NCBI GenBank assembly: GCA_015064415.1
Contig: SVSG01000008.1
Span: 13,306 to 77,305, forward strand
DNA length: 64,000 bases
Origin: Oscillospiraceae bacterium
Lineage (GTDB): Bacteria > Bacillota > Clostridia > Oscillospirales > CAG-272
Direction of reading: 5' to 3'
Part shown: piece after piece, positions 1 through 64,000 of the stretch
Layout of the letters: the number at the start of each line of letters is the position of its first letter
Position numbering within the stretch: the stretch's first letter is position 1
The notes under the pieces: generated by a model
What the model saw: the letters and a program-made list of their open reading frames with translations, nothing else
The model's database searches: none
What the model was told of the DNA's origin: nothing
Program-made: the position numbers and the translations under genes

Positions 1-630
1 GGCGTACACGTGTTTTGTGTACTGTTCAAGATATTCGCGCACGGCATCCGTGCCGTATTTTTCACCAAGATAGCGCAGTCCGCGATTGGTCGAGCTGTGG
101 AAGTCGCGGTGGAAGTATTCATTATCTCCCGCACGGCGGTCCATGATCTCGGTGTCCTCGTCAATGATCACCCGCCCGTCAAAAAGCTTGGGATCGGTGA
201 TCAAAATCGAGCAGGCGGCCTTGTCCACGTCGGTGAAATCATAGGTGTAGTCCAGCCCCACCTCGGCTACGGCGGCGCGGTAATGGTCGCAATGCAGGCA
301 GTAGTCGTGATAAGGCGTGATGCCGATGCTGTCCTTCAGCGCGAGAAGGCGTCCTTTGGAGGGGCAGCGGTGCATTTTGATCTTGAAAAAGCCGCGCTTT
401 TCGTTTAAGTACATCGTGAAATCGGCGGCCTCCTCGTTGAGCGACCCCGCCCAGTAGGTGAAGCACCCGCGGATGCCCTCTTTTTTCACGAAATTAACAA
501 GCGGAATGCCTTGGCCGTCCGGCTTGAACAGATACGTCCAGAAGCGGTCGACCTCCGCGCGCCCGTGGTGCTCTTCCAAAAAGCTGAAAAGCTCGCTGTA
601 AGCGGGGATAAATTCGGTACAGGAAATCAT
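1..630 (-). CDS. Cys-rich hypothetical protein, 3' part cut by the window edge; tandem paralog of 633..1571
   Basis: ATG at 630 (cat 628-630), open to position 1. My translation starts MISCTEFIPAYSELFSFL, identical to the neighbouring gene. Shares the HRCPSKGRLL...YHDYCLHC motif. Confidence 0.6.
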   Translation of the reverse strand, partial: MISCTEFIPAYSELFSFLEEHHGRAEVDRFWTYLFKPDGQGIPLVNFVKKEGIRGCFTYWAGSLNEEAADFTMYLNEKRGFFKIKMHRCPSKGRLLALKDSIGITPYHDYCLHCDHYRAAVAEVGLDYTYDFTDVDKAACSILITDPKLFDGRVIIDEDTEIMDRRAGDNEYFHRDFHSSTNRGLRYLGEKYGTDAVREYLEQYTKHVYA

Positions 631-632
631 AA

Positions 633-1571
633 TTACTCCTTTGTAAAGGTATATTTGGCGGCACCCGTCTCTTCGTCATAGGAAAGCATGGTAAAGCCAA
701 GCCCCGCCTCGCGTGCGATGGTCTGCATCACGGCCTCGGTGGAGAGCGGGAACCACTCGCACACCTCGCGTCCCGTCGCGCGCAGGTGGCGCACGGCAGG
801 GCAGTAGGCGACCGTTACGGTCATTTTTGTGCCGTCATTTTTGATGCTCAGCGCGTCTTCGGCCTTCTCCAAAAGGTAGGTGCTTCGGATCAGATCCTCG
901 ATGGCGGCAAATCCGCGCATCTTTGCATTCGCAATGACCTTGGCGTACACGTTTTTGGCATAACGGGTGAGGTAATCTCTCACCACGGCGGTGCCGTGTG
1001 TCTGCCCCACGTAGCAAAGTCCCATATTCATCGAGCTGTGAAAATCGGGGTGAAAATACTCCTGCTCGCTCGACTTGAATACGCGTGTTTCGGTGTTCTC
1101 GTCAAAGATCACGCCGCCCCGGAACACCTTGGGATCGAAAATGAGCGACGAGCAGGCGGTCTCGTCCGCCTTGGGGTAAATTTTATAGCGCTTGAGCCCC
1201 ACCTTCTCAAGGGCAGAGTCATAGCAAGCGCAATGCAGGCAGTAATCGTAATAAGGGGTGATGCCGATCTTTTCCTTGAGCTCCAGCAATCGGCCCTTGG
1301 AGGGGCAATGCTGCATTTTGGAAAGATACCAGCCCGCTTTTTCGTTGAGGTAAAGCTCGCAATCGGAGGCCTCCTCGGAAAGCGTGCCCGACCAGTAGGT
1401 AAGGCATCCTCGGATGCCTTCCTTTTCAATGAAGTTGATCAGCGGAATGCCCTTGCCGTCCGGCTTGAACAAAAAGTACCACAGACGGTCGACCTCATCG
1501 CGCCCGTAGCGCTCGTCAAGAAAAGAGAACAGCTCGCTGTAAGCGGGGATAAATTCGGTACAGGAAATCAT
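633..1571 (-). CDS. Cys-rich two-domain hypothetical protein (312 aa)
   Basis: Complete ORF. Motifs HCPSKGRLLELK...YYDYCLHC in the N-half and YCPAVRHLRATG in the C-half suggest an internal duplication. No family recognised with certainty. Confidence 0.65.
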   Translation of the reverse strand: MISCTEFIPAYSELFSFLDERYGRDEVDRLWYFLFKPDGKGIPLINFIEKEGIRGCLTYWSGTLSEEASDCELYLNEKAGWYLSKMQHCPSKGRLLELKEKIGITPYYDYCLHCACYDSALEKVGLKRYKIYPKADETACSSLIFDPKVFRGGVIFDENTETRVFKSSEQEYFHPDFHSSMNMGLCYVGQTHGTAVVRDYLTRYAKNVYAKVIANAKMRGFAAIEDLIRSTYLLEKAEDALSIKNDGTKMTVTVAYCPAVRHLRATGREVCEWFPLSTEAVMQTIAREAGLGFTMLSYDEETGAAKYTFTKE

Positions 1572-1602
1572 GCAAAACTCCTCCCGTTATGGGGTTAATG
1601 TA

Positions 1603-2061
1603 TCAGATCTTCACTTTGCCGATCGCTTTTTTGACGTGGCAGGGGGCATCCGCGTGACAACCGGGGGCGTGCGCGTCCTCGGGGAAAAGGACGAGGAAAT
1701 CCCCCTTCACAAGTCGCACGGCGCAACAATCCGCATCCGTGTCGGCAAGCAACGCGTCAATGTTGGGATCGTAGGGTCTGGTGACGTTTTGGAGCGCATC
1801 GGTGCGCTTGACGTAAACCGTTTCGCATCCGTCTATCATTACCATCACGTCAAGGTAAGCGCGGTGTGCCTCGGTGAGGGCACCTGTCATTTCGTGGGTG
1901 TCATATTCCGCGCAGTTGAGGTATACGTCATCACCTTCCACGTCCATGCGCCCCGTTTGGTAGGTGGCGGCGTGAAGTGTCTCGGCGGCCTTGACGGCCT
2001 TGACGATGCCCGCGTTGATCGCGGCGTAGCGCGACACGTTTTCCAATTTATCTAAAATCAT
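1603..2061 (-). CDS. YhcH/YjgK/YiaL (DUF386) family protein
   Basis: 152 aa. N-terminus MILDKLENVSRY, then EAHRAYLDVMVMIDGCE and FLVLFPEDAHAPG, typical of this beta-sandwich family. Sits next to a NanA/DapA-like aldolase, as in sugar-acid catabolic loci. Confidence 0.7.
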   Translation of the reverse strand: MILDKLENVSRYAAINAGIVKAVKAAETLHAATYQTGRMDVEGDDVYLNCAEYDTHEMTGALTEAHRAYLDVMVMIDGCETVYVKRTDALQNVTRPYDPNIDALLADTDADCCAVRLVKGDFLVLFPEDAHAPGCHADAPCHVKKAIGKVKI

Positions 2062-2062
2062 T

Positions 2063-2947
2063 TTACGCCTTCAGCTCACCGATGCGGATCATCTCGGCGC
2101 GCACGGTCTCAAGGAGCTCGGGCGTCACGTCGGGGTTGTAGTCGGGGGAGAATTTGCCCTCACAGCCAAGCAGGTTCATGGCGGCGCTAAAGGAGGGCCA
2201 GAGGTTGTGTGCGACAAAGAAATCACGGAACGCGACGATATTGTTCATATGCACGGCGGCGGTCTCGCGGTCGCCCTTGTTCAACGCCTCAAAAAGCATT
2301 TTGGTGTTGTAGGGCGTGCAGGAAAGCATGCCGTCAAGACAATGGTTGATGCCCCAGCCGTAGGATACGTCAAAGGTGTCAAGACCCGAGTATACGGTCA
2401 TGAAATCCTCCGGTACGTCGGGGTTGAGCTTGAGCTTGCGGAACATCTGCGTGTCTGCGGACTTGATGCCGACGAAGTTCGGCACGGTCTCCAACAGCTC
2501 CAGCACCATATCGTAGGTGATCTTTGCCTGCGTCACGGGGGGCAGATCGTAGATCATAAAGCCGTGCTTGGTGGCGGCGGCCACGGCGCGGAAATAGCTC
2601 ATCATCTGCGCGCGGTTGCACACGCTGTAATAGGGGGCGGTGAACACGAACGCGGTGATGTCAAGGTCCTCCATCTTGGCCATGCGGGCCTTGGCGCGTG
2701 CGATCGAGGTGTCCATCGCGCCCACAAACACGGGCACGCGGCCTGCGGCGGCCTCCACGGCGGCCTTTGCCACGTCGCGGTATACGTCCTCACGGATGAA
2801 GGCCTGCTGACCCATGGAGCCCATGCAAAGCAGCCCCACGGCGCCGGCGCCGATCTGCTGCTCGATCTGAGTTTTGAAGCTACTTACGCAAAGCTCGCCG
2901 TCGGCGGTGAGGGGAGTGCCGAGTGCGGGAATAAATCCGGGTTTCAT
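2063..2947 (-). CDS. DapA/NanA-family class I aldolase (dihydrodipicolinate synthase / N-acetylneuraminate lyase-like)
   Basis: 294 aa. IPALGTPLTADGEL N-terminus; Schiff-base lysine context FVGIKSAD; overall DapA-family layout. Confidence 0.8.
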   Translation of the reverse strand: MKPGFIPALGTPLTADGELCVSSFKTQIEQQIGAGAVGLLCMGSMGQQAFIREDVYRDVAKAAVEAAAGRVPVFVGAMDTSIARAKARMAKMEDLDITAFVFTAPYYSVCNRAQMMSYFRAVAAATKHGFMIYDLPPVTQAKITYDMVLELLETVPNFVGIKSADTQMFRKLKLNPDVPEDFMTVYSGLDTFDVSYGWGINHCLDGMLSCTPYNTKMLFEALNKGDRETAAVHMNNIVAFRDFFVAHNLWPSFSAAMNLLGCEGKFSPDYNPDVTPELLETVRAEMIRIGELKA

Positions 2948-3014
2948 AAAAAGTCCTCCAAATATAAATATTTACGGCTTTATTGTAACACAAAAAGCCC
3001 CGCTTGTAAATAGC

Positions 3015-3052
3015 AAAAAGAGACGTATTCCAAGCGAATGCGTCTCTTTTTT
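3015..3052. terminator. Hairpin with A-run and T-run (bidirectional-type terminator)
   Basis: aaaaagagacgtattc-caagc-gaatgcgtctcttttt, between two minus-strand genes. Confidence 0.55.
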
Positions 3053-3054
3053 AT

Positions 3055-4326
3055 TCAGGGAAGATTGACCAGTAGTACGCTTTGCACCTCTCGCTCTTTG
3101 CCGTCGGAGGGGGCGTTTTCTATCTTGAAATCATCTTCGCTCTTCATGACAAAGGTGGTCGAGCCGCCGCCGTCAAGGCAGAGCACCGTCACCACGTCCA
3201 GCTCCAGCTCGGCATAGATCTGGGCAATATCGGCATAGCTGGCACCGGCGGACTGCGCGGAGCGTCCATCCACGCAGACGATCACCACGCTGCCGTCGGC
3301 GCAGACCCCGACGGTGGTGAGGGGGTTAAGCACGGTGGATCTGGCATAGAACTTGCCGTTCTGGATGATCAGCTTGTGGCCGCCCACGGCGAAATTCAGC
3401 TTGCCCTCATAAACGTCGGCATATTTCATCGCGTTGGAAATGACCGCTTCGCCCTCATTCGTTACGCCAAACCACAGGTCCTTGTGGCTGGTGGAGGGAA
3501 CGGGGCGTTGCATGACCGTGCCGTCAATGATGCAGGTGCCGGTGGGCAGATTGGTCTTGTGAATGTCGAAAAAGCCTGCGTTGACGGCGATTGCCACGTT
3601 TTTGCCGCCCTGCGTTGCCGTTTTTGCCTGCGCGGAGGTGGTGGCCACCTCGCCCGCGGGCGGCGCGGTCAAGGCAAGATAAGGAACAAGCGCCGGGGAG
3701 ATCACCGCGATGTAAACGTCCAGATTGTCGCCGTCGGCGCGCGTGTAATTGCGACGAATGTAGGAAAGCCCGTCGGCAAGCGCCGTTGTTTCGGAGCCGT
3801 CAAGCACCAATTCCGCCGCAAGATCCTCCTCCTGCCAGACGTAATGGAAAAGCGGCTCCTCGATCACGGTTTTCTTTTCCAGATACTCCAGCACAAAGCG
3901 ATTGACGGCAGAGAAGGCGTTTTGGGCGGTATCCGCGCTCAGGTACACGTGCTGATTGCCACCCGACATCTCTTTGGCGGAAATGCCGTAGCGGATCCCA
4001 TAAGAGAGGGGGCCGAAATTCCCCACAAAAATCACGTTTTCTCCACCCGTTAGGGCACTTTCTTCCAAAACGGGGAGGTCAAAGCCGAAGGATTTGGCAA
4101 TCTCCTCTTTCAGGTATGCGGCGCTGTTTTTCGCTTCAAGATCGCACACAATGACAAAGCTTTCCAGCGCGGCGCCGTTGAGCGTCGGGGCAGCAGGCGG
4201 CGTGCTCCCGTCGGTTGTCCCGCCTCCTCCGTGATTCGAAGAGGGCGGTGCGGGGGTGTCACACCCGCTAAGGGCGGCAAGCAACAAGGTGAAGATCAAA
4301 CAGAAACACAAAAGGTGTTTTTTCAT
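3055..4326 (-). CDS. Phosphodiester glycosidase family lipoprotein (DUF2233-like)
   Basis: Signal peptide with lipobox LAALSGC. C-terminal FFDIHKT...CLDGGGSTTFV is typical of the family. ATG at 4326 lies 6 nt after AGGAG; the track start at 4329 is a GTG one codon upstream. Confidence 0.65.
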   Translation of the reverse strand: MKKHLLCFCLIFTLLLAALSGCDTPAPPSSNHGGGGTTDGSTPPAAPTLNGAALESFVIVCDLEAKNSAAYLKEEIAKSFGFDLPVLEESALTGGENVIFVGNFGPLSYGIRYGISAKEMSGGNQHVYLSADTAQNAFSAVNRFVLEYLEKKTVIEEPLFHYVWQEEDLAAELVLDGSETTALADGLSYIRRNYTRADGDNLDVYIAVISPALVPYLALTAPPAGEVATTSAQAKTATQGGKNVAIAVNAGFFDIHKTNLPTGTCIIDGTVMQRPVPSTSHKDLWFGVTNEGEAVISNAMKYADVYEGKLNFAVGGHKLIIQNGKFYARSTVLNPLTTVGVCADGSVVIVCVDGRSAQSAGASYADIAQIYAELELDVVTVLCLDGGGSTTFVMKSEDDFKIENAPSDGKEREVQSVLLVNLP

Positions 4327-4393
4327 CACAAGCTCCTTTCAAAAGGGGTGACTTCATTATAACATTTCCTGCCCCCGATGTCAACCGAAAATC

Positions 4394-4422
4394 AAAAAAG
4401 GAGCACAGCGTGCTCCTTTTTT
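4394..4422. terminator. Terminator of the pot operon
   Basis: aaaaaaggagcac-agc-gtgctcctttttt, immediately after the potD stop. Confidence 0.6.
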
Positions 4423-4429
4423 GTTGACA

Positions 4430-5692
4430 TTAATAGATATTGCGTTTCTTGCGACGGACGGCAAAAAAGATGATAAATCCTGTCATGGTGCCAAGAATGA
4501 CGCCGCAGATGGCGTAAATGCCGCCGCTTACGGAAATGTCGGATTTCAGCTCCTCCCACAGGTTGTTCAGCAGCAACAGCTTATCTCCCTTGAGGTTGCG
4601 GTAAGAGGAGGTCTGGACCTCGTTGCCGTCCACGTCCGTGGTGACGTACATTTTTTCGTAGCCGTCATCCTTGATGTCGTTCATGTACGCGACGTACTCC
4701 TCGTCCTCGACCACCAGCTTGTTGGGCGAAGCGTAATAGGTGTACTCCGCGTTGGCGATGGCGGGCTCTGCCGTCAGCATATAGTTGATGTAACGCTCGG
4801 CCACCGTTTTGTTCTGGCTGGAGGCGGGCACGCACATGGCGTCCACGTAAAGGTTGGTGCCCTCGCGCGGGTAATAAAACTCCAGATCCTCGTTGTTTTC
4901 ATACATCGTGAGGTAGTCGCCCGCGTAATATGCCGCGATCGCCGCGGAGCCGTTTTCCATCTTGTTATAGATCTCGTCCATAACGTAGCCCTGCAGGATC
5001 GGCTTTTGCTTTTTCAGCTCCTCCAGCGCTTGGCGCCAGATCGCCTCGTCATCCGTGTTGATCTGATCCCAAAGGCCGAGGTTATACATCGCGGAGCCAA
5101 AGGCGTCGCGGGAGTTGTTGAATTGCAGGATATTGCCCTCGTACTTCTCGTTCCACATCAGATCCCAGGAGCCGATATCCTCCTCGTCCACCATGGTGGT
5201 GTTGTAGATGATACCGATCATGCCGTACAGATAGGGCACCGAGTAATCGTTGTAGCCGTCACCGTTTTTGTCGGGGTCGTAATCGGCGTTCTGGAAATCG
5301 GGCAGGATGTTGCCGATCTCGGGGATGTTGCCGTAGTCCAGCTTGGCCAGCAGCCCCTCGTCAATGAGGCGCTCGATCATATAATCGGAGGGGACGATGA
5401 CATCGTAATTGACGGAGCCGGAGGAGATCTTTGCATACATCGTCTCGTTGCTGGAGAAGGTGGAGTAATTGACCTTGACGCGCTCGCCGTAGGTCTCGTA
5501 GTACCATTCCTCAAACATATCGTTGACGGGAAGGGTGCCCTCCGAGCCGTCGGAGAGATATTCACCCCAGTTGTAGACGTAAAGTGTGGTGATGCCGCCA
5601 CTTTCGCTGTCACAGGAGGTGAGAGCGGGCAACAGCACCGTGCAAAGAAGCGAAAGGGCCAAAAGGGCGGTGAAAAGACGCTTTTTCATCAT
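4430..5692 (-). CDS. potD: Spermidine/putrescine ABC transporter substrate-binding lipoprotein with an extra C-terminal TM segment
   Basis: MMKKRLF...LPALTSCDS lipobox; LYVYNWGEYL PotD signature. GGAGG lies 6 nt upstream of the ATG at 5692, which overlaps the potC stop (ATGA). C-terminal hydrophobic stretch GGIYAICGVILGTMTGFIIFFAV followed by RRKKR. Confidence 0.8.
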   Translation of the reverse strand: MMKKRLFTALLALSLLCTVLLPALTSCDSESGGITTLYVYNWGEYLSDGSEGTLPVNDMFEEWYYETYGERVKVNYSTFSSNETMYAKISSGSVNYDVIVPSDYMIERLIDEGLLAKLDYGNIPEIGNILPDFQNADYDPDKNGDGYNDYSVPYLYGMIGIIYNTTMVDEEDIGSWDLMWNEKYEGNILQFNNSRDAFGSAMYNLGLWDQINTDDEAIWRQALEELKKQKPILQGYVMDEIYNKMENGSAAIAAYYAGDYLTMYENNEDLEFYYPREGTNLYVDAMCVPASSQNKTVAERYINYMLTAEPAIANAEYTYYASPNKLVVEDEEYVAYMNDIKDDGYEKMYVTTDVDGNEVQTSSYRNLKGDKLLLLNNLWEELKSDISVSGGIYAICGVILGTMTGFIIFFAVRRKKRNIY

Positions 5693-6492
5693 TTCGTTCC
5701 TCCTTTGCCTTTCTTTTTGCCGCCTGCAAAATTGACGGCGATGAGGATCAGCAGGATCGTGAGCACAATGATCGAGCAAAGTGCGTACATGCTGAATTTC
5801 ACGTTATGCGAGGTCTGGTTGTAAACGTAGAGCGGCAGGGTCTGGAAATCGGGGGAGCTGACGAAGTGGCTGATGACGAAATCGTCCAGCGACATCGTAA
5901 AGCCAAGCATCAGTCCCGAAATGATGCCGGGGATGATCTGGGGCAGCTCTACCGAGAAAAAGGCGCGTGCGGGGGTGCAGCCAAGGTCCTGCGCCGCCTC
6001 GGAAAGCGACTTATCCAGCTGCTTGAAGCGGGGCATGACGGAAAGCAGGACGTAGGGCAGGTTAAAGGTCACGTGCGCGACCAGCATCGTGCCGAAGCCA
6101 AAAAAGCTTTTGGCGTGCAGAATGCCCGCAAGCGTGACGAAAAGCAGCATCATGGAAACACCGGTCACGATGTCGGGGTTCATCATGGGCACGTTGGTCA
6201 TGGAGTTGACTGCCCCCTTGATATAGCGGTTGCGCATGCGGTGAAGACCCAGCGCGCCGAAGGTGCCGATCACCGTGGCAATGAGCGACGAGGAGATGGC
6301 AAGAATGAGCGAGTTCATGAGCGAGGAGAAGGCCTCCTCGTCCAGGAACAGCTCCTCGTACCACGCGGTGGTAAAGCCGGTGAACTCAGCAAGACTGCCC
6401 GCCTCGTTAAAGGAGAACAAAATCAGTACCGCAATGGGGATGTAGAGCAGGAAGAAAATGATGCCGATGTAGCATTTGGAAAGGATTTTCAT
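5689..6492 (-). CDS. potC: Spermidine/putrescine ABC transporter permease
   Basis: 267 aa multi-TM protein with an EAAQDLG permease motif, in an operon with potA/B/D. Confidence 0.85.
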   Translation of the reverse strand: MKILSKCYIGIIFFLLYIPIAVLILFSFNEAGSLAEFTGFTTAWYEELFLDEEAFSSLMNSLILAISSSLIATVIGTFGALGLHRMRNRYIKGAVNSMTNVPMMNPDIVTGVSMMLLFVTLAGILHAKSFFGFGTMLVAHVTFNLPYVLLSVMPRFKQLDKSLSEAAQDLGCTPARAFFSVELPQIIPGIISGLMLGFTMSLDDFVISHFVSSPDFQTLPLYVYNQTSHNVKFSMYALCSIIVLTILLILIAVNFAGGKKKGKGGTK

Positions 6493-7337
6493 TTGGCAGG
6501 CCCTCCTCTCTTCACGGTGGCGACGGGGTCGGTGCCATCGTTGGAAAAGCGGTTCATCACGCCGACGGAGATGAGGATCAGGATCATCATCACAAGCGAG
6601 ATGGCAGCCCCCACGCCGTAGGTGGAGGTGTTCTGGAACAAGCGCTCGATGGTATCACCGACAAGGTCGATCTTGCCGGCGCCCAGCTTTTGCGAGATGT
6701 AGAAGGTGCTGATCGAGGGCACGAACACCATGGTGACGCCGGAAATGACGCCGGAGGCGGTGAGGGGCATAATGACCTTCGTCATGGTTTGCCAGCCGTT
6801 GCAGCCAAGGTCATACGAGGCCTCGATATATCTTTGGTCCAGCTTTGTCATCGACGTGAAGATCGGCAGGACCATATAGGGCAAAAAGTCATAGACCATG
6901 CCGAGAATGACGCCGAAATTGGTGCCGACGATGGGGAGCTTTTCAAGCCCCATGCTCTCCAGCAGGGAGTTGAGCAGACCGCCGTTGTCAAGCAGGGCCA
7001 TCAGGGCATAGGTACGGATCAGGAGATTGCACCACATGGGCAGCATCACCATCACCATCAGGATCCGTTGTGTGCGCGCGGACTGTCTGGACATGAAATA
7101 GGCAAGCGGATAGCCGATCAGAAGACAGACCACGGTGGCGATCAGCGCGAAGGCGATCGAAAGAATAAAGACGTTGCCGTACTGTGCCAGCTCAGCGATG
7201 TTGGAAAAGGAAAAGCTGCCGTCGTTTCCGCGGAAGGCAAAGCCAAGCACGAAAAGCAACGGGGCCACGATGAACATGACCACCCAGACGCTGTGGGGCA
7301 CGGCGGCAAATTTCTGAAACGCGTTCTTGCCCCTCAT
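6489..7337 (-). CDS. potB: Spermidine/putrescine ABC transporter permease
   Basis: 282 aa multi-TM protein with an EASYDLG permease motif. 4-nt overlaps with both neighbours. Confidence 0.85.
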
Positions 7338-8461
7338 TCTGCCTCTTCCTCCTCGGGATCACCCAGATGATCCATCTCGTCGCTGAAGGTGGAATAGTCA
7401 CCGAACTTGCCCGAATACTCGGACTTTTTCATGACGTGGATGGCCTCCGGCTCGATGTAAAGGCCGATCAGACTGTTCTCAGCCACAAAGTCGGAGGTCT
7501 CCAGCATCCATTTGAAGCCGTCCACGTCCACGATGATCTCGTAATAATCCCCCTTGAAGGTGACGGAGGTCACGTAGCCCTGGCACATGCCCTTTTCGAC
7601 GGGAACCACGTCCACGTCCTCGGGGCGGATGACCACGTCCACGGGCTCGTTTTTCTGGAAGCCGCCATCCACACATTCAAAGGTGTGGCGGGCAAAGCGC
7701 ACCTTCCGGTCCTCCAGCATCACGCCGTCCACGATGTTGGACTCGCCGATAAAGTCGGCGACGAAGGCGTTCTGCGGCTCGTTATAAATATCGGTCGGCG
7801 TGCCGATCTGCTGGATCTTGCCGTCCGCCATGACCACGATGGTGTCGGACATGGTCAGCGCCTCCTCCTGGTCGTGCGTGACGTAGATGAAGGTGATGCC
7901 GGTCTGCTTCTGAATGCCGCGCAGCTCCTTTTGCATATCCTTGCGCAGCTTGAGGTCAAGCGCACCAAGGGGCTCGTCCAGAAGCAGGACGCGGGGCTTG
8001 TTGATGAGCGCGCGCGCAATGGCAACACGCTGCTGCTGACCGCCCGAAAGGGTGGAGATATGGCGCTTTTCAAAGCCCTTGAGGTTGACCATTTTCAGCA
8101 TATTCTCTACTTGCTCGCGGATGCTTTCCTCCGTGATGCGCGGCTTCTTGAGGCGAAGGCCAAAGGCCACGTTCTCATATACGTTCAAATGGGGGAAAAG
8201 GGCATATTTCTGAAAAACGGTGTTGACCTGACGTTGATAGGGCGGCACGTCGTTGATACGTTTGCCGTCAAAGGTTACATCGCCCGTGTCGGGTGTTTCA
8301 AAACCGCCGATGATACGAAGCGTGGTGGTTTTTCCGCATCCGGAGGGGCCAAGCAGAGTGATAAACTCCTCGTCGTGGATGTCCAGATCGATGCCGCACA
8401 AAATCTGCTCGCCATCGAAAGATTTACTGATGGACCTCAGCTCGATAAGCGTGTTGTTCAT
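7334..8461 (-). CDS. potA: Spermidine/putrescine ABC transporter ATP-binding protein
   Basis: Walker [10 protein letters not shown], signature [15 protein letters not shown], Walker B LLLDEP, C-terminal TOBE-like domain. Start chosen at MNNTLIEL (8461); alternative starts at 8470 and 8497. Confidence 0.85.
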
Positions 8462-8696
8462 TCCGCACATAACTCCTTCGAAACAAGAACTTCGCATTTT
8501 GCGCGCGCACGAGACGCGCGTACATCGCGATACACGTTATTGTAGCAGAAAGTGTCGCAAAATGCAATAGTTTTTATAAAAAAAGTGGAAATATCCGCGA
8601 TTTGGCACGATTTTCGGGCAAAATTCCGTATTTTTCCCGATTTTTTTGCCAAAATCGCGCGCTTCCTTCAATATTCTTTGAAATCCTCTCAAATCC

Positions 8697-9287
8697 TCAG
8701 TTTATTTTGCGTCTGTCCCCGTGGCGCTCCTCGCCAAGAAAGGTGCGGGCAAAAAGCGAGGCGGAAAGCACGGTCAGCGTCACGCTTTCCCCATGGCGCA
8801 AAAGCAGGGTCGCAGAAAAGCAAAACAGCGCGAAAAGCGAGAGGTAGGAGCAGACGAGGAGCACGCGCGCGGCGCGTGCCTCTTCCAAAAGCGGCGTGAG
8901 AGTGCCGCCAAGCACGCGCCAACCGTCAAAGCCGCATACGGGCAAAAGATTGAAGAGCCCGAGCGAGAGGGTGGAGGCAAGTAACGCGCGCAAAAAAAGG
9001 TTGGAAAAAGGGAAGAGCAGGGCGGCAAGCAAAAGCGAGGCGGCGGGCCCCGCCGCCGCTAACAGTACCTCCGCACGGTAGGAGGGGAGCGCCCCTTGCG
9101 GCAGGATGCGCGCGCCGGGTACGTCCAGCTCCAACAGGCGCAACCGAATGCCGAGCAATTTTGCCGCAAGCAGGTGCCCGCACTCGTGGATCGCGGCGGC
9201 GATCACCGTGGCGGGAAAAAGCGGGTCGCGGCTGAGCAGCATGGCGGAAAACAGCAACACCGCCCCCGGGGTTATTCTGATCTTCAT
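8697..9287 (-). CDS. M50 (site-2 protease / SpoIVFB-like) membrane metalloprotease
   Basis: HECGHLLAAKLLG (HExxH) within a TM protein. GAGGTG lies 6 nt upstream of the ATG at 9287. Confidence 0.7.
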   Translation of the reverse strand: MKIRITPGAVLLFSAMLLSRDPLFPATVIAAAIHECGHLLAAKLLGIRLRLLELDVPGARILPQGALPSYRAEVLLAAAGPAASLLLAALLFPFSNLFLRALLASTLSLGLFNLLPVCGFDGWRVLGGTLTPLLEEARAARVLLVCSYLSLFALFCFSATLLLRHGESVTLTVLSASLFARTFLGEERHGDRRKIN

Positions 9288-9397
9288 CTCATCACCTCGC
9301 CAAACCTTATGCAAAAACAGCTTGTCACGTGCAATTTTGCAAAAAAGTCTATGCAAACGTAAAAAATTATGTTAAAATGATAAAAAGGAGGGGACGT

Positions 9398-10228
9398 ATG
9401 AGAAAATTTCGGATTTTAGCGCTCTTTCTTTTGCTCGCGCTTTTTTGCCCTTTGCTTGGCGGTTGCGCCAAGACGGATGTGGCGCACCTGCGCCTCACGG
9501 TGCTGGACGTGGGGCAGAGTGATTGCATGCTGCTTTCCCTGGGCGAGCGGCACATGCTGATCGATACGGGCACCTCCGGCGAGCGCGCGGCCGTGCTTGG
9601 TGAGCTTGCGGCACGCGGTGTGGATAAGCTTGATTTCATTGTGGTGACACACCCGCACGAGGACCACTACGGCAATGCGCGAATTTTGCTTGAAACTCGA
9701 CCCGTTGGGGCACTAATTGTCTCAAATGCCGTTTCTCCCGACGTGGGATACAGCATGGTTTTAGAGGCGGCGGAGCGTGAGAAAACAGAGATCAGAGTTC
9801 TCTCTGACGGGGAAAGCTTTTCCTTCGGGGAGGCGGTCTGCGAGGTGTTTTGCGCCATGCCCGACGATCCGGAGGGGAACAACGCTTCGCTTGTTTTGCG
9901 CGTGCGCTTCGGTGATTGTATGTTGCTTTTCATGGGGGATGCCGAGGCCGCAGCGGAGGAGATCTTATTATCCCGCGAAACGGGATGGAATTGCGACTTT
10001 CTGAAGGTTGGTCATCACGGCTCGCGCACCGCCTGCTCGAAGGATTTTTTGCAGGCGACCACGCCCGCGATCGCCGTCATCTCCTGCGGCGAGAATAACG
10101 ATTACGGCTTTCCGCACCGCGAGGTGCTGACAGGACTTGAAGAGGTCGGCGCGGAAGTTTTCCGTACGGACGAGCGCGGATTTTTGAATTTTGTATGCGA
10201 CGGAAGGACCGTCACTTTTGAGGAATGA
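9398..10228 (+). CDS. MBL-fold metallohydrolase lipoprotein (ComEC C-terminal-domain-like)
   Basis: AGGAGG RBS; lipobox LLGGCAK; VLDVGQSDCMLL, VVTHPHEDHYGN and LKVGHHGS motifs. Confidence 0.75.
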   Translation: MRKFRILALFLLLALFCPLLGGCAKTDVAHLRLTVLDVGQSDCMLLSLGERHMLIDTGTSGERAAVLGELAARGVDKLDFIVVTHPHEDHYGNARILLETRPVGALIVSNAVSPDVGYSMVLEAAEREKTEIRVLSDGESFSFGEAVCEVFCAMPDDPEGNNASLVLRVRFGDCMLLFMGDAEAAAEEILLSRETGWNCDFLKVGHHGSRTACSKDFLQATTPAIAVISCGENNDYGFPHREVLTGLEEVGAEVFRTDERGFLNFVCDGRTVTFEE

Positions 10229-10237
10229 GGTGGACGT

Positions 10238-11170
10238 ATGTCACAAAAAAACCTACCCGTTGGGCGGTTTGCACCCACGCCAAGCGGTCGATTGCATCTG
10301 GGAAACCTGATGTGCGCGATGCTGGCGTGGCTGTCGGCAAAGTCGCGCGGCGGCAAATGTGTGTTGCGCATTGAGGATCTGGATGCCGCACGTTGCCCCT
10401 TCATGGGGGAGAACACCAAATATCTGTTGGACGATCTTGCGTGGATGGGGCTCACCTTTGACGGCGAGGTGCTCTGGCAGTCTCAGCGTACCGCGGTCTA
10501 TGAAGGGTATTTTGAAAAAATGCGCGAGGCGGGTTTGATCTATCCTTGCTATTGCTCGCGCGCGGAGCTTCACGCGGCAAGTGCGCCGCACCTGTCGGAC
10601 GGCGTGCCGCTCTATGACAGAAAGTGCCTTTTGCGCGCCGAGCGGGGCGAGGCACCCCCTCCCGGCCGCAAGCCCGCCATGCGCCTGCGCGTGCCGGATC
10701 GTGATATTGCTTTTTGCGACCTGCTGCAAGGAGAGTATACCGAAAATTTGGAGCGCGAATGCTCGGATTTCGTGGTGCGCCGTTCGGACGGCGTGTACGC
10801 CTATCAGCTGGCGGTGGTCGTGGACGATGCGCTTTCCGGTGTGAATGAGGTGGTGCGGGGCAACGATCTGCTTTCCAGCACGCCGCGCCAGATGTATATT
10901 CAGGAGCTGCTCGGCTTTTCGCATCCCGCCTACGCCCATATTCCGCTTTTGACGGATGGCGAGGGCAGACGTCTTTCCAAGCGTGAGGGCGACGGTTGCA
11001 TGGAGCGTGTGCGCGAGGTATATCCCGATCCCGCCCCCGTCATCGGGGCACTTGCGGCGGCTCTCGGGCTGATCCCGTCACCCGAAAGCATGACCGTGGC
11101 ACAGCTGTTGCCGCTGTTTGACTGGGAAAAGATCCCGCGCGATGCCATCGCCTTGCCGCAGGGATTTTAA
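10238..11170 (+). CDS. gluQ: tRNA glutamyl-Q(34) synthetase (GluRS catalytic-domain paralog)
   Basis: 310 aa. GRFAPTPSGRLHLGNL (HIGH-type motif) and RLSKRE (KMSKS-type motif). Length and lack of an anticodon-binding domain fit GluQRS. Confidence 0.75.
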   Translation: MSQKNLPVGRFAPTPSGRLHLGNLMCAMLAWLSAKSRGGKCVLRIEDLDAARCPFMGENTKYLLDDLAWMGLTFDGEVLWQSQRTAVYEGYFEKMREAGLIYPCYCSRAELHAASAPHLSDGVPLYDRKCLLRAERGEAPPPGRKPAMRLRVPDRDIAFCDLLQGEYTENLERECSDFVVRRSDGVYAYQLAVVVDDALSGVNEVVRGNDLLSSTPRQMYIQELLGFSHPAYAHIPLLTDGEGRRLSKREGDGCMERVREVYPDPAPVIGALAAALGLIPSPESMTVAQLLPLFDWEKIPRDAIALPQGF

Positions 11171-11227
11171 TAAAAAAGGGGCAAAAAGATATTTCCAAAA
11201 AACTTGAAAAAACTTTTGAAAAAGGGC

Positions 11228-11256
11228 TTGACAACACGAATGCTTTCTGCTATAAT
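11228..11256 (+). promoter_or_regulatory. Consensus sigma-A promoter for tRNA-Leu
   Basis: TTGACA (11228-11233), 17-nt spacer, TATAAT (11251-11256), 11 nt before the tRNA 5' end. Confidence 0.75.
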
Positions 11257-11267
11257 ATTAGCGTTGC

Positions 11268-11352
11268 GCGGATATGGCGGAATCGGCAGACGCAAACGTT
11301 TAAGGGGCGTTCGGGTAACTCCGTGTGAGTTCAAGTCTCACTATCCGCACCA
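11268..11352 (+). tRNA. tRNA-Leu (class II, long variable arm); the best manual fold gives anticodon AAG; CCA encoded
   Basis: Acceptor GCGGATA/TATCCGC; D arm GCG-GAATCGGCAGA-CGC; anticodon stem AACGT/GCGTT with loop TTAAGGG; 13-nt variable arm; T arm GTGAG-TTCAAGT-CTCAC; ACCA 3' end. Confidence 0.85.
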
Positions 11353-11383
11353 ACTTATGTTGCCTAAATAGATGCAGGCAGCG

Positions 11384-11417
11384 AAACCCCAGAAGCCAAG
11401 CGGCTTCTGGGGTTTTT
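11384..11417 (+). terminator. Intrinsic terminator after tRNA-Leu
   Basis: aaaccccagaagcc-aagc-ggcttctgggg followed by ttttt. Confidence 0.7.
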
Positions 11418-11554
11418 CCATGCCAATTTTTGATTGTAAAATAAAAAGATGCAAATGCCGATTTTCGCGCGCTGATAGGGACATGAACCATTACGCCATA
11501 CACATTACATAAATTTCCCGATGCAATAATACAACATTTTTTCTGTTTTTGGTA

Positions 11555-11583
11555 TTGCATTTTTTCTGAAACTGTGATACAAT
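11555..11583 (+). promoter_or_regulatory. Orphan sigma-A-type promoter with an extended -10
   Basis: TTGCAT (11555-11560), 17-nt spacer, TGaTACAAT (-10 at 11578-11583). No plus-strand ORF follows. Confidence 0.5.
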
Positions 11584-11589
11584 ATTAAT

Positions 11590-11661
11590 GCACAACAAGT
11601 GGTGTGTTTTAGCATATCACGACACCAAGCGGCTATTGGCGTAGCCGCTTGGTGTTTTTTT
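11590..11661 (+). ncRNA. Candidate ~70-nt small RNA (promoter-to-terminator unit)
   Basis: Predicted start about 7 nt after the -10. 13-bp hairpin acaccaagcggct/agccgcttggtgt (11622-11655) plus a T7 run. Its first 28 nt recur at 13187-13214. Confidence 0.4.
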
Positions 11662-11678
11662 ATGCGGTGTAGCATGTG

Positions 11679-11969
11679 TTATCCGTATAGAACGGTTATA
11701 TCATCGTGAGCTTCATAAATCGTGCGACCATCAAATATTTTAGCTTTTTCAAATTCATTTACACAATCAGCGTTGGTTTTTCCGTGACATTTGAAAATAT
11801 AGTTTCCATCTCCAAAGCACTCAAAAATCACGAACTCGACTTGTGTGGGATCCGCTTCGTACGGTTGCGATTCCATGAAATATCTTTTGCCACGATATTC
11901 ATATTCTTTTTCAGGACCGCCCATTGTTAGTAAATCATTGATAAATTCACTCAAAGTATTTCCCTTCAT
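11679..11969 (-). CDS. Small hypothetical protein (96 aa), immunity-like position
   Basis: AAGGGGG RBS about 9 nt upstream of the ATG at 11969. Overlaps the upstream ORF by 23 nt. AT-rich codon usage, unlike the flanking core genes. Confidence 0.55.
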   Translation of the reverse strand: MKGNTLSEFINDLLTMGGPEKEYEYRGKRYFMESQPYEADPTQVEFVIFECFGDGNYIFKCHGKTNADCVNEFEKAKIFDGRTIYEAHDDITVLYG

Positions 11970-12357
11970 CTATGTTTACCCCCTTGAAGAATTTTTTGTA
12001 TTTTTGATACTCGGCACGATTTAATTTGCGCTTTTCTGTTGTTGGATCATTGTGATAATCAATGCCGGGCTTTTGCTGAATGTGGATATGCAAAACATCA
12101 CCTTTCCCCAATGATTTTTCGTGATGATATCCAATTTCCAATACCACTTCGTGATTGGAATTGTATTCACGATATTGGTGAAAAATATTGTCCTTGTCCA
12201 GCAAAACATAACTTGAACTTGAGTGCGCTTCCTCGGGCAATTTTAACGATTTTGAAGAATCCATTGGTTTTAATACTTTAACACCATCAATTTTTCCAAC
12301 GGTATTATAAGTGTACGGAACAGCATTTCCGCTTGCAAAAGTGCCGCGCCCACCCAT
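11947..12357 (-). CDS. Hypothetical protein (136 aa), His-rich (GYHHE, HIHI)
   Basis: AAAGGTGG RBS. Starts 1 nt after the DUF4417 stop. N-terminus MGGRGTFASGN. No family recognised. Confidence 0.55.
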   Translation of the reverse strand: MGGRGTFASGNAVPYTYNTVGKIDGVKVLKPMDSSKSLKLPEEAHSSSSYVLLDKDNIFHQYREYNSNHEVVLEIGYHHEKSLGKGDVLHIHIQQKPGIDYHNDPTTEKRKLNRAEYQKYKKFFKGVNIDEGKYFE

Positions 12358-12358
12358 A

Positions 12359-12982
12359 TCAGCGTACCACCTTTCTGGATTCCATATAATCGATAGGGAT
12401 TATATTTCCTTCCATTTCTGCAAAAGGTGTACCAAAACAAATGATCTGCGAAGGCGCAATTCTTTCAAGCAGTGTATTATAGCCACGCAAAAAATGAAGT
12501 TTGTTTTGCTTGCAACCGATCATTCCGATTGCAACGATTGAATTCTGTTCTACACCGTCAAAACAAAATTCAAAGCTTTGAGCAAGTCCCCAGCTTACTG
12601 TCGGTATAACGGTCAATCCCTTGCTTTGCCAATATGCCCCTACCCAACGATTTTTGGCAACGCTTTCAAGCTGTCGCCACAAACTCATATCACTATAAGT
12701 GGAGAAATCGGGAGAAAGTAAGAAGGCATATTGAGAGTATCGGGATAACGTGCGATCCGGATTGTTGTATATGCCGCTAAAACGGTAGTCATCCACGAAA
12801 AAGTGAACGCCCTTTTCAATGTTTTCGGGGCGGTCATTTGCTCTTGTATCGGAGCAGGCGACCAATTTGATATTTGATGTATCAAGTTCTTGCTTGTGGA
12901 TAAGCGGAATCTCCCATTTACCCACCGTTGCGAATTCATTTCGCATAAAAAGAGGGTTGTCCCTCATATTTTTAGAAGTCAT
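12359..12982 (-). CDS. DUF4417 domain protein
   Basis: GVHFFVDDYRF, FLLSPDFS and WVGAYWQSKGLTVIPTVSW resemble DUF4417. Start chosen at MTSKNM (GGAGG 11 nt upstream); the ORF is open to 13078. Confidence 0.6.
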   Translation of the reverse strand: MTSKNMRDNPLFMRNEFATVGKWEIPLIHKQELDTSNIKLVACSDTRANDRPENIEKGVHFFVDDYRFSGIYNNPDRTLSRYSQYAFLLSPDFSTYSDMSLWRQLESVAKNRWVGAYWQSKGLTVIPTVSWGLAQSFEFCFDGVEQNSIVAIGMIGCKQNKLHFLRGYNTLLERIAPSQIICFGTPFAEMEGNIIPIDYMESRKVVR

Positions 12983-13186
12983 ATGTTTTAGTGCCTCCAA
13001 CACTTTTGAAGTTGTATGGAGACAAAGCGCTGTCGAAAGGTTCTTTGTATGAGCTTTATCTCCAGAACGGGAAACCACTTTTCAATCTTAAACTTGTAAA
13101 TATTATAAGTATGAGAGTGGTTGACCGGCAATGCGGTCTACTATTAAAGCGCACTTCAGAAAGGGTAGGCCAAAACAGCACTTTTT

Positions 13187-13214
13187 TGCACAACAAGTGG
13201 CGTGTTTTAGCATA
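13187..13214 (+). repeat. Second copy of a 28-nt direct repeat (tgcacaacaagtggYgtgttttagcata)
   Basis: 27/28 identical to 11589-11616, in the same orientation. Confidence 0.85.
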
Positions 13215-13286
13215 CCCCTACTGAATAAAGGTGGGTGAACTATTCGATTTTGAGCATCAAAGTATTGGCGTACAATGATGCTTACA

Positions 13287-13829
13287 TTAAACATCCATAG
13301 CGACCGCCTCCTTTAAGTAAATATTGCGTTGATAGCTTGCCGCTTCGAGAGATACTCCGCATTTTTCTACGATCTCCTCAACGGTCATGCCCTCTACGCG
13401 ATCCTTTGGAATCATGAACTCCCCTGCAAAGCATTTTGCCTGCCATTCAGGATCCTTAAAGGAAGGGATTTTCGCATTATCGTATGTTCTTGTCAGGGTA
13501 AATCCGCAGAAGCAAAGCATAAAGAAATGGCCGATCTCATGTGCGATGGTCATGCGATCGCGACCTTCGCCATTGCAAGCACGCTCATAAATCGTTTGCT
13601 TGATGCGAATGTGTCCAGTCGTAATATCGGTTTGCGCATGCTCGTTCCATGGCAGCTCATCATCCTCTACAATCTCATAATCGAAATTGGGGAAGTGAAC
13701 GGTCATGAAATCGAGAAGCGTTACAATAGGGAAATGGAGCTGATCCATGTCACCAAGACTTCGTCGAAAGCTGGTCGCAAGAGCTCGGATGCTTTTGCGA
13801 CCATGGGGTTCTACCATGTACTGACTCAC
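13287..13829 (-). CDS. ImmA/IrrE family metallo-endopeptidase
   Basis: 180 aa. TIAHEIGHFFM (HEXXH) and a downstream EFMIP motif. Immediately downstream of an XRE gene. Confidence 0.75.
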   Translation of the reverse strand: MSQYMVEPHGRKSIRALATSFRRSLGDMDQLHFPIVTLLDFMTVHFPNFDYEIVEDDELPWNEHAQTDITTGHIRIKQTIYERACNGEGRDRMTIAHEIGHFFMLCFCGFTLTRTYDNAKIPSFKDPEWQAKCFAGEFMIPKDRVEGMTVEEIVEKCGVSLEAASYQRNIYLKEAVAMDV

Positions 13830-13835
13830 CGAAAA

Positions 13836-14198
13836 TTAGTCCTCCTTGTTTTTGGAAAGAATGCCGAACAGCTCATCGATCTGTTCAGGGGTAAGGGAAT
13901 CAAATTGACGTGCGAATGACACAGCCAATCTGCGATTAGCAAAGGGCGATGCGGCAATGTCGATTTCAATGACATTGCTGGTTTCCATCACGATTTGCCG
14001 GATGTGGTTGAGTTCAGCTTCAGAAACGTTGTAAAGAGTTGCCAGCTTGTCATACCAAGTCTCTGGGAACTTCTTTTTTCCGTTTTCAACTGCTGAAAGA
14101 AAAGCGGAAGTGACGTTCAGACGGTGAGCCATGTCCTTTAAAATCTCGTTGTTGTGTAATCGTATGTTGGCTAAAATCTGACCCAATTCTGTTTTCAT
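13836..14198 (-). CDS. XRE-family helix-turn-helix transcriptional regulator
   Basis: 120 aa. N-terminal HTH LGQILANIRLHNNEILKDMAHRLNVTSAFLSAVENGKK. Confidence 0.75.
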   Translation of the reverse strand: MKTELGQILANIRLHNNEILKDMAHRLNVTSAFLSAVENGKKKFPETWYDKLATLYNVSEAELNHIRQIVMETSNVIEIDIAASPFANRRLAVSFARQFDSLTPEQIDELFGILSKNKED

Positions 14199-14216
14199 AT
14201 TCGTTCTTCTCCTTTG

Positions 14217-14281
14217 TTAACCCGATTAGGTTAATACTATTATATCACAACTTTTTCGAAAAATCAACCCTGTCAGGTTAA
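14217..14281 (-). promoter_or_regulatory. XRE promoter with two palindromic operators
   Basis: O1 TTAACC-N6-GGTTAA (14217-14234). O2 TCAACC-N6-GGTTAA (14264-14281). On the minus strand, TTGATT (-35, 14267-14262), 17 nt, TGaTATAAT (-10, 14244-14239). O2 overlaps the -35 and O1 lies between the -10 and the RBS. Confidence 0.6.
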
Positions 14282-14310
14282 TTTTTTGAAATTTTTCTGC
14301 AAGTTTCAAA

Positions 14311-14620
14311 ATGCATCTATTAAGGCCACACTTGAAATTGCAAAAATGGTGCACTTTTGAGAAAAGTGACCTTCAAAAAATGCTGAAACCCTTGAAAACA
14401 CCGGGTTTTCGCGTTTTGGCAGATGCATCTAAATTGGCCACACCAGCCAAAACAAAAAAGACGGCAGCTGCCGTCTTTTTTGTTTTTATCCAAGTCGCAG
14501 GCGTGATGGGCGCAGAGCTCTGCAAAGCGGGCAAGATCCGTCTTCTTGAATCCCTACGCAAGCATTTTGAGGGCGGACTTTTCACGATCTTCGTGAAAGT
14601 CCCGCCCTTTTTCGTTTTTC
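14311..14620 (+). repeat. Intergenic repeat family, copy A (full length, two plus-oriented terminator hairpins)
   Basis: About 145 nt aligns with 24845-24985. Hairpins: aaaaaagacggcagctgccgtctttttt (14454-14481) and gggcggacttttcacga/tcgtgaaagtcccgccc (14571-14607) with a T-run. The tail resembles copy C. Confidence 0.75.
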
Positions 14621-14668
14621 TGATTGTTAAATGCCTGAGTCTTAATAACAAATGCTGAAAGGTGAAAA

Positions 14669-16480
14669 TTATACAAGCGGGAGCTCGGTCATGCGAAGCT
14701 TGGCGCAGCCGTACGGATACAATTCCACTTCCTTTTCTTCTCCGAAGGGCGTGCGCGATTGTGGCACCTCGGCACAGACCGTATCATATCTCGCTTCAAG
14801 CCCCCAGGGGATTCTGACCACCTTTGCCCTCACCACCACGGGCGGTTTTTTGGAACTGAACGGAATGTCAGAGATCTTGCGCTTTTCTAATCCGAAGAAG
14901 GGTGACGAATAGCCGTATTGCCACTCGGTGGTCGGAATATACTCATAATCGCAATAAGGATATTTTCGCTCGACCCCATTTGTAACGTATTCCAGTCTTT
15001 TTTCCTCAAAGTCGATGGGAAGCGAGAACACGAGCGAGCCGCAACGCACGCATTTCAAATCATGGGGGCGGTCGATCAATACGGGGTGCGCATCAAATTC
15101 AACGTTGATCTGTCTCGTTTCCCTTGCGCTGATCTCAAAGCACAACTCGTTGCAAGGGCCAATCGCGCGGCCGTTGACCTTGATCTCTTTGGCAAAGGAG
15201 GGAACTCTGATCTTGAAGGTGATGTTTTTTTGTGATTCTATCGTATACAAAAAGCTGTTCTCAAAGGGATAGTCGGTTTTTAACGTGATAGACAGCTCAT
15301 CGGTTTTCAGCGACGAGGGGATCGGAACAGAGGAAATGACGGTATCGCCATCGTGCATGAATGCCGAAAGCGCGAATTTGGGCCACCCTTGTCCGAAATT
15401 TGCGGTACAGCAGCCGTAATTGGGTTCAAGCCCGAACAGGTGCGACTCCCTTCCGTTCGTTCCGAATATCGCTCTTGCGGGAAATTTTTGGCAAGCGATT
15501 TGGTTGCTCAGCTGGTCATACTGATGTGCCCACATATCATCGCTGATCGTTGCAGGGAGCGCATTAAAGGCGAGCACCTCGAGCCGTTCTGCCCACTTGC
15601 TCTCTCCCGTGTATGCGAGGAGCCATTCGTAGGAATACATTTGCTCGACCACACCGCAAAGCTCCGTGCCGTGAATGGCGCTGAGCCCCGAAAGGCACTC
15701 ATCCCCCGTAAAGCTTTCCACAGGCATACCGTTGTATGCCTTCAATATGGTCACAAGACGCTCTGCGACGTCCGTATACTCCTTTCCCAAAAGGTCACAG
15801 CTGACCGCCTCGTGCTTAAGCATCATACCGATGTTCACGATATGCGTTTCAAACTTCCAATGATTGACCGGGCGCTTCCAAAGCTTGCTTTGTGCCTCAT
15901 AATCAAGCCCCTGCTCCTTGAGCATCTTCGCAAGCGCAACGATCCATTCCTCCTTGTACCTTTCCCACAAAAAATTGAGCGCCACAAAGCCCTCATACCA
16001 GCGTGAGCGCCCCCAATCGAAAAGAGAGATGGTTTTGCTTGCAAGCAATTCGTAATAGTTTTTCATCACGCGATAGAGCGCATCGGGGATCCGTTCGTCG
16101 CCCGAGCATTCGTAATAGACCACAAGCACCTTGGAGATCAACTGCACCGCCCAGGTGTCGTACTCTGGGATCGCTTCATCGGCGCAGGGGCAGATCCATC
16201 CACTCGGTTTTTGATGGGAGAGGATCGCATCGATATAGGTTTTCGCCCTTGCGATCATATCTTCATTTTCCAAAAGATAAGCAAGCGGAATGAAGCCGTC
16301 AAGCCAATACGGCACTCTTTCCCAGCCCTCCGCGTTTCCGCCTATCCATGCACTGTCTTTTACGTCTCTCCAGACCTTGTCCAGATTTCCGGCAAGGCCT
16401 TGTGCCTGTATTTCCAGCTGACGCCTAAGCCAGCCATTTGGCTTCAATTCCTTTGGGGTATAAAAGCTATATTTTTTCAT
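14669..16480 (-). CDS. Putative beta-L-arabinofuranosidase-like glycoside hydrolase (GH127/GH146-type)
   Basis: 603 aa. N-terminus NGWLRRQLEIQAQGLAGNLD...WERVPYWLDGFIPLAYLL resembles DUF1680/GH127-related proteins. ATG at 16480 lies 7 nt after GGGAG. Family call is from memory only. Confidence 0.5.
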   Translation of the reverse strand: MKKYSFYTPKELKPNGWLRRQLEIQAQGLAGNLDKVWRDVKDSAWIGGNAEGWERVPYWLDGFIPLAYLLENEDMIARAKTYIDAILSHQKPSGWICPCADEAIPEYDTWAVQLISKVLVVYYECSGDERIPDALYRVMKNYYELLASKTISLFDWGRSRWYEGFVALNFLWERYKEEWIVALAKMLKEQGLDYEAQSKLWKRPVNHWKFETHIVNIGMMLKHEAVSCDLLGKEYTDVAERLVTILKAYNGMPVESFTGDECLSGLSAIHGTELCGVVEQMYSYEWLLAYTGESKWAERLEVLAFNALPATISDDMWAHQYDQLSNQIACQKFPARAIFGTNGRESHLFGLEPNYGCCTANFGQGWPKFALSAFMHDGDTVISSVPIPSSLKTDELSITLKTDYPFENSFLYTIESQKNITFKIRVPSFAKEIKVNGRAIGPCNELCFEISARETRQINVEFDAHPVLIDRPHDLKCVRCGSLVFSLPIDFEEKRLEYVTNGVERKYPYCDYEYIPTTEWQYGYSSPFFGLEKRKISDIPFSSKKPPVVVRAKVVRIPWGLEARYDTVCAEVPQSRTPFGEEKEVELYPYGCAKLRMTELPLV

Positions 16481-16615
16481 CAAATCACTCCCTTGTTTTT
16501 TTGTTTATTATATCACACAAAATTTTTGTTTGAAATGGTTAAAAAATCACATTTTATTGACAAAATCACACAAAGGTGCTATACTTTTTTCAAGGTTGGG
16601 TTGGGAGGTTTATTT

Positions 16616-17383
16616 ATGATAGGGATTGATTTGAATAAAAACGTCATCTATAAATTTGCATCCTTTCGTTATTTTGAAAACGCGGAGCATCACGTCACCC
16701 GCTTTTGCAAGGATAACGTTTTGCTTTTGGTCTTTGACGGGGTGTTGCGTTTTTCCGAGGACGGCGTGGAAAAAGAGGTTCGTGCGGGTGAATATTACGT
16801 GCAAAGAAAGAACGTCTATCAAGCAGGCGAGATCGCAAGCGACGAGCCGAAGTATTTTTACGTGCATTTTGATGCCGAATGGAGCGATAGCGAGGAGAAT
16901 TTTCCTCAAAAAGGGAAATTCAACCTCACAGAGCTTTCCGAGCTTATGAAAAAGCTGGATGCTGTTGCCCACGGGGATAGCACACACGCCGAGAGACAAT
17001 ATCTGTTTCTCAAGCTGATACTGATGCTCAAAGAAAAGCCGCTTACAAGCCGCACGGCAAGTCGGCTTTCCGATTATATAGAGGAAAATCTTGCCAAGAT
17101 CTCTTCGCTATCCGACATTTGCAACACCTTTCATTACAGCAAAAACTACATCATACGACTATTCAAAAAGGAATTTGGGCTCTCTCCGATACAGTATATC
17201 AACGATGCAAAAATAAAGAGAGCCATGTATTTGTTAGAGACAACCTCAAGACCGGTCAAGGAGATCACGGAAGAATGCGGGTATTCCGACTATCCTTATT
17301 TTTATAAGCGCTTCGTACGCAAAACGGGATCATCGCCGCTGCGATGGAGAGCGCAAATGCAAGAAAACCCGCTGATAAAATGA
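16616..17383 (+). CDS. AraC-family transcriptional regulator
   Basis: GGGAGG RBS. Cupin-like N-domain plus C-terminal AraC HTH (YSKNYIIRLFKKEFGLSPIQYINDAKIKRAMYLL...GYSDYPYFYKRF). Divergent from the GH gene. Confidence 0.8.
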   Translation: MIGIDLNKNVIYKFASFRYFENAEHHVTRFCKDNVLLLVFDGVLRFSEDGVEKEVRAGEYYVQRKNVYQAGEIASDEPKYFYVHFDAEWSDSEENFPQKGKFNLTELSELMKKLDAVAHGDSTHAERQYLFLKLILMLKEKPLTSRTASRLSDYIEENLAKISSLSDICNTFHYSKNYIIRLFKKEFGLSPIQYINDAKIKRAMYLLETTSRPVKEITEECGYSDYPYFYKRFVRKTGSSPLRWRAQMQENPLIK

Positions 17384-17401
17384 GTTTTTGTGACGAAAAA
17401 C

Positions 17402-17446
17402 GCCAAAGCCCTTGAAAACACCGGGTTTTTGGGTTTTGGCAAATGC
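17402..17446 (+). repeat. Intergenic repeat family, partial copy
   Basis: gccaaagcccttgaaaacaccgggtttttgggttttggcaaatgca is nearly identical to 24912-24957 and 14382-14427. Confidence 0.7.
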
Positions 17447-17642
17447 AAGCAGCGCTTTGTGAAATTTTGCTCCTTTTTTAAGGGAAATATTGAAAAAATA
17501 TAAAATATATGGTATATTGAAGGTGCCGAATCAAATCCGTATTGCGGCGTATAGCGTGTCAGCTTTGATCACAAGGGCGCCTTAAAAACTTTGGAAGGTC
17601 GGCGCAATTTCTTGATAATAATATGAGGAGGAAAGCGCAGCA

Positions 17643-18425
17643 ATGAAAGAGAGCAAAACGACGGAAATATCTATGAGTGTTTATTTTATACACCTGCTTT
17701 TTGTGATTTACTTTGTTGTTTTAACCGCAGAACGCATCCAAAGCATCGTGCGATCTGTATGGGACCCCGACGTGCTTTTGTTCGGAGATGGATTTAACTG
17801 CTATACTTACCTGATCACATTTGCATCTCTTGCGGTATCGCTGATATATCTGATCGCTTCCAACGGCAATTTGTTCGCAGGTATATTTACACGCAGTGCA
17901 CAGGTGCACGGAAGCATTCAAATGGGAAGACTTTGTATTGCGACGGGTCTGATCCTTATTTCGGGGATGGTGCATACCGAATATACCGTTGCTCCGATTC
18001 AGTTTGGCGCATACGGAGCATTGATCGTTGCGATGATCATTCAAACGGCACGAAAGCACAGGCAATCCGACAAGCGGATCTTGCTTTGGCTGTCCGTTGC
18101 CTTCCTAACGGCGTTTTCCATGGCAATTCCCGTTATGTACCGATCCAATATAACACACGCAGGCTTGTTTCACGTTTTAGAGGCACTTACTGCATTGGTG
18201 CTTGTTGCTATATTTACGGGAATGTTCTACAAGGTATTTTGCGAAGATGCCACCAATCTGTTTTACATCCTGCCTATGCTGACCGCGGTGGCATTGGATA
18301 CGGTGCTGATCGTTATGCGTTGGCAAGAGGAGATCAATTGGTTCGTTTTGGTATCGCTGATCGCCACGTGTGTGCTTTTCCTTATCGGCCGCTTGTGGAA
18401 CGGGTTATTATCGCGCGATCGGTGA
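17643..18425 (+). CDS. Multi-pass membrane protein, unknown function
   Basis: 260 aa with about 7-8 hydrophobic segments. GAGGAGG RBS 8-9 nt upstream. Confidence 0.6.
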   Translation: MKESKTTEISMSVYFIHLLFVIYFVVLTAERIQSIVRSVWDPDVLLFGDGFNCYTYLITFASLAVSLIYLIASNGNLFAGIFTRSAQVHGSIQMGRLCIATGLILISGMVHTEYTVAPIQFGAYGALIVAMIIQTARKHRQSDKRILLWLSVAFLTAFSMAIPVMYRSNITHAGLFHVLEALTALVLVAIFTGMFYKVFCEDATNLFYILPMLTAVALDTVLIVMRWQEEINWFVLVSLIATCVLFLIGRLWNGLLSRDR

Positions 18426-18436
18426 GAAACACCAGA

Positions 18437-18575
18437 ATACATCTAAAATGGATACATGAGCCAAACAAAAGGGAGCACCTTGGTGCTCCCTTTTGTTTTA
18501 TCCAAGCCGAGGGCTTTTCAATGTTTTTTGAGGCGGGGACTTCACAAAATTTTGTGAAGTCCCCGCCCTTTTTGT
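18437..18575 (+). repeat. Intergenic repeat family, copy C (two terminator hairpins); contains the left copy of the 39-nt direct repeat
   Basis: ccaaacaaaagggagcaccttggtgctcccttttgttt (18461-18498). Second hairpin ggcggggacttcacaaa/tttgtgaagtccccgcc (18532-18567). The linker ttatccaagccg is shared with copy A. Confidence 0.75.
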
Positions 18576-18625
18576 GCGACCTTTGGTTGCGTGCTTCGCT
18601 GTTTGGGGTTGACTTGACGCCTGCG

Positions 18626-19135
18626 TTATTTTGTGGAGCGGTAAAAGTGATAGCAGCGGTCGAAGTCGTGAAAAGAATCTTTTTCAACAAATACACCGCC
18701 GCACTTTTTAGCAAGAGCGATGCCGGCGACATTTTCGCTGTGAACGTGATAAACGAGAAAATCGTTGCGTTCATTTCGAAATGCCTCCTTGATCAAAAGG
18801 CGCAATGCACGGGTGCCGATACCGCGCCGACGGTATTCTTCGCACAATTCAATATGTATTTCCGGGATGGGCGTGTTCGTTTTTGAAAGCGCGACGTAGC
18901 CGATATAGTTTTCGCCATCAAAAAGTCCGAATGCGCGAACGTTATGACGCATACTGATAATCATGTCCGTCATGAGTCGAGAAGCGTCCGAGAATTTCTC
19001 CGACTGCGGGGATTGCTCCAAAGACTCGATAAGCCCCCAAATCGGAGCTTCTCTTTCTTGCGCGTTGCTTCTTTCGTAGTATTCTTCTTCGCTGATATCC
19101 TTCAATATGATGTTGTCGCAGATAATGTACTTCAT
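18626..19135 (-). CDS. GNAT family N-acetyltransferase
   Basis: 169 aa. Acetyl-CoA motif EEYRRRGIGTRALRLLIKEAF. Confidence 0.75.
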   Translation of the reverse strand: MKYIICDNIILKDISEEEYYERSNAQEREAPIWGLIESLEQSPQSEKFSDASRLMTDMIISMRHNVRAFGLFDGENYIGYVALSKTNTPIPEIHIELCEEYRRRGIGTRALRLLIKEAFRNERNDFLVYHVHSENVAGIALAKKCGGVFVEKDSFHDFDRCYHFYRSTK

Positions 19136-19138
19136 TTT

Positions 19139-20131
19139 TTACTCCTTGTTATATATACTGCGGTATTTTTTTGCCGCATAATGGTAGTAGTTGCGCATTG
19201 AGATGCCAAGGCGCTTGGGGGAAAGGATCAGCGCACTGTCGCCAAAGCGCTCAAAGTAATAAAGCGCCTGATTGGCAGAGCATTCGAAGGTGTAGATATC
19301 TCCCTCGATCTTGACGGGAGTGGGGCGATAAAGATAGATCTTTTCAAAAAGCGCTTTGCCTTTTTCGCTCAGCTGCACGCGAATGGGGGTGTTGTCTGTG
19401 GCATACATCGGGTATTGCGCACCGCACGCGATCTGCCTTTCAAACAAAGCTGCGCAATTCTCAGGAATGCTTGCCTTATCGGGGAGGAGGGAGACGGTGC
19501 GGATTTTAGCCAAACGCACCGTTTTGTTTTTTTCTCCGTCATACGAGAGCACGTAATTGAAAAGCTCGTCCTTAGCGGAGGCCACGGCGTAGATGGAGGC
19601 GCCGTTGACGACCGTGCCATTTGGCAAGGAGAGACAGACCTGAACCCCCTTTTTAACAGCGTGTGTCAGCAGCTCGTAATTTTGGCGGTACAGCAGTTTT
19701 TCGCGTTCGTTTTTGCTTTTTTGCGCATAGGAAATAAAGAGCCGACGGTAGTAAGAGGAAAGTGATTCGTCGTGCAAAAGCACGTGCTCGATCATGATGG
19801 TGGCACGCTCGGATTCCTTTGTGGGCTTAAAGGAAAGCGAAACACTCTTGCCATCACTCTGTTGCTTTTCGCGTTTGGCAAGCACTTTTAAAACGGCATC
19901 AAGCGCGCTCCGACGATACACCTCCGGCACGTTTGCAAGCGCCTTTTTGATATCATCGTGCAACGCCTCCTCGCCGGCGGAAAATGCTTCGTGATAATTG
20001 ATGATCAACGTGTTCAAAAAGTCGTTGAGGTTGGGGGAGCGATCCTTTTTTAAAAAGAGAAAGTCCGCACAATCTTTGCGCAAAAGCTCCAGTGTGCTTT
20101 GGGGCAGAGTTATTTTGATTTTTTCCGTCAT
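19139..20131 (-). CDS. WYL-domain transcriptional regulator-like protein (N-terminal RHH-like segment, C-terminal WCX-like)
   Basis: FNYVLSYDGEKNKTVRLAKIRTVSLL resembles the WYL core. FERFGDSALILSPKRLGISMRNYY resembles the C-terminal extension. GAGGTG lies 6 nt upstream of the ATG at 20131. Followed 3 nt later by the GNAT gene. Confidence 0.55.
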   Translation of the reverse strand: MTEKIKITLPQSTLELLRKDCADFLFLKKDRSPNLNDFLNTLIINYHEAFSAGEEALHDDIKKALANVPEVYRRSALDAVLKVLAKREKQQSDGKSVSLSFKPTKESERATIMIEHVLLHDESLSSYYRRLFISYAQKSKNEREKLLYRQNYELLTHAVKKGVQVCLSLPNGTVVNGASIYAVASAKDELFNYVLSYDGEKNKTVRLAKIRTVSLLPDKASIPENCAALFERQIACGAQYPMYATDNTPIRVQLSEKGKALFEKIYLYRPTPVKIEGDIYTFECSANQALYYFERFGDSALILSPKRLGISMRNYYHYAAKKYRSIYNKE

Positions 20132-20249
20132 ATTTATCACCTCATTTATAATAGTACCCGAAAAGGGGTCATTTGTCAATATAAAAATCCAATAAAATCC
20201 AATAAATTATAGCATTTTTAGGGGTCAAAAAAATATTGTAAACTGCCAA

Positions 20250-20278
20250 TTGAAAACCACAGATTTTTGTCATATAAT
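20250..20278 (+). promoter_or_regulatory. Sigma-A promoter for the plus-strand module
   Basis: TTGAAA (20250-20255), 17 nt, TATAAT (20273-20278). Divergent from the WYL gene. Confidence 0.65.
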
Positions 20279-20310
20279 GGTGGCAAGAACAAAACACGGA
20301 GGTGAAAGAC

Positions 20311-20796
20311 ATGAAGGTTTGTCACATGGAAGCAATGAAAGAAGTGCGGCTGTTGGAGGAAAAAAAGGAGATGCTGCTTGAGCGCGAGTGTGAGCGTTTT
20401 CGCGTATCTTATAAGGAAGGCGAGCGTAAGCTGGAAAACGGCTACTCCTACCGAGGCACAAGAGACGATGTGGCCGCGTTGGATGCTCGCATTCGCGAGA
20501 TCAAGGGTGCGCTTGCCGCAGCAAACTGCGCCTGCCGCTTGGAAGCGTTTGACGTGACCATCGGCGAGGGGCTGGTGATGCTGGCACAGTGGAACAGGGA
20601 ATACGAGCGGCTTTGTATGCTGGCGTCTTGCCAGCAGCTTTCTCGGCGCATTACACAAAATGGTATTTTGGAATACACGGAATGTCAGTATGACGTAGAG
20701 GAGGTCATCCGCGAGCGCGATGCACTTAAGCAACGCATCGGCATGCTGCAGATCGCGATTGATCGCACAAATCTGCTTTCGTTTATTGAGATCTGA
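20311..20796 (+). CDS. Coiled-coil hypothetical protein (161 aa), possibly DIP1984/septicolysin-like
   Basis: GGAGGTG lies 6 nt upstream of the ATG at 20311. Heptad-rich sequence. C-terminus DVEEVIRERDALKQRIGMLQIAIDRTNL is reminiscent of the DIP1984 family (unverified). Confidence 0.6.
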   Translation: MKVCHMEAMKEVRLLEEKKEMLLERECERFRVSYKEGERKLENGYSYRGTRDDVAALDARIREIKGALAAANCACRLEAFDVTIGEGLVMLAQWNREYERLCMLASCQQLSRRITQNGILEYTECQYDVEEVIRERDALKQRIGMLQIAIDRTNLLSFIEI

Positions 20797-21181
20797 TGTA
20801 TTTTCCAGACCGCCGTTCATAGGCTGATCCTTCGGGGTTTGGCACACATATTTTTGTGGATTGTTACGGTGACCGATTTATGGTTCAGGTTAATGCTTAT
20901 CGGTTGTGTTTTTGTAGAGACGGTTTATCGCTTATGAAGGTACAAAATTACAAGGTAGCAGGCATTTGCTAAAGGATGTTGGGCGGTCAAAAGCTTTCGC
21001 GGGGGAAGCAACGGGTCATAACTCGCAGCTCGGTTCCCATTTTCTTTGTTGAATTGGACGGAATATATTTCCTACCAAGCACAGCCGCGTGTTGGGATCA
21101 AATGAACGCGCTGGGCGGTTTGTAGCATCTCAAAGAAAGTGAAGCGTTCAGCCGAGGTTTTGAAAAAAGGAGGATGGTAGA

Positions 21182-22546
21182 ATGAGAAATTTTGACAGAA
21201 TTGCCGGTTATGAGGCGGAGAAAAAGGAATTAGAGGTGCTTGTTGATATTTTCAACAACCGTGCGAAATATCGAGAAAAGGGTGCAAGCTTACCTAAGGG
21301 CATCATCTTTTGCGGAGAGAAGGGTGTGGGGAAGCAATTGTTTGCGACGGTTCTTGCCGAAAGATGTGCATTGAAAATCAGCGAGATCGATGTTGAAAAG
21401 GAGATGATGGACTATCGCGTCGCTCGTGAGATCCGCAAGGCGTTTACCAAGGCAGCACGCAATCATTATCCCACGATGATCCTGCTCAAGGGGCTGGACA
21501 AGCTGTTCGGCGAGGACGTGCCGGAATGCGGCAAGGAACAGCTGGAAACGGTGCGCTCGCAGCTTACCAATTTGCTGGACGGAATGGATACCATAGACAA
21601 TATCGTATTTGTGGCGACCTGCGAGCATGAAAGCACATTGCCCGATTGCTTGAGGCGCGCGGGGCGCTTTGATCGAAAGATCACGCTGGAGCTACCTGAC
21701 TATCCCTCTCGTGTGGAGATCTTACGGATGTATATGGATAGAACGTCCTGTCGCTTTGCACTGGATGCCGGGGCATTGGCAAAGCTTGGAGCGGGATTTT
21801 CCGGTGGTATGTTGGAGGCACTGGTCAGGGAATGTGCCCTACGTTCCGATCCAAGCAATTTTGTAAGTGAGGAGTGCTTAAAGGGGGCGGTGGTAGCGTT
21901 GGAGGAGGGCGAGGAGCTTGACGGCATGAATAACGTATACCAAACCGTGCAGGCGGTACGCAACATCGGCGCCTTTCTCGCCTCGCTTTCCTATCACAAA
22001 GGGGACTATCATTTGTCCTTGAACGAATGCACCGTATGCAACGGTTTCCTGGATGCAGTCATACACAAACTCAAACACAGTTACGATGACGACGATTATT
22101 ATTGCGACGATGACGATGACGAATACCCTTCTAAGGAACGCAAAGCAACGGCGTTTTCCAAAAACGATCTGCAGGCGGCGGTCACGTCGCTATTGGCCGG
22201 CTATGCCGCAGAGGAGTTGATCCTGCATAAGGTGCATCACACCATTGCAGAGAATATGCGTGTTCTCCGTTTCATTTTCCTGAAAATGGTGGAGTGCGGC
22301 ATGCTTGGACTGGGGCATTTGTATGTGGAGGTCCCCTACGATCGCTCGTCATGCTCTCAAGCGTGCTTGGAACGCTTGGAAAAGGAGTTTAATGACTTGA
22401 TTGCGGAATGTTATAAAAAGGCAACGGAGATCGTTCGCAAAAACGAGGAGCTTATCAAAAAACTCACGCCTGTGCTGTTGAAGCACCTTTTCCTGGAAAA
22501 GAGCGAGTGTGACCGCGTACTCTTCGAGCTTGGTGGCATCGCTTAA
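21182..22546 (+). CDS. FtsH-like AAA+ protein without TM segments, with degenerate Walker A/B and no HEXXH (probable pseudo-enzyme)
   Basis: AGGAGG RBS. Colinear with the FtsH AAA module (LPKGIIFCGEKGVGKQ, MILLKGLDKL, LRRAGRFDRKITLELPD, GFSGGMLEALVRECAL) and the M41-like tail (AGYAAEELIL). The HEAGH position reads RNIGA. Acidic insert SYDDDDYYCDDDDDEY. Confidence 0.65.
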   Translation: MRNFDRIAGYEAEKKELEVLVDIFNNRAKYREKGASLPKGIIFCGEKGVGKQLFATVLAERCALKISEIDVEKEMMDYRVAREIRKAFTKAARNHYPTMILLKGLDKLFGEDVPECGKEQLETVRSQLTNLLDGMDTIDNIVFVATCEHESTLPDCLRRAGRFDRKITLELPDYPSRVEILRMYMDRTSCRFALDAGALAKLGAGFSGGMLEALVRECALRSDPSNFVSEECLKGAVVALEEGEELDGMNNVYQTVQAVRNIGAFLASLSYHKGDYHLSLNECTVCNGFLDAVIHKLKHSYDDDDYYCDDDDDEYPSKERKATAFSKNDLQAAVTSLLAGYAAEELILHKVHHTIAENMRVLRFIFLKMVECGMLGLGHLYVEVPYDRSSCSQACLERLEKEFNDLIAECYKKATEIVRKNEELIKKLTPVLLKHLFLEKSECDRVLFELGGIA

Positions 22547-22611
22547 ACATAAAAAGAGCGCCCTCGTTCTTCGACAGGCGCTCTTTACAAAGTGAGGAAG
22601 CTTGTGTTATA

Positions 22612-24150
22612 ATGAACTCAAGAAACGAGAGGGAGGTGCACGATTTGCAGAAGGATTTTTATTTGGATCTCTCGGATGAAGTGATCGCGATATGCGAGGA
22701 GCTGCTGCGCCGCGCTAAGGAGTGGCACTTGCCGATACGGCGCAAAGAGAATTTTGTCGGCTTTGGCAAAATACACGGCTTTTATATGTTCTGGATCTCT
22801 CGCAAGGATGAGGGGGACTATTTTAAGGCGCGCTCGGAGTATGCATGTGAGCGGTTGCAGGAAATTGTACACTATCCGCTAATTGCAGAAAACAAGGATG
22901 CTATCCTTGATGCGGCACAGGCGATCTATCGGGAGTATTTGGCACACGGGAGTGAGTTTCCCCGGAAGTCGCGCATCAAAACCCCTGACCCGTTGAAGGG
23001 GGAAGGAGCCCAAAATTCTTGGCATGGGGTGGCGCGGCATGCCGTATCGGAATGGAGAGGGGCGACAGAAGAGCGCGGGCAAGCCGCTTCGGGCACTGAG
23101 CTTTTGCAGACAGCTCAGGTGTTCTTGCGCAATGCGGATGCTCTGCTTCTGCTTTTGAGCAATGAAATACGATCTGCGCGTACCAAAGACGTTTGGAAAA
23201 GGTACGTGCTGACCGATGCCGAGACGCTTGAGCAGATCAGCAAAGATTATAGCTTGACGCGTGAGCGTATCAGGCAGCTTGTAAAAAGAGGCAACAGAGA
23301 GATCGCCGATCTTTTTGTGCGGTATTGTACGTACGAAAAGCGCGAGATCTTTGATACATACATTTTGCCAATGGCGCAAGCGTTGGAGAATGCTTCCTGC
23401 GATTTACCTGTGTTTTTGCAAAGCGCCTTTGCCGATTGGGGAGAGCGCAAGAAAAAAGTGGTCCTGCAGCTTTTATTTGGTGAGGAAAACGGCGCGGCGC
23501 TTGTGGAAGCGTGCGAGAAATATCAAAAAAAGGTAACGGAGCCCGCCAAAAAGCAAAACGGGATCGCGGAAAAGCTTGCCCGCTTACAGACGATGATCCG
23601 ATATCCCACTGCGGTGTATGCGGATACCGGTGAGAAAATAGGCACGTTTGTCATGGAAAAAGAGTATACACATATATCGAAATTCCGCAAGCTGCTGGAG
23701 AAAATGCAAGGGTATTTGCACTTTGTGCAAAACCCCAATATTGTGTATTATTCCACTGCAAAAACCGATCACCGTCCCAGTTTTTTACTGGAGTTTGAAA
23801 ACGGCAGACGTGTGCTTGTACTGGTGCTGCCGACGCTCAACATGGCTTTTTCTTATAACCTAAAGCGTTTTTGGGCGTTGCGGGATTTTTGCAAAAGGAG
23901 GGGGTACGGGTATCTGATCGTTGACGATCGGGAGCAAGCTTTGTGGGATCTGGAGTGCTTACCTGTAGATCCCGCCTTAAAAAGTGCCTTGGATGCAATT
24001 TTATTATCAAAGGGAAGGATCCTTTGGGACGATATCTTTGAGATGAAGAAAACGCACGATCTGACAAATAGTCTGATTGTTGCCTACGTTTTACAAAGCA
24101 AGCTGCATTTTGTAATGGATCCTTATTTTTGCATTTGTTCTTTTACGTGA
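22612..24150 (+). CDS. Hypothetical protein with an internal sigma-70 region-4-like HTH
   Basis: 512 aa. DAETLEQISKDYSLTRERIRQLVKRGNREI matches the region 4.2 pattern (TLEEIG..TRERIRQIE). The C-terminal part (HRPSFLLEFENGRRVLVLVLP...YGYLIVDD) is vaguely nuclease-fold-like. Confidence 0.55.
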   Translation: MNSRNEREVHDLQKDFYLDLSDEVIAICEELLRRAKEWHLPIRRKENFVGFGKIHGFYMFWISRKDEGDYFKARSEYACERLQEIVHYPLIAENKDAILDAAQAIYREYLAHGSEFPRKSRIKTPDPLKGEGAQNSWHGVARHAVSEWRGATEERGQAASGTELLQTAQVFLRNADALLLLLSNEIRSARTKDVWKRYVLTDAETLEQISKDYSLTRERIRQLVKRGNREIADLFVRYCTYEKREIFDTYILPMAQALENASCDLPVFLQSAFADWGERKKKVVLQLLFGEENGAALVEACEKYQKKVTEPAKKQNGIAEKLARLQTMIRYPTAVYADTGEKIGTFVMEKEYTHISKFRKLLEKMQGYLHFVQNPNIVYYSTAKTDHRPSFLLEFENGRRVLVLVLPTLNMAFSYNLKRFWALRDFCKRRGYGYLIVDDREQALWDLECLPVDPALKSALDAILLSKGRILWDDIFEMKKTHDLTNSLIVAYVLQSKLHFVMDPYFCICSFT

Positions 24151-24174
24151 GAAGAGAGTTGAGAGAGCGGTGTT

Positions 24175-24438
24175 ATGACGAGTAAGACAAAAATTGATTG
24201 GAAAAACCTTGGAAAAAGAGAGTGGACCAGATTTTATACCGTTTCTAACGTCGACGAGGAACGCGTTGACCAAATCGAAATAGATGTACAGAGAGGGGAG
24301 TATCGCCTGTATACGGATTGCGATATAAGCATCACGGATGGCGTTGACCGACACGGTGAGGATATTATTTCCTATTATGTTCCACGCACCCTTTTTGATA
24401 TCATTGCCGAGGGCGTAGCGGAAAATTTGCGGTTTTGA
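24175..24438 (+). CDS. Small hypothetical protein (87 aa)
   Basis: ORF in operon context with a weak RBS. Acidic. Confidence 0.4.
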   Translation: MTSKTKIDWKNLGKREWTRFYTVSNVDEERVDQIEIDVQRGEYRLYTDCDISITDGVDRHGEDIISYYVPRTLFDIIAEGVAENLRF

Positions 24439-24464
24439 ACTTTTGCTTATAAAGGAGAAACAAC

Positions 24465-24815
24465 ATGGCGAAGTATTTGATGATCAAGCTTGTGTTTGGT
24501 GAGGAGATTCACCCCGACGTATACAGCATGATGCAGGATGAATATGAAAAGGCGAGCTGCGATATAAGTGACTACGCCGCATCGCTTGGTGCGAAGATGT
24601 TGATTGAAGATACCGTTAACGTATATGGAGTGGGGCACTCTTACGCTGTGGTAGAGCACAATTTTCCGATGACGAAAGAGAAAAAAGAGAGCTTGGTGGA
24701 GATCATATCTCGCTTTTTTGTAGACGGAGAGATCGAAGAAAGGGTGCTGAAAACTTTTAACGTTCTGTCTGCTGTGCGTTTTTTACAGACCGGGGGAGAG
24801 CTTTTTGAAGTATGA
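24465..24815 (+). CDS. Small hypothetical protein (116 aa)
   Basis: AAGGAG lies 7 nt upstream of the ATG. Acidic. Confidence 0.5.
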   Translation: MAKYLMIKLVFGEEIHPDVYSMMQDEYEKASCDISDYAASLGAKMLIEDTVNVYGVGHSYAVVEHNFPMTKEKKESLVEIISRFFVDGEIEERVLKTFNVLSAVRFLQTGGELFEV

Positions 24816-24843
24816 ACGTGGGCGAACAAGAGCCACTTGGGGT

Positions 24844-25030
24844 GTGCATCTATGAAGGTCACGCTTGAAATCGCAAAATGTGGATTTTCGATGAAATGCA
24901 GTGATAAAAAAGCTGAAATCCTTGAAAACACCGGGTTTTTGGGTTTTGGCAGATGTATCTAAATTGGCCACACCGCCAAAAGAAAAGGGAGTGCTTCGGC
25001 ACTCCCTTTTCTTTCGTTCAAGCCGTGGCT
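24844..25030 (+). repeat. Intergenic repeat family, copy B (separates the two island modules)
   Basis: Aligns with copy A over about 145 nt. Terminator hairpin aaaagggagtgc-ttcg-gcactccctttt (24983-25010). Confidence 0.75.
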
Positions 25031-25124
25031 CTGTATCGCATTGCACGGGGCGTGTGCTTCGGCCTTTCTTGCCTTGAAAAGAAAAAGCCCGCGCTCGAAA
25101 AAAGTCTGATTTTATCGCAAACTC

Positions 25125-25153
25125 TTGGCAAAAACGCATTAATTTGTTATAAT
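25125..25153 (+). promoter_or_regulatory. Sigma-A promoter for the polymerase-like gene
   Basis: TTGGCA (25125-25130), 17 nt, TATAAT (25148-25153). Confidence 0.6.
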
Positions 25154-25195
25154 AAGATAAAAAGGTTAAAAGGAACCAAGGACGGAGGTGCGCGG

Positions 25196-28171
25196 ATGCA
25201 AGCTGTGAGCTATACGCCGATCAGGATACTGTCTATAGACGGCAGCGATATTTACCGTGCTATGCATCGCGTGGATGGTAATCTGGGGTTGACGCTGAAG
25301 GATACGCGCGGCAAGCTGGACACAAGCCGCTTCAGAGGGTTTCTCGACGCCAGTCTGGATACCGATCAGATCAAGAAGATCTATGCAAAGCACAAGGAGC
25401 TGCCCGGCAGCTTCCGTGTGTGCAAGGATTACACCACCTCCGTTGTGAACGTGTCCTTTGATTTTACGGTCAAGGAATTTTACAACAAAGGCAAGCGTCT
25501 TTTCGTGAGGGACGGCTACGATGCCCGTTGGGATATGCTGCACGACCACGTTCTTTTTGTTGAGGAGGACGGTGTAAAAAAGCTGATCGCCGTCGAGGTC
25601 GCGGACGATGAGAAGGAGCTGGACGAGCGTTACGTTCCCGTTTGCGAGCCCGTAGCGGAAGAGTTGCTTGCGGGATATTTTGCATACGATCCCGAAAGAC
25701 GGGCATATTACGTCAGGCGCCTTGGTTTTTTCGGCAGGACGGGAAGGGAAACCCTTATTCCGACGCTGGTCACAAAAAAGGAGATCCGTGCATGGCTTTA
25801 CGAAAACGGGTTTGATATAGACGGCGTGCATTACGTCAGATACAAGCGCAGTGCGGGCAGCAGCCGCGAGGGGCATTGCCTTTTTATTGCCGAGCCGTTA
25901 TATGAAGATATGATGGCGTGGAGCAGCTGCGGACTTGATCCGCAAGCGCTCACCGATCAGGCATCCTGGCAGGCGTACATATCCCTGACGCTCAGCAGTA
26001 TCGAAAAAAAGATCCATATCCCAAGGCAATCCATCATGATCATAAAGGATCAGGTCAGCACCTTTCGTGACACAGTGATCCGCGTGGGCGAATGTGGTGT
26101 GGGGCTTTCGGCATCCAGGGAAGAGGTCGAGATCAAAAACGTTGTCTGGGACGGCGAAGCGTTGCTTGACCGCAGTGTGTTTGAGGAAAACGGGTATGCG
26201 GATAAGGGGATGATGCTTCTTCGCAATCGTTTTTTCAAGACCTGCGCGTTCAATACCAATCTGCAGGAATGGTTTGCCGATCACGGCATCACGAAGCCGA
26301 GTCAGCTCGGCGGCTATTGCTCAAAAAGGACGCGCAGTATCGGGGATATTAAGCTTGTGATCACCGAAAGCAGCTTGAAGTATCTGAAATTCAAGCCCGC
26401 GGATGTGACGCTTTCGGACTGGTTTGAAAAATGGCTCGATCACATTTTCGTGGACAAGGAAAGTGCGCTTTTCGGCGTGGTGAAGACCGATAAAGCGATA
26501 GGCCCGATGCAAAACAGAATGGTCAAAACGAATTACCAGCTTCTCAACACCCTTGCGCTTTCCGAGCGTGATGCACATGCACTGCTTGCGCAATCCTTTG
26601 ATTTTTTGCACGCGATGCAAAAGGATCCCACGTACGTGCGCTATCATGCCAATCTGTTTGTAACGGACGGTTATGATGAGGAGGACACGTCCACCACAGA
26701 GAATTATCGCCAGAAGCTTATTTCGGATATCATGCGTCGCAGTGACGATTTTGAGGGCACTGTGTTCTATCGCAATTATCGTGCGGAGCTGTGCCGCAGC
26801 TTTAAGGAGCGATTGAAGCACGGCAGGGTGCTGATTGACGGTGGATACCACACGTTGCTTGGGAACGGTATGGAATTTTTGCATGCCGTGATCGACAAGA
26901 ATTATACGGTGGATGAGCCACTGGCGCTTGGCGACGGTGAGATATACGCGCCGAGATTTGCCGACGGCGAAGAGCTTTTGTGCGAGCGAAGCCCCCACAT
27001 CACGATGGGGAATTTATTGGTTGCCAAAAACAAATACGTGCCGGAGATCGAAAAATATTTCAACCTCGGTGCCGCGCGCTCTATCGTTTGTGTGAACGCG
27101 ATCCAAAGCAATTTGCAGCAGCGCCTCAACGGCTGCGATTATGATTCCGACTCGATGCTGATCACGAACAATGCGATCCTGCTTCGTACCGCAAAGGAAA
27201 ATTACGATAACTTCCCGGTGCCGTATTGCGACGTGCTCCCCGGTGGCAAGGTCACCTATACGACGGCGCCGAAGGATCTTTCGGAGCTTGACGTCAAGAT
27301 ATCCGAGAACAAGATCGGCGAGATCGTGAATCTTTCCCAGTTCCTCAACAGCTTGTACTGGGACAAGCTCTCGCGCGGTGAGCGGGAGGGGCTTACGGAG
27401 CTTTACGCCGATATTTGCAAGCTTGCGGTGCTTTCCGGCATGGAGATCGATAAAGCGAAACGTCTGTATCGGGTCTCAGCACTTGCCGTGCTGGCTGATC
27501 TTCGCATTCACAAGGATGCCTATAAAGAAGAACACAACGGCAAAATTCCTGCCTTTTTTGCATATATTACCGATAGCGAGCTTACGGATCAGACAAGCCC
27601 GCAGGCAAAGCTGGATACGGCAATGTCTTTCGTGTATGATACGGTCGACGAGGACAAGGGGCGCGCCCCCAGAAGCAAAAACGTGTATTACACAGAGCTG
27701 TTCGATCTTGATTTTGAAAGGGGAGATCCCACGGGGGCGTTTGCCAAGCGCCGCGATGCTATTTTGAGCTTTGTGGAAGAAGCGCAAAACAAGATCCGTC
27801 ATTTGAACTTTATCAGCAGTAAAAAGAACCGCTCGGAAAAACTGCTTGCCATAGAGGAGGCGGAGGCGCTGTTTGAGGAATGCAAAAAGAAGATCGAAAA
27901 AACCGCTGACGATCACGTGTACGCGCTGCTTTTGCGCGAGCTGGATAAGGGCGAGGAGAGCAAAAAAAGGGTCACGAGCTTCCACGCGCTGCTGTTTGCG
28001 GTCATGTGCTATGCAAACGAGGGGTATCTGCTCAAAAAACTGAAAAAGCCCACGTGCGAAATGCTGGATCTGTATCCCATAGCCGAGGGGGCTTGGTCTG
28101 ACGATCTGCCCGACAAGGTCATTGTATACGGGCATCCCTTCGTGAGGGCAAGAAGACAAAAAAGCAAATAA
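25196..28171 (+). CDS. Eukaryote-type RdRP / YonO-like two-barrel (DPBB) nucleotide polymerase homolog (991 aa)
   Basis: GGAGGTG lies 5 nt upstream of the ATG at 25196. Motifs: ERSPHITMGN (26984-27013); about 40 aa later LNGCDYDSDSMLI (DYDSD at 27137-27151); upstream RSAGSSREGHCLFI, VWDGEALLDRS and MLLRNRFFKTCAF, in the same order as the RDR/QDE-1 family motifs. Confidence 0.65.
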   Translation: MQAVSYTPIRILSIDGSDIYRAMHRVDGNLGLTLKDTRGKLDTSRFRGFLDASLDTDQIKKIYAKHKELPGSFRVCKDYTTSVVNVSFDFTVKEFYNKGKRLFVRDGYDARWDMLHDHVLFVEEDGVKKLIAVEVADDEKELDERYVPVCEPVAEELLAGYFAYDPERRAYYVRRLGFFGRTGRETLIPTLVTKKEIRAWLYENGFDIDGVHYVRYKRSAGSSREGHCLFIAEPLYEDMMAWSSCGLDPQALTDQASWQAYISLTLSSIEKKIHIPRQSIMIIKDQVSTFRDTVIRVGECGVGLSASREEVEIKNVVWDGEALLDRSVFEENGYADKGMMLLRNRFFKTCAFNTNLQEWFADHGITKPSQLGGYCSKRTRSIGDIKLVITESSLKYLKFKPADVTLSDWFEKWLDHIFVDKESALFGVVKTDKAIGPMQNRMVKTNYQLLNTLALSERDAHALLAQSFDFLHAMQKDPTYVRYHANLFVTDGYDEEDTSTTENYRQKLISDIMRRSDDFEGTVFYRNYRAELCRSFKERLKHGRVLIDGGYHTLLGNGMEFLHAVIDKNYTVDEPLALGDGEIYAPRFADGEELLCERSPHITMGNLLVAKNKYVPEIEKYFNLGAARSIVCVNAIQSNLQQRLNGCDYDSDSMLITNNAILLRTAKENYDNFPVPYCDVLPGGKVTYTTAPKDLSELDVKISENKIGEIVNLSQFLNSLYWDKLSRGEREGLTELYADICKLAVLSGMEIDKAKRLYRVSALAVLADLRIHKDAYKEEHNGKIPAFFAYITDSELTDQTSPQAKLDTAMSFVYDTVDEDKGRAPRSKNVYYTELFDLDFERGDPTGAFAKRRDAILSFVEEAQNKIRHLNFISSKKNRSEKLLAIEEAEALFEECKKKIEKTADDHVYALLLRELDKGEESKKRVTSFHALLFAVMCYANEGYLLKKLKKPTCEMLDLYPIAEGAWSDDLPDKVIVYGHPFVRARRQKSK

Positions 28172-28174
28172 AAA

Positions 28175-28215
28175 ACGGCATCTCTTTGCTGCGGCAGAGA
28201 GATGCCGTTTTTTTG
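28175..28215 (+). terminator. Intrinsic terminator after the polymerase-like gene
   Basis: acggcatctct...agagatgccgt plus a T7 run. Confidence 0.7.
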
Positions 28216-28428
28216 CAAAAAAATGACGCAAAAAACGGAATTTTGGAAGTTTTCGCCGATTTGAAAGCCGAGATCCCCTCGAAAACAGGGGATTTCGAGT
28301 TTTTTGGGAATTTGGTCAAATGGAACCCCTTTTGAAAAAGGGGATGGAGAATCAACCGCTATTATAAAAAACAGTAATGGAAGTTCTTTCTCCGATTTTT
28401 CCAAAATTTAAGAAATGAGGATTGACAC

Positions 28429-28731
28429 ATGAACAAAAAGGTGTATTGCGTCACGAACGAAAAGGGCGTGCAAAGCTTTTACCTGGAGGCGTGCGGCGAA
28501 ACGCATTATCTGTTTTCTCAGAATTTCAGACGCGGCGTGAAGGAGTACTTTGGGGCGGGCGTTCATCTGGATGCCGCTATCGATTATTCGCGCGCCGGTC
28601 ATGATACGGCGGTATTGCGCACGATGCGTAAATTGCCTGCTTTCATCAAATACATAGAAAAGCAATATGATATTGCGGTGCTTCGTCGAACGGCGAAACG
28701 AAACGCCACGTGGAAAAGAAGCGTCGCATGA
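28429..28731 (+). CDS. Small basic hypothetical protein (100 aa)
   Basis: GAGGA RBS. No recognisable family. Confidence 0.5.
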   Translation: MNKKVYCVTNEKGVQSFYLEACGETHYLFSQNFRRGVKEYFGAGVHLDAAIDYSRAGHDTAVLRTMRKLPAFIKYIEKQYDIAVLRRTAKRNATWKRSVA

Positions 28732-28746
28732 TAAATATATAAATAT

Positions 28747-28781
28747 AAAACAGGGGTGGATCACGGTTCGCCCCTGTTTTC
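28747..28781 (+). terminator. Hairpin plus T-run
   Basis: aaaacaggggtg...cgcccctgtttt. Confidence 0.55.
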
Positions 28782-28799
28782 CATTTTTCAACAGAGGAG

Positions 28800-29465
28800 G
28801 TGTTTGATATAGGTCTGTATTACACAAAGGGAATGGAACACATGGAACGAAACGAGGTGGAGGAAGCTCTCACAACGCTTATTGCGGGACTCGAGCGCGG
28901 GGAGAGCAAATGCGCCTTCGGCATTTTGCACGCGGTCACACATTTTTGCTCTTACACCGTGAGCGAGGAGGAGGGGATCTCGATTTTCCGCGCGTCCTAT
29001 CCCCAAATAAAGTCTCTCGCGCAAGGCGGGGACACCGAGGCAATGGTCATGGTTGCCGAGGGGATACGGCTCGGCTTTGTGGAAGAGGAGGACGAGCCGT
29101 ATTTGTACTGGCTGACGAAGGCCGCCGCGCTTGGCGATCTGCACGCGGATGCCATCCTGCGGGAATTGGAGGAGTCGGACGATCCTTTTGGGTTGCCTGA
29201 CCTGTCCGCATATCTGATAGGAGAGGGGGGAGACGAAACGGATCTGCTTTTGCTCGCGCAAGACGCGGAGGATATCGACCTTCCGGAAGAGCACGTACTG
29301 CTGGAGGAGCCGGACTTTGTGCTTCGTGAGCAGTTCGGGATCGACGAATATCTGAGAAGAAAGAAGGTGCGTTATGAGCTGATGAAATGTCAAGACAGCG
29401 CCGTGCTTCCCGAGGAGCACGAAGGTAAGGACATGGAATTTACGCAAGAGGAGGATGAGGAATGA
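28800..29465 (+). CDS. Sel1-like repeat protein with a long acidic C-terminal tail
   Basis: AQGGDTEAMVMVAEGIRLGF...YWLTKAAALGDLHA fits the Sel1 pattern. The tail is rich in E/D. Start uncertain (GTG 28800 abuts the AGGAGG; ATG at 28833). The stop overlaps the next ATG (ATGA). Confidence 0.55.
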   Translation: MFDIGLYYTKGMEHMERNEVEEALTTLIAGLERGESKCAFGILHAVTHFCSYTVSEEEGISIFRASYPQIKSLAQGGDTEAMVMVAEGIRLGFVEEEDEPYLYWLTKAAALGDLHADAILRELEESDDPFGLPDLSAYLIGEGGDETDLLLLAQDAEDIDLPEEHVLLEEPDFVLREQFGIDEYLRRKKVRYELMKCQDSAVLPEEHEGKDMEFTQEEDEE

Positions 29466-30529
29466 TACCGAGAAATGCAAAGAAAGCAAAATACGAAAGA
29501 CTGTACGCCAACGGACTCATGTACCTTGCCAAGGGGGAGCCGCTGCTCGCGCAGAAGTATCTCAACGAGGCCGTGATCCAGTTGAAGGATTACATTATGT
29601 ATCTTTTCGACGATGAACGCGCGGAGGCCAAGGAGTGGTTCCTTGAGCTGTGCGGACACATCAAGGAGATCGGAAAGTATTACACCACGGTCAAGGCGCA
29701 AAACCAAACGGAAGAGGAGCCGCTTGAAGCGGCATCGGGCACGGAATCCTTTGCCTTTGCCAAGGGGGAGATTCCGTGTGTTTCCTTTGATGACGTTGTG
29801 GGCCTGGAGGACGTCAAGGAGCAGATCTACGATATGGTGATCTATCCGCGCCGGTACCGAGAGCTCTATGACCGTTTTCGCAAGAAGATGGGCGGCGGCA
29901 TTCTTTTGTACGGCCCTCCCGGCAACGGTAAGACCATGATCGCCAAGGCGATCGCCCACGAGACAGAGTCCACGTTTTACCCCATCAAGTTTTCGGATCT
30001 CGGCAGTAAGTGGTTCGGTGAGACGGAGGGGCGAATCAAGAGTCTGTTCGAGCAGGCGCGCCGTGAGGAGAGCGCGGTGATTTTCTTCGACGAGATCGAT
30101 GCGATCGCGACCGCGAGAAGTGACTCCTGTGCCATGGACCGCGTTGTGGCGGAGCTGCTGACGCAGATCGACGGCATCAACAGATCCGAGGGCAATATCA
30201 CCGTGCTTGCGGCCACGAACAGACCCGAGAAGCTTGACCCGGCGATCCTTCGCCCGGGGCGCTTTGACGAGAAGATCCATATCCCCTTGCCCGACGCCAA
30301 GGCGCGTGCCGCCATGTTTGAGAAGCGCCTTTGCGGGGTGCCTTCCACCGTTGCCGATTTCACGGAGTTTGCCGCGCTTTGCGACGGATTTTCCGGCGCG
30401 GAGATCGCACACGTGTGCGAGAAAGCGAAGCAGCGCGTGATCCGCAGTATCATCTCGGGCGCGCCCAACGAGACCTGTATCACGCCCTTGGATATCCGTG
30501 AAGCGATCGCACACGTGCGCGCTTCCTGA
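29462..30529 (+). CDS. AAA+ ATPase of the Vps4/katanin/spastin (meiotic) clade with a helical N-terminal domain
   Basis: Intact Walker A GPPGNGKT and Walker B IFFDEID. SKWFGETEGRIKSLF (SKW.GESEK-type motif). ATNRPEKLDPAILRPGRFD. Confidence 0.8.
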   Translation: MIPRNAKKAKYERLYANGLMYLAKGEPLLAQKYLNEAVIQLKDYIMYLFDDERAEAKEWFLELCGHIKEIGKYYTTVKAQNQTEEEPLEAASGTESFAFAKGEIPCVSFDDVVGLEDVKEQIYDMVIYPRRYRELYDRFRKKMGGGILLYGPPGNGKTMIAKAIAHETESTFYPIKFSDLGSKWFGETEGRIKSLFEQARREESAVIFFDEIDAIATARSDSCAMDRVVAELLTQIDGINRSEGNITVLAATNRPEKLDPAILRPGRFDEKIHIPLPDAKARAAMFEKRLCGVPSTVADFTEFAALCDGFSGAEIAHVCEKAKQRVIRSIISGAPNETCITPLDIREAIAHVRAS

Positions 30530-30560
30530 ATACACTATTTCTAAAAAAGGAGATTTTCAA

Positions 30561-31277
30561 ATGGAAGTAATGAACTACAACAATCACAACGCAAACGAGA
30601 TCGCCGCAAACATTCTGCAGGGCGGGGAGGCATTCTGCAGCCCCGAAAGAAAGGGGATGAACCGCGTTGAGCGGATCAAGGACACGGTGGAGCGCTGGTA
30701 TGCGCTTCACCCCGACACCTACAAGGACCCGTATCAGCGCGCCATCATGAAGCATCTTTACACCGCGCTCGCCTACATGGGGGACGGTGAGGCATGCTCT
30801 TTGATGGAAATGCTTGCCTTCCGCGACTTAAGGGCGGCACAAAAGGCGGGCGACGAGCAGGCGATCGCCCGTGCCGAGGAGGAGATCGGATTCTGGCAGA
30901 CTGTGACCTTCCTTGTGATCAGCAAGGAGAAGGAGCCGCGCATCTCTTTGGCCTATCAGCTGCTTTTGGGGCTGGGATGCGAGAAGGACGCCGCGCGCGC
31001 GAGGGAGATCTACGAGCGAGAGAGCTTTGCCAAGTATGAAACGCTGACCGAGCGCGAGCGTGCCAAGCTGCGCGACGCGCGTGACGGCAAGCTGGTATGC
31101 CCGATGCCCGAGTTCAGAGGCCGCCTGATCGATGCCGTGATGGCAGGCGACCGTGAGCGCTACAAGCAGGTGTTTGACGAGGCGGTACGACAGGGTGCCG
31201 AGCGCGAGATCGACTCTGCCTGGTTTCTTCCGCACTATATCGGTGACGTCAAGTACGCGGAGGACACTCGCCCCTGA
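30561..31277 (+). CDS. Helical-repeat hypothetical protein (weak Sel1/TPR-like)
   Basis: AGGAG lies 8 nt upstream of the ATG at 30561. LAYQLLLGLGCEKDAARAREIYE resembles a Sel1 half-repeat. Confidence 0.5.
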   Translation: MEVMNYNNHNANEIAANILQGGEAFCSPERKGMNRVERIKDTVERWYALHPDTYKDPYQRAIMKHLYTALAYMGDGEACSLMEMLAFRDLRAAQKAGDEQAIARAEEEIGFWQTVTFLVISKEKEPRISLAYQLLLGLGCEKDAARAREIYERESFAKYETLTERERAKLRDARDGKLVCPMPEFRGRLIDAVMAGDRERYKQVFDEAVRQGAEREIDSAWFLPHYIGDVKYAEDTRP

Positions 31278-31399
31278 ATGACACATATAGGGAAGGGATC
31301 GCCCGCGGCGGAGTTCCTGTGGCCGAAGGTGCAGCTTGATTTTGACGACGGCAACCTTTCCCATACAAAAGCAAATATGATATAAAAAAGGAGTTTTAT

Positions 31400-31897
31400 A
31401 TGAATTACACAGAATTGTTCGACAAGATCGCAGAAGTAGGAGAGGAGATCTTTGCCCCTCTCGTCCGACAGAAAAGATACCCCTCGGACGCACTTGAATT
31501 TTACGAGGATTCCGAGGAGGTGTTTGAGGAAGAGGACGGCCTTTCCGCGCATATATTCCTGCCTGACGGCGTGTTCTCGTGGTTCCCCGGTACGCTTACG
31601 GTCAGTATAACGGTAAGTGAGGGGGAAGTGAACCTCTGGACGCGCATCGGAGAATCCTGCGTTGATGAAAAGGCGTTTGCGGCGCGCCGCAAAGCATACG
31701 ATACATCCGACTTCTCCTCGCGCTGGCGCATATGGGATACCCTCAGAGGAGAAGGGGACAACGCATTGGCGCTGTTCTCGACCTTCAAGGGGGACGCGAC
31801 GGATCGCATCGCTGCGGAGATCAAGGCGCGGTTGCAGATCTTGGTAAGTGATGCGTTTGGCGTGGCGATCACACCCCTTGCGGTGTGCTATAAATAA
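31400..31897 (+). CDS. Hypothetical acidic protein (165 aa)
   Basis: AGGAG lies 6 nt upstream of the ATG. Last gene before the right-hand repeat. Confidence 0.5.
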   Translation: MNYTELFDKIAEVGEEIFAPLVRQKRYPSDALEFYEDSEEVFEEEDGLSAHIFLPDGVFSWFPGTLTVSITVSEGEVNLWTRIGESCVDEKAFAARRKAYDTSDFSSRWRIWDTLRGEGDNALALFSTFKGDATDRIAAEIKARLQILVSDAFGVAITPLAVCYK

Positions 31898-31938
31898 AAG
31901 GAGCGAGACGGTGTGCGCGTTTGAATCGTCCGCACCGT

Positions 31939-31977
31939 CCAAAACAAAAGGGAGCACCTTGGTGCTCCCTTTTGTTT
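31939..31977 (+). repeat. Right copy of the 39-nt direct repeat / terminator hairpin (repeat family copy D)
   Basis: ccaaaacaaaagggagcaccttggtgctcccttttgttt equals 18461-18498 with one extra A. Confidence 0.85.
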
Positions 31978-32039
31978 GGTTATTTTTTAGAAGAAAACGG
32001 CAGAAGCAGATGCAAAAAGCGAGCTGCTATCCGTTTTTA

Positions 32040-33668
32040 TTACGTGCGGTTGACAGTGATCATATCCCGCCAGAACTGCACACTTGGGAGAACCTCTCCC
32101 TCCTTGAGGGGGGCGGGTCTTGTAACCCAGTAGGGCAGGATTTCCTCCTCCAATTCGGGGATCGAGGCAACCTCGCCGCGTGCGAACTGCTCCAAGCGCC
32201 CAGCAAGCGAGCGCAGGTGATAGGCAAGGCCGCCAAGGCGGTGCTCCTGCACCTCAAAGCCGTGCGGGCGGTTTTCCAGATACCACACGTCGCGCATCGA
32301 ATCGGCAAAGGCTTCTACCGCGTCACCCGTAGCACGGTAATCCGCCACAAGCGCCGTAAGCTGTACTATATCCTTTTTCTCATATGCCGCCCTTGTGCGT
32401 ACGCCCAGATCGTATTTAACAGCCATCACGCGACAAAGGTTTGCCATATTTTGATACAAGTAGGCATATGCTCCACCCTTGTCGGCAAGCGCCTGCAGGC
32501 GGGGGGCGTGGGCAACATAATTTTCCTTGGCGTGCGGCTGCGCGAGACTGTCCAAAAAGCCACAGAAGGGGTCGCTGAACAGCATATATTTGTGATACGT
32601 ATTGTCGTAGGGTCTGGTATTTCCGTAGTCGCCGGGAAGGTCCAGCAGCATCATATCGTCAAAGCGCTCGCCAATGATCTGTTCAAACTCTTTTTTGATC
32701 TGCTCCATATCCTTGACACCTTGGTGCCAGCGGCGCACGGCAAATAGGGACGGTAGCATCGAGAAGAAGGAGCAGTTCTTTCCGTCATCGCCCCACATCG
32801 TCATCACAATGTTTTCTGTGTTCTCCTCCGCGCATGCATCCATCGCAGGGAGCGTGCATTCCAGCGTAGCCTGATTGCTGACCGCCATACTGTTCCAGGT
32901 CCAGGCACAGCCCGCAAACCAAGATTCGCCGCCAAAGCGCTTATGCTCGCGAAGCATATTGCGATATCCGTCCCCATTCGTGCTGTGATAGCGCCAGAAC
33001 ACCTGCGAAACACCCTTGGGACAAAGCGCAATGACCTCGTCGGAAAGCTTTACCTCCTCGGGGGTATTCAGCGCCTCGTATTGCCCGTGCTCCAGGTGGA
33101 AGAACATATCCGACCACATGATCGGCTCAAAATCAAATTCCTTTGCAATCTCGATGACGCGCCCCAAGTGGCGCAAAAGGATCTCGTGCGCGGGAACGTA
33201 TCCGTTTTTCTTTAAGTAAGCGCCAAGGCCGAGACCGTACGCCTCGTCCATACCGATGTTGATGACGGTGGCGCGAGGGTATGCCTCACGGCAGGCAGCA
33301 AACATACGGCGGATGAGTGCGTAGGTGCGCTCGTCCTCTGTAAGCAATACGGGCTCCATATCGCATATCTGACGGTACGGTCCCCAGCGAAAGATGGAAT
33401 TGAGATGCCCGAGTGTTTGAATCGCAGGGATGACCTCGATGCCGATCGAGTGGCAGTATTCCGAGATCGAGCGCAGCTCCTCTTTCGTATATCTGCCGCG
33501 CAGATAGCCGAAATACGGCTCCCCCTCGATCTCATAGGTGTCCTCCGTATACAGCATCAGCATATTGTAGCCCATCTTCAAAAGAAGATCGGCATACTCC
33601 TTCACCTTTTCCGGTTTCATCACCGCATTGCGCGAGCAGTCCAGCATCACGCCAAATCGTTTTGTCAT
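32040..33668 (-). CDS. GH20 beta-N-acetylhexosaminidase-like glycoside hydrolase
   Basis: 542 aa. GVMLDCSRNAV, IPAIQTLGHL and INIGMDEAYGLG (D-E pair) are typical of the GH20 catalytic domain. Confidence 0.7.
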   Translation of the reverse strand: MTKRFGVMLDCSRNAVMKPEKVKEYADLLLKMGYNMLMLYTEDTYEIEGEPYFGYLRGRYTKEELRSISEYCHSIGIEVIPAIQTLGHLNSIFRWGPYRQICDMEPVLLTEDERTYALIRRMFAACREAYPRATVINIGMDEAYGLGLGAYLKKNGYVPAHEILLRHLGRVIEIAKEFDFEPIMWSDMFFHLEHGQYEALNTPEEVKLSDEVIALCPKGVSQVFWRYHSTNGDGYRNMLREHKRFGGESWFAGCAWTWNSMAVSNQATLECTLPAMDACAEENTENIVMTMWGDDGKNCSFFSMLPSLFAVRRWHQGVKDMEQIKKEFEQIIGERFDDMMLLDLPGDYGNTRPYDNTYHKYMLFSDPFCGFLDSLAQPHAKENYVAHAPRLQALADKGGAYAYLYQNMANLCRVMAVKYDLGVRTRAAYEKKDIVQLTALVADYRATGDAVEAFADSMRDVWYLENRPHGFEVQEHRLGGLAYHLRSLAGRLEQFARGEVASIPELEEEILPYWVTRPAPLKEGEVLPSVQFWRDMITVNRT

Positions 33669-33721
33669 AATAGTTCCTCCTATGTGATAATTTTGTATCC
33701 AAGTCGTAGCTTGATGTGTCG

Positions 33722-34732
33722 TTACGCTTCTGTGTTTTCCTTCGAGGGAATGCCGAAATCTGCCTCGTCAAGGTAGTAGATGCGCGTGGCGGCGGGGCGG
33801 CCGTGCATATCCTTGACGATGATGTGGAAGAATACGTCGTTCTCGTCCAGCGGGAATGCCGCCTCGGTGACGCGCTCGTCGCTGTCATAGGGCACCAGAT
33901 TGGAGTCCTTGCGGCGGCCTGCCGTTGCCATAAAGATGCCCTGCGCCTCGCTTGTCTTGATATGTACCACGCCATCTTCGACGTAAAGCTCCTTGATCTC
34001 GGGGCCGGTGGAGGCATAGCAGTTGCCCTTTTGCAACGCCTTGATGATCGCCTTGTGCGACAGCTCCGGCGCCTTGAACATTGTCCACGCCTGGAAGAAG
34101 TGCGTCGGTCGGTGTGTGTCATCCCCCGCGATGGCAACCAAGCGTTTGCCGTTCCACGCCATTTCGCGCATCACGTGCGGGGTGAAATCCATCGCCGAGG
34201 AGCGGTAGGAGCCCCCGTTGATCAGCTCGATGGCACAAAGCCCCTCCAGCTTGTTATAAAGTGCGGAGGAGTTGAGCGACCAGTGCGGGTGGTTGTAAGA
34301 CACGATAAAGCCCGCCTCGTTACCGCGGCGGATCAGCTCGTTGATGTTTTCCAGCGAGAATGGTTCCTGAATGTCCGCAAAATACGGCATATCGGTGGTC
34401 TTGTCGGGGTCGATGGCAAACATATTCAGGTGCATCCCCTCCGTCGAGCTGCCGACGGGAACGGGCCCCTTCAGCAACGCGTGGTAGGGGGCGCGGGCAT
34501 AGTTATGCCGCACGCTTGCCTCAAAGGAGGGAAGGGTGATGAAATCCGCATCATCCAGATGGCGCAGGTCGTGATACTCATTGTGCTCGCTGTATGCATA
34601 AACAGAGTAGCCGTGTGATTTGTAAATTTCCTTGAGCTCCTCGGGTGTGAAGTTGCCGTCGGAAAGCGTGCTGTGGCTGTGCAGATTGCCCTTGTAGAAT
34701 TGCCCGTCACGGGGCAGCAGATAGTGTCTCAT
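33722..34732 (-). CDS. PHP-domain (CehA/McbA-like) metallohydrolase
   Basis: AAGGAG lies 8 nt upstream of the ATG at 34732. GNLHSHSTLSDG PHP motif. Confidence 0.65.
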   Translation of the reverse strand: MRHYLLPRDGQFYKGNLHSHSTLSDGNFTPEELKEIYKSHGYSVYAYSEHNEYHDLRHLDDADFITLPSFEASVRHNYARAPYHALLKGPVPVGSSTEGMHLNMFAIDPDKTTDMPYFADIQEPFSLENINELIRRGNEAGFIVSYNHPHWSLNSSALYNKLEGLCAIELINGGSYRSSAMDFTPHVMREMAWNGKRLVAIAGDDTHRPTHFFQAWTMFKAPELSHKAIIKALQKGNCYASTGPEIKELYVEDGVVHIKTSEAQGIFMATAGRRKDSNLVPYDSDERVTEAAFPLDENDVFFHIIVKDMHGRPAATRIYYLDEADFGIPSKENTEA

Positions 34733-34983
34733 GCTGCATTCTCCTTGCTTTGGGATCAATCAAATTATAGCACCGAAGCGCGTGGGTGTCAAGCCGCAAA
34801 ACCGTAATCGGGCTTCTTTTTTCGGAAAGATCTTTTGCGTGTGGTCGGTGCAAGGAAATGCGGGTGGGGATCACGCGAAAGATATGCCGCGAAAACCAAA
34901 CGAAAGCGAAGGGAAACGGATATGGCAAGCTTTTGGAAATAAGACTGCGGTGACGAAATTTCGGCACCCGTTGCGCGAATTTC

Positions 34984-35012
34984 TTGACAACACAGGGTTT
35001 ATATGCTACAAT
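34984..35012 (+). promoter_or_regulatory. Sigma-A promoter
   Basis: TTGACA (34984-34989), 17 nt, TACAAT (35007-35012). Confidence 0.6.
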
Positions 35013-35049
35013 AAGGCCGTCAACCTTTTTTGGAAAGGAGCTTTACAGC

Positions 35050-35703
35050 ATGTATGCAACTTATCAGATCATAGGCACCGAGCTGATCCCCTGTGAGGTC
35101 TTTTTCGGCGATAGAAGCACGCCCGTGTGGCATCAGGCCAACTGGCACGGGGGGGAGTATGAGGAGTTCGTGCGCAAGAACGGGTGCGGGCATTGCTGTG
35201 CCGCAATGGTGCTCAATCTGCACGGCGTCAAGATCACCCCGCACGAGGAGTTCGCCCTTTGCCGCAAGCTTTGGGGCGTGCCCAACCGCGAGCAGGAGTT
35301 TCCGCAAGGAAATTATCAGACGGTAGCGGGCATTGCCAAGATCCTCAATTATCACGGCGTCAAGGCGGCGTGCTTTGGCGTGCCAACGCGTGAGTATGCG
35401 GCAAAGCATATCGAAGAGGCGTTGCGCGCGGGCAAGCAGGTCATTTTCTGGTCCAACCCGAACGAGGATTTTCCCGAAAATCCCTTTTCCTTTGGCGAGC
35501 ATTACGTGATGGCGGTCGGCTACACGAGAGAGGGCGAGATCCTGGTCGCCAACAGCTCACAGCGCAAGGCGCCGGACGGCGTGCAGCTCGTCGATATCAA
35601 CACCATCGTGCGGGCGCTTTTTCTCGGCTGTGATCCCACGGACAAGACCTGGGGCGAGAAGGGTGATCACATCCACTGCGCGGGCTACGTGGTGGTGGGA
35701 TAA
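35050..35703 (+). CDS. Papain-like cysteine peptidase (C39-like domain) protein
   Basis: AAAGGAG lies 9 nt upstream of the ATG at 35050. NGCGHCCAAMVL catalytic-Cys context and later GEHYVMAVGY (His). Confidence 0.5.
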   Translation: MYATYQIIGTELIPCEVFFGDRSTPVWHQANWHGGEYEEFVRKNGCGHCCAAMVLNLHGVKITPHEEFALCRKLWGVPNREQEFPQGNYQTVAGIAKILNYHGVKAACFGVPTREYAAKHIEEALRAGKQVIFWSNPNEDFPENPFSFGEHYVMAVGYTREGEILVANSSQRKAPDGVQLVDINTIVRALFLGCDPTDKTWGEKGDHIHCAGYVVVG

Positions 35704-35713
35704 TCCGTATAAA

Positions 35714-35747
35714 GCGAAAAAGGAGTGCTGTAGCACTCCTTTTTCGC
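35714..35747 (+). terminator. Intrinsic terminator
   Basis: gcgaaaaaggagtgc...gcactcctttttcgc. Confidence 0.6.
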
Positions 35748-35871
35748 TTAAATTGTTGAGAAAATGAGCGATCTGCAAAAAAGTGTTGCGCATTTTGTTG
35801 CGCATATGTTATAATAATTTGTAGCTACGAACTATTTTCAGCTGACTTAAAACAAAAAACGGGAGGGCAGG

Positions 35872-38800
35872 ATGAAAAAATTTATCAGACAAGCAGCGCT
35901 TTTGTGCCTGTTTTTTGTTTGCTTGCTTGCCCTCTCAACTTTTGGGGTGTTTGCCGCCGAGGGGAGCGGGGAAGCGGTGCGCGCGGGAAGCGTGCAACGC
36001 ATACAGGCAGGGAATCTTGCAAGCGCGGTGGCGGCTTATCGGCAAAGCCACCCCGACGCCGCACAGCACAAGATCACCGCCAATCACAAGGTGGTGTATG
36101 CCGACGATGCTTATTTTAAGGATCACGTGAACGCCACGACAAGCTACTTTTCCTACTATGCCCATACGGGTGGCAATCAGCTGCGGGCAACGCTTCGCTC
36201 GCTTGGCATCAACTGTCAGATGATCTCGGACAAGACCGCCGCAAGCGGCCCCGAAATCTTGGTTGGCGTTGTCGATCGCCCCGCGCAAAGCGAGTTTTTG
36301 CCGCTGGTTGACGTAAACGAGTTCGGCATTATGGTGACACAGAATCACATCATCCTGCTTGCGTGGCAGGATGCGGCGCTGAAGGTGTGCTTGGATACCT
36401 TCACCGCCTATCTCGGCGCAGGCACGCTCAGCTTGCCCGTCGGCTTTTGTGCCGTAGGTGTAGCAAATGCGCGCTGGGCGGTGGATTTTGAACGCCCCAC
36501 GGGCGCGGGTATCTCGCTCACGGCGGGGCAGTTCGTCAACGATGACTCTTTGCAATTTCTCTACACGGGCGCGGGCGTGACGCGCGCGGCGTTCCTTTCC
36601 TATTGTACCCGACTGACGGACGGCGGCTTCACGCTCGTGTGGCAAAATACCATCGGTAATAACGAGTTCAGAATGTACCAAAACACTGCCAAGGGGATCG
36701 CGCTGTATGCGGCGTATAACGATTTCGCCTACGGGGCGGAATTTGACGCGTTGTATCAAAGCAATTATGGCACGGCGGACGATCATTTAGAGCGAAAATT
36801 TGAGAAATGTATTCGTCTTGTTTCCTCGCCGCTTTCCTCTGTGGCAGTGGGCGGTGCAAATATCCATACACAGCAGCCCTACCAAAAGGTGACGGACAGC
36901 TATATGACCACGTTGGGGATCGCCTCCGAGCAGGTTGGTGCTGGCTACGTGATCCTTTTGGAGGACGGGCGCTTCGTCATCATTGACGGCGGCTACGTTT
37001 CAAGCAAAAAGAACGGTGTTTATCCCGAATCCAAGGCGATCTGGGATGCGATGCTGGCACTTTATAAAAAGGCATACGGCAACAGTGCCGTGCCCACGGC
37101 GCAAAGACCGTTGCACGTGGCCGCGTGGTATCTGACACACGCCCATTCCGATCATTATTACGCTTTTTTGAATATGGCGGAGATGATTGGTGCCGACAGC
37201 GCGAAAAAGGCAGTCTTCAAAATGGACTACGTGATCGCCAACCTGCCGGGGGAGTATAGTTTGTTTGACAATACCTCTACCAAATGGGGCTACGGCAACA
37301 GCCAAGCGATCCACAACATGAAAAGCAAGGTGGGTAATTTTACCTTCCTCAAGGTGCACGCGGGGCAAAGGATTCACTTTGCCAACCTCACGATCGAGGT
37401 GCTGATGACCTATGAGGATCATCTGCCCTTCCGCATCATCAACACCAATGACACTTGCACCGTGACGCGCTTTCATTTTCAGTATAGCGGTGCTTCCCAA
37501 AACAGTACCGTGACGGCACTTTCCGGTGAGGCAAGGACAGTCACTTTTCTTGGTGACTCCTGGCGTCTCTCCGGCCGCTATCTGTGCGCAATGTACGGCG
37601 GTTACCTGAAATCCGACGTCTCGCAGATCGCCCATCACGGCAACATTGGCTGCGAAAAAGAGCTGTATGACGCCATTTCTCCCACCGCAGTGTTGTTTAA
37701 CAACGAGCTGAGCTCGTTCAGAGCGTACGTTTGGGGCTCTACCACGAGCACCAATCCCGAAAAAAAGCACGCGTATGCGGTGGATCGATACGTAGTAAGA
37801 GAGTTGACCTCCGTGGTGTACGTATGGGCTGCGGTGGCAGGGAGTTATATCACGCTGCATTTTACCGAGGCGGGGCCGCAGTATGAAGCGGCTTTCGACC
37901 TGCTTACGGGGAAAACGGTCACCTACACCGATATCAATAAGGCCTCCTCGAGTCAAAACGGATTTGCCAAGCGCGCACACACGCACACCTATAGTGCGGT
38001 TTGGAAGTACAATGCGCAGAAGCATTGGAAGGAGTGCGCTTGCGGTGCTCAGAGTGCAGTCGCCGCACACAGCTACGGCGCGTGGGAAAAGCACGATGCC
38101 GCACAGCACAAGCGGGCTTGCGCGTGCGAAAATGTGGAATATGCCGCGCACAACTGGAACAGCGGCACGATTACAGTACATCCCTCGCACACCACGTTCG
38201 GTGAAAAGACGTTTACTTGTAATGATTGCGGCGAAAGCTACACCGAGGAGATCCCCAAGCTGACCGAACACAGCTACGGCGCGTGGGAAAAGTATAACAA
38301 AACACAGCACAAGCGGGCTTGCGCGTGCGAGGATGTGGAGTATGCCGCGCACGATTGGAACAGCGGCGCAATTACAGTACATCCCTCGCACACCACGCTC
38401 GGCGAAAAGACCTTCACTTGTAATGATTGCGGCGAAAGCTACACCGAGGAGATCCCCAAGCTGACCGCACACGAGTACGGCGCATGGGAGAAACATAGCG
38501 CCATACAGCACAAACGTGTGTGTGTTTGCAAGGACGTAGAGTATGCCGCGCACGATTGGAACAGCGCGATCACCGTATATCCCTCACATACCACGCTTGG
38601 TGAAAAGGCCTTCACTTGTAATGACTGCGGCGAAAGCTACACCGAAGAGATTCCAAAGTTGACCGAGCACAGCTATGGCGCGTGGGAAAAGTATAACAAA
38701 GCACAGCACAAGCGGGCTTGCGCGTGCGAGGACGTGGAATATGCCGCGCACAACTGGGATAACGGCGTGATCACCGTGCATCCCTCGCACACCACGCTTG

Positions 38801-39948
38801 GCGAAAAGGCCTTCACTTGTAATGACTGCGGTGAGAGCTACACCGAAGAGATCCCCAAACTGACCGAACATGAGTACGGTGCGTGGGAAAAGTATAACAA
38901 AGCACAGCACAAGCGGGCTTGCGCGTGCGAGGACGTGGAATATGCCGCGCACAACTGGGATAACGGCGTGATCACCGTACATCCCTCGCACACTACGCTT
39001 GGTGAAAAGGCCTTCACTTGTAATGATTGCGGCGAAAGCTACACCGAGGAGATCCCCAAGCTGACCGAGCATAGCTACGGCGCGTGGGAAAAGCACGATG
39101 CTACACAGCACAAGTGCGTGTGCGTTTGTGAGGACGTGGAATATGCCGCGCACAACTGGAACAGCGCGATTACCGTGCATCCCTCGCACACCACGCTTGG
39201 TGAAAAGACGTTTACTTGTAATGACTGCGGCGAAAGCTACACCGAAGAGATTCCAAAGTTGACCGAGCACAGCTACGGCGCGTGGGAAAAGCACGATGCC
39301 ACACAGCACAAGCGCACGTGCATTTGTGAGGACATGGAGTACGCCGCGCACAACTGGGATAACGGCGTGATCACCGTGCATCCCTCGCACACTACGCTTG
39401 GCGAAAAGACCTTCACTTGTAATGCTTGTGGAGAAAGCTACAGCGAGGAGATCCCCAAGCTGACCGAGCATACCTATGGCGCGTGGGAAAAGTATAACAA
39501 AGCACAGCACAAGCGGGCTTGCGCGTGCGAGGATGTGGAGTACGCCGCGCACGATTGGAACAGCGCAATCACCGTATATCCCTCGCACACCACGTTCGGT
39601 GAAAAGACCTTCGCTTGTGATGACTGCGGCGAAAGCTACACCGAGGAGATCCCCAAGCTGACCGAACACGAGTACGGTGAGTGGGTAATCGTAAAGGAAG
39701 CCGGCGTCGGTGTGACGGGCATACGGGAAAAGTCCTGCGCTTGCGGTCATAAGGTAGAGGAAAGCATTCCTGCATTGCAGGAAGACTCTGCGGGGGCAAC
39801 CAATCCCCCAAATGACAGCACTCCTCCTGCAGACGGGGAAGAAAATCTCGGCGCAGGGGCGATCGTCGGCATCGTTGTCGGTACGATCGGCATAGGCGCT
39901 TGTCTGTATTGGTTCGTTTTCCGAAAGATAAGGCGCTCCCGTTTTTAA
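35872..39948 (+). CDS. Large secreted/anchored protein: signal peptide, MBL-fold (ComEC-like) domain, eight Cys/His-rich tandem repeats, C-terminal TM anchor
   Basis: 1358 aa. Signal peptide ...FGVFAAEG. MBL motifs IIDGGY, LTHAHSDHY, IAHHGN. Eight 66-67-aa repeats. C-terminal GAIVGIVVGTIGIGACLYWFVF followed by RKIRRSR. Confidence 0.8.
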   Translation: MKKFIRQAALLCLFFVCLLALSTFGVFAAEGSGEAVRAGSVQRIQAGNLASAVAAYRQSHPDAAQHKITANHKVVYADDAYFKDHVNATTSYFSYYAHTGGNQLRATLRSLGINCQMISDKTAASGPEILVGVVDRPAQSEFLPLVDVNEFGIMVTQNHIILLAWQDAALKVCLDTFTAYLGAGTLSLPVGFCAVGVANARWAVDFERPTGAGISLTAGQFVNDDSLQFLYTGAGVTRAAFLSYCTRLTDGGFTLVWQNTIGNNEFRMYQNTAKGIALYAAYNDFAYGAEFDALYQSNYGTADDHLERKFEKCIRLVSSPLSSVAVGGANIHTQQPYQKVTDSYMTTLGIASEQVGAGYVILLEDGRFVIIDGGYVSSKKNGVYPESKAIWDAMLALYKKAYGNSAVPTAQRPLHVAAWYLTHAHSDHYYAFLNMAEMIGADSAKKAVFKMDYVIANLPGEYSLFDNTSTKWGYGNSQAIHNMKSKVGNFTFLKVHAGQRIHFANLTIEVLMTYEDHLPFRIINTNDTCTVTRFHFQYSGASQNSTVTALSGEARTVTFLGDSWRLSGRYLCAMYGGYLKSDVSQIAHHGNIGCEKELYDAISPTAVLFNNELSSFRAYVWGSTTSTNPEKKHAYAVDRYVVRELTSVVYVWAAVAGSYITLHFTEAGPQYEAAFDLLTGKTVTYTDINKASSSQNGFAKRAHTHTYSAVWKYNAQKHWKECACGAQSAVAAHSYGAWEKHDAAQHKRACACENVEYAAHNWNSGTITVHPSHTTFGEKTFTCNDCGESYTEEIPKLTEHSYGAWEKYNKTQHKRACACEDVEYAAHDWNSGAITVHPSHTTLGEKTFTCNDCGESYTEEIPKLTAHEYGAWEKHSAIQHKRVCVCKDVEYAAHDWNSAITVYPSHTTLGEKAFTCNDCGESYTEEIPKLTEHSYGAWEKYNKAQHKRACACEDVEYAAHNWDNGVITVHPSHTTLGEKAFTCNDCGESYTEEIPKLTEHEYGAWEKYNKAQHKRACACEDVEYAAHNWDNGVITVHPSHTTLGEKAFTCNDCGESYTEEIPKLTEHSYGAWEKHDATQHKCVCVCEDVEYAAHNWNSAITVHPSHTTLGEKTFTCNDCGESYTEEIPKLTEHSYGAWEKHDATQHKRTCICEDMEYAAHNWDNGVITVHPSHTTLGEKTFTCNACGESYSEEIPKLTEHTYGAWEKYNKAQHKRACACEDVEYAAHDWNSAITVYPSHTTFGEKTFACDDCGESYTEEIPKLTEHEYGEWVIVKEAGVGVTGIREKSCACGHKVEESIPALQEDSAGATNPPNDSTPPADGEENLGAGAIVGIVVGTIGIGACLYWFVFRKIRRSRF
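38068..39666 (+). repeat. Eight in-frame tandem repeats of 198-201 bp inside the surface-protein gene
   Basis: Unit H[ST]YGAWEK...QHKRACACEDVEYAAH[ND]W...ITVHPSHTTLGEKTFTCNDCGESYTEEIPKLTE. Copies 4 and 5 are nearly identical at the DNA level. Confidence 0.9.
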
Positions 39949-39953
39949 TATAG

Positions 39954-39994
39954 AAAAGGCACTTGCGGAATCATCCTTCCGCAAGTGCCTTTTT
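39954..39994. terminator. Bidirectional terminator between convergent genes
   Basis: aaaaggcacttgcggaa-tcatcc-ttccgcaagtgcctttt. Confidence 0.7.
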
Positions 39995-40002
39995 GGTAAA
40001 AT

Positions 40003-41400
40003 TCAATTTTGGGCTTCATTTCCAACCAGCTTGCGCACCCAGGTGCCTTTTTTCAAAAGGAAGTGGGCAAGGAGGCATTTGACGATCTCGGTCGCCTGGC
40101 AGATGACGAAGATCACGTGGATGCTCCAGGAGGTGAAATAGGCAAGAAGTGCGCACACGGGGATGACGACCACCCACATGAAAACGCTGTCCATCAGCAC
40201 CGTGATCATCACCTGCCCACCCGAGCGCAGGGTGTAATAGGCGGCGAAGCTGTAGGCGTAGAAGGGGAGCGCGGCGGCACAGATCAGCATCATATAGGTG
40301 GCAAGGTCGCGCACGGCATCGGTGGTGTTGTAGATCTGCGGGAAGAAGAATGCACCACCCGCAAACAAAAGGGCAAACGCGGCGGCGGCAAAGACGATGA
40401 AGGCGATCATTTTGTTGGCGGTGTCCTTCGCTTGCTTCAATTCACCCGCGCCAAGCTCACGCCCGACGATGATGGCAAGGGCGTTTCCAAGCGCCATGTA
40501 CGCCACGCTGATCACGTTTTGCAGGGTGGAGCTGATGTTCAGCGCGGCCACGGCGTCAAGCCCGCGCACCGAGTAGCATTGGTTGCGCATCGTGATCGCC
40601 AGTGACCAGAAAAATTCGTTTGCCATCAGCGGCAGCCCCTTCAGCGCGATGCGCACGGCAAGTGCGCGCGGAACGCGAAAAGAGTGATACGCTCCCCGCA
40701 AATACGGAAATTTGGCGGTATGCGTGTGCGCCCATATCACAAGTAAGAGCAGCTCCGCAAAGCGGGAGATCGTGGTAGCGATGGCGGCGCCCGCCACGCC
40801 CATGGCAGGCGCACCGAGATAGCCGAAGATCAAGATCAGGTTCAGTAAAAAATTGGTGGCGACGGCCAGCACGCTTGCCAGCATGGGGATCACGGTCTCG
40901 CCCGTTTCGCGCATGGTGGAGGCGTAAAGCTGTGAGAGGGCGTAGGGCAGAAGGCCAATCAGCAACAGCTGCAGATAGTCCAGCCCCTTTTGCCGTGTCA
41001 GGGCAAGATCGCCGCTATTTTCGCTTGTGTGCAAAAACAGATCGATGAACTCCCCGCCGAATAGCAGAAAAAGCAGGGTGCCCACCACGCCGACAACAAG
41101 GCAGGTGAGAAATTTGAAGCGGAAGGTGTGGCGCACGCCGTCGGTGTCGCCGCTGCCGTGATATTGCGCGGTGAAGATGCCCGCCGCCGAAACGGCACCG
41201 AACACCAGCAGGTTGAAAATAAAGGTGAATTGGTTGACGATGGAAACACCGGACATGGCCTCGGTCCCAAGGCGCCCGACCATGATATTGTCCAGCATGT
41301 TGACGAAATTCGTGATGCCGTTCTGAATCATGATGGGGATGGCGATGGCCAGCGCGTGGCGGTAAAACCGCTTGTCTCCGATATATTTTTTAAAGGTCAT
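40003..41400 (-). CDS. MATE family efflux transporter
   Basis: Start at MTFKKYIGDKRFYRHALAIAIPIMIQNGITNFVNMLDNIMVGRLG (AAGGAAG RBS). 12-TM-type hydrophobic profile. Confidence 0.8.
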   Translation of the reverse strand: MTFKKYIGDKRFYRHALAIAIPIMIQNGITNFVNMLDNIMVGRLGTEAMSGVSIVNQFTFIFNLLVFGAVSAAGIFTAQYHGSGDTDGVRHTFRFKFLTCLVVGVVGTLLFLLFGGEFIDLFLHTSENSGDLALTRQKGLDYLQLLLIGLLPYALSQLYASTMRETGETVIPMLASVLAVATNFLLNLILIFGYLGAPAMGVAGAAIATTISRFAELLLLVIWAHTHTAKFPYLRGAYHSFRVPRALAVRIALKGLPLMANEFFWSLAITMRNQCYSVRGLDAVAALNISSTLQNVISVAYMALGNALAIIVGRELGAGELKQAKDTANKMIAFIVFAAAAFALLFAGGAFFFPQIYNTTDAVRDLATYMMLICAAALPFYAYSFAAYYTLRSGGQVMITVLMDSVFMWVVVIPVCALLAYFTSWSIHVIFVICQATEIVKCLLAHFLLKKGTWVRKLVGNEAQN

Positions 41401-41702
41401 AGGTCGCTTCCTTTCTTTACTGTATGGCATTGTACCATATCGCGCGAAAAAAAGCAAGTCCCCGCGGCAGATTTCGGCAAATGCGGCACCGTTGGCGGCT
41501 TTTCTTTTGAAAAAGTACCCGGATTTACGGTCGAAAGCCCCCGATTTTGGGATATTTTTGTTGTTCAAAAAAAATATTGCAAATTTTCGAAAAAAGGGTT
41601 GACTTTTGCGGCGGGGGGTGGTAAACTTTGCGTAGCAGAGGGGTCTCGCCACTGCTGTGACAATAAAATAAGGGGGAGCCGCTACGGCTGTAACCGGAAC
41701 TT

Positions 41703-43958
41703 ATGGACACTACGTTTCTTGTCAACCAGAAATTGAGCGAAGCTCAGCTGCAGGCCATTCGCTCGCTTGAAAACGAGAACGAGCCCGTGCTGTTCGCCAT
41801 TGTGGGGGATATATCCCACAAGGCCAAGTACGGAAAGGTGGCATTGCTTGCCACGTGTTCACACCTTTTCACCTACGATCTTGAAAGTGGAGAGGTTTCC
41901 CGTCGTTTTGCCTTGGAGGAGATCGAGGAGATCCTTACCAAGCGCATGTACGGCAACGGTATGATGCGCGTCCGCTTGACGGACGGCAGCGTTCACGATC
42001 TGTTCCGCTTTACGTTTGCCGTAGCGGCTCTTTGTGATGCTGTGCGCTACTACGTCACCCAGATCCGTGAAGGGGATGGCGTGGAAAATGCCGTGAAGAT
42101 GATGGAAAGCGTGTATGACAAAATGCTTTCCGTTTGTCCGCGCTGCGGCCGCACGCTTTCTGCCCCCGGGGTGCCCTGCATCCATTGTATGAAGAAGGGC
42201 AGATTGCTCAAAAAGCTGGGCGGATATCTGAAGCCCGAGGTCGCGGTGCTGATCCTTTCGGTGCTGATGTCGGTGATCACGACCTCGCTTGCCTTGACGC
42301 CGCCGCTTCTGACAAAAACATTGGTGGACGAGGTGATCCCCGCAAAGGATGCCAACTTCCTCTTTTACATCGTGCTGGCACTGGTCGGCATTTACTTCGT
42401 GCGCTACGGACTTTCGGGCGTGCGCGGTTATATCATGCGCGCCGCGGGAAACCGCGTGGTGGCACGTATTCGCCGTGACGTGTACGAAAAAGCACAGCAT
42501 TTGCCGATGCGCTTTTATGACAAGACCTCCACGGGTGCCGTCATCAACCGCATCAGCAGTGATACCACCACCATTCAGGCCTTCATGCTGCGTATCACGC
42601 AGGAGGTCGTGGTGCAGTTCTTTAAGATGATCGGCATCGTGATCGTGATGCTGATCCTTAACCCCAAGCTGACGCTGTTTTCTCTTGTGCCCGTACCGAT
42701 CGTGGCGATCGGCTCGCGCATATTCCGCAAAAAGATCGCACCCTTTTACCGCCGCATCTGGCGCCGCTCGGCGGCGGTGACCTCGGTGCTGACGGATACC
42801 ATCCCCGGCATCCGCGTGATCAAGTCCTTCACCAACGAGAAAAATGCCACAGACCGCTTCGGCGCGTGCGTGGAGGAATGGCGCGTGACGGATACCAAGG
42901 CGGGCAAGATTCTCAACGCCTATCCCGCGCTTGTCAACTGCCTCATTGCGCTTGGCAGTGTGATCATCTGGGCCATGGGCGGCACGCTGGTGATGAACGG
43001 CTCGTCCGACATTTCCGTGGGTCTTTTGGTCTCCTTCATCTCCTACGCCACCATGTTCTATGAGCCCGTGAACTTCTTCGCCAACCTGTCCGATTCGATG
43101 CAAAGCGCCATGGCCTCGACCGAGCGCATTATGGACATTCTGGATGCCGAGCCCGAGCATGATTTCGGCAAGGGCAACAAGAACGCCAATATCGGTGGCC
43201 GCATCGAGTTCAAGAACGTCAACTTCTCCTTTGACCGCACCAAAAAGGTGCTCAAGGACATCAATCTTGTCATTGAGCCCGGTGACGTGGTTGGCATCGT
43301 CGGTACGACGGGCTCCGGCAAGTCCACACTGATCAACCTTCTGTTACGCTATTACGATCATTATGAAGGGCAGATCACCGTGGACGGCGTGGATATCCGC
43401 GACATCGACATGGAATATTACCGCTCGAATATCGGCTACGTACAGCAGGAGCCGATGATGTTCCACGATACCATTTACAACAATATCTGCTACGGCAACG
43501 GCGAGTTCTCGGTGGATGAGGTCATCAACGCCGCCGATATCGCCAACGCGCACGAGTTTATCGTGCGCCAGCCCGACGGGTACGATTCCGTGCTCGGCGA
43601 GCGCGGCACCGATCTTTCGGGTGGCGAGCGCCAGCGCGTGTCGATCGCCCGCGCGATGCTGCGCAACCCCAAAATGCTGGTGTTTGACGAGGCCACGGCC
43701 GCCGTGGACTCCGAGACCGAGCGCCTGATTCAGGACGCCATTGAGAATATGATCACCGGTCGCACCACGCTGATGATCGCGCACCGCCTTTCCACGCTGG
43801 CAAAGGCCAACAAGATCGTGGTGGTGGATAACGGTCACATTCTGGAGTGCGGCACGCCGCAGGAGCTAATGGAGCAAAAGGGCAAATATTACAAGCTGGT
43901 GCAGATCCAGTCCATGTCGGATCAGATCGCGGAAAGCCGCCGCGCCGAGCGTCTGTAA
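41703..43958 (+). CDS. ABC exporter (fused TMD-NBD, MsbA-like) with a ~150-aa N-terminal extension containing a CxxC...CxxC zinc ribbon
   Basis: Walker A GTTGSGKST, signature LSGGERQRVSIARA, Walker B LVFDEATAAVD. N-terminal CPRCGRTLSAPGVPCIHC. Confidence 0.8.
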   Translation: MDTTFLVNQKLSEAQLQAIRSLENENEPVLFAIVGDISHKAKYGKVALLATCSHLFTYDLESGEVSRRFALEEIEEILTKRMYGNGMMRVRLTDGSVHDLFRFTFAVAALCDAVRYYVTQIREGDGVENAVKMMESVYDKMLSVCPRCGRTLSAPGVPCIHCMKKGRLLKKLGGYLKPEVAVLILSVLMSVITTSLALTPPLLTKTLVDEVIPAKDANFLFYIVLALVGIYFVRYGLSGVRGYIMRAAGNRVVARIRRDVYEKAQHLPMRFYDKTSTGAVINRISSDTTTIQAFMLRITQEVVVQFFKMIGIVIVMLILNPKLTLFSLVPVPIVAIGSRIFRKKIAPFYRRIWRRSAAVTSVLTDTIPGIRVIKSFTNEKNATDRFGACVEEWRVTDTKAGKILNAYPALVNCLIALGSVIIWAMGGTLVMNGSSDISVGLLVSFISYATMFYEPVNFFANLSDSMQSAMASTERIMDILDAEPEHDFGKGNKNANIGGRIEFKNVNFSFDRTKKVLKDINLVIEPGDVVGIVGTTGSGKSTLINLLLRYYDHYEGQITVDGVDIRDIDMEYYRSNIGYVQQEPMMFHDTIYNNICYGNGEFSVDEVINAADIANAHEFIVRQPDGYDSVLGERGTDLSGGERQRVSIARAMLRNPKMLVFDEATAAVDSETERLIQDAIENMITGRTTLMIAHRLSTLAKANKIVVVDNGHILECGTPQELMEQKGKYYKLVQIQSMSDQIAESRRAERL

Positions 43959-43970
43959 GGAGGTGCCGAA

Positions 43971-44462
43971 ATGGGAAGAATTTATATCGATAAATACGTT
44001 GGAACGCTGGAGCGCACCGACCTGTATTTCGTAAAATTGACACTGAAAGACGGTACCGTTCACGAGAATTTGGAACCAAGACGTCTGTTTCCGTTCACCA
44101 ATCCCAATATGTATATCACCCTTTTGGATAAGGACGAGCGTGAGCTTGGCTTTGTGCGAGATCTGAAGGAATTGGACGATGCCTCCGTGAAGGCGTTGGA
44201 GGATTGCTTCGCGGAATATTATCTGATCCCGAGGATCACGCGCATCCTGCTTTGCGAGGAAAAGTTCGGCTCAATCAAATGGGAGGTCGAAACCGACAGG
44301 GGCAGCATTGCCTTCCGCATTCGAAGCCGACACAGCGACATCAAAAAGCTGTACGGCACCAATCGCATCATCGTGCGCGACACCAACGATAACCGCTATG
44401 AGATCCCGGATTATACCAAGCTGGATGCGCACAGCTTGCACATGCTGTTTTCCTATCTTTGA
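43971..44462 (+). CDS. DUF1854 domain protein (ABC-exporter-associated)
   Basis: 163 aa. RRLFPFTNPNMYITLLD...IPRITRIL...WEVETDRG resembles DUF1854. AGGAGGTG RBS. Confidence 0.6.
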   Translation: MGRIYIDKYVGTLERTDLYFVKLTLKDGTVHENLEPRRLFPFTNPNMYITLLDKDERELGFVRDLKELDDASVKALEDCFAEYYLIPRITRILLCEEKFGSIKWEVETDRGSIAFRIRSRHSDIKKLYGTNRIIVRDTNDNRYEIPDYTKLDAHSLHMLFSYL

Positions 44463-44468
44463 TAACAG

Positions 44469-44505
44469 ACCGCCCCAAACGCTTTGTGCGTTTGGGGCGG
44501 TTTGT
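44469..44505 (+). terminator. Intrinsic terminator
   Basis: accgccccaaacgc-tttgt-gcgtttggggcggt plus a T-rich tail. Confidence 0.7.
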
Positions 44506-44597
44506 TGGTTTTTTGTGCAAAAACGGAAAAGTGTCTATATATAGAAAACAATTTATATATTATAATTATTCCGTAATCCACAAAACGAGGTGTCGAA

Positions 44598-45362
44598 ATG
44601 GCAAAAAAGGCGCAAGGACAGCAGAACAGAAAATGGTGGTTCAAGCTTTTGAAAAAGCTGATGGTGGGCAGATACAAGCGCCCTGAATTCGTTTATCTGG
44701 GTGAAAAATTCGACAAGGGTGCGATCATTCTCAGCAATCACGAGGGAACCGACGCGCCGCTCACGCTGGAGCTTTATTGTGACCAGCCGGTGCGCTTCTG
44801 GGGCGCGTCCGAAATGAACTCCGGTCTGATCTCGATGTATAAGTATCAGACCAAGGTGTATTTCCATCAAAGAAAGCATTGGAACATCTGGCTGGCACGG
44901 CTGTTTTGCCTCATCGCAAGCCCGCTTACCAACCTGTTTTACAAGGGGCTGAATCTGATCTCTACATACCGCGACATCCGCTTCACGCGCACGATCCGCG
45001 AGAGCATGGCGGCACTGAAGAACGGCGAGAACGTCGTTATTTTCCCGGAGGATGCCAGCAAAGGGTATCTGGAGGAGCTGGAGGGCTTTTTCCAGGGCTT
45101 CGTGATGCTGGCGGAGGTTTGTTACCGCCGCGGAATGGACGTGCCGATCTACGTGACCTACTTCAAGAAAAAGGATCTGGTCTACATGGTGGACGCGCCG
45201 ATCCTTTACTCCGAGCTGATCAAAAACGGTGCCACGCGCGCCGAGATCGCCAAGCGATTGCTGGACAGATGCAACGCGCTGGGCAAGATGGACCCGCACG
45301 CGCTTCCCGAAGAGGAAGAGAAGGCAGAGGTGCTGCCCTGCGAGGAGAAAATTGCCATTTAA
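44598..45362 (+). CDS. Lysophospholipid (PlsC-like) acyltransferase family protein
   Basis: NHEGTDAP (HX4D motif) and VIFPEDASKG (second acyltransferase block). Confidence 0.65.
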   Translation: MAKKAQGQQNRKWWFKLLKKLMVGRYKRPEFVYLGEKFDKGAIILSNHEGTDAPLTLELYCDQPVRFWGASEMNSGLISMYKYQTKVYFHQRKHWNIWLARLFCLIASPLTNLFYKGLNLISTYRDIRFTRTIRESMAALKNGENVVIFPEDASKGYLEELEGFFQGFVMLAEVCYRRGMDVPIYVTYFKKKDLVYMVDAPILYSELIKNGATRAEIAKRLLDRCNALGKMDPHALPEEEEKAEVLPCEEKIAI

Positions 45363-45366
45363 CCCC

Positions 45367-45404
45367 AAAACGGGGCGGGATATTCAATATCCCGCCCCGT
45401 TTTT
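45367..45404. terminator. Bidirectional terminator between convergent genes
   Basis: aaaacggggcgggata-ttcaa-tatcccgccccgtttt. Confidence 0.7.
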
Positions 45405-45407
45405 TTG

Positions 45408-47084
45408 TTATTTGATTTTTTCAAACAAAAAGCTTTTGCCCTTGCCGGGGGCTGCAGGAAAGCTGATCTGCTTTCCAAAGACCTCGCGCAGCTCGCCGTC
45501 ATAAAGGAGCGTGATGGCGTCATTATTTACCGTGTGCAAAAACAGATAGCTCTTGTTTTCATAGATCACGGCGCGCCCGTCTGCACGCGGCGTCACGCCG
45601 CATTCGCGGAAGAAGACGCGAAGCTCTTCCGGCGTGATCTCTGCATTGGTGGGACCGATTACAAGATAGGGCAGACGTTTTTCCTCCAAGGCGAGGGTGG
45701 CCTCCTTACAAGCCGTCGTCATCGCGGGGCAAAGAAAGACGAATGCCTTGTAGCGTGATTTGACCGCCTCAAGATCAGTGATCAGATAGACGTCATAGGG
45801 GGTCGCGGTAAAGCCGAGCGTATGCCGCATTTCTCGCACCGTTTGGCGGGTAATGGTGGAATCGTCCGCAAATTCGGCAAATACGTTCTCGTCCAAAAGC
45901 ACCGCTACCTCGGCACCGCTTTCAAGCTCCTTTTCAAGGGCGCTTTCGGTGATGCGGTGCATTTTTTCAAGCAAGGTCATATAGGCGTCATCTGCATACC
46001 AGCCGCCCCACATGTCAAACCACCAGAAGGCGTGGCCATGCGTGAGCGCCCGTGCAAAGTGCATTTTCAAAATCTCCGTGGCAGTGTCCTTGTCGGGGCC
46101 GTACCACACGGGGCTTTGATAGTAGGGGTGATCGCAGTACGGCTTTGTCAGATGTGTGCGGGTATCATTTTCCGCAAAAAAGAGCTTGCCGTGCAGCTTG
46201 AGCGAGTCGATCACGGTCATATTGGGGTGATCGCGCCCCGCCTCCCGTGCATAGCTGTAGCACGGAGGGGCACAGAGAAAATCCACGTCCTTAGAGTTCA
46301 GTACGGCCGTCAGAGCGTGGTGGCCGGAGCCACGGTCCATCAGCTCCATCACGTAGCCGTAAAAGCCGCCCACCACAAGACGGTGTTCGGTCTTTTCCTT
46401 TACGTATCTCGAAAATTCGCAAAAACGCGTTGCTGTCATTTCCGAAAGAAAGCTGTAATAATCTTCTTCGGTGGGGTCGTACACGTGCGCGGCGATCTTC
46501 CCGGAAAACTTTTCTTTTGCGCGCTTTCCCTTCGCGCCGCGACGGTCGGGGGCGATCCATTCCTCCGTCCAGCCGGTCGCAAGCTGATAGCCCGCAACGC
46601 GGTCGCGGTAAGCGCTGCTTTCAATATGATCGATCAAAATGGCGAGATGCTCCTTGACGGCTTGGGCCCACGCGTCAGAGGAAAACGAGGGCCAACGAAG
46701 GTCGTGAAAACCAAAGTCGCAAAGCTCGTCCGGGTGCTCCTCGCCCCAGCGGAAGGGAAGTGTGATATTTACGCGCGGCAGTAAATAGGCATTGGGTGCG
46801 GCCTCAAGAATGCGGGCAACGTCCGCGTCCAATTTGGAAAAGTCGGGCGCTTCGCCGTCAAAAATGCCGGGGGCAAAGATCGGCGTTTGCGCCTTGGGAT
46901 TGATGTGATGCGAGGCGAAAAAAACAGGAAAGGAGAACAGACGGTACCCCGCTTTTGCGAAATCCGTGGGGGTGGAGCGCTCGGTGAGATAGCACATGTA
47001 CGCGGCGCCCGCAATCGGTTTTTCATTGATAAAAAGCTGTGGTACGCCGCCAAGCATGCGTACGCAAGAGGTGATCGGTAACAT
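45408..47084 (-). CDS. Hypothetical protein, possibly a TIM-barrel glycoside hydrolase (GH42-like)
   Basis: AAAGGAGG lies 5 nt upstream of the ATG at 47084. 558 aa. Only a weak resemblance to GH42-type proteins. Confidence 0.35.
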   Translation of the reverse strand: MLPITSCVRMLGGVPQLFINEKPIAGAAYMCYLTERSTPTDFAKAGYRLFSFPVFFASHHINPKAQTPIFAPGIFDGEAPDFSKLDADVARILEAAPNAYLLPRVNITLPFRWGEEHPDELCDFGFHDLRWPSFSSDAWAQAVKEHLAILIDHIESSAYRDRVAGYQLATGWTEEWIAPDRRGAKGKRAKEKFSGKIAAHVYDPTEEDYYSFLSEMTATRFCEFSRYVKEKTEHRLVVGGFYGYVMELMDRGSGHHALTAVLNSKDVDFLCAPPCYSYAREAGRDHPNMTVIDSLKLHGKLFFAENDTRTHLTKPYCDHPYYQSPVWYGPDKDTATEILKMHFARALTHGHAFWWFDMWGGWYADDAYMTLLEKMHRITESALEKELESGAEVAVLLDENVFAEFADDSTITRQTVREMRHTLGFTATPYDVYLITDLEAVKSRYKAFVFLCPAMTTACKEATLALEEKRLPYLVIGPTNAEITPEELRVFFRECGVTPRADGRAVIYENKSYLFLHTVNNDAITLLYDGELREVFGKQISFPAAPGKGKSFLFEKIK

Positions 47085-47262
47085 AGTTGCCTCCTTTTTG
47101 TTGGTTGCTTCTATTTTAACACATCCGCCCTTTGTTGGCAAGCGTTTTTTCGATGCGCCGCCGTGATGGCAAAACTAACGCGCGCGTTTTCGAAAAAAGG
47201 ACTTTTCAAATGTGTGATTTTATGTTATAATAATTATAACTGTCACTGCGGGAGGTGGAGCG

Positions 47263-49146
47263 ATGGAAAATTTCGAAAAATGGCCCTTGCTGGCAAGCAT
47301 CCATACTCCCCTTGACGTGAAGGCGCTTTCCGAGAAGCAGTTGAAGCAGCTGGCGCACGAGATCCGCGACTATCTTGTCTTTCGCGTCAGCGAAAACGGC
47401 GGCCATCTTGCCTCCAACCTCGGCGTGGTGGAGATGACACTTGCCATCCACCGCGTGTTCGATCTTCCCGCCGACCATCTGATCTTCGACGTGGGGCACC
47501 AGAGCTACGTACACAAGCTGCTCACGGGGCGCAAAGAGCATTTCGACACACTGCGCCAAGCAGGTGGTATTTCCGGCTTCACCAAGCGCGCGGAAAGCGA
47601 ATATGATGCCTTTGGCGCGGGGCACAGCTCAACGGCAATCTCCGCCGCGCTCGGCATGGCCGAGGCAGATGCCCTTGCGGGCCGTAAGTGTTGGACGGTG
47701 GCCGTGGTGGGAGACGGAGCCCTGACGGGCGGGCTTGCGCTGGAGGCGTTGAACAATTGCCGCCGCAATTTGCGCTTGCTGATCATCATCAACGAAAACG
47801 AGATGTCGATCTCCCCGAACACGGGGCGCCTTGCGCAGCATTTGTCGCACATCCGTGCGTCACGTCCTTATATCAATACCAAAAAGGTGACCTCTTTCGT
47901 GCTACGGCACGTGCCGCTGATCGGCCCCTTTTTCTATCGCATCATCAGCCGCCTCAAACGGCGCATCAAACGCATTTTTTACCACGAAAATCTGTTTGAG
48001 CATATGGGCATCCGCTACGTGGGGCCCGTGGACGGCAATGATCAGGAAAGCATGATCTCCATGCTGGAGTACGTGAAAAAAAGCGAGGGAAGCGTGATCC
48101 TGCACGCCAAAACGGTGAAGGGGCACGGCTACGCCCCCGCCGAGGAGAAGCCGAGCGAATTTCACGCCATGCCGCCGCGCGACAAAAAAAGCGGGGAGGA
48201 GAGCTTTTCGCAGGCGATGGGAGCGGCGCTTTGCGCGCTGGCCGAGCAGGATCCGCGTATTTGCGCGATTACGGCAGCCATGCCTGTCAGCACGGGTCTT
48301 GCCCCGTTTTCCGCGGCCCACCCCAAACGCTTTTTTGACGTTGGTATTGCAGAGGAGCACGCCGTGACCTTTGCCGCAGGACTTGCCGCGGCGGGAATGC
48401 GCCCCGTTGTGGCGCTTTATTCCACTTTTTCGCAACGCGCGTACGATCAGATCTTGCATGATGCGGCATTACAGCACCTTCCCGTGGTGCTTTGTGTGGA
48501 TCGTGCGGGGCTGAATGCGGGAGACGGTGCCACCCACCACGGTGTGTTGGACGTGGCCATGCTTTCCGCCATCCCCGATGCGCATATTTACGCACCCGTT
48601 ACCGCCGAAGGCGTGCAACGCGCCCTTCATGCCGCGTTGGCGGCGGGAGAGATTTCCGTTATCCGCTATCCTGCGGGGGCGCCGCTTGCCGCCATCGGGG
48701 ATGCCTTTTATCGGGAAGAGGTGCCGCCTGCACCGGGCTTGCGCATCTGGCAGAGCGGGGAGGCACCCGCGATCAGCATTCTCACCCACGGCAGGATCAC
48801 CGCGAGTGCGCTGGAGGCCGCGCAACGGCTGGCCAAGGACGGCATCCATACGCGGATCCTTTTGTGCGAGCAGATCGCCCCTTACGGGGAGGTGGCCGCA
48901 CGCGTGTCACCGTATCTTGCCCCCGCCGTGCTCTTTCTTGAGGAGGAGATCCGCACGGGCGGATTTGGTATGAATTTGTGTGACCGTTTGCAAAAAATGG
49001 GGCAATTAGTGGGCAAACGGTATGAAATTTTGGCAACCGAGGATCCCTTTGTTGCTCCCGCTGCGGGGCAAACGCCGCTTGATGCGGCGGGGCTTTCCCC
49101 CTTGTATATTGAAAATACACTGCGCCGCCTTGCGGCAATACAATAA
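47263..49146 (+). CDS. dxs: 1-deoxy-D-xylulose-5-phosphate synthase
   Basis: 627 aa. GGHLASNLGVVEMTLAIHRVF, FDVGHQSYVHKLLTGR and a GDGALTGG thiamine-PP motif. Confidence 0.9.
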   Translation: MENFEKWPLLASIHTPLDVKALSEKQLKQLAHEIRDYLVFRVSENGGHLASNLGVVEMTLAIHRVFDLPADHLIFDVGHQSYVHKLLTGRKEHFDTLRQAGGISGFTKRAESEYDAFGAGHSSTAISAALGMAEADALAGRKCWTVAVVGDGALTGGLALEALNNCRRNLRLLIIINENEMSISPNTGRLAQHLSHIRASRPYINTKKVTSFVLRHVPLIGPFFYRIISRLKRRIKRIFYHENLFEHMGIRYVGPVDGNDQESMISMLEYVKKSEGSVILHAKTVKGHGYAPAEEKPSEFHAMPPRDKKSGEESFSQAMGAALCALAEQDPRICAITAAMPVSTGLAPFSAAHPKRFFDVGIAEEHAVTFAAGLAAAGMRPVVALYSTFSQRAYDQILHDAALQHLPVVLCVDRAGLNAGDGATHHGVLDVAMLSAIPDAHIYAPVTAEGVQRALHAALAAGEISVIRYPAGAPLAAIGDAFYREEVPPAPGLRIWQSGEAPAISILTHGRITASALEAAQRLAKDGIHTRILLCEQIAPYGEVAARVSPYLAPAVLFLEEEIRTGGFGMNLCDRLQKMGQLVGKRYEILATEDPFVAPAAGQTPLDAAGLSPLYIENTLRRLAAIQ

Positions 49147-49159
49147 GGAGAAGAAGAAT

Positions 49160-49786
49160 ATGTTAAAAGTAGAACGCGGCTGTGTTATGAACTTTGAAAA
49201 TGCCATTCGCGGCGCACGCAACCCGATGAATAGCTGGGCAAGAATGGACAGCACGTACGACGAAAACGGAAATTTTGCGTTGGGGCCCAACGATCTTGAC
49301 CTTGCCAAGCGCCTGGCGCACGCGGGGAGCGATCACCGCAAATTCCTGCGCCAGATCTTCGTGTCGGTGGACATCACCGCACCGCTTTACTGGTGGAAGG
49401 AGTTTGATACATATAAGGTCGGCACGGTGGCAAATTCCACCTCCACGATGCACAAAATTCACACCAAGCCCTTCGAGCGCGCCGACTTTTCGCATGACCG
49501 TCTGGACGAGGGCGGCCTTGCCGCGCTGGATGCCGTGATCGCCTATCTGGAGAGTGAAAGAGAGAAGTTCGTGGCGGACAAATCCGATCGCCAAAGCTGG
49601 CACAACATGATCCAGATGCTGCCCAGCTCCTACAATCAGATGCGCACCGTGACGATGAATTACGAGAACCTCATCAATATTTATTACGCGCGCCGCGCAC
49701 ACAAGCTGGCCGAGTGGCACGTGCTTTGCGATTGGATCATGAGCTTGCCCTACGCGGCCGAGCTGATCGCCGTCAAAGAGGAGTAA
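49160..49786 (+). CDS. ThyX-fold protein lacking the canonical RHR/SxRY motif
   Basis: AAGGAG lies 9 nt upstream of the ATG. Aligns by eye to ThyX (AGSDHRKFLRQIFVSVDITAPLYWWKEFDTYKVGTVANSTSTMH versus [41 protein letters not shown]). Confidence 0.55.
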   Translation: MLKVERGCVMNFENAIRGARNPMNSWARMDSTYDENGNFALGPNDLDLAKRLAHAGSDHRKFLRQIFVSVDITAPLYWWKEFDTYKVGTVANSTSTMHKIHTKPFERADFSHDRLDEGGLAALDAVIAYLESEREKFVADKSDRQSWHNMIQMLPSSYNQMRTVTMNYENLINIYYARRAHKLAEWHVLCDWIMSLPYAAELIAVKEE

Positions 49787-49789
49787 GCG

Positions 49790-50908
49790 ATGAAAAAATA
49801 CCGATTGAAGATCGGCCTTGACGTAGACGATATTCTGTACGAGTGCAATGCCTATGCGCTGGAGCTGCTCAATCGCGCCGAGGGGATCGAGCCGCCGCTT
49901 ACCATCCACGATATCCGCTCCTGGGGCGGAAACGTGGGGCGCGTGGACGATCGACTGCGCTATTTCGGGGATCCCGATTTCGTGGCAGAGCAGCCCGTGC
50001 TGCCGGGCGCGCGTGAGTTTGTGGCGAAGCTGTGTGAGGTGGCGGACGTGTTCTTCGTTTCCGCTGTGCCCCCTGCCTGCATGAGCGCACGAGCCCTGCG
50101 CCTGACGCGCGATTTCCCGCAGGTGCCCCCCGCCAATATATTGCTCGGGCACCGCAAGGATCTGGTGCATCTGGATATCCTGCTGGATGACGGCGCGCAC
50201 AACATCTCGCACTCGCCCGCGACCTATCCCGTGCTTTTCCGCAAGCCGTGGAACGTGCACCTTTCCGGTTTGCTTTCCGTGACTACGTATGAGGATTTTT
50301 TGCATCTTGTGGATATGCTGCGCTACTCCTATACGGAAACGCGCCCCGACCTTTCGGATGGCGGCGTGGTCTGTCTTGTCGGCCCCACGGGCACGGGCAA
50401 GAATGAGGTAGCCAAGGCCTTGGTGCTGGAGCATGGCATGACCAAGCCCGCTACATACACCACGCGTCCGCGCCGTGAGGGGGAGAGCGAGCAGGAGTAT
50501 CACTTTCTCACGGAAGCGCAGTTCCTGGCTGACTTTGCGGCGGGAAAATATCTGGAGACCACTGTTTACAGCGGCCATCATTTCGGTACCAGCGCCGAGG
50601 AGATCGACGCGGTGACGGGAAAAGGCGGGGTAGCGGTGCTGCCCATCGACATCTGCGGCGCACTTTCCATGAAAAACCGTTATCGCTCGCGTGCGCTTCT
50701 GGTCTTCCTCAAGCGGCGGCGCGAGGACGTGATCTTTGACATCGTGTTGCGCCAAATGGACCCGCGCGACAAGACCTGCCGCATCCTTTCGCTGGATGAC
50801 GAATACCGCAACGAGGAGCTGTGCGACCTTTGCGTGGATGCGAACTGCACCCCCGACGAGATCGCCGCAAAGATCGCGCTCGCGGTGCGCGGCATGCATA
50901 CGGCTTGA
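49790..50908 (+). CDS. Fusion of a 5'(3')-deoxyribonucleotidase (NT5C/HAD) domain and a guanylate-kinase-like domain
   Basis: GLDVDDILYEC (DxDx motif) and DILLDDGAHN in the N-half. P-loop GPTGTGKNEV and TTRPRREGE in the C-half. Confidence 0.65.
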   Translation: MKKYRLKIGLDVDDILYECNAYALELLNRAEGIEPPLTIHDIRSWGGNVGRVDDRLRYFGDPDFVAEQPVLPGAREFVAKLCEVADVFFVSAVPPACMSARALRLTRDFPQVPPANILLGHRKDLVHLDILLDDGAHNISHSPATYPVLFRKPWNVHLSGLLSVTTYEDFLHLVDMLRYSYTETRPDLSDGGVVCLVGPTGTGKNEVAKALVLEHGMTKPATYTTRPRREGESEQEYHFLTEAQFLADFAAGKYLETTVYSGHHFGTSAEEIDAVTGKGGVAVLPIDICGALSMKNRYRSRALLVFLKRRREDVIFDIVLRQMDPRDKTCRILSLDDEYRNEELCDLCVDANCTPDEIAAKIALAVRGMHTA

Positions 50909-51014
50909 TACAAATTGAAACAAAATTCAACAAAGTACTTGACATTTGCATAATTATGCGGTATACTGTAAGGCGTTAACCCCACACTATATTTTGGAAA
51001 GGAATTTACTTATC

Positions 51015-51920
51015 ATGAAAAAGATTTTGTCTTTCGCACTGGCTTGCTTGATGCTGGCGGGCTGTATCGTCTCTTTCGCCGCTTGCGGCAAGACCAACGC
51101 CGATTTCGTGGCCACCGACGCCACTGACCTGATCAAAGAGGATTTCGGTATCGGCGTGAAGAAGAATTGCCCCGAGCTGCTTGCCGCTGTCAACGCTGTG
51201 GTTGACAAGTGGGTCGCCGACGGCACGATGGCTAAGTACGAAACCTACTACACCGATCTTGCTAACTATGCCGAGGATACCACCGGCAGCGTGGCAAAGC
51301 CCGAGGCAGGCACGCTCAAGACCACCTGGGATTTCGGCTCCGCCACCGAGGTGATCACGGTCTATACCGAGTCCGGCTTTGCTCCCTTTGAATTTGTTTA
51401 TGACGGCGCCGTGGTCGGCATCGATATTGCCATCATGAGCCAGGTTGCCGCCGATATGGGCAAGAAGATCGTGGTCAAGGACATCCTGTTCGACACCATC
51501 CCCACCTCCGTGCAAAGCGATGCAGGTCTTGCCGTGGCCGCCGCAGGTCTTACGATCAACGAAGAGCGCGCCGAGCAGATGGATTTCTCCAACGTATATT
51601 ACAGCTCCACGCTGGTGATCGTTGCCGATAAGAACGCTCCCATCACCTCCGTGAAGGATCTTGCAGGCAAGAAGGTCGGCGTACAGCAGGGCACCAGCGG
51701 TGACCTGATCATCTCCGCCGCCGTCAAATCCGAGGGCTACGTTTACGAGACCGAGAACGACGCGGGCGAAACGGTGGAGGTCACCGTAAAGGCCGCAGGT
51801 GCTGAGGTCAAGCAGTACGAGAAGTATGCCATGGCACTGGCAGATCTGAAGGCAGGACGTATCGACGCGATCCTGATGGATAAGCTGCCCGCCCAGACCA
51901 TGCTGAACAGCGCAGAATAA
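51015..51920 (+). CDS. Amino-acid ABC transporter substrate-binding lipoprotein (family 3)
   Basis: Lipobox FAACGK. FAPFEF and LTINEERAEQMDFS motifs typical of polar amino-acid binding proteins. Confidence 0.75.
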   Translation: MKKILSFALACLMLAGCIVSFAACGKTNADFVATDATDLIKEDFGIGVKKNCPELLAAVNAVVDKWVADGTMAKYETYYTDLANYAEDTTGSVAKPEAGTLKTTWDFGSATEVITVYTESGFAPFEFVYDGAVVGIDIAIMSQVAADMGKKIVVKDILFDTIPTSVQSDAGLAVAAAGLTINEERAEQMDFSNVYYSSTLVIVADKNAPITSVKDLAGKKVGVQQGTSGDLIISAAVKSEGYVYETENDAGETVEVTVKAAGAEVKQYEKYAMALADLKAGRIDAILMDKLPAQTMLNSAE

Positions 51921-51934
51921 TTTATCATAATACG

Positions 51935-51968
51935 GAAGGGTGAAGGCACTGCGGTGTCTTCACCCTTC
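51935..51968 (+). other. Intercistronic stem-loop between the binding-protein and permease genes
   Basis: 11-bp perfect stem gaagggtgaag/cttcacccttc with a 12-nt loop and no T-run. Confidence 0.55.
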
Positions 51969-51986
51969 GACACGAAAAGAGGATTT

Positions 51987-52689
51987 ATGACAGAGCTTTG
52001 GACACGGTTTTCCAAGGCCTTTCTCATCCAGGATCGCTGGAAGATGTACTTAGAAGGGCTTGGAAACACCTTACTTATCGCCATGATCGCGGCGGTGATC
52101 GGCATTGTGCTGGGCGTTGTGATGGCGATGGTGAATTACATTCATAAAAAATCGGGGAAGCTGAAGATCGCCACCAAGATCTGCAACTTTTACATCACCG
52201 TTGTGCGCGGCACGCCCGTTGTGCTGCAGCTGATGATCCTGTATTTTGTCGTTTTCTCCTTCTGGGATAACGGCATTCTGATCGGTGCCATTACCTTCGG
52301 CCTCAACTCCGGTGCCTACGTGGCGGAGATCGCACGCGCGGGCTTTGAAAGCATCGATGACGGACAGATGGAGGCGGGCCGTTCGCTTGGCCTTTCCACC
52401 TGGCAGACGATGCGCACCGTCATCATTCCGCAGGCGTTGCGCAACGCGTTGCCGCCCCTTTTCAACGAGTTTATCATGCTGGTCAAGGAGACCTCGATCG
52501 TCGGTTACGTCGGCATTTATGACCTTGGCAAGATCCCGGGTCTTATCCAGTCCCGTACCTTCGACTATCTGTTCCCGCTTTTGATCGCCGCCGCGCTGTA
52601 TCTGATCGTGGTGCTGGCGCTCACGCAGGTGTTGCACGTGATCGAAAGACGCTTGGCAAAAAGCGATCGCAATCAAGGAGGTGCCGTGA

Positions 52690-52706
<17 letters not shown>
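51987..52706 (+). CDS. Amino-acid ABC transporter permease (His/Glu/Gln/Arg family)
   Basis: Multi-TM protein with an EAGRSLGLS permease motif. Start at the ATG at 51987, because the upstream GTG (51954) lies inside the hairpin. Confidence 0.75.
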
Positions 52707-53505
<799 letters not shown>

Positions 53506-53607
53506 TGAAATTTGATAAAAAAGCGTCGGATTTCCGACGCTTTTTTGTTGACAACGCTCCTTGCTATATGTTATAATAAGCTTATATCAAACGTAAGGAG
53601 ATATGTC

Positions 53608-55296
53608 ATGAAACAAAGATTTTTATGCTTATTGCTGGCACTCTTGATGCTGTTCTCGCTCACGCTTGTCTCTTGCGACAAGGACCCCGTCGATTCCAAT
53701 CCGCCGAGCAACGGCGAGGGTGATGGCGGTGGCGGCAATGGCGGCGGTCAGACGGGCACGGAAGACACCTCCACAACCGAGCATTACCTGCCCGAGGCGC
53801 TGTTTGCCAACGTGAAGGAGGCGTATGAGAAGTCGGATGCCTCCAATTTCCCCGCGCTGAATTATGACGAGGCCCCCTTTGCCATCGCCGACGATGCCTT
53901 TGCCGGCAAGAAGATCACTGAGATCACATTGCCCGTGCAGGAAACGGGCGCGGCGGATGCCGACGGCAATCTTTGCTTCACGCTGTACGTGATGCCGAAT
54001 ACCTACGAGGCATTGAGCGATGACGCGAAGACGGGTGTGACCGCACACACGGTCAAGATCAAGCCCGCAGACTATGGTCTTGAGGCGGGCAAAAAGGCCG
54101 TTTGCAAATACATCACCGTGGATCTCACCTCCTACAAGCTGCAACTGACCGAAGCGCAGACCATCGCCATCGGCGCGAAGGAGGATACGGTCATGATCGC
54201 GGCAATGGACACCTCCGCCACCACAAGCGCAACGGCCGAGGTGATCAAGGACTGGCGCGAGCAATGGCTCGTGACGGGCTATCACATCAATCTTTTTAAG
54301 GGCGCCTTGGGTAAGGAAAACGGCGGCGTGTATTTTACCCGCGACAGCTTGCCCGTTGACTTTGTGTTCGATTATGGCACGCCCGCGGCAAAGAAGGCCG
54401 TGCTGGATGCCCGCAAGGCCGAGGAGGACGCCTACGCCGCCAAGCTTGCGGCTGTGGCCGAAGCGTATGACGGCAAGTATCTGTCGCTGATCGGTGACAG
54501 CATCTCCAGCTTCCGCGGTATCTGCGATAATACCGATTACAACGCCGCGCTGATCAACAACCGTTGCTATTACGGCGCAAGCTACATGAACGATTACACC
54601 CAGATGTACTGGGGCCGCCTTGCATACGAGTGCAACATGGAGCTTTGCGTCATCAACGGCTGGAGCACGTCGAGAGTCTACGGCGGCGGTTCGGATAAAA
54701 ACGACCACTCGGATGCCACGCTGGACAATATGCTGGTGCGCTCCACCACCCTGCATAATAAGGAAGGTCAGAGCCCCGATCTGATCGTGCTGTATATGGG
54801 CACCAACGATATCGGCCATTCGAAGACCTGGTCGGATCTTTACGATCGCTTGGAGGCACGCGGCAGCAAGACGCAAAAGGAGATCGTGGCAGAATGGCTG
54901 GAGGGTGTTCATAGTACCTATCAGGCAAATTCGGGCAATGGCGTGCAGCCCGGCAAGACGTATAAGAGCTGGGAGGCGGCCTATGCGCTGTCGCTGGAGC
55001 GCATGCAGTACAATTATCCCGATGCCGAGATCTGCATTGTCAATCTGATCCAGACGAACAATACCGTCCGTACCGGGGAGCTGGTTCACAAGGCCAACGT
55101 GTGTCTTGCGGCACTTGCCGAATACTACGGCGTGATGGTCGCGGATCAGGCCAATAACACCGTCAATCGCGGCAATTGCCATTATTACGGCGCGGATGAG
55201 GCCACTCCCCAGTCCCTGCACCCCAATCTGATGGGGCACGCTATGCTTACCAAGCTGATCGTTGAAACGCTTTACGAAAATCTTCCCAAGGATTGA
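53608..55296 (+). CDS. SGNH/GDSL-hydrolase lipoprotein, copy 1
   Basis: AAGGAG lies 7 nt upstream of the ATG. Lipobox LVSCDK. LIGDSISSFRG (GDS block) and C-terminal HPNLMGHAML (DxxH-type block). Confidence 0.7.
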   Translation: MKQRFLCLLLALLMLFSLTLVSCDKDPVDSNPPSNGEGDGGGGNGGGQTGTEDTSTTEHYLPEALFANVKEAYEKSDASNFPALNYDEAPFAIADDAFAGKKITEITLPVQETGAADADGNLCFTLYVMPNTYEALSDDAKTGVTAHTVKIKPADYGLEAGKKAVCKYITVDLTSYKLQLTEAQTIAIGAKEDTVMIAAMDTSATTSATAEVIKDWREQWLVTGYHINLFKGALGKENGGVYFTRDSLPVDFVFDYGTPAAKKAVLDARKAEEDAYAAKLAAVAEAYDGKYLSLIGDSISSFRGICDNTDYNAALINNRCYYGASYMNDYTQMYWGRLAYECNMELCVINGWSTSRVYGGGSDKNDHSDATLDNMLVRSTTLHNKEGQSPDLIVLYMGTNDIGHSKTWSDLYDRLEARGSKTQKEIVAEWLEGVHSTYQANSGNGVQPGKTYKSWEAAYALSLERMQYNYPDAEICIVNLIQTNNTVRTGELVHKANVCLAALAEYYGVMVADQANNTVNRGNCHYYGADEATPQSLHPNLMGHAMLTKLIVETLYENLPKD

Positions 55297-55334
55297 TTTT
55301 AAATAAATTTATATCAAACGTAAGGAGATATGAC

Positions 55335-57011
55335 ATGAAACAAAGACTTTTATGCTTATTGCTGGCACTTTTGATGCTGTTCCCGCTTACCCTTGTGGCC
55401 TGCGATAAAGACCCTGCCGATCCCAACACGCCGAACAACGGCGGCAGCGGCGGCCAGGCAGGAACGGTGGACACCGATTCGACCGAGCATTATTTGCCCG
55501 AGGAGCTGTTTGCCGCCGTGAAAACGGCGTACGAGAAAAAGGATGCCGGCAATTTTCCCGCGCTGAATTACAATGAAGCGCCCTTTGCCATTGCCGATGA
55601 TGCCTTTGCCGGCAAGAAGATCGTTGAGATCACGCTGCCCGTGCAGAAGACGGGTGAGGCGGATGCAGACGGAAATCTTTGCTTTACGCTTTACGTGATG
55701 CCGAATACGTACGTCGCCCTGATCAGCGCAAAGAAGACGGACGTGACCGAGCACAAGATCAAGATCAAGCCCGCGGACTACGGTCTGGAGGCGGACAAAA
55801 AGCTGGTTTGCAAGTACATCACCGTGAATCTGACCTCCTATGATCTGCAGTTGACCGAGGGGCAGACCCTTGCCATCGGCGCAAAGGAGGATACGGTCAT
55901 GATCGCGGGGATGGATACCTCCTCCACCACAAGCTCGACTGCAAAGGTGATCAAGGATTGGCGCGAGCAATGGCTTGTGACGGGCTATCACCTTAATTTG
56001 TTCAAGGGGGCCAAGGGCAAAGAGAACGGCGGCATGTATTTCACCCGCGACAGCTTGCCTGTTGACTTTGTGTTCGATTATGGCACGCCCGCGGCAAAGA
56101 AGGCCGTGTTGGATGCCCGCAAGGCCGAGGAGGATGCCTACGCCGCCAAGCTTGCGGCTGTGGCCGAGGCATATGACGGCAAGTATCTGTCGCTGATGGG
56201 TGACAGCATTTCCAGCTTCCGCGGTATCACGGATAATACCGATTACAGCGGTGCGCTGATCAATAACCGTTGCTATTACGGTGCCAGCTATATGAACGAT
56301 TATACCCAGATGTACTGGGGCCGCCTTGCGTACGAGTGCAACATGGAGCTTTGCGTGATCAACGGCTGGAGCTCCTCGAAGGTCTATGGCGGCGGTCAGG
56401 ACAAAAATGACCGCGTGGATGCCACGCAGGACAATATGCTGGTGCGCTCCACCACCCTGCATAACAAGGACGGTCAGAACCCCGATCTGATCATTCTGTA
56501 TATGGGTATCAACGATGTCAACACCAAGCATTGGTCTGATCTTTACGATCGCCTTGAGGCACGCGGCAGCAAGACTCAGAAGGAGATCGTGGCAGAATGG
56601 CTGGAGGGTGTCCATAGTACCTATCAGGCAAATTCGGACAACGGCGTGCAGCCCGGTAAGACTTATACAAGCTGGGAGGCATCCTATGCGCTGTCATTGG
56701 AACGTATGCAGTACAATTATCCGGATGCGGAAATTTACATTATGAATCTCACGCGCAGCCAGCACAGCACCGGCGCCGAGGAGGCGGGTAAGCAGAAGAT
56801 CCTGAAGGCAAATACCTGCCTTGCCGCCCTTGCCGAGTATTACGGCGTGAAGATCATTGACCAGGCAAAGAGCGAAGTCAATTACGACAACTGTCATCTG
56901 TACGGCGCGGACGAGGCCAATCCCACGGCCCTGCACCCCAATCTGATGGGCCATGCCATGATGACCAAGCTGATCGTTGAAACGCTTTACGAAAACCTGC
57001 CTAAGGATTAA
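55335..57011 (+). CDS. SGNH/GDSL-hydrolase lipoprotein, copy 2 (tandem paralog)
   Basis: Same leader/RBS sequence as copy 1. Lipobox LVACDK. LMGDSISSFRG. Most residues identical to copy 1. Confidence 0.7.
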   Translation: MKQRLLCLLLALLMLFPLTLVACDKDPADPNTPNNGGSGGQAGTVDTDSTEHYLPEELFAAVKTAYEKKDAGNFPALNYNEAPFAIADDAFAGKKIVEITLPVQKTGEADADGNLCFTLYVMPNTYVALISAKKTDVTEHKIKIKPADYGLEADKKLVCKYITVNLTSYDLQLTEGQTLAIGAKEDTVMIAGMDTSSTTSSTAKVIKDWREQWLVTGYHLNLFKGAKGKENGGMYFTRDSLPVDFVFDYGTPAAKKAVLDARKAEEDAYAAKLAAVAEAYDGKYLSLMGDSISSFRGITDNTDYSGALINNRCYYGASYMNDYTQMYWGRLAYECNMELCVINGWSSSKVYGGGQDKNDRVDATQDNMLVRSTTLHNKDGQNPDLIILYMGINDVNTKHWSDLYDRLEARGSKTQKEIVAEWLEGVHSTYQANSDNGVQPGKTYTSWEASYALSLERMQYNYPDAEIYIMNLTRSQHSTGAEEAGKQKILKANTCLAALAEYYGVKIIDQAKSEVNYDNCHLYGADEANPTALHPNLMGHAMMTKLIVETLYENLPKD

Positions 57012-57026
57012 TTTCATTGATGAAAG

Positions 57027-57061
57027 ATCCCCGCGCGGCGTTCAGCCGCGCGGGGATTTTC
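57027..57061 (+). terminator. Intrinsic terminator
   Basis: atccccgcgcggc-gttca-gccgcgcggggat plus ttt. Confidence 0.7.
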
Positions 57062-57195
57062 CTTTACTTTGTGGGAATGGTCAAATATAGCACGCTGTTT
57101 TTTGGGGAAATTGTCTCTTGTATAAAAATTCCTTTTATGGTAAAATATTAATAGAAGTATCCGCTTTTTTACCGCAAAGGAAGGAGACCGCAGGC

Positions 57196-57702
57196 ATGTT
57201 TGAGAAAGGCGAGTATATCGTGTATGGCGTCAACGGCATTTGTCGCGTGGAGGAGATCTGTGCTTCCCCCTTTGACAAAAACGACACGCGCACCTACTAT
57301 TTGCTTGTTCCCGTGCACAACCCGATGGGCTCTACCATCTATACGCCCGTGGACAATCAGCGCGTACCGATGCGCCGATTGATGACAGCAGAAGAAATTG
57401 ATGCGTTGATCGCGAAAATGCCCCGAGTGGAGCTGCTGGACGTTCCCGTGGAAAAGCAGCGGCGCGAGACGTATCGCACCACCATTGCAGATCTGCGCCC
57501 CGAGGGGTACGTCAGCGTGATCAAGACCGTACACAGGCGGCGCGAGGAGCTGACCGCCGCACGCAAGCACGTGCCCGTCTCCGATCTGGAATACGGCCGT
57601 CTTGCCAAGCATTTGCTGTATAGCGAGTGCGCCCACGTCCTTGGGATGGAGGAGGATGGCATCGAGGCCTACATCGAAGAAAAGCTTGCCATGGCTGAAT
57701 AA
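57196..57702 (+). CDS. CarD/CdnL/TRCF-domain family transcriptional regulator
   Basis: AAGGAG lies 9 nt upstream of the ATG. N-terminus FEKGEYIVYGVNGICRVEEI is typical of the CarD_TRCF domain. Confidence 0.65.
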   Translation: MFEKGEYIVYGVNGICRVEEICASPFDKNDTRTYYLLVPVHNPMGSTIYTPVDNQRVPMRRLMTAEEIDALIAKMPRVELLDVPVEKQRRETYRTTIADLRPEGYVSVIKTVHRRREELTAARKHVPVSDLEYGRLAKHLLYSECAHVLGMEEDGIEAYIEEKLAMAE

Positions 57703-57714
57703 AGTAATATGTGC

Positions 57715-57750
57715 AAAAAGCTCCTGCCCTTTTGGGGCGGGAGCTTTTTG
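57715..57750 (+). terminator. Intrinsic terminator
   Basis: aaaaagctcctgccc-ttttg-gggcgggagcttttt. Confidence 0.65.
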
Positions 57751-57835
57751 CAACAGAACACCACCCGCGTGGCGGGAGATGATTTGGACGAGGGGGGATG
57801 ATGTTTGCTTGCTTTTCTTCTTCGCACGTTTTATC

Positions 57836-57864
57836 TTGACTTTTGGTTTGGAATATCGTATAAT
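57836..57864 (+). promoter_or_regulatory. Sigma-A promoter for proC
   Basis: TTGACT (57836-57841), 17 nt, TATAAT (57859-57864). Confidence 0.65.
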
Positions 57865-57898
57865 AAAGCATATAGAAAAAGCAAGGAGGTCTTGCAGT

Positions 57899-58678
57899 AT
57901 GAAGCTTGGGTTTATCGGAATGGGGAATATGGGAGCAGCGCTGGCGCGCGGATTTCTTTCTTCTGGAAAAATAAAAGGACACGATATCATTGTTTTTGAC
58001 AAAAACGCAGAGAAATTGGAAAATGTAATAAAAGAATTGGAATGTTTTGGCGCAAGATCTGAAAAAGAGGTCGCGGAGCGTTCCGATATGGTGATCATGG
58101 CTTGCAAGCCCTATCACGTGGAGGGGGCGCTTGCCGCTGCGGGCGAAGCGCTTTGCGGCAAGGCGCTGCTTTCCATCGCGCTTGGCTGGGATCACGCTGC
58201 TTATCGTGCGGTGTTGCCCGAGAGCGTGCGCGTGCAGTTCGTGATGCCCAATACGCCCGCTATGGTGGGGGAAGGGATGTTCTTGTTTGAAAAGACAAAT
58301 TCCTTCACCGAAGAGGAGCTTGCCTTTGCGCTTGCGCTTTTTGCTGCCATTGGCGAGGTGGAAACACTGCCCACCGATCTGATGGGAATCGGCGGTGCGC
58401 TTTCCGGTTGCGGTCCCGCCTTCGTGGATCTTTTGATCGAAAGCTTTGCCGATGCGGGCGTGCTTTACGGTATGCCGCGCGACAAGGCATATAAATTGGT
58501 GGCACAGACCGTGAAGGGGGCCGCCAAGCTTCAGCTGGAAACGGGGATGCACCCGGGAGTCCTCAAGGATATGGTCTGCTCGCCCGGCGGCTCCACCATC
58601 CGCGGCGTCGCGGCTCTGGAGCACAACGGCATGCGCAGTGCGTGCATTTCCGCCATCGAAGCCATTATGGAGACCTGA
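57899..58678 (+). CDS. proC: Pyrroline-5-carboxylate reductase
   Basis: AAGGAGG RBS. MKLGFIGMGNMGAAL Rossmann start. C-terminal CSPGGSTIRGVAALE motif. Confidence 0.85.
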   Translation: MKLGFIGMGNMGAALARGFLSSGKIKGHDIIVFDKNAEKLENVIKELECFGARSEKEVAERSDMVIMACKPYHVEGALAAAGEALCGKALLSIALGWDHAAYRAVLPESVRVQFVMPNTPAMVGEGMFLFEKTNSFTEEELAFALALFAAIGEVETLPTDLMGIGGALSGCGPAFVDLLIESFADAGVLYGMPRDKAYKLVAQTVKGAAKLQLETGMHPGVLKDMVCSPGGSTIRGVAALEHNGMRSACISAIEAIMET

Positions 58679-58687
58679 TAAACGCAA

Positions 58688-58724
58688 AAACGTCCCCGCC
58701 AAGCATAGCTTGGCGGGGACGTTT
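58688..58724. terminator. Bidirectional terminator between convergent genes
   Basis: aaacgtccccgccaagc-ata-gcttggcggggacgttt. Confidence 0.7.
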
Positions 58725-58729
58725 GCTTT

Positions 58730-60679
58730 TTATTGCATCACGTGTTGATTTTGGGCAATGCGCTGGATAAAGCGGAAGCATTGCCACTGATCCAGATAGC
58801 GCATCAGCTCCGGCTCGTGCTTGCCCATTGCCACGCGCATTTCCTCGGCGCATTGCAGGGCATTTGCATCCTCGCCACGTGCCTTCATCGCAAGGAAGCG
58901 GGAAAGGGGCTTTAAGTAGCTTGCGAAAAGCTCCACCAAGCGCAGCGAGGTAGCTTGCACAAGCTCCGTGCAGGGGCGATTGGCGGCGACAAGGGCAAGC
59001 GCCTCGTCGGCAAGTGCGGCGGCACTCTCCAACTGTGCGGCAAGGGCGGGGTTGTAAAAATTCCGCGAGCTGCCGGGGGTGACGGCTGTGCCAAGCTCGC
59101 CCTCCATAAACTTCATCGGAATTGCCTTCTCCACCTTTTCAAAAAAGGCAAGGAAGTCCTTGTAGCTCTCGCCAAAGGCGTGCGAGAAGTAGTCTGCGGC
59201 GATCTCCTCAAAGGAAAGGGAACGGTCAAAATGCGTTCTTGCGTGTACGTAGTAGGCAAATCCGTGCGGGAAGAAGCTGCGCTGCGAGCCGCATTGAATG
59301 AGGCCGTCAATGCCAACGCCCTGGTACACGCCCACGTCCTCGTAAATGCGCTTGGCAAGCGCCATGCCGGAGGGATCGTAGTGCTGATGCTGCCAGAAGT
59401 GATATTCATAGCAAAGGCTGGTGCCGTCCCACGTCTTTTTCCAGTCTGCAAAATAGGCAAGATAGTCGTTCAACGTTTTGGGCATCGTGTTTTTGTTGTG
59501 TTGGAAGGGAATCGTCTTGGCATTCACGCACCCGTCGGGGAGCGTGGAGGTGTAGCTGCGCGAGATGGGGGCCAGCATCAAGGTGAAGCGATCGGGGTTT
59601 TGGATCTTTTCGACAAGCGGCGCCCAGCTGGTGTCGACGTAGGCGATGAAAACGATCCTTGCGGCAAGATTTTTGGCAGAAAGCGCCGCGTCAATGTCGT
59701 TCATCAGCACCATATACCAGTCAGAGGGCGTTTTTTGGCGGCAAGCGTCGCACTCGCAATGGTTGTTGTGCGCATCGGCCAGCCACACGTGGATATAGTC
59801 GGCATTCGGGTGCTTTTGCGCGTAATCCGTGATGTAAGCCGCCACCTTGGCGCGCGCCCGCGGATTAGACATACAGAAATTGGTGTTGATCGGGCTACCG
59901 CCGAAAAAGGCGCGCTTGCTGTCGATCATGGCAAGGCACTCACGGTTCTCGGGGGTGAGGGCATCCTCGGGGATTGCCGTCCACGCCTCCGTGGTGTCCA
60001 CGCCGAAGGGCTCGATGGTGAAGCCGTGCCCCATCGTGTGCAGCTGCAGACCGCGTTTGGCGGCCTCGGCCTCGCACTCGCTTGTCCATTGCATCACCTG
60101 CTCCTTGGTGATCGCAAGCGGGGCAAAGTTTTCCTCGTTGCGGCTGTGCGCGTAATAACGGTTGTAAAAGGTCTTGGGCACGCGAAACTGGATCATCATC
60201 ACGTTCATACCCACCTTGGGCGTGAAATCGATCATTTCCGGCATCGTATCGCGCGCCATAGCGCCCTCATTGCACCATCCGCGATAGCGCAGGGAGGGCA
60301 CGTGGCGCAGCTTGACGGGCTTTACTGTCTGCTTGGGAATATACTCGCCGTCAGGACCGGGGAAGAGCCATCTGCACCCGTTTCTTCGCAGATACTCATA
60401 CACGGCAAGCAGGACGCTGCGCGGGTTGTCACCCGCGATCACGCCGCCCGTCTTGTCGGTGTCCAGATACAGAATGTCATCCAGCACGGTGTCGCGCACG
60501 TCCGAGACGTCAAGCCCCATTTCCTGCATCAGCCCAAGGCGAAAGCCCTCCTTGGCGGCGGGGTCAAAGGCGATCTTGATCTCGCCTGCCTCCGGCATCA
60601 TCATGCGCAAATATTTTTTTAATTCTTCAGCGGCAAAAAACAGCACGCTGTCGGGATTGGTGACAAAAATGCGAAACAT
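58730..60679 (-). CDS. DUF4838-like putative glycoside hydrolase
   Basis: 649 aa. N-terminus FAAEELKKYLRMM...GDNPRSVLLAVYEYLRRNGCRWLFPG resembles DUF4838 proteins. Confidence 0.5.
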   Translation of the reverse strand: MFRIFVTNPDSVLFFAAEELKKYLRMMMPEAGEIKIAFDPAAKEGFRLGLMQEMGLDVSDVRDTVLDDILYLDTDKTGGVIAGDNPRSVLLAVYEYLRRNGCRWLFPGPDGEYIPKQTVKPVKLRHVPSLRYRGWCNEGAMARDTMPEMIDFTPKVGMNVMMIQFRVPKTFYNRYYAHSRNEENFAPLAITKEQVMQWTSECEAEAAKRGLQLHTMGHGFTIEPFGVDTTEAWTAIPEDALTPENRECLAMIDSKRAFFGGSPINTNFCMSNPRARAKVAAYITDYAQKHPNADYIHVWLADAHNNHCECDACRQKTPSDWYMVLMNDIDAALSAKNLAARIVFIAYVDTSWAPLVEKIQNPDRFTLMLAPISRSYTSTLPDGCVNAKTIPFQHNKNTMPKTLNDYLAYFADWKKTWDGTSLCYEYHFWQHQHYDPSGMALAKRIYEDVGVYQGVGIDGLIQCGSQRSFFPHGFAYYVHARTHFDRSLSFEEIAADYFSHAFGESYKDFLAFFEKVEKAIPMKFMEGELGTAVTPGSSRNFYNPALAAQLESAAALADEALALVAANRPCTELVQATSLRLVELFASYLKPLSRFLAMKARGEDANALQCAEEMRVAMGKHEPELMRYLDQWQCFRFIQRIAQNQHVMQ

Positions 60680-61001
60680 AAAGGGAAGCTCCTTGCTCTT
60701 TTTTCTCCATTATAGCAAGCAAACGGAGCAAAGTCAATGCGGTTTTGCCACTTACATCATCGACTTTTCGTAGAACAAAAAGGCGGTCATTTTTTTGTTC
60801 GTCAATATGCCGAAAAACTGCACTTGTAAAATATTGACCTTATCTTTGCTATATTTTTAACAATCCCTTGCTTTTCGGGGCAATATCGCGCAACATAGTT
60901 AAAAAATAAACAAACTGCCAACAAGAAAGTGCTATCTTTTTTGGGGCGGTTTGTGATAAAATAATACACGTTAAATTGTAATATGGAAGGGATGAACTTG
61001 A

Positions 61002-62462
61002 ATGAAGTTTGATGTTGTGGTGATCGGTGCCGGCGTGGTCGGCGCTCTCGTCGCAAGAGAGCTTTCGCGCTACGAGCTGAAGGTAGCGCTTCTGGAGCGC
61101 TCGGATGACGTGGCCGCAGGCGCTTCTCGCGCCAACAGCGGCATCGTACACGGCGGCTTTGACCCCGTGCCGGGTACCAGAAAGGCAGAGCTTAATCTGC
61201 GCGGCACGATGATGATGCCCGCGCTCACGGCTGAGCTTGGCGTATCTTATCGAAACAACGGCTCGTTGGTGCTGGCGTTCTCTGAGGAGGAGGCCGCACG
61301 CGTGCGTGCACTTTACGATCGCGGCATTGCCAACGGCGTGCCGGGGCTGTCTATTCTTTCGCGCGAGGAGGTCTTCGCGCTGGAGCCGAACGTCTCCCGC
61401 GAGGTCGTGGCCGCGCTTCGTTGCACCTCGTCGGGCATCGTGTGCCCCTACGGTCTGACGATCGCCGCCGTGGGCAATGCGATGGACAACGGCGTAAAGC
61501 TGATCTGCAATTTTGAGGTGGACCACATCTGCCATACCGCAGACGGCTACGTGATCTATGCGGGTGACCGCAAGGTAGAAAGCGATTACATCGTGAACTG
61601 TGCGGGGCTGTTTGCCGACCGTGTGGCCGCGATGGTAGGGGACACGGGATACAATCTGATCCCCCGCATGGGCGAATATATGCTGCTGGATCACGCGGCG
61701 CGTGATCTTTGCTCGCATACTCTTTTCCAGGTGCCGACTGCCGCAGGTAAGGGAATTCTGGTCTCCCCCACGGCGGATGGTAACATTCTGATCGGCCCCA
61801 CCTCCGTGGAGGTGGAAAACCGCGACCGCGACCACCGCGACACCAGCGCCGCGGGACTTGCCATCATTCGTCGCGCCGCCGAAAAGAGTGTACCGCAGAT
61901 CCCGTGGCGACAGATCATCACCTCCTTTACGGGGCTTCGCGCTTCGCTGGAGGGTGGGGATGACTTCGTGATCGAGGCAAGCAAAAACGCATCCGGCGTG
62001 GTACATGCCATCGGTATCGACTCGCCCGGACTTTCCTCCGCACCCGCCATTGCCAAGGAGCTTGTGGCGCTGCTGCAGGGCGAGGGTCTTGTGTGCAAAA
62101 ACAAGGAAAGCTTTTGCGGCACGCGCCCCTCTTATCACGCGTTTGCCAACCTCAGCGATGAGGAGAAAAATGCCAAAATTGCAGAAAATCCCGCATACGG
62201 TCACGTGATTTGCCGTTGCGAGGTGATCACGGAGGGCGAGATCGTGGATGCCATCCACCGCAATCCCCCCGCACGCTCGATGGACGCCGTGAAGCGCCGC
62301 GTGCGCACCGGTATGGGACGTTGCCAGGGCGGATTCTGCACCACCTACATCACCGAAATTCTGGCGCGCGAGCTTGGCATCCCCGTTGGTGAGGTGACCA
62401 AGTTTGGCGAGGGCTCGGAGCTTTTGCGCGGATTTACCAAGGAAGAGGAGGAATGGCTATGA
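61002..62462 (+). CDS. FAD-dependent oxidoreductase (GlpA/glycerol-3-phosphate dehydrogenase-like) with a BFD-like [2Fe-2S] domain
   Basis: FDVVVIGAGVVGALVAREL dinucleotide fold. C-terminal CRCEVITEGEI...GMGRCQGGFC. Confidence 0.75.
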   Translation: MKFDVVVIGAGVVGALVARELSRYELKVALLERSDDVAAGASRANSGIVHGGFDPVPGTRKAELNLRGTMMMPALTAELGVSYRNNGSLVLAFSEEEAARVRALYDRGIANGVPGLSILSREEVFALEPNVSREVVAALRCTSSGIVCPYGLTIAAVGNAMDNGVKLICNFEVDHICHTADGYVIYAGDRKVESDYIVNCAGLFADRVAAMVGDTGYNLIPRMGEYMLLDHAARDLCSHTLFQVPTAAGKGILVSPTADGNILIGPTSVEVENRDRDHRDTSAAGLAIIRRAAEKSVPQIPWRQIITSFTGLRASLEGGDDFVIEASKNASGVVHAIGIDSPGLSSAPAIAKELVALLQGEGLVCKNKESFCGTRPSYHAFANLSDEEKNAKIAENPAYGHVICRCEVITEGEIVDAIHRNPPARSMDAVKRRVRTGMGRCQGGFCTTYITEILARELGIPVGEVTKFGEGSELLRGFTKEEEEWL

Positions 62463-63715
62463 GAACGTGTGACATCGTGATCATCGGCGGCGGCCCTGCG
62501 GGCATGGCCGCGGCGCTCGGTGCCTATGAGGCGGGGGCGCGTGACATTCTGATCGTGGAGCGCGACGGTGCGCTCGGCGGTATTCTGCAGCAATGTATCC
62601 ACAACGGATTTGGTCTGCACCGCTTTGGAGAGGAGCTGACGGGCCCCGAGTACGCGGCGCGTTACGCCCGCGAGGTCATTGAGAAGAAAATTCCGTATCT
62701 GCTTAACACCATCGTGCTTTCCGTCTCGCCCGAAAAGGTTGTGACGCTGATGAGCGAAGGGGGGGGCCTTACCCACATTCAGGCGAAGTCCATCGTGCTG
62801 GCAATGGGATGCCGCGAGCGTAGCCGCGGTGCCCTCAACATTCCCGGTGCGCGCCCCGCAGGTATCTATACCGCGGGTACGGCACAGCGTTTTGTGAACA
62901 TCAAGGGGATGATGCCCGGCAAGGACGTGGTGATCCTCGGCTCGGGTGATATCGGCCTGATCATGGCACGCCGTATGACGCTGGAGGGCGCACGCGTGCG
63001 CGCCGTCTGCGAGCTGATGCCTTATTCCGGCGGTCTGAACCGCAACATCGTGCAGTGCCTGCAGGACTTTGATATTCCGCTGAAATTGAGCCATACGGTG
63101 TCGAAAATTCACGGCAAGGGACGTATCAAGGGCGTGACTGTCTCCCGCGTGGATGAAAAGCTGCAGCCCATCGAAGGGGAGAGCGAATATATTCCCTGCG
63201 ACACCCTGCTTCTTTCCTGCGGTCTGATCCCCGAAAACGAGCTGACGACCGAGGCGGGCATCCCGCTTGACCGCGTGACGGGAGGTGCCGTGGTGAACGA
63301 GCGCCGTGAGACCGCGCTCCCCGGTGTTTTTGCCTGCGGCAACGTGCTGCACGTGCATGACCTGGTGGACTACGTTTCCGAGGAGGCGGAGCTTGCAGGT
63401 AAAGCAGCCGCCGCATACGTGGCAGGGGAAAGCGCCCCCGCACAAGAGAAAACAACGCTTGCTGTTGCAGGCGGCGTGCGCTATACCGTGCCGCAGTGCA
63501 TCAACAAGGGTGCAGGCGAGGTGCGCGTGTACTTCCGCGTGGGACGTGTGATGAAAAATGCGACCGTGACCGTCAAGGTGGGGGATGAGGTGCTGTTCCA
63601 AAAGAAGAAGCGCAAGATGGCCCCCGGTGAGATGGAGTGCATCGTGCTGCCCGCCGAAACGGTGGCAAAGCTTGGCGATACGGCTGTGGTCTCGGCCGAG
63701 GAGGAAAACGTATGA
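62453..63715 (+). CDS. NAD(P)/FAD-dependent pyridine-nucleotide-disulfide-type oxidoreductase
   Basis: CDIVIIGGGPAGMAAAL and VVILGSGDIGL dinucleotide motifs. Overlaps both neighbours. Confidence 0.75.
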   Translation: MAMRTCDIVIIGGGPAGMAAALGAYEAGARDILIVERDGALGGILQQCIHNGFGLHRFGEELTGPEYAARYAREVIEKKIPYLLNTIVLSVSPEKVVTLMSEGGGLTHIQAKSIVLAMGCRERSRGALNIPGARPAGIYTAGTAQRFVNIKGMMPGKDVVILGSGDIGLIMARRMTLEGARVRAVCELMPYSGGLNRNIVQCLQDFDIPLKLSHTVSKIHGKGRIKGVTVSRVDEKLQPIEGESEYIPCDTLLLSCGLIPENELTTEAGIPLDRVTGGAVVNERRETALPGVFACGNVLHVHDLVDYVSEEAELAGKAAAAYVAGESAPAQEKTTLAVAGGVRYTVPQCINKGAGEVRVYFRVGRVMKNATVTVKVGDEVLFQKKKRKMAPGEMECIVLPAETVAKLGDTAVVSAEEENV

Positions 63716-64000
63716 AAAAGGAACTGATCTGTATCGTTTGCCCAATGGGCTGTGCCCTTTGTGCCGAAATGAACGAGAAGGGAGAGGTCGTTTCCGTGAC
63801 GGGCAATACCTGCCCGCGCGGCAAGGTTTATGCCGAGGCAGAGCTGACCCACCCCACCCGCACCCTGACCAGCACGGTGCGTATGAGTAACCGCACGGCG
63901 CTGTTGCCCGTAAAGACCAACCGTCCCATTTCCAAGGAAAAGATGATGGAGGTTATGGCCATGCTGCGCGACGTGCGCGCCACGGCGCCCGTGCACATCG
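63712..64000 (+). CDS. DUF1667 domain protein, 3' end cut by the window edge
   Basis: MKKELICIVCPMGCAL...VTGNTCPRGKVYA is typical of DUF1667. The ATG overlaps the previous stop (ATGA). Usual third member of this oxidoreductase trio. Confidence 0.7.
   Translation, partial: MKKELICIVCPMGCALCAEMNEKGEVVSVTGNTCPRGKVYAEAELTHPTRTLTSTVRMSNRTALLPVKTNRPISKEKMMEVMAMLRDVRATAPVHI

Follow-up and report, generated by a model that had tools for sequence, protein, structure and literature searches.

What is the AT-rich block that lies beside a tRNA-Leu gene in this stretch of 64,000 nucleotides (hereafter the window), a working cassette or the debris of a mobile element? A sequence-only reading had described about 3 kb of AT-rich DNA with five minus-strand genes (an XRE regulator, an ImmA/IrrE HEXXH protein, a DUF4417 protein and two small ORFs) and without integrase or phage genes, and had offered two explanations, a minimal inducible toxin or defence cassette and the regulatory remnant of a decayed element. 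Comparison across loci, which shows a recurrent unit with intact genes in unrelated contexts, supports the first of these and argues against the second. We find in the block an intact representative of a self-contained five-gene cassette, so far undescribed, that is widespread and has spread horizontally. With a probability of about 60%, we read it as an XRE/ImmA-gated, phage-derived toxin-immunity cassette whose toxin depends on DUF4417, a reading in which we infer the biochemistry and the delivery route.

The earlier description of the locus held up. GC content is 0.37-0.47 over 11.2-14.4 kb, compared with 0.55-0.62 at 8.8-11.2 kb, and past 14.4 kb it climbs back only to about 0.49-0.54. ARAGORN finds a single tRNA in the 64-kb window, tRNA-Leu(aag) at 11268-11352 on the plus strand (Rfam tRNA, 46 bits), which is a bordering host gene outside the cassette. 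A perfect 14-bp hairpin followed by a T-run (11384-11415, plus strand), found by inverted repeat search and sequence inspection, is likely the terminator of this tRNA gene. Of 60 other loci, about 6 have a tRNA no farther than about 600 nt from the module, and the identities of these tRNAs differ. The approximate limits of the cassette are 11552-14330, and all five minus-strand ORFs are intact. Its 3' non-coding tail (11552-11678, minus strand) carries one copy of a 35-nt repeat, D2 (11589-11623), and a 16-bp hairpin (11621-11656); it matches the sequence 3' of an orf96 copy at another locus (L016) with about 71% identity, and a search of the tail for traces of an orf96 gene found none. A 19-nt inverted repeat with 17 of 19 positions matched (arms 11358-11376 and 14312-14330) brackets the whole block, and no conserved termini in common with other loci were found at these arms. 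A host repeat that occurs three times in the window covers positions 14376-14427. The ORFs at 9-17 kb include neither an integrase nor a phage structural gene; those around the block code for GluQ-tRNA synthetase, a metallo-beta-lactamase-fold protein, a GH127-like glycosidase and an AraC regulator. Near the block the window also has no capsid, lysis or secretion gene.

The same unit occurs widely. Relatives of orf136, the larger of the two small ORFs, were confirmed in at least 267 stretches of species-representative genomes. DUF4417 lies directly 5' of orf136 in 60 of 73 loci and orf96, the smaller ORF, directly 3' of it in 72 of 75. The conserved core is a trio of DUF4417, an MGGRG-headed protein and a small acidic protein. 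The switch joins this core in about two-thirds of loci, 40 of 60 having an ImmA-like gene upstream. The full order XRE-ImmA-DUF4417-orf136-orf96 was found again in dozens of species and in unrelated chromosomal contexts, and the block is therefore no chance arrangement. One locus (L001) sits between CotH and PSP1/holB, others (L002-L007) adjoin a type I restriction-modification system and Fic, and others again (L008-L012) an MmeI-type enzyme. The 127 nearest neighbours include capH-like genes (11), SoFic (4), MADS components, AbiD and DrmD, as well as restriction enzymes of types I, II, IIG and III; integrase, terminase and phage structural families are absent from the commonest families among them. 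In no locus inspected did the block lie within a complete prophage or ICE. With dN of 0.13-0.32 and saturated dS, the cassette genes are under strong purifying selection.

The putative small toxin is orf136 (11947-12357, minus strand), a basic protein of 136 aa (pI 8.6) that starts 2 nt past the DUF4417 stop. In its AlphaFold2 model (pLDDT 82 overall, below 50 for residues 1-12) the MGGRG head is disordered, the domain after it is all-beta and a helix forms the C-terminus. The codons of the head, ATGGGTGGGCGCGGC (12343-12357, minus strand), specify a signature common to phage genes beside DUF4417; an MGGRG start occurs once in the window, and its amino acids are conserved while synonymous codons vary freely. 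Residues M1, G2, G3, R4, G5, G10, K27, P41, Y50, H90 and H92 are invariant over 94 sequences. No Pfam domain was found among 588 clusters of orf136 homologues, and neither orf136 nor orf96 matched curated toxin or immunity families. A search of 1.84 billion representative proteins gave 277 matches, the longest of the 150 listed being 254 aa; fusion to a known trafficking domain was never found, and a Pfam-recognised trafficking domain or export signal is also absent. Structure comparison of the cargo, which the sequence-only reading had proposed, gave no significant PDB match for DUF4417. The orf136 model has no match in the PDB either, but it significantly matches three predicted phage structures (E 2e-4 to 6e-4, TM about 0.5), one of them part of a protein annotated 'minor capsid protein'. 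The program hhalign aligns orf136 with the phage family phrog_9479 at 88.8% probability, and by this profile comparison the two are homologous.

Downstream, and overlapping orf136 by 23 nt, lies orf96 (11679-11969, minus strand), an acidic protein of 96 aa (pI 4.6) that synteny and co-variation mark as the putative cognate immunity protein or antidote. It has no match in Pfam, PHROG or PADLOC, and all 120 homologues listed are unnamed or 'hypothetical'; by these searches the family is new. Median pI is 9.15 for the orf136 family and 4.44 for the orf96 family. The two proteins co-vary (Mantel r 0.67, exceeded in 0 of 999 permutations) with consistent pairing of subtypes, and mean identity is 0.69 for the orf136 head, 0.48 for its body and 0.33 for orf96. 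More than one orf136 is present in 12 of 80 loci and more than one orf96 in 27, with orf96 copies outnumbering orf136 in 21. Tandem arrays include 5'-truncated orf136 copies and an orf96/DUF4417 chimera. Co-variation and tandem arrays that hold surplus orf96 genes, shortened forms of orf136 and chimeric genes are the hallmark of polymorphic toxin-immunity loci, and orf136 and orf96 behave as such a pair, with toxicity presumed.

Phages carry counterparts of the pair of DUF4417 and MGGRG protein. In 52 of 80 viral loci an ORF with an MGGRG start is found at the stop of DUF4417; in 75 of 85 an ORF beginning with a start codon plus GGRG lies within 2.6 kb of DUF4417. The tails of the phage MGGRG proteins fall into 20 clusters without a BLAST link between them, and their C-terminal domains vary (ADP-ribosyltransferase, papain-fold deamidase, an orf136-like domain and others). 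SororFago gp2, for example, joins MGGRG and a Gly-rich linker to a PF15644 papain-fold toxin (2e-11), and JSwag gp2 joins MGGRG to a PF03496 ADP-ribosyltransferase (4e-21). Across three actinophages gp1 (DUF4417) is 73-83% and gp4 59-77% identical, with a different gp2 domain in each phage; gp2 is followed by a small acidic gp3 (pI 4.1-4.8), and no similarity is detectable between the gp3 proteins. A homologue of orf96 was not found in phage loci. The DUF4417-MGGRG pair lies within the head/packaging module in the three actinophages, and on phage contigs it adjoins portal, MuF and terminase genes. Because DUF4417 with an MGGRG partner is thus common to the cassette and to phage packaging modules, we regard the cargo as phage-derived, though the block is no prophage remnant.

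XRE/ImmA pairs are typical of prophages and ICEs. Here the XRE-family helix-turn-helix repressor (13836-14198, minus strand; 120 aa; HTH_31, 7.9e-07) matches PADLOC capH weakly (3e-03), and the gene in the XRE position matches capH in 11 other loci (best 1.6e-15). The ImmA/IrrE-type zinc peptidase (13287-13829, minus strand; 180 aa; Peptidase_M78, 2.9e-08) has its HExxH at residues 97-101 and also matches phrog_87 (metallo-protease) and, as its best PADLOC match, capP (1.2e-11). A consensus scan recovered the operon promoter that had been named at 14239-14267, TTGATT-17-TATAAT with an extended TG (14267-14239, minus strand). Two palindromes, TTAACCCGATTAGGTTAA and TCAACCCTGTCAGGTTAA, flank it as putative XRE operators (14217-14281 with the promoter, minus strand), and TTAACC-N6-GGTTAA with up to 2 mismatches has just two matches in the window, at 14217-14234 and 14264-14281, both at the operon promoter. 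Since the palindromes bracket the promoter of the XRE operon, they support autoregulation by inference. Consensus scanning also picked out a promoter-like site 5' of DUF4417, TTGCCG-18-TATAAT (13102-13131, minus strand), a possible internal promoter with no XRE-type palindrome near it. The gap between ImmA and DUF4417 holds a long imperfect inverted repeat (13156-13224, minus strand) with the second D2 copy (13187-13221) inside it. The RNA fold z-score of the whole gap is -5.8, and many related loci have a comparable long inverted repeat at this place in their gap; the hairpin could be an operator or an RNA element. Given this site and the large hairpin, the cargo may be transcribed or controlled apart from the XRE promoter; the XRE/ImmA switch is its presumed controller. 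Detectable ImmA is absent from about one-third of cassette loci, and the switch is therefore optional.

These observations suggest the following model. In an unstressed cell the XRE repressor would sit on both promoter palindromes and keep the operon low. DNA damage or phage infection would activate the ImmA-type zinc peptidase, as in ImmR/ImmA, DdrO/IrrE and CapH/CapP, and the activated peptidase would cleave XRE and allow expression of the operon; this repressor/peptidase mechanism is established for relatives (bioRxiv 10.1101/2022.04.27.489752; PMC13228613; PMC10904395). The toxin would be orf136, which is small, basic and all-beta with an invariant Y/H/H set and is possibly an Ntox24-like metal-independent RNase, and orf96, its acidic cognate immunity protein, would bind and neutralise it. 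DUF4417, with its enzyme-like features, would recognise the invariant disordered MGGRG N-terminus; that it then processes, modifies or loads the toxin is our guess. Given the surplus of immunity genes and the place of the phage relatives in head modules, delivery to other cells is the most likely use. A candidate route, the least certain step, would be hitch-hiking in phage or phage-like particles made by the same stressed cell.

The cassette might instead act within the cell, as an abortive-infection or defence system in which a CapH/CapP-like switch raises, on infection, the expression of a toxin-antitoxin-type effector, orf136-orf96, that kills or arrests the infected cell with nothing exported; DUF4417 would then be a phage sensor or toxin activator. 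The capP match of ImmA and the capH matches of upstream HTH genes at 11 loci fit this proposal, as does the frequent proximity of cassettes to restriction-modification, SoFic, MADS, AbiD and DISARM genes, and CapH/CapP-like pairs are known beside diverse defence operons (bioRxiv 10.1101/2022.04.27.489752). The small, stand-alone orf136 without export signal or trafficking domain also suits an intracellular role, and Ntox24-type domains are found in toxin-antitoxin systems too (PMC3482391). However, the surplus of orf96 in 21 of 80 loci and the tandem diversified pairs fit incoming toxins rather than a private suicide module, and the phage counterparts lie in head/packaging modules with classical offensive toxin domains. 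The cargo matches no PADLOC model, candidate systems included, and the genes are co-directional, unlike the divergent CapH/CapP layout (bioRxiv 10.1101/2022.04.27.489752). We therefore consider a purely intracellular function unlikely, but a serious proposal.

Could DUF4417 itself be the effector, perhaps a TIM-barrel-related nuclease or nucleic-acid-modifying enzyme, with orf136 as a variable specificity or regulatory subunit and orf96 as its inhibitor? The protein (12359-12982, minus strand; 207 aa; PF14386, 2.2e-48, 164.6 bits; phrog_8680, phrog_940) was called overlong as a mechanical ORF at 12359-13078 (GTG start); the true start is the ATG at 12982, since nearly all of the 120 close homologues listed are 207 aa long (74-93% identical) and GGAGG precedes this ATG. 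It is the most conserved of the trio (74-93% identity, versus 45-96% for orf136), and its invariant polar residues form an enzyme-like set that includes H60, D64, D65, D92, K110, R112, E145 and C157. The AlphaFold2 model is alpha/beta (pLDDT 76), and its weak top fold matches are mostly TIM-barrel enzymes, endonuclease IV and tRNA-guanine transglycosylase among them. The DUF4417 family is found mainly in phages (495 phage records), where the domain is often fused to a ParB-CTPase-fold domain (cf. bioRxiv 10.1101/2025.10.10.680097), and some records are annotated 'nuclease'. While these features would all suit an effector, the 'nuclease' label comes from the ParB-like domain, which is absent from the window's protein, and the fold matches are not significant (best E 0.07). 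The phage MGGRG partners, moreover, bear autonomous toxin domains (ADP-ribosyltransferase, papain-fold deamidase), unlike specificity subunits, and we find an effector role for DUF4417 improbable. Island-type DUF4417 is just 34-41% identical to 80 viral-contig copies (kept from 453 relatives) and forms a group of its own in these comparisons. A functionless prophage or ICE remnant, in which the regulatory end of an otherwise lost element has survived by chance beside a tRNA integration site, would account for the low GC, the adjacent tRNA gene, the XRE/ImmA pair and a mainly phage DUF4417, but it is very improbable against five intact genes of lengths typical of their families, strong purifying selection, the recurrence of the five-gene unit at unrelated loci of many species with neither integrase nor structural genes, and DUF4417 proteins far closer between islands (74-93%) than to viral copies.

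Read as a gated toxin-immunity cassette, the block shares its switch with ImmR/ImmA (ICEBs1, Bacillus prophages), DdrO/IrrE (Deinococcus) and CapH/CapP (CBASS and other defence operons): in each an XRE repressor stands beside an M78/COG2856 HExxH peptidase, with palindromic promoter operators and expected derepression by proteolysis after DNA damage. The window's peptidase is short (180 aa), however, aligning only to the catalytic part of capP (positions 51-148 of 242) with no evident GAF-type sensor domain, and the pair precedes its presumed cargo in the same orientation, where CapH/CapP is described as divergent. The DUF4417/orf136/orf96 cargo is not among the operons reported with any of these regulators, and about a third of cassettes lack the switch altogether. 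As for the toxin, orf136 resembles Ntox24 (PF15529, a predicted metal-independent RNase) in being all-beta with conserved Y, H and H, and Ntox24 occurs both in polymorphic toxins, MuF-linked ones included, and in toxin-antitoxin-like pairs. Phage relatives of orf136 match Ntox24 weakly; the window's orf136 is unmatched by the Pfam model, 2 of 94 family members match below threshold (19 bits, cut-off 24), and orf96 is unmatched by the known Ntox24 immunities Imm50 and Imm53.

Three toxin systems resemble the cassette in layout. Colicin and pyocin operons likewise place a small cognate immunity gene after the toxin gene under a DNA-damage-responsive repressor, and genomes accumulate orphan immunity genes; the cassette differs in lacking receptor-binding and translocation domains and a lysis gene, in using XRE/ImmA instead of LexA and in the addition of DUF4417. 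The MuF (SPP1 gp7-like) polymorphic toxins of phage heads (PMC3482391; PMC5576092) are, like the phage counterparts described here, phage-borne and encoded in the head/packaging module, with a constant N-terminus, swappable C-terminal toxins (Tox-PL1/Gln_amidase, ADP-ribosyltransferase, Ntox24-like) and a small ORF after the toxin, and the 'minor capsid protein' match of the orf136 model adds to this likeness. In contrast to MuF, the constant part here is a 5-residue MGGRG head with a short or Gly-rich linker and no MuF domain, the constant partner is the separate DUF4417 gene, and the chromosomal cassettes are without head genes but have immunity-gene arrays and the XRE/ImmA switch. The three-component S8-PTS (PMC9424270) has the same layout of enzyme, polymorphic toxin and immunity protein, with the gene of the processing enzyme tightly linked. 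There a subtilase is the enzyme, and the toxins bear a signal peptide as well as a receptor-binding domain, whereas the cassette pairs a toxin without signal peptide with DUF4417, and recognition seems to depend on the extreme N-terminus.

The low-GC block lies beside tRNA-Leu(aag) (11268-11352), the sole tRNA gene that ARAGORN finds in the 64-kb window, and a perfect hairpin with a T-run (11384-11415) lies downstream of this tRNA. Between approximately 11.2 and 14.4 kb the GC fraction falls from 0.55-0.62 to 0.37-0.47, and the low-GC stretch is filled by five minus-strand genes, each of them intact. These encode an XRE-family HTH protein (13836-14198; HTH_31, E = 7.9e-07, 29.7 bits against a cut-off of 27), an M78 or ImmA/IrrE peptidase (13287-13829; Peptidase_M78, 2.9e-08, 34 bits, cut-off 22) whose residues 97-101 read HEIGH, a DUF4417 protein (start 12982; PF14386, E = 2.2e-48, 164.6 bits against a gathering cut-off of 28.9) and two small products, orf136 (11947-12357), which begins with an MGGRG 'head', and orf96 (11679-11969). 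The GC profile, ARAGORN and the ORF and domain calls thus bear out the AT-rich five-gene block that the sequence-only reading had described next to tRNA-Leu. We place the DUF4417 start at ATG 12982 and not at GTG 13078, since GGAGG precedes this ATG and the protein has 207 aa in nearly all of the 120 close homologues listed. Only 2 nt separate the DUF4417 stop from the orf136 start and orf136 and orf96 overlap by 23 nt, suggesting that this trio is probably translationally coupled. The window DUF4417 has the motifs HFFVDDYRF, SPDFS, NRW and VIPTxSW in common with gp1 of phage L5 and ORF28 of phage MM1. Neighbouring genes encode a GluQ-tRNA synthetase, a metallo-beta-lactamase-fold protein, a GH127-like glycosidase and an AraC regulator; no integrase or recombinase, structural, packaging or conjugation gene was seen among the window ORFs of 9-17 kb, and an Rfam scan of 11-15 kb gave nothing above threshold except the tRNA. 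The GH127-like glycosidase gene and the divergent gene for the AraC-type regulator (14669-17383) have a GC of 0.42-0.54, below that of the 8.8-11.2 kb flank, so that acquired DNA may make up a mosaic on the right side of the tRNA.

The same arrangement of genes recurs in many genomes. The homologues of orf136 fall into 588 clusters, none of them named or carrying a Pfam domain. When one genome per species was scanned, 267 stretches encoding relatives were confirmed, mostly in gut and rumen Clostridia and also in Negativicutes, Actinobacteria and some bins with other labels; Mobilibacterium timonense Marseille-P3194 and an isolate of Olsenella uli are among the carriers of the cassette. Using profiles built here, we mapped the five families onto 80 loci kept from the species scan. 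DUF4417 is found immediately 5' of orf136 in 60 of the 73 loci having enough sequence, and an orf96 homologue immediately 3' in 72 of 75. The block is located between CotH and PSP1/holB in MT835546.1 (L001), beside a type I restriction-modification system and Fic in one species, beside an MmeI-type enzyme in an Anaerovibrio-type genome, and between a metal-resistance operon and rpmE/prfA in another genome. MT835546.1, a 35-kb record labelled 'UNVERIFIED: Bacteriophage sp.' that carries the best match, was rejected as a phage; it encodes ComM/Mg-chelatase, phosphoglucomutase, CotH, PSP1, DNA polymerase III delta' and an Orn/Lys/Arg decarboxylase, and as a bacterial chromosomal scaffold it counts as an independent chromosomal context. 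The neighbours in loci L001-L013 are housekeeping or defence genes. Among the 127 nearest neighbours in the 80 genomes, HTH domains, Fic, methyltransferases and ResIII are the most frequent Pfam families, which include neither integrase nor terminase, and PADLOC matches among the neighbours include SoFic, MADS components, four restriction-enzyme types, AbiD and DrmD. Compared with close relatives dN is 0.13-0.32 and dS is saturated, and DUF4417 proteins of the chromosomal cassettes (islands) are 74-93% identical among themselves (120 listed close homologues) versus 34-41% identical to copies on viral contigs (80 kept from 453 relatives). A decaying prophage end or the remnant of a decayed element, the alternative that the sequence-only reading had offered, does not fit, as it is contradicted by the recurrence of the unit in unrelated contexts, the purifying dN against saturated dS, the identity of island versus viral DUF4417 and the absence of phage or ICE genes from the window ORFs of 9-17 kb and from the commonest neighbour families.

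The behaviour of orf136 and orf96 across these loci is that of a toxin and its immunity partner. More than one orf136 is present in 12 of the 80 loci and more than one orf96 in 27, and orf96 outnumbers orf136 in 21. Tandem arrays are found in nine loci, including one with four orf136 and nine orf96 in a row (L043) and one with three pairs (L040). Two loci (L032 and L047) have 5'-truncated orf136 copies, a chimera in L072 joins an orf96 start to a DUF4417 end, and orphan orf136 copies keep the DUF4417 3' end upstream; the truncated copies, the chimera and the leftover DUF4417 ends are footprints of cassette displacement by recombination. Subtypes are paired, EIGYHHE with MKGNTL..GGPEKEF and EIAYHPEP with MINGN..YYGDER, and over 83 pairs the identity of orf136 predicts that of orf96 (Mantel r 0.67, reached by 0 of 999 permutations), a correlation to which shared ancestry contributes. 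Mean identity is 0.69 for the first 30 residues of orf136, 0.48 for the rest of the protein and 0.33 for orf96, and the family median pI is 9.15 (basic) for orf136 and 4.44 (acidic) for orf96. Two database proteins are orf136-orf96 read-through fusions, which is weak evidence. An apparent 413-aa DUF4417-orf136 fusion in Pseudoscardovia suis DSM 24744 (L078, 6161-7402) was rejected; here a frameshifted DUF4417 enters orf136 with its out-of-frame tail, reflecting either a pseudogene or a sequencing error. PADLOC-DB v2.0.0 has no family for DUF4417, orf136 or orf96 at E up to 0.1, and the cassette cargo matches none of its system models. Overall, orf136 and orf96 behave as a polymorphic toxin-immunity pair, where we infer the toxin and immunity roles from genomic behaviour, and this pattern and the recurrence of the unit support the minimal inducible toxin or defence cassette that had been the main reading of the sequence alone. 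In L008-L011 a second, divergent trio (approximately 4625-6257, minus strand) lies back-to-back with the main one. It encodes a DUF4417 of approximately 220 aa (E = 2e-25 against the island profile), a protein of 125 aa that begins with MGRFKGN and a third of 195-202 aa, suggesting further variants of DUF4417 systems with a looser head motif.

The link between DUF4417 and the MGGRG head extends to phages. Each of the five phage loci first inspected has an MGGRG-start gene at or just after DUF4417: an unannotated ORF overlapping the gp1 stop in L5, gp121 of Crossroads, an ORF in MT835767 and short ORFs in Javan386 and MM1. An MGGRG start is present at the DUF4417 stop in 52 of 80 DUF4417-encoding viral contigs, with a usual overlap of 10 nt, and an MGGRG-type start lies within 2.6 kb in 75 of 85 phage loci when flanking copies and alternative start codons are included, where our rough estimate of the chance expectation is about one occurrence over all six frames. 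The head is kept at the protein level while its codons vary (GGC, GGT or GGA for Gly; AGA, CGC or CGT for Arg), and the parts behind it fall into 20 clusters with no BLAST link between clusters. In SororFago, gp2 consists of MGGRG, a Gly-rich linker and a PF15644 papain-fold glutamine deamidase toxin (Gln_amidase, 2e-11); in Gordonia phage JSwag, of MGGRG, a linker and a PF03496 ADP-ribosyltransferase (ADPrib_exo_Tox, 4e-21), annotated already as a VIP2-like toxin; and L5 gp2 carries DUF3626. Among these three actinophages gp1 (DUF4417) is 73-83% and gp4 (HNH) 59-77% identical, the gp2 domain differs in each, and gp3 (83-105 aa, pI 4.1-4.8) has no detectable similarity. We read gp2-gp3 as a putative toxin and immunity cassette that is swapped between constant flanks, in the same trio layout as in the window. 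The unannotated L5 ORF (NC_001335, 1081-1419) starts with MGGRGSKGGPGPG and overlaps the gene 1 stop, and the annotated gene 2, which matches DUF3626, starts at 1305 in another frame than the MGGRG ORF. As head and toxin body form a single gene 2 in SororFago and JSwag, L5 gene 2 may be mis-started, hold a sequencing error or need a frameshift. In streptococcal phages, MM1 ORF29 (3964-4710 of locus L096) and Javan386_0026 (3489-4304 of locus L099) follow ParB-DUF4417; in both, an N-terminal domain of approximately 65 aa leads into a Gly-rich stretch with an internal GGRG and then a RadC/JAB-like HNHPxGxxxxSxxD motif. They are without a Pfam match and fall in phrog_5057, of unknown function. 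The internal GGRG hints at a processing site. In phage contigs the DUF4417/MGGRG pair adjoins genes for portal, MuF-type minor head protein and terminase, and effectors in such a head or packaging setting are thought to be packaged in heads and injected (PMC3482391, PMC5576092, PMC9503650). We did not find a DUF4417-MGGRG link described in papers mentioning DUF4417, and a literature search for 'MGGRG' gave nothing relevant.

In structural terms, AlphaFold2 predicts for orf136 (pLDDT 82) a beta meander plus a C-terminal helix, with residues 1-12 disordered, and for DUF4417 (pLDDT 76) an alpha/beta structure. PDB sequence and profile searches gave nothing usable for DUF4417, orf136 or orf96, and Foldseek, the check proposed earlier for these proteins, returned no significant PDB match for the orf136 and DUF4417 models; TIM-barrel enzymes, tRNA-guanine transglycosylase and endonuclease IV among them, make up most of the insignificant top matches of DUF4417. 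The orf136 model matches three predicted phage structures (E = 2e-4 to 6e-4, TM approximately 0.5), one of which is annotated as a 406-aa 'minor capsid protein' and is a lead only. The orf136 profile detected 277 relatives among 1.84 billion representative proteins; all 150 of those listed have 254 aa or fewer and most begin at the MGGRG head, indicating that the orf136 domain does not form the end of any large secreted protein that is known. A Pfam search gave no trafficking domain for orf136. Residues 1-77 of the orf136 family align by hhalign with phage family phrog_9479 (88.8% probability), which gives a sub-threshold match to Ntox24, and M1, G2, G3, R4, G5, G10, K27, P41, Y50, H90 and H92 are invariant in 94 island and phage sequences. 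A relation of orf136 to DUF3152 was dropped (weak Pfam match in 12 of 94 members, 19.8 bits where the cut-off is 25.1).

Judged by the catalytic domain, the window regulators appear to belong to the ImmA/IrrE/CapP-type family, the 180-aa peptidase matching PADLOC capP (1.2e-11) over only profile positions 51-148 of 242. In ImmR/ImmA, DdrO/IrrE and CapH/CapP, the repressor is relieved by peptidase cleavage (bioRxiv 10.1101/2022.04.27.489752; PMC13228613; PMC10904395). The linkage of XRE/ImmA to DUF4417 cassettes recurs but is not universal: an ImmA-like gene is located upstream on the same strand in 40 of 60 loci, the XRE and peptidase pair is kept in 20 of 60 (jackhmmer) with a capH-like upstream gene in 11 further loci (PADLOC), and about a third of the cassettes are without ImmA. 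The promoter named in the sequence-only reading (14239-14267) was found again by scan as TTGATT-17-TATAAT at 14267-14239, flanked by TTAACCCGATTAGGTTAA and TCAACCCTGTCAGGTTAA, the sole matches to this palindrome in the window with up to two mismatches. The 304-nt gap between ImmA and DUF4417 contains a promoter-like site (13102-13131) and, at 13156-13224, a long and strongly structured inverted repeat or hairpin (RNA fold of the gap, z -5.8), suggesting that the trio may have its own control layer. Ten comparison loci have a gap hairpin that recurs in position and form with a different sequence; its possible roles are those of an attenuator, a segment of an antisense RNA or an operator bound by a different regulator. 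Several loci have, just past the ImmA stop, a hairpin with an A-run in front of it, which would act as a terminator on the opposite strand.

Several repeats lie in and around the block. Two copies of D2, a 35-nt direct repeat (11589-11623 and 13187-13221, 89% identical), bracket the three cargo genes; the 13187-13221 copy makes up the left arm and loop of the gap hairpin, and the 11589-11623 copy lies beside a hairpin 3' of orf96. D2 is confined to contigs of this organism and was rejected as a cassette-boundary or recombination site common to loci. The region 11353-11678 gave no signal as a decayed extra orf96 copy, which was likewise rejected. A 19-nt inverted repeat (arms 11358-11376 and 14312-14330, 17 of 19 positions complementary) encloses the entire low-GC block, very nearly at the coordinates given in the sequence-only reading, with a chance expectation of approximately 0.1 such pairs per 6.5 kb by our estimate; no transposase is present and the other loci have no equivalent. 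Conserved terminal repeats of a mobile unit were not found between loci, where nucleotide homology ends at the coding regions, and in a search for an empty site over 8.5-17.5 kb the contigs from four runs of the same study gave short fragments and no block-skipping junction, so that the limits are approximate. An intergenic repeat of about 52 nt (core CCCTTGAAAACACCGGGTTTT) is found at 14376-14427, 17396-17447 and 24919-24939, in the same orientation and each time behind the end of a gene. It resembles a REP-like or terminator-associated repeat of the host and helps to put the right limit of the cassette before 14376. The cassette is separated from the GH127-like gene by a bidirectional terminator, a perfect 19+19-nt palindrome at 14449-14486 (AAAACAAAAAAGACGGCAG/CTGCCGTCTTTTTTGTTTT) with A- and T-runs on both sides.

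We propose, with a probability of roughly 0.6, that the block is a switch-gated, DUF4417-partnered toxin-immunity cassette. Its anatomy, the recurrence, the co-variation and the parallel in phages are shown by the data. By analogy with the characterised switches, XRE would repress the operon at the two promoter palindromes, and DNA damage or infection would activate the peptidase, which would cleave XRE. The operon would supply orf136 as toxin and orf96 as cognate immunity, and DUF4417 may process, modify or load the toxin, acting on its MGGRG N-terminus or by way of it, as suggested by the translational coupling, by the strict linkage and by a head that is both invariant and disordered. The purpose of the cassette is the least certain part of this model. 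A purely intracellular abortive-infection module is the main rival, consistent with the similarity of the switch genes to capP/capH and with the location of cassettes in defence-island neighbourhoods; the spare orf96 genes argue that toxins arrive from other cells, and the phage relatives point to particles as the delivery vehicle, in which case a cassette without a capsid of its own, turned on by the signal that also induces prophages, could load its toxin into the particles of a helper. A more specific version, which we consider rather unlikely, is that DUF4417 and MGGRG form a previously unrecognised route for arming phage particles with polymorphic toxins, with the chromosomal cassettes, that of the window included, as capsid-less free-riders that use a helper's particles. 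DUF4417 would recognise the N-terminal MGGRG peptide and process, modify or load the effector into the head, instead of a MuF fusion; the cassette would be induced by the same damage signal as resident prophages and load its toxin into the helper's particles; and orf96 would protect kin, which would account for the arrays of spare immunity genes. If true, head loading would account for the arrival of stand-alone phage effectors in the capsid without fusion to a structural protein, and would bring to light a new type of minimal element, one that delivers toxins by exploiting helper phages. In practice the five-residue tag could serve to load proteins into phage particles. For the switch-gated cassette itself, DUF4417, which hundreds of sequenced phages encode (among them L5-type mycobacteriophages and pneumococcal MM1), gains a context as the constant partner of a polymorphic effector family with an MGGRG N-terminus, orf136 (toxin) and orf96 (immunity), common in gut and rumen Firmicutes, become putative new families for the catalogue of bacterial conflict, and the cargo range of XRE/ImmA (CapH/CapP-like) stress switches is widened.

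The cassette was compared with several known systems. CapP of CBASS has a C-terminal GAF-type sensor and the CapH/CapP pair is divergent from the operon it regulates (bioRxiv 10.1101/2022.04.27.489752), whereas the window peptidase is short and without this feature and the window pair is co-directional with its cargo. Type II toxin-antitoxin systems are autoregulated two-gene pairs whose antitoxin is usually encoded ahead of the toxin and carries a domain that binds DNA. In the cassette, orf96 comes after the putative toxin gene and a domain of this kind is not recognisable in it; DUF4417 is present as a third conserved gene, and a separate XRE/ImmA apparently does the regulating. Ntox24 (PF15529) is described as 'all-beta; Y, H, H' and a predicted metal-independent RNase (PMC3482391). 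This description is compatible with the all-beta orf136 model and with Y50, H90 and H92 as invariant residues, but the Ntox24 Pfam model does not match the window orf136 and reaches 2 of 94 members at E = 0.0018 (19 bits against a cut-off of 24), and the relation is a lead, not membership. MuF phage-head toxins have the MuF domain (SPP1 gp7) in the same polypeptide and their genes in the head module; the orf136 family is without the domain, and while its phage relatives adjoin head genes the window cassette has none nearby, so by architecture it is not a MuF toxin. In polymorphic toxin systems (Zhang et al. 2012), a constant N-terminus is joined to unrelated C-terminal toxin domains, as in the MGGRG proteins; a cognate immunity gene lies directly 3' and co-varies, as for orf96 (72 of 75 loci, the Mantel correlation) and for gp2/gp3; and tandem orphan cassettes with signs of recombination are found, as they are here. 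The N-terminal export or trafficking domain of those systems is lacking in orf136. The cargo thus shares three genomic hallmarks of a polymorphic toxin system and differs in having no known trafficking domain; what is new is DUF4417 as constant partner, the five-residue N-terminal signature and the putative toxin and immunity families, with the XRE/ImmA switch as an optional addition.

Follow-up and report, generated by a model that had tools for sequence, protein, structure and literature searches.

A WYL1-like regulator and its candidate operator pair beside a divergent FtsH-like AAA+ gene

The product of the gene at 19139–20131 of the window, the 64-kb stretch of DNA analyzed here, very probably regulates the genes behind the divergent promoter that it faces, because a conserved pair of candidate operators in the intergenic region is linked to WYL genes of this type. 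The explanation that we favor, and consider rather probable, is that the protein is an autoregulated transcription factor with the architecture of WYL1, that its ancestral target is an AAA+ protein to which a cassette has been added, and that the system takes part in a response to RNA or nucleic-acid damage. This reading builds on the computed fold of the regulator, a conserved gene pair, the geometry of the operator copies, a cassette insertion, the covariation of an RNA hairpin, and a linkage to RtcB.

Layout of the Locus

The ORF listing gave seven ORFs for this part of the window; these and the accompanying signals are listed below.

18626–19135 (−): GNAT acetyltransferase gene (Pfam Acetyltransf_1, 1.8e-11)
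19139–20131 (−): WYL1-like regulator gene; 330 aa, pI 9.2 (PADLOC WYL, PDB WYL1, AlphaFold/Foldseek)
20151–20179 (−): WYL promoter-like site, TTGACA-17-TACTAT; −35 and −10 blocks kept in an alignment of more than 40 species
20164–20171 (−): proximal operator copy, TGACCCCT, between the −35 and −10 of the WYL promoter, center at about −23.5
20220–20227 (−): distal operator copy, TGACCCCT, 56 nt from the proximal one, center at about −61.5 of the divergent promoter
20250–20278 (+): divergent target promoter-like site, TTGAAA-17-TATAAT, 11/12 consensus matches; homologous to the AAA/M41 promoter of other species
20311–20796 (+): gene for the 161-aa protein CC161, DUF6847/DIP1984-like
20797–21181 (+): ORF-free spacer, 385 nt
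20993–21031 (+): conserved RNA hairpin, stem 20999–21003 with 21022–21026, loop GGAAGCAACGGGTCATAA
21182–22546 (+): gene for a soluble FtsH-like AAA+/M41 protein, 454 aa (Pfam AAA 3.5e-16, Peptidase_M41 1.8e-10)
22612–24150 (+): gene for a 512-aa protein with an N-terminal alpha+beta part, an HTH at ∼198–229, a helical middle, and a TnsA/Hjc-like C-terminal fold
24175–24438 (+): gene for an 87-aa acidic protein
24465–24815 (+): gene for a 116-aa acidic protein
24979–25014 (+): G+C-rich hairpin in an intergenic repeat, at the right edge of the block common to the window and L001

Each feature described in a first-pass annotation of this DNA was found in its place, including the divergent promoter-like site, a GNAT start codon 3 nt past the WYL stop codon, and a spacer with no long ORF in any frame. 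The comparisons below were made with homologous loci in other genomes (L001, L007, L074, etc.); these relatives are all metagenome-assembled genomes, and neighboring loci are phylogenetically non-independent. The genes had been taken for a six-component module that would stay linked in related genomes. Among 64 species-level loci, this held for the WYL and AAA/M41 genes alone, and the 161-aa and 512-aa genes were also found unlinked elsewhere. Judging from these comparisons, the block beyond the pair appears to be made of recent add-ons.

Architecture of the Regulator

The WYL gene starts with an ATG at 20131, preceded by a GAGGTG ribosome-binding site. Its product matched the PADLOC WYL model (9.3e-7) and WYL1 (PDB 6oaw; 1.5e-4 from the single sequence, 1.7e-7 from a profile), and its AlphaFold model (pLDDT 83.9) had WYL1 as the top Foldseek match (E 1.7e-13, TM 0.63), followed by PafBC, DriD, CapW, and BrxR. 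Profile and structure searches thus bore out the WYL fold and C-terminal extension previously read from the sequence. The protein comprises two ribbon-helix-helix (RHH)-like motifs (strands 5–10 and 96–101), a WYL barrel (∼163–219), and an alpha/beta C-terminal part (∼250–327); in the first RHH strand, K4, I5, and K6 are invariant. As modeled, the whole-length architecture is that of WYL1, without the winged helix of BrxR and CapW. The double-RHH N-terminus, in place of a winged HTH, ruled out the BrxR/CapW-type label of the first-pass annotation; the idea of a regulator of the divergent genes stood. By its homologues (451 close ones; 1345 clusters at 50% identity), the protein appears to belong to a large uncharacterized family of gut Clostridia regulators.

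WYL1 (RspWYL1, PDB 6OAW), a type VI-D CRISPR–Cas13d accessory protein, was the best match in both sequence and structure, and both proteins come from gut Clostridia, although they are only 17–18% identical. WYL1 has two RHH motifs, a WYL domain, and a dimerizing C-terminal domain and binds ssRNA (PMC6547453); the full-length architecture is the same in our protein, the WYL domain being an Sm-like barrel. WYL1, the only characterized relative, has been described as favoring ssRNA over dsDNA and as acting on Cas13d rather than working as a transcription factor (PMC6547453). Unlike the WYL1 context, the window contains no Cas13d gene or CRISPR array, and the present family goes with a divergent operon and two conserved DNA operators, an association not reported for WYL1. 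PafBC and DriD, WYL activators of DNA-damage responses that are triggered by ssDNA, share the fold of WYL plus C-terminal extension (Foldseek E 1e-5 to 1e-6); they are ligand-sensing regulators of stress regulons, and the upstream operator position described below is compatible with activation. They carry winged-HTH domains and have other operators and DNA-repair targets, whereas our regulator has an RHH-like DNA-binding part and would target a pseudo-FtsH and a DUF6847-like protein, with RtcB as a further target in relatives. BREX and CBASS have WYL repressors encoded divergently from them, BrxR and CapW. These two share with our regulator the divergent arrangement, an operator inside the promoter region, and the WYL/WCX fold (Foldseek E 1e-3 to 1e-2), but their N-terminal wHTH, palindromic operator, and adjacent recognized defense system were all missing at the window locus.

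Operator Pair and Promoters

The WYL–AAA intergenic region, 165–185 nt long, can be aligned across more than 40 species, the window included, and holds two direct copies of a candidate operator, TTTGACCCCTT, at fixed positions relative to both promoters. The pattern TG[AC][CA]C[CA]C is present in exactly two same-strand copies in 46 of 48 distinct intergenic regions, against a background of 0.35 per kb. A search for a palindromic operator had been suggested for the region between the WYL and 161-aa genes; what we found there instead were the two direct, asymmetric copies. The proximal one starts 8–9 nt past the start of the −35 block and ends 8 nt before the −10 (43–45 loci). The distal one lies 45–46 nt upstream of the −10 of the divergent promoter and 82–85 nt from the start codon of the 161-aa gene, a distance equal to that in loci of a paralogous regulator. 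Copy-to-copy spacings were 44–45, 55–56, 77, 88, and 97 nt, and such changes of the gap in ∼11-bp steps point to one oligomer binding both copies.

The same motif is present where a WYL paralogue of 33–35% identity faces the 161-aa gene and absent at 161-aa-gene loci without a WYL neighbor. Operator and promoters are intact in the window, where the target promoter, being near consensus, may need no activator. The distal site may either activate or repress the divergent promoter.

The AAA+/M41 Partner

Across the loci compared, the AAA/M41 gene appears to be the regulator's only widely conserved partner. It is the divergent neighbor of the WYL gene in 53 of 66 WYL-centered loci, the rest mostly being without an upstream flank. 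The pair, located among housekeeping genes, occurs in ∼50 species with a regulator identity of 55–64%; a search of 2.9 million viral contigs turned up neither the pair nor the 161-aa gene. The genes adjoining the pair vary by species (p87-domain proteins, a small HExxH protein, the 512-aa protein), and variation of this kind is also the look of defense loci.

Catalytically inactive FtsH-like proteins, such as plastid FtsHi, exist. Like FtsH and FtsHi, the 454-aa protein joins an AAA+ module of the classical clade to an M41 helical domain behind it; it differs from them in lacking a transmembrane N-terminus or other membrane anchor and the HEXXH motif, in a shortened region without the pore-1 aromatic residue, and in a conserved D/Y-rich acidic insert. 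Its earlier description as an FtsH-like pseudo-enzyme holds. In the window, the ATPase motifs are lost as well (Walker A is GEKGVGKQ, the DE of Walker B is replaced by KG, and the sensor-1 N by E); these losses are confined to the window and L001, the motifs being retained in L074 and L007. Since the protein can, by its sequence, neither proteolyze nor thread substrates, it is probably a nucleotide-dependent scaffold or switch.

The CC161 Cassette and Its Hairpin

The 161-aa gene had been described as encoding a coiled-coil protein. The gene is indeed there, but homologue and profile matches replaced a generic coiled coil with a conserved family related to DUF6847/DIP1984 (108 homologues, nearly all ∼161 aa; mean column identity 64%; 10 of 15 members hit by DIP1984_fam, the best at 6.6e-7). 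The window and L001 proteins are identical, and the few metatranscriptome contigs that cover the gene are identical over 20351–20650. Elsewhere, the CC161 gene faces a WYL1-like paralogue of the regulator whose operator is the same, and in many cases it precedes RtcB; it also occurs unlinked to the window module.

The first ∼235 nt of the spacer represent a 3′ non-coding region conserved after every CC161 gene; past it lies lineage-specific sequence, with the ribosome-binding site of the AAA gene at its end. An Rfam search of the spacer gave no match, and its single-sequence fold was not unusually stable (z −0.06). The hairpin was found in 16 loci, with 13 distinct stems and conserved loops. 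Pairing was observed in 82.8% of cells, compared with 58.5% in shuffles (0/500 of which reached 82.8%), all 8 pairs covary, and the covariance model (37 bits, E 1e-5) matched solely downstream of CC161 genes. In most other loci, the hairpin is an intrinsic terminator with a T-run; the window copy has lost the T-run, and transcription should therefore read through into the ATPase gene. The alignments indicate that, in the window lineage, the ancestral promoter and the AAA gene were separated by the insertion of CC161 and its 3′ region, which explains the 385-nt spacer.

Lineage-Specific Genes

The GNAT and the 512-, 87-, and 116-aa proteins appear from their distribution to be lineage-specific and outside the conserved system. 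The GNAT gene, described earlier as probably co-transcribed with the WYL gene, is no conserved partner of it: it occurs only in the window and L074 (43% identity), is fragmented in L001, and is missing from the other loci. In the 512-aa protein, the sigma region-4 HTH noticed earlier was recovered as sigma-70 region-4.2-like (Pfam 6.8e-5, under the gathering score; family profile versus SigA region 4.2, 1.9e-4), and no conserved catalytic residues were seen in the TnsA/Hjc-like fold; the gene for this protein (25 homologues found) lies behind the AAA gene at 6 loci and is solitary elsewhere. The two small proteins are acidic, as described (pI 4.67 and 4.70). The 87-aa protein, whose gene is missing in L074, has no relative in Pfam or the PDB; its ∼65-aa domain recurs in proteins of 86–233 aa adjoining WYL genes at 10 loci. 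The 116-aa gene was found in the window, L001, and L074 only. The hairpin at 24979–25014 is the likely end of the transcription unit.

Proposed Mechanism and RtcB Linkage

We infer DNA binding by the regulator, the sign of its regulation, its ligand, and its physiological role as follows. The RHH pair of each protomer would read one asymmetric site, and a dimer or higher oligomer would occupy both direct copies on the same DNA face. Occupancy of the proximal copy, which is flanked by the −35 and −10 of the promoter of the regulator gene itself, would result in autorepression, and that of the distal copy, near −61.5 of the divergent promoter, in control of the target operon. A ligand bound at the WYL/C-terminal part, most likely a single-stranded nucleic acid, would shift operator occupancy. 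The ancestral, widely conserved target would be the soluble FtsH-like AAA+ protein; the lineage of the window has acquired another known target of the regulator family (the CC161 gene with its 3′ hairpin) ahead of the ATPase gene, and readthrough past the hairpin would lead into this now ATPase-dead gene and then into the 512-, 87-, and 116-aa genes.

RtcB directly follows the CC161 cassette in L075, L080, and L084 and lies 1–4 kb from the WYL–AAA pair in L035, L037, L040, and L048 (∼11% of loci); it is absent from the 64-kb window. Because both regulator subfamilies have relatives adjoining this RNA ligase, we read the regulon as a probable response to RNA or nucleic-acid damage and not as a classical defense island, a part of the reading that we hold with less certainty. 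We propose that the system is a nucleic-acid-sensing autoregulated switch, possibly one that acts in response to RNA damage. For the RtcR–RtcBA RNA-repair operon, the portion of the literature considered here describes a CARF-domain activator sensing damaged tRNA (PMC7790460) and treats CARF and WYL together as sensor domains (PMC4012209). The likeness is that, in several relatives, a ligand-sensing regulator is encoded divergent from or beside rtcB; compared with that operon as so described, our regulator has another sensor domain and no sigma-54 or AAA+ activator module, with no RtcA and no rtcB in the window.

Alternative Explanations

The locus might instead be an inducible anti-phage or abortive-infection island, in which infection or DNA damage relieves the silencing, by a BrxR/CapW-like WYL repressor, of an effector or sensor module made up of the AAA+ protein, the 512-aa protein (nuclease-like), and the small proteins. 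We consider this somewhat unlikely. WYL regulators divergent from defense operons are common, BrxR and CapW are among the Foldseek matches, the AAA+ protein weakly matches the PADLOC IetA model (1.8e-12), the 161-aa protein touches the PADLOC candidate PDC-S15 (0.013), variable genes (including that for the 512-aa protein with its TnsA-like fold) lie beside the pair, and the region is lower in G+C and near a phage-related polymerase module. However, the PADLOC defense-family models give only generic AAA+ similarity, and NCBIfam IteA scored 47 bits versus a cut-off of 510. Furthermore, the pair is conserved in at least 50 species in housekeeping surroundings, with no relatives among the viral contigs searched; no competent effector is evident, protease, pore loop, window ATPase, and nuclease motifs all being missing; and the RtcB linkage points to repair. 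It is quite improbable that the regulator is an RNA-binding accessory factor, as WYL1 is, working with its neighbors or the spacer RNA while a different regulator uses the DNA motif. In favor of this, WYL1 stimulates Cas13d and binds ssRNA preferentially, and a conserved structured RNA adjoins the gene in the window and in the paralogous-regulator loci, but most WYL–AAA loci have no such element and Cas13d and CRISPR arrays are missing from the window. In addition, the motif accompanies every WYL1-like locus, is absent from 161-aa-gene loci without a WYL1-like gene, and has one copy at a fixed position inside the regulator's own promoter.

The preferred reading of a WYL1-architecture transcription factor also has to be weighed against two explanations that concern the rest of the block. 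That the WYL module acts together with the polymerase module (24953–30529), as the first-pass annotation envisaged, the two being one system on a mobile element, is very improbable indeed. A single repeat copy separates the modules, both contain classical-clade AAA+ proteins, and the polymerase-like protein has phage homologues; yet the polymerase module lies within an 8.8-kb insertion (24974–33737) relative to L001, it is absent from L001 and L074, the closest relatives, which carry the WYL module, and from all 64 other loci (0/64), and no operator copy is found near it. To judge from these comparisons, it appears to be an insertion unrelated to the WYL module. Finally, the module in the window lineage could be a decaying remnant, with a dead ATPase and with extra genes that are passengers without joint function. 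Walker A, Walker B, and sensor-1 are lost solely in the window and L001, the GNAT gene is broken in L001, and the 87-aa gene is missing in L074. We nevertheless regard decay as improbable: the ORFs, the operator, and the two promoters are all intact, L001 encodes an identical 161-aa protein, and dN/dS values versus L001 are 0.07 (WYL gene), 0.20 (116-aa gene), and 0.26 (ATPase gene).

Gene Arrangement and Promoters

The genes around the regulator, each an open reading frame (ORF) with a good ribosome-binding site, and two divergent promoter-like sites are arranged as follows.

18626-19135, minus strand: GNAT gene
19139-20131, minus strand: gene for the 330-aa protein (regulator)
20179-20151, minus strand: promoter-like site TTGACA-17-TACTAT, regulator gene promoter
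20250-20278, plus strand: promoter-like site TTGAAA-17-TATAAT, divergent target promoter
20311-20796, plus strand: gene for the 161-aa protein
21182-22546, plus strand: gene for the 454-aa AAA+/M41 protein (ATPase)
22612-24150, plus strand: gene for the 512-aa protein
24175-24438, plus strand: gene for the 87-aa protein
24465-24815, plus strand: gene for the 116-aa protein

We could confirm the observations of the first-pass annotation on this stretch, since the seven ORFs, the GNAT start 3 nt beyond the stop of the 330-aa gene, a spacer (20797-21181) with no usable reading frame, and both promoter-like sites were all present. The plus-strand gaps downstream of the spacer, from the ATPase gene to the 116-aa gene, measure 65, 24, and 26 nt, and no convincing terminator was found between these genes until a G+C-rich hairpin at 24979-25014. 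At 22584-22613 there is another strong promoter-like site, TTTACA-18-TATAAT with extended TG, lying across the annotated start of the 512-aa ORF, a start that in the public gene call is set 11 codons further on to give a protein of 501 aa. Metatranscriptomes contributed a handful of contigs from two bovine gut runs, too thin a sample for operon mapping.

A Regulator of the WYL1 Type

The PADLOC WYL model matches residues 165-329 of the regulator (9.3e-7). The protein was not recognized by Pfam or NCBIfam (Pfam's own WYL model does not reach 0.1), and neither collection detected a helix-turn-helix (HTH) family in it. Its sole sequence match in the PDB was WYL1 (RspWYL1, PDB 6OAW), an accessory protein of Cas13d; the single sequence gave 1.5e-4 and the family profile 1.7e-7. 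When an AlphaFold model of the regulator (14 homologues, pLDDT 83.9, pTM 0.76) was searched with Foldseek, WYL1 was again the best match, and the only one over the full length (E 1.7e-13, TM 0.63; against chain B, TM 0.63 over 381 columns, E 4.8e-13). PafBC, DriD, CapW, and BrxR ranked lower (E 1e-6 to 1e-2), as did Hfq barrels.

In the model, the N-terminal half comprises two strand-helix-helix units, the first made of a strand (residues 5-10) and two helices (11-23 and 35-67), the second spanning residues 96-136 and opening with the strand 96-101. These units are the counterparts of the two RHH motifs of WYL1, and together with the WYL Sm-like beta-barrel and the C-terminal (WCX-like) domain, both found by PADLOC and Foldseek, they reproduce the WYL1 architecture in secondary-structure order. 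WYL1 itself binds ssRNA and forms a dimer held by its C-terminal domain (PMC6547453). The regulator shares the barrel and the WCX-like domain with BrxR, CapW, PafBC, and DriD, but lacks their N-terminal winged HTH. Hence the earlier assignment of a WYL/WCX fold stands, on the evidence of PADLOC, the PDB, and Foldseek, whereas the accompanying BrxR/CapW type does not, because the two RHH-like units and the full-length match mark the protein as WYL1-type.

The genomic setting differs from that of WYL1, which is encoded beside cas13d and a CRISPR array. No CRISPR array was found in the window, where the neighbors of the regulator are the GNAT, 161-aa, and AAA/M41 genes, and no Cas13d-sized HEPN protein occurs among the recurrent neighbors of 64 related loci, none of them fetched via a Cas link. 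Metagenome-assembled genomes (MAGs) of Clostridia encode 451 close homologues of the regulator, about 330 aa long; at E of at most 1e-3 the family grows to 1345 clusters at 50% identity, nearly all end-to-end matches. The most distant regulators of the genome scan (45% identity) belong to three loci in 'Bacilli' MAGs (L057-L059), in which the gene faces a 724-aa protein devoid of Pfam matches, not the AAA/M41 gene.

A Conserved Pair of Putative Operators

The intergenic regions between WYL and AAA/M41 genes, 165-185 nt long in most species, are mutually alignable, and the 179-nt region of the window, from the regulator gene to the 161-aa gene, aligns with them. Beyond both promoters, the alignment shows two direct copies of TTTGACCCCTT, located in the window as follows (centers relative to predicted start sites).

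20164-20171, minus strand: proximal putative operator copy, centered near -23.5 of the regulator promoter
20220-20227, minus strand: distal putative operator copy, centered near -61.5 of the target promoter

Of 48 distinct regions, 46 have exactly two copies of the core TG[AC][CA]C[CA]C on the regulator's strand, compared with a background of 0.35 per kb per strand. The proximal copy begins 8-9 nt past the start of the regulator -35 element and ends 8 nt ahead of the -10, while 45-46 nt separate the distal copy from the divergent promoter's -10. With these distances fixed, the sole variable is the linker between the copies, whose spacing is 44-45 nt (24 loci), 55-56 nt (18 loci), or else 77, 88, or 97 nt, corresponding to whole helical turns; in the window it is 56 nt. 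The same two copies are present at loci with a paralogue of the regulator, there 86-87 nt apart, the distal one lying 82-85 nt from the 161-aa start codon (83 nt in the window).

The best evidence that the WYL1-like protein is the reader of the motif, a binding event that we infer, is that presence or absence of the motif tracks the WYL neighbor: it is missing from the five loci where the 161-aa gene has no such neighbor (L077, L078, L082, L091, and L092). The fixed promoter geometry, the phase-locked spacing, and the asymmetry of the site would fit a parallel dimer of the regulator, in which the RHH pair of each protomer would read one operator copy. The first RHH strand of the family is invariant (K4 I5 K6), paralleling the invariant core of the motif. 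A search of 20132-20310 for a palindromic operator had been suggested; a conserved motif pair does exist there, arranged as an asymmetric direct repeat rather than a palindrome.

Conserved Linkage and Lineage-Specific Neighbors

Neighborhoods were compared by tblastn and ORF clustering over the 64 loci that a search of species-representative genomes turned up and three more that were retrieved by exact protein match. Most of the 64 come from Christensenellales-like gut MAGs (Scatosoma, Gallimonas, Coproplasma, Limadaptatus, and others). The single conserved neighbor of the regulator is the AAA+/M41 gene, divergent in 53 loci, the remainder mostly having no upstream flank. The 161-aa gene joins the pair only in the window and in three relatives (L001, L074, and L007, of which the first two are the closest). 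The 512-aa gene follows the ATPase gene in six loci and is elsewhere solitary among housekeeping genes; the 116-aa gene is limited to three close relatives; and GNAT occurs only in the window and L074 (43% identity, versus 89% for the regulator), being broken in L001. A domain of about 65 aa from the 87-aa protein, with no relative in Pfam or the PDB, recurs in 86-233-aa proteins adjoining the regulator in ten loci, some of which have it in place of the ATPase and together with a 330-aa protein that has an acidic tail. Upstream of the WYL gene, L020, L023, L030, and L033 carry not AAA/M41 but the domain protein and a second protein, about 330 aa in length, whose long tail is rich in D, E, and Y.

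The first-pass annotation had treated six components as one module and suggested that it may act with the adjacent polymerase module. Only the regulator and AAA/M41 stay together, the polymerase-like gene is absent from all related loci, and 24974-33737 is an insertion relative to L001. Both the six-component module and the polymerase tie are accidents of one lineage. What survives of that interpretation is a WYL-fold regulator that very probably controls the divergent genes. The real unit is probably a WYL1-like switch that governs its own gene through a phase-locked pair of putative operators and has a pseudo-FtsH as its partner; the window represents a lineage-specific elaboration of it.

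The FtsH-Like Partner

The AAA/M41 family aligns with the FtsH/Cdc48 AAA module and with the C-terminal part of Peptidase_M41. Residues 3-223 match positions 160-383 of TIGR01241 (135 bits, versus a cut-off of 600), so that the window protein begins at about residue 160 of the FtsH model and has no membrane anchor. Its Pfam M41 match spans profile positions 50-190 only, and no H[ED]xxH was found at the aligned position in this protein or any other scanned member of its family; the single HEAGH seen belongs to a neighboring 407-aa paralogue in one locus (L061). The family consensus also lacks the pore-1 aromatic-hydrophobic-Gly motif, with a shortened segment between Walker A and Walker B, and contains a conserved D/Y-rich acidic insert (residues ~300-315 in the window).

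Canonical Walker A, Walker B, and sensor 1 motifs are kept in 47-48 of 50 family members. The window protein has GEKGVGKQ, KG, and E in these positions, where FtsH has GPPGTGKT, DE, and N; such alterations are confined to the window and L001, whereas L074 and L007 are canonical. The gene is nonetheless under purifying selection (dN/dS versus L001, 0.26). The first-pass label, "FtsH-like pseudo-enzyme", is fair, and the protein is more plausibly a nucleotide-dependent scaffold or switch than an unfoldase. Here, then, is a conserved FtsH-like protein without any known catalytic or threading feature, yet kept beside a regulator across genera of gut Christensenellales-like bacteria. Downstream of the protease-dead AAA/M41 gene, three loci (L015, L060, and L065) encode a protein of about 200 aa with a HEMRH motif, which could be a separate metallopeptidase partner.

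The 161-aa Gene and Its RNA Hairpin

Described initially as a coiled-coil protein, the 161-aa product belongs instead to a conserved family of 108 homologues, nearly all of about 161 aa (mean column identity 64%). Against DIP1984/DUF6847 the window protein scores 16 bits (curated cut-off 70), 10 of 15 members of its own family match (best 6.6e-7), and a few homologues carry PF20935; the protein is a distant relative of DUF6847/DIP1984, not a member. We found no paper on DIP1984 or DUF6847. In other lineages (L075, L083-L090, and L093) the gene faces a full-length paralogue of the regulator, 33-35% identical to that of the window.

Every copy of the gene is trailed by about 230-320 nt without a called gene, containing conserved sequence blocks and a hairpin at the end. 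As the alignment shows, the ORF and its 3' region form a cassette that was inserted upstream of the ATPase start codon, behind the ancestral ATPase promoter and ribosome-binding site, which accounts for the 385-nt ORF-free spacer. A decayed gene was considered as its origin and rejected, as six-frame translations were full of stops and blastx against all neighboring ORFs was empty. Rfam (E up to 1, 12-34 kb) gave no match in the spacer, and its single-sequence fold is not unusually stable (z -0.06).

The hairpin has a stem of 5-9 bp, with 13 distinct stems among 16 loci, and a conserved loop of 13-18 nt that is either GAAGYAAYGGGTTATA or GAGGTTCGGTTTGA. RNAalifold found negligible covariation among the four close spacers, a signal emerging only once distant 161-aa loci were added. 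In eight in-register sequences, 82.8% of cells pair, versus 58.5% in shuffles (0 of 500 reach the observed value); each of the eight pairs has changes in both partners, and the scores of slid controls stay below half. These statistics rest on eight sequences because loops of the second type, GAGGTTCGGTTTGA, escaped the covariance model, R1. In 1.15 Mb, R1 found the element only downstream of 161-aa genes, the window copy being at 20993-21031. Since a T-run follows it in most loci, the hairpin is there a predicted intrinsic terminator with an unusually large conserved loop. The T-run is missing in the window lineage, in which the loop can base-pair, through its 5' half, with a conserved GGTTCCC block. 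A conserved hairpin or terminator tied to a DUF6847-like gene represents a new RNA element.

Compared with L001, the window has a dS of 0.03-0.09 across the 161-aa gene, spacer, and ATPase gene, versus 0.37-0.46 for the flanking WYL and 116-aa genes. Because the former values are so far below the latter, they suggest that the segment 20311-22546 was recently exchanged between lineages by recombination.

The 512-aa Protein

The 512-aa protein was modeled with AlphaFold (pLDDT 86.9), and its family profile and weak fold matches suggest, in this order, an N-terminal alpha+beta domain, a sigma region-4.2-like HTH, a helical middle, a TnsA/Hjc-like C-terminal domain, and a small helical/strand unit. 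The HTH, already noticed in the first pass, reads TLxxIxxxYxxTRERIRQ and matches sigma region 4 in Pfam at 6.8e-5 (below the cut-off) and SigA at 1.9e-4 with the family profile; sigma-70 regions 2 and 3 were not detected. Foldseek matches, to TnsA, Hjc, Bax1, sigma region 4, and YjbR, were weak (E above 0.1) and serve as hints; the acidic residues and lysine of PD-(D/E)xK are not conserved in the family. With 25 proteins the family is rare, and the protein is not a core component.

Possible Roles in RNA Damage or Defense

RtcB is encoded directly downstream of the 161-aa cassette in L075, L080, and L084, and L035, L037, L040, and L048 have it within 1-4 kb of the regulator-ATPase pair (about 50 nt past the ATPase gene in L040). 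This linkage, in 7 of ~65 distinct but not independent loci, greatly exceeds the fraction of a percent expected for a single-copy gene; rtcB is absent from the 64-kb window. A DUF2828/DUF7788 protein accompanies RtcB in two of these loci (L035, 6373-7842; L040, 7930-9399). It has 489 aa and a DxSxS vWA-type motif, and its gene runs in the same direction as AAA/M41 and RtcB. This family has been compared with Ro60/TROVE; no sequence match to Ro60 was found in the PDB, so that the Ro/TROVE link is no more than a lead. PafBC, DriD, and CapW, all in the Foldseek match list, respond to ssDNA. Given the RtcB linkage, the ssRNA binding of WYL1, and these ssDNA responses, the best-supported role is that of a nucleic-acid-damage switch, leaning toward RNA damage, which we advance tentatively and at less than even odds.

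It is also possible that the regulator governs a defense operon, as WYL regulators often do, and the neighbors of the regulator-ATPase pair do vary. However, PADLOC-DB 2.0 returned no system-specific match, only a generic WYL, a weak IetA/TRIP13 AAA+, and PDC-S15 at 0.013; no component looks like a competent effector; the pair is found among housekeeping genes; and a pattern-based scan of viral contigs for close relatives of the regulator and the 161-aa protein was empty.

We also put forward a speculative and on balance doubtful proposal: WYL1-like proteins would be a widespread, hitherto unrecognized class of transcription factors whose double RHH reads a direct-repeat operator. Acting in gut Clostridia as sensors of damaged or single-stranded RNA, by way of their WYL and C-terminal domains, they would switch on a small regulon for repair and remodeling, comprising the pseudo-FtsH scaffold, the DUF6847-like protein with a regulated terminator hairpin, RtcB, and the DUF2828 protein; the Cas13d helper WYL1 would be a co-opted member. 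If so, they would be the WYL-based counterpart of the CARF-based RtcR, and a candidate answer to how RNA repair is controlled in Clostridia without RtcR. The results also suggest that the puzzling RHH motifs of WYL1 derive from genuine DNA-binding units. An anonymous "hypothetical protein" family becomes a testable regulator with a defined operator, two promoters, and predicted targets.

Other Features of the Window

The polymerase module (24953-30529, true start probably near 25196) encodes a large polymerase-like protein with a DYDSD motif, followed by a very acidic 221-aa protein (pI 4.2) and a Cdc48/IetA-like AAA+ ATPase. The best PHROG matches of the polymerase-like protein include phrog_8308 (3.5e-88) and a phage 'RNA-dependent RNA polymerase' family (1.7e-5), but it has no sequence match in the PDB; full-length homologues with 44% identity occur in contigs of human fecal phages, and Enterocloster phages have weaker ones.

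A family of intergenic repeats, each carrying a G+C-rich hairpin, borders blocks that differ between the window and L001, which has more copies.

14376-14456, 17396-17447, and 24906-24986: intergenic repeat copies
18463-18498, 24979-25014, and 31942-31977: G+C-rich repeat hairpins, resembling a bidirectional terminator

The region 11268-14198, in which tRNA-Leu(aag) precedes a DUF4417 gene and an HTH_31 and M78 (ImmA/IrrE-like) pair, looks like the edge of an integrated element or variable region; G+C falls from ~0.55 to 0.43-0.51 across 12-30 kb. A tandem repeat at 38063-39685 (period 201 nt, 8 copies, 83% identity) lies inside a 1358-aa ORF (35872-39948) that probably encodes a repetitive surface protein.

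Follow-up and report, generated by a model that had tools for sequence, protein, structure and literature searches.

YonO is a processive DNA-dependent RNA polymerase of SPbeta that transcribes the late operon directly 3' of its own gene (Forrest et al. 2017, PMC5467207). In this enzyme one 100-kDa chain with only two catalytic barrels suffices as a processive RNA polymerase. YonO-like proteins have also been reported from the chromosomes of firmicutes, in papers of 2010 and 2017 in which their role was termed an enigma. The 2010 list of chromosomal members includes 'Bacteroides' capillosus and pectinophilus. Whether these many chromosomal genes have any function has been asked since 2003-2010.

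The eukaryotic counterparts of this fold are QDE-1 of Neurospora and the plant enzyme RDR2. QDE-1 has both DNA- and RNA-dependent activity (PMC9508822). Beyond a passing mention of 'transposon relatives', our literature searches found no YonO-like enzyme in a conjugative or mobilisable element.

Here we describe a gene that encodes an intact member of the YonO family, predicted to be catalytically competent. The gene lies within the window, a 64,000-nucleotide stretch of an Oscillospiraceae bacterium contig. The YonO family itself is already known, and the window copy is a non-phage member in a small chromosomal island. New here are a tree in which phage copies are basal, a sister clade that resides in MobL-type elements, and a conserved downstream operon with a leader.

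The gene and its expression signals

The mechanical open reading frame extends from 24953 to 28171. Translation begins at the ATG at 25196, because a terminator hairpin and the promoter fall between 24953 and that codon, because homologues of 987-993 aa cover 99-100% of the 991-aa product, and because gene callers predict the identical 991-aa product in four other assemblies. The promoter, ribosome-binding site and terminator announced in the original prediction can all be read directly in the sequence (Table 1). A TG precedes the -10 element of the promoter, which scores 11/12 in a consensus scan. The hairpin further upstream ends the preceding operon, and the polymerase gene is therefore a separate transcription unit. 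The identical 991-aa protein is present on 6 contigs from several samples, which argues that the gene is maintained.

Family and fold assignment

The gene product is almost certainly a YonO-family polymerase. It matches PHROG 8308 (phrog_8308) with an E value of 2.7e-88, residues 185-919 aligning with profile positions 113-799 of 847, and YonO matches the same profile over its full length (E 0). When the family alignment was compared with YonO by hhalign (95.2% probability, 513 columns), RSPH fell on RSPH and DYDSD on DNDGD. The profile evidence anticipated by the original prediction came from phrog_8308 and from Pfam RdRP PF05183 in 7 of 35 family members (best E 2.1e-10). It did not come from PF05183 in the window protein itself, which has no match at E 0.1 or better and gave only noise in a direct Pfam scan, so the PF05183 link is by transitivity only. 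The homologues number more than 1472, and relatives were confirmed in 204 stretches from a collection of 185,579 species genomes.

Searches of PDB sequences, with the single protein or with the family profile, found no match; fold comparison alone worked. The AF2 model (pLDDT 86.7, pTM 0.81) is predicted to hold both double-psi beta-barrels of an RNA polymerase active site in one polypeptide, as across the YonO family. Foldseek returned 21 significant matches in the PDB, all of them QDE-1 or RDR2 (E 1e-16 to 1e-12, TM 0.33-0.46, probability 1.0), in agreement with the proposed likeness to eukaryotic RdRPs. The next-ranked matches were Rpb1 barrel fragments and a designed DPBB protein (E about 0.1-0.2), and the best viral structural match was a phage 'RdRP' (TM 0.74). 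Both the family match and the fold match (Foldseek E about 1e-16) are far beyond chance. The matched structures include QDE-1 in complexes with DNA template and RNA primer. Because the nearest enzymes of solved structure copy RNA or accept both templates, the fold does not reveal the choice of template.

Active-site residues

The five peptide blocks quoted in the original prediction are all found in the 991-aa product, in the order given, and D648, D650 and D652 were numbered correctly. VWDGEALLDRS occupies residues 317-327, MLLRNRFFKTCAF residues 340-352, ERSPHITMGN residues 597-606 and LNGCDYDSDSMLI residues 644-656. The quoted distance of about 40 residues fits the gap between the ERSPHITMGN and DYDSD blocks, R598 and D648 being 50 residues apart.

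In 35 homologues of 45-79% identity, D319, D325, R343, R345, K348, R598 and P600 are invariant, as are D648, Y649, D650, S651 and D652. Of these, D319, D325, R343, K348, R598, P600, D648, D650 and D652 agree with the set of eight invariant residues that PMC2919709 gives for two-barrel enzymes, where the counterparts of R343/K348 are QDE-1 R738/K743 and those of R598/P600 are R962/P964. A 3D>3N mutant of YonO is given in the Methods of PMC5467207. D319 had earlier been picked as the fourth acidic residue, equivalent to D709 of QDE-1. D325 is equally invariant and its spacing to the R-x4-K pair fits YonO better; the hhalign alignment is gapped here.

Table 1. Features of the polymerase locus, in window coordinates
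Feature	Position	Strand	Basis
Soluble FtsH-like protein (AAA + peptidase M41), recurrent polymerase neighbour in L004, L005, L076 and L079	21182..22546	+	Pfam, tblastn, Pfam domains in L004
Hairpin terminator closing the upstream operon	24979..25014	+	Read from sequence
Sigma-70-type promoter of polymerase gene: TTGGCA (25125-25130), 17 nt, TATAAT (25148-25153)	25125..25153	+	Read from sequence
Ribosome-binding site GGAGG, 7 nt ahead of ATG	25184..25188	+	Read from sequence
YonO-family single-chain two-barrel RNA polymerase, 991 aa	25196..28171	+	phrog_8308 profile, hhalign to YonO, AF2 model, Foldseek
YKRSAGSSREGHCLFI block, residues 216-231, conserved N-terminal part of catalytic region	25841..25888	+	Mostly invariant in 35 sequences; aligned with YonO SSAGQIR
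D319-D325 (DGEALLD), two invariant Asp, each a candidate fourth acidic active-site residue	26150..26170	+	Invariant columns, 35 sequences
R343-K348 (RNRFFK), R-x4-K basic pair of first barrel	26222..26239	+	Invariant; aligned with YonO RLPWVK
R598-S-P600	26987..26995	+	Invariant; aligned with YonO RSP
D648-Y-D650-S-D652, predicted metal-binding DxDxD loop	27137..27151	+	Invariant in 35 sequences; aligned with YonO DNDGD
Intrinsic terminator of polymerase gene, hairpin then T-run	28170..28213	+	20-nt arms, 95% complementary
Conserved non-coding leader upstream of 100-aa gene	28222..28428	+	DNA-level conservation in L005, L085, L087, L176, L181
100-aa basic protein, recurrent neighbour of non-phage polymerase genes	28429..28731	+	Locus comparison
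221-aa protein, probably Sel1-like repeats, operon gene 2	28800..29465	+	About 50% identity to same-position L085 and L087 genes; weak match to Sel1 protein
AAA+ ATPase (classic clade, IetA-like), operon gene 3	29462..30529	+	Pfam AAA E 6.6e-42; PADLOC IetA E 2.4e-43
238-aa protein, operon gene 4	30561..31277	+	52% identity to same-position L085 gene
Palindromic hairpin closing operon, identical to the 18461-18499 hairpin	31941..31979		Palindromic sequence

Relatives in phages, mobilisable elements and islands

Phage copies are basal in a tree of 132 relatives. In the phage-resident relatives the polymerase gene is followed, in a kept order, by exonuclease, terminase and portal genes, the SPbeta-like synteny. 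The window clade is the sister of a large clade whose polymerase gene comes first in an integrative mobilisable element (IME), always with HTH36, RHH, MobL relaxase and two tyrosine integrase genes downstream and co-oriented. Pumilibacter muris CLA-AA-M08 (L082) has a serine-recombinase type. The original prediction knew this fold from no mobile-element system, a view that is contradicted by its place as a core gene of MobL-type IMEs in the sister clade and by the distant relatives in SPbeta-like prophages. Nor were stand-alone bacterial YonO-like proteins a new discovery, since they had been reported from firmicute chromosomes in 2010 and 2017.

The neighbourhood of the polymerase differs in almost every genome. 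At locus L089 a 72%-identical copy has only housekeeping genes around it and lacks the downstream operon; the L087 copy is also embedded among housekeeping or cell-division genes. The neighbours at L001-L003 are different again, and split copies occur at L053, L069 and L083.

The window gene is in a low-GC block that begins beside a tRNA-Leu. No capsid, terminase or integrase gene lies nearby, as originally stated, and neither a relaxase nor a portal turned up when the ORFs between 11.7 and 44 kb were scanned with Pfam and PHROGs. Marker proteins compared by tblastn with the whole 64-kb window found no integrase, relaxase, terminase, portal or capsid, and representatives of MobL, RHH, HTH36, tyrosine integrase and serine recombinase gave no tblastn match in the 64 kb. 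The SPbeta-like late module (exonuclease, terminase, portal), present in distant relatives, is absent from the window. PADLOC identified a WYL-type regulator among the neighbours and returned no match for the polymerase.

The neighbours in the window are almost all unconserved across 84 homologous loci, which led us to abandon the notion of a polymerase-centred 'system' with a fixed set of genes. A 512-aa protein with a weak match to sigma-70 region 4 was rejected as a specificity factor; it lies beside no other polymerase gene.

The downstream operon and its leader

In the window clade an operon with the 100-aa and AAA genes follows the polymerase in the same orientation. Its gene layout at 28.4-30.5 kb was set by comparison with L085 and L087. 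The AAA+ ATPase is 72-75% identical in L005, L085, L087, L176 and L178. When the operon was examined as a possible IetAS system, the IetS serine protease partner was absent and the genes adjoining the IetA-like AAA showed no match to a protease or other family. The 238-aa protein has no family match in Pfam or PHROGs. The AAA operon is also found on contigs without a visible polymerase.

The 100-aa family comprises 350 representative clusters, and its gene adjoins the polymerase in the window and at L004, L005, L056, L070, L071, L076, L079, L085, L087 and L178. The protein matches no Pfam or PHROG family. Its structural model is of moderate quality and has no significant match, the best being an AP2 DNA-binding domain (E 0.32). 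Strict linkage of this family to the polymerase is contradicted by L175, where the 100-aa gene and leader occur with no polymerase within about 2 kb on either side.

The DNA sequence of the leader is conserved between loci with proteins of 50-75% identity. It contains an A-rich block, a GAAAACA-loop hairpin (28269-28297), CAAATGGAACCCC together with a hairpin (28315-28343), and a long GGAGAA...TTCTCC hairpin with TTTTTCC after it. Of 183 loci, 15 carry the motif AWATGGAAYCCC, nearly always immediately 5' of the 100-aa gene; the leader motif tracks this gene and not the polymerase. Covariation in the leader is weak (2/21 pairs), and Rfam has no family at or near threshold for the leader or the repeats. 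No sigma-70-type promoter was found at the scan threshold in the 216 nt before the 100-aa gene; the polymerase itself has a sigma-A promoter. Nothing similar to the ATGGAA-hairpin leader motif was found in the SPbeta region where YonO starts transcription. The GAAAACA-loop hairpin has four copies in the window and is found in no other genome, so it cannot be a general polymerase signal.

A polymerase private to its island?

With the balance of probability close to even, our analysis suggests that the enzyme may be a DNA-dependent RNA polymerase private to its own island. It would transcribe a private set of genes of the island in which it sits, and the prime candidate target is the co-oriented operon at 28.4-31.3 kb (100-aa protein, Sel1-like protein, AAA ATPase and 238-aa protein). 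In this reading the polymerase lineage left the phages. In the sister clade it is the first backbone gene of MobL-type IMEs, and the window carries this enzyme in an island that lacks mobility genes. Here we infer a DNA template, the target genes and any cofactor role of the 100-aa protein.

The precedent of YonO, the synteny of the co-oriented downstream genes and the conserved leader with no recognisable sigma-70 promoter are observations that support private transcription. The missing promoter of the operon would also be explained if the polymerase terminator were leaky. Counting against transcription of the operon are the 100-aa gene and leader without a nearby polymerase at L175 and the lack of a leader-like motif in SPbeta. 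Because the operon is missing at L089 and the neighbours differ at L001-L003, no target operon is universal.

The enzyme might instead copy single-stranded DNA or RNA, acting like a primase or as a second-strand polymerase when a mobile element replicates or transfers; the window copy would be a remnant of such an element. It could, for example, prime the complementary strand of a mobilisable element that has been excised and replicates by rolling circle. We regard this as unlikely. The sister-clade gene does occupy the usual spot of a replication gene, directly before the HTH_36/DnaD_N-like, RHH and MobL relaxase genes, and QDE-1 has been solved with DNA template and RNA primer and acts on DNA and RNA (PMC9508822). 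However, YonO, the only characterised member of the family, transcribes duplex DNA processively, and the window island lacks genes for a relaxase, an integrase or replication, yet its polymerase gene is intact with its own signals. We know of no two-barrel primase. The same lack of mobility genes, together with the split copies at L053, L069 and L083, could point to a decaying, functionless relic of a phage or mobile element. This is very improbable in view of the full 991-aa frame, the invariance of all catalytic residues, the strong promoter, RBS and terminator, and the recovery of the identical protein from several samples.

The surroundings of the gene invite other explanations. Membership in an anti-phage or anti-plasmid conflict system with the 100-aa protein and AAA ATPases or proteases, in which the polymerase might produce RNA from the invading nucleic acid, or else an RNA that serves as signal or decoy, would fit the defence-island-like neighbours (IetA-like AAA at E 2.4e-43, WYL-type regulator, soluble FtsH-like AAA-M41). 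It would also fit the proteasome-like genes and restriction-modification systems in close relatives and the persistence of 100-aa and AAA genes near the polymerase down to 38-47% polymerase identity. We nevertheless doubt it, since the polymerase has no PADLOC match and is alone in L089, the neighbourhoods are quite different, the IetA-like AAA has no IetS partner, and the AAA operon is seen on contigs without the polymerase. Literature searches found no defence system with a YonO-type fold, and none that uses this two-barrel fold is known to us. A host-domesticated polymerase that transcribes genes elsewhere in the chromosome under some stress was speculated upon by Forrest et al. for chromosomal YonO-like proteins (PMC5467207), and the L089 and L087 copies among housekeeping or cell-division genes are consistent with it. 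We consider it quite unlikely for a gene in a low-GC block starting beside a tRNA-Leu, with a neighbourhood that differs in almost every genome; the distribution of relatives, in 204 stretches from 185,579 species genomes, also fits horizontal spread better.

The private-polymerase reading can be extended to a wider and decidedly tentative proposal. A YonO-type lineage may have left the phages to serve non-viral mobile DNA of gut Clostridia as its private RNA polymerase, in MobL-type elements as well as in small cargo islands, the island type working with a 100-aa putative DNA-binding partner that would recognise the conserved CAAATGGAACCCC-hairpin element. If true, such elements would be transcribed without the host sigma factor and out of reach of host regulation. 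Private polymerases of this kind would be a new strategy for non-viral mobile elements, and they would provide compact, orthogonal polymerases for Gram-positive anaerobes. The locus and its relatives make the question of the chromosomal genes concrete. The non-phage copies are intact and conserved, and in a large clade the polymerase gene belongs to the backbone of mobilisable elements. The window clade offers candidates for a target operon, a cis element and a small partner protein.

Comparison with known systems

YonO and the window protein belong to the common family phrog_8308, each is one chain of 840-990 aa, and both contain the SSAG, R-x4-K, RSP and DxDxD motifs. In each case a block of element genes lies downstream in the same orientation. 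The two proteins are, however, only about 21% identical across 513 aligned columns, and the window protein has an additional N-terminal region of ~190 residues that is absent from YonO and the most distant phage relatives. The window copy is also outside a prophage, and no exonuclease, terminase or portal gene follows it.

In the PDB, only QDE-1 and RDR2 match the fold significantly (E about 1e-16, 830-900 aligned columns), and the invariant residues of their active sites are identical to those of the window protein. The window protein is bacterial, however, and shares only 12-14% identity with these enzymes at a TM of just 0.42-0.46.

The polymerases of the MobL-type IMEs of Clostridia (for example L021, L032 and L068) are 45-50% identical to the window protein, and their genes are likewise monocistronic with their own terminator. 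Downstream of them lie genes for HTH36, RHH, MobL relaxase and two tyrosine integrases, none of which is present in the window.

The window copy belongs to the class of YonO-like genes described in 2010, which are chromosomal, patchy in distribution, fast-evolving and found in Clostridia. The earlier work was without genomic context, whereas the contexts described here are of the phage, mobilisable-element and island types.

Family, fold and active site of the polymerase

The 991-aa product belongs to the family of YonO, the single-chain RNA polymerase of Bacillus phage SPbeta (SPBc2). Against PHROGs it matches phrog_8308 (E 2.7e-88, residues 185-919), of which YonO, taken from yonO in the SPBc2 record, is a full-length member (E 0). 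The family profile aligns with YonO at 95.2% probability (E 2.5e-8, 513 columns), pairing residues 196-791 with YonO 124-658 and the motifs SSAG with SSAG, R-x4-K with RLPWVK, RSPH with RSPH and DYDSD with DNDGD. PDB sequence searches with the protein or the family profile gave no match, and a direct Pfam scan of the protein gave noise only. PF05183, the Pfam family named in the original prediction, was recovered for 7 of 35 homologues (best E 2.1e-10) but not for the window protein itself.

The structural comparison proposed there gave a significant result. The alignment-based AlphaFold2 model has high confidence (mean pLDDT 86.7, pTM 0.81), and its significant PDB matches are 21 chains, all of the RNA-silencing polymerases QDE-1 (Neurospora) and plant RDR2 (E 1.9e-16 to 3.6e-12, probability 1.0), the best with TM 0.42-0.46 across 830-900 columns. 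Rpb1 fragments follow at E about 0.1. Among predicted viral structures a phage protein named RdRP ranks first (E 1.2e-58, TM 0.74), far ahead of crAss-like and giant-virus polymerases.

All five peptide blocks quoted in the original prediction are found in the order claimed. In 35 homologues sharing 45-79% identity with the window protein, D319, D325, R343, R345, K348, R598, P600, D648, Y649, D650, S651 and D652 are invariant. These match the eight residues that Ruprich-Robert and Thuriaux (PMC2919709) give as shared by every two-barrel polymerase, in QDE-1 D709, R738, K743, R962, P964, D1007, D1009 and D1011; the candidates for the fourth acidic residue are D319 and D325. Family membership, fold and an intact, invariant catalytic site are shown. 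A beta-rich N-terminal region (residues 1-190, window 25196-25765) is confidently predicted, and relatives with identities as low as about 35% keep it, some phage copies included. YonO and the most distant phage or plasmid relatives differ in being without it, and their matches begin at residue 190-196.

The polymerase gene and its expression signals

The open frame around the gene spans 24953-28171 on the forward strand. The start at 25196 is nevertheless right, because a hairpin terminator and the promoter sit between 24953 and 25196, because homologues of 987-993 aa cover 99-100% of the product in alignment, and because gene callers gave the identical 991-aa protein in four other assemblies. 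The identical protein recurs in several samples. The promoter, ribosome-binding site and terminator were claimed correctly, and the gene carries independent expression signals (table). In three homologous loci (L053, L069 and L083) the polymerase frame is in two pieces (218+748, 261+664 and 519+317 aa, respectively), so some copies are decaying or these are assembly errors.

Features of the polymerase gene and its surroundings (window positions; promoter, ribosome-binding site and terminators were read from the sequence)
Feature	Position	Strand	Remarks
tRNA-Leu (anticodon AAG)	11268-11352		low-GC block begins right after
Hairpins with yGAAAACA loop, four copies	14376-14456, 17396-17447, 24906-24986, 28269-28297	+	
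Identical 39-nt palindromic hairpins	18461-18499, 31941-31979	inverted orientation	AAACAAAAGGGAGCACC TT GGTGCTCCCTTTTGTTT
346-aa protein, WYL-like C-terminal region	19139-20179	-	PADLOC WYL, E 9e-7
Soluble FtsH-like protein (AAA + M41)	21182-22546	+	upstream of polymerase
512-aa protein	22612-24150	+	sole family match: weak sigma-70 region 4 HTH, E 6.8e-5, below cut-off
Two small ORFs		+	upstream of polymerase
Hairpin terminator	24979-25014	+	upstream of polymerase promoter
Polymerase promoter	25125-25130, 25148-25153	+	TTGGCA, 17 nt, TATAAT; upstream TG
Ribosome-binding site	25184-25188	+	GGAGG
Polymerase, 991 aa	25196-28171	+	
Polymerase terminator	28170-28213	+	20-bp hairpin and T-run
Conserved non-coding leader	28222-28428	+	before 100-aa gene; conserved at DNA level
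100-aa basic protein	28429-28731	+	
221-aa Sel1-like protein	28800-29465	+	
AAA ATPase	29462-30529	+	PADLOC IetA, E 2.4e-43
238-aa protein	30561-31277	+	

The downstream operon and its leader

The genes 3' of the polymerase were defined by comparison with the closest loci. L005, L085, L087 and L178 have the same operon after or close to the polymerase, often extended by proteasome-like genes. No IetS partner was found for the IetA-like ATPase. A recurrent set of a 100-aa protein, a Sel1 or LRR repeat protein, an IetA-like AAA protein and 190-230-aa proteins was seen in the window (29462-31277), L085 (17669-22543), L087 (14399-16112), L176 and L178, and some of the terminal 190-230-aa proteins in relatives are proteasome-like (PF00227). 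The operon has the appearance of an as yet uncharacterised module for ATP-dependent proteolysis or conflict.

The 100-aa gene is the most persistent association of the polymerase outside phages and mobilisable elements. It lies within 4 kb and in the same orientation in at least 11 loci, including some whose polymerase shares just 38-47% identity with the window copy. The two genes can also occur apart: a 72%-identical polymerase stands alone amid housekeeping genes (L089), the neighbours differ in L001-L003, and in L175 the 2 kb on each side of a 100-aa homologue contain no polymerase. The 100-aa protein belongs to a family of 350 representative clusters, for which Pfam and PHROGs gave no match. 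Its model is of moderate quality (pLDDT 75.5), with three strands and helices. Structural matches were all non-significant; the best, an AP2 DNA-binding domain (E 0.32), is no more than a hint.

No sigma-70-type promoter was detected at the scan threshold in the 216 nt from the polymerase terminator to the 100-aa gene. The leader there is conserved as DNA across loci whose proteins share 50-75% identity (L005 13478-13712, L085 16394-16628, L087 13129-13363, L176 65-299, L181 1750-1984). Conservation covers an A-rich block, CAAATGGAACCCC continuing into a hairpin, and a long hairpin CAGAGAA...TTCTCTG (GGAGAA...TTCTCC in the window) followed by TTTTTCC, which is attenuator-like. Of 183 fetched loci, 15 contain the motif AWATGGAAYCCC, in nearly every case directly 5' of the 100-aa gene. 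RNAalifold predicted 21 pairs from six leader sequences; compensatory changes were seen in only two of them and no covariation bonus was obtained, so the structure is suggestive, not demonstrated. Rfam has no family for the leader.

The GAAAACA-loop hairpin, one copy of which lies within the leader and another just 5' of the polymerase, occurs four times, at 14385, 17405, 24915 and 28269, where none is expected by chance. Its stems stay paired via G-U changes, and each copy is followed by a T/G-rich tail, TTTTTGGGTTTTGGCA or similar. The copies at 14376 and 24906 reach about 170 nt with a terminator at the end, and in sequence are like small RNA genes. There was no Rfam match. The hairpin was rejected as a general signal of the polymerase family because it was found in no other genome searched.

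The island in the window

The original prediction had noted the absence of phage and integrase genes near the polymerase. This holds across the 64-kb window, where searches for relaxase, integrase, recombinase, terminase and portal genes detected none. The polymerase lies in a lower-GC block (0.38-0.52 versus 0.55-0.59 in the flanks). The tRNA-Leu region is probably an old integration site, and 11.3-32 kb would therefore be a composite island. At 11268-14200 GC falls to 0.38-0.45 directly past the tRNA, and genes typical of mobile elements are present (DUF4417, an ImmA/IrrE-type M78 peptidase, an XRE-type HTH), with integrase absent. The identical 39-nt hairpins flank a 13.4-kb block containing the polymerase, and a 78%-similar copy is at 24979-25014. 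These hairpins may serve as shared bidirectional terminators or mark where an inserted block ends.

The FtsH-like protein holds a very acidic stretch, DDDDYYCDDDDDEY, and similar genes adjoin the polymerase in L004, L005, L076 and L079, twice with an ADP-ribosylglycohydrolase alongside. The 512-aa gene has its own promoter (TTTACA-18-TATAAT) and no counterpart in the 84 homologous loci searched. The 346-aa protein is likely an island regulator; it resembles FtsK_gamma-type winged-helix proteins of L085. At 34984-39948 a C39-like peptidase gene precedes one for a 1358-aa protein rich in zinc-ribbon or C2H2-like repeats (Pfam matches sub-threshold only), adjoined by MatE and ABC exporter genes.

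Distribution and genomic contexts

The family is large, with more than 1472 clusters at E 1e-5 or better, which come almost entirely from metagenomes of gut Clostridia. When one genome per species was scanned, relatives were confirmed in 204 stretches, and a scan of viral contigs gave 77 loci, all at most 44% identical. Neighbours within 8 kb were clustered in 84 genome loci, recurrent clusters being named by Pfam and PHROGs, and marker genes of 171 loci were mapped on a YonO-rooted neighbour-joining tree of 132 polymerases.

Three types of context were found. At the base of the tree are phage-borne clades; about 56 loci have genes for exonuclease, large terminase and/or portal, usually in the SPbeta order directly 3' of the polymerase. 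An intermediate grade consists of chromosomal copies, some followed by a serine recombinase and several adjoined by the 100-aa gene. The third type comprises the window clade (the window protein with L003, L005, L006, L088 and L089, 60-76% identical) and its sister, a large clade with 45-50% identity. In the sister clade, genes for HTH_36, a ribbon-helix-helix protein, a MobL relaxase and two tyrosine integrases follow the polymerase on the same strand, with all four markers in 17 loci and at least one in about 43, many contigs being incomplete. Such an arrangement is that of an integrative mobilisable element backbone, in which the polymerase gene comes first and variable cargo is found upstream; here too the polymerase gene is closed by a strong terminator of its own.

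Possible roles and relation to known systems

Genes of this kind were known before. An earlier list of bacterial YonO-like proteins contained two Clostridia, then Bacteroides capillosus and B. pectinophilus, and the function of the chromosomal proteins was termed an enigma (PMC2919709, PMC5467207). The original prediction read the sequence correctly and passes every test run, but the class had already been described. In the library searched, no literature using the term 'YonO-like' dealt with non-phage elements. The value here is the genomic context, which recasts the old question of the role of chromosomal YonO-like genes as specific experiments.

We give an even chance to the proposal that the polymerase transcribes the genes of the element in which it resides, presumably from a DNA template. 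The best candidate target in the window would be the promoter-less operon of the 100-aa, Sel1, AAA and 238-aa genes, with the 100-aa protein as a possible DNA-binding cofactor. The position of the gene beside HTH_36 and relaxase genes, and the use of both kinds of template by QDE-1, would also suit a single-strand-templated or primase-like role in replication or transfer of the element, which we consider unlikely. A part in a conflict system together with the AAA proteins is similarly doubtful. It is less probable still that a domesticated polymerase serves host genes, and there is very little chance that the gene is a relic.

Transcription of the element's own genes has a precedent in YonO, a processive DNA-dependent RNA polymerase essential for SPbeta, whose promoter and possible cofactors were not known as of that report (PMC5467207). 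The window copy differs from its phage-borne relatives in having no terminase or portal gene and from the MobL-type integrative mobilisable elements in having no relaxase or integrase. In all three types of context a block of element genes follows the polymerase in the same orientation; YonO transcribes the SPbeta late operon, which begins just downstream of yonO (PMC5467207).
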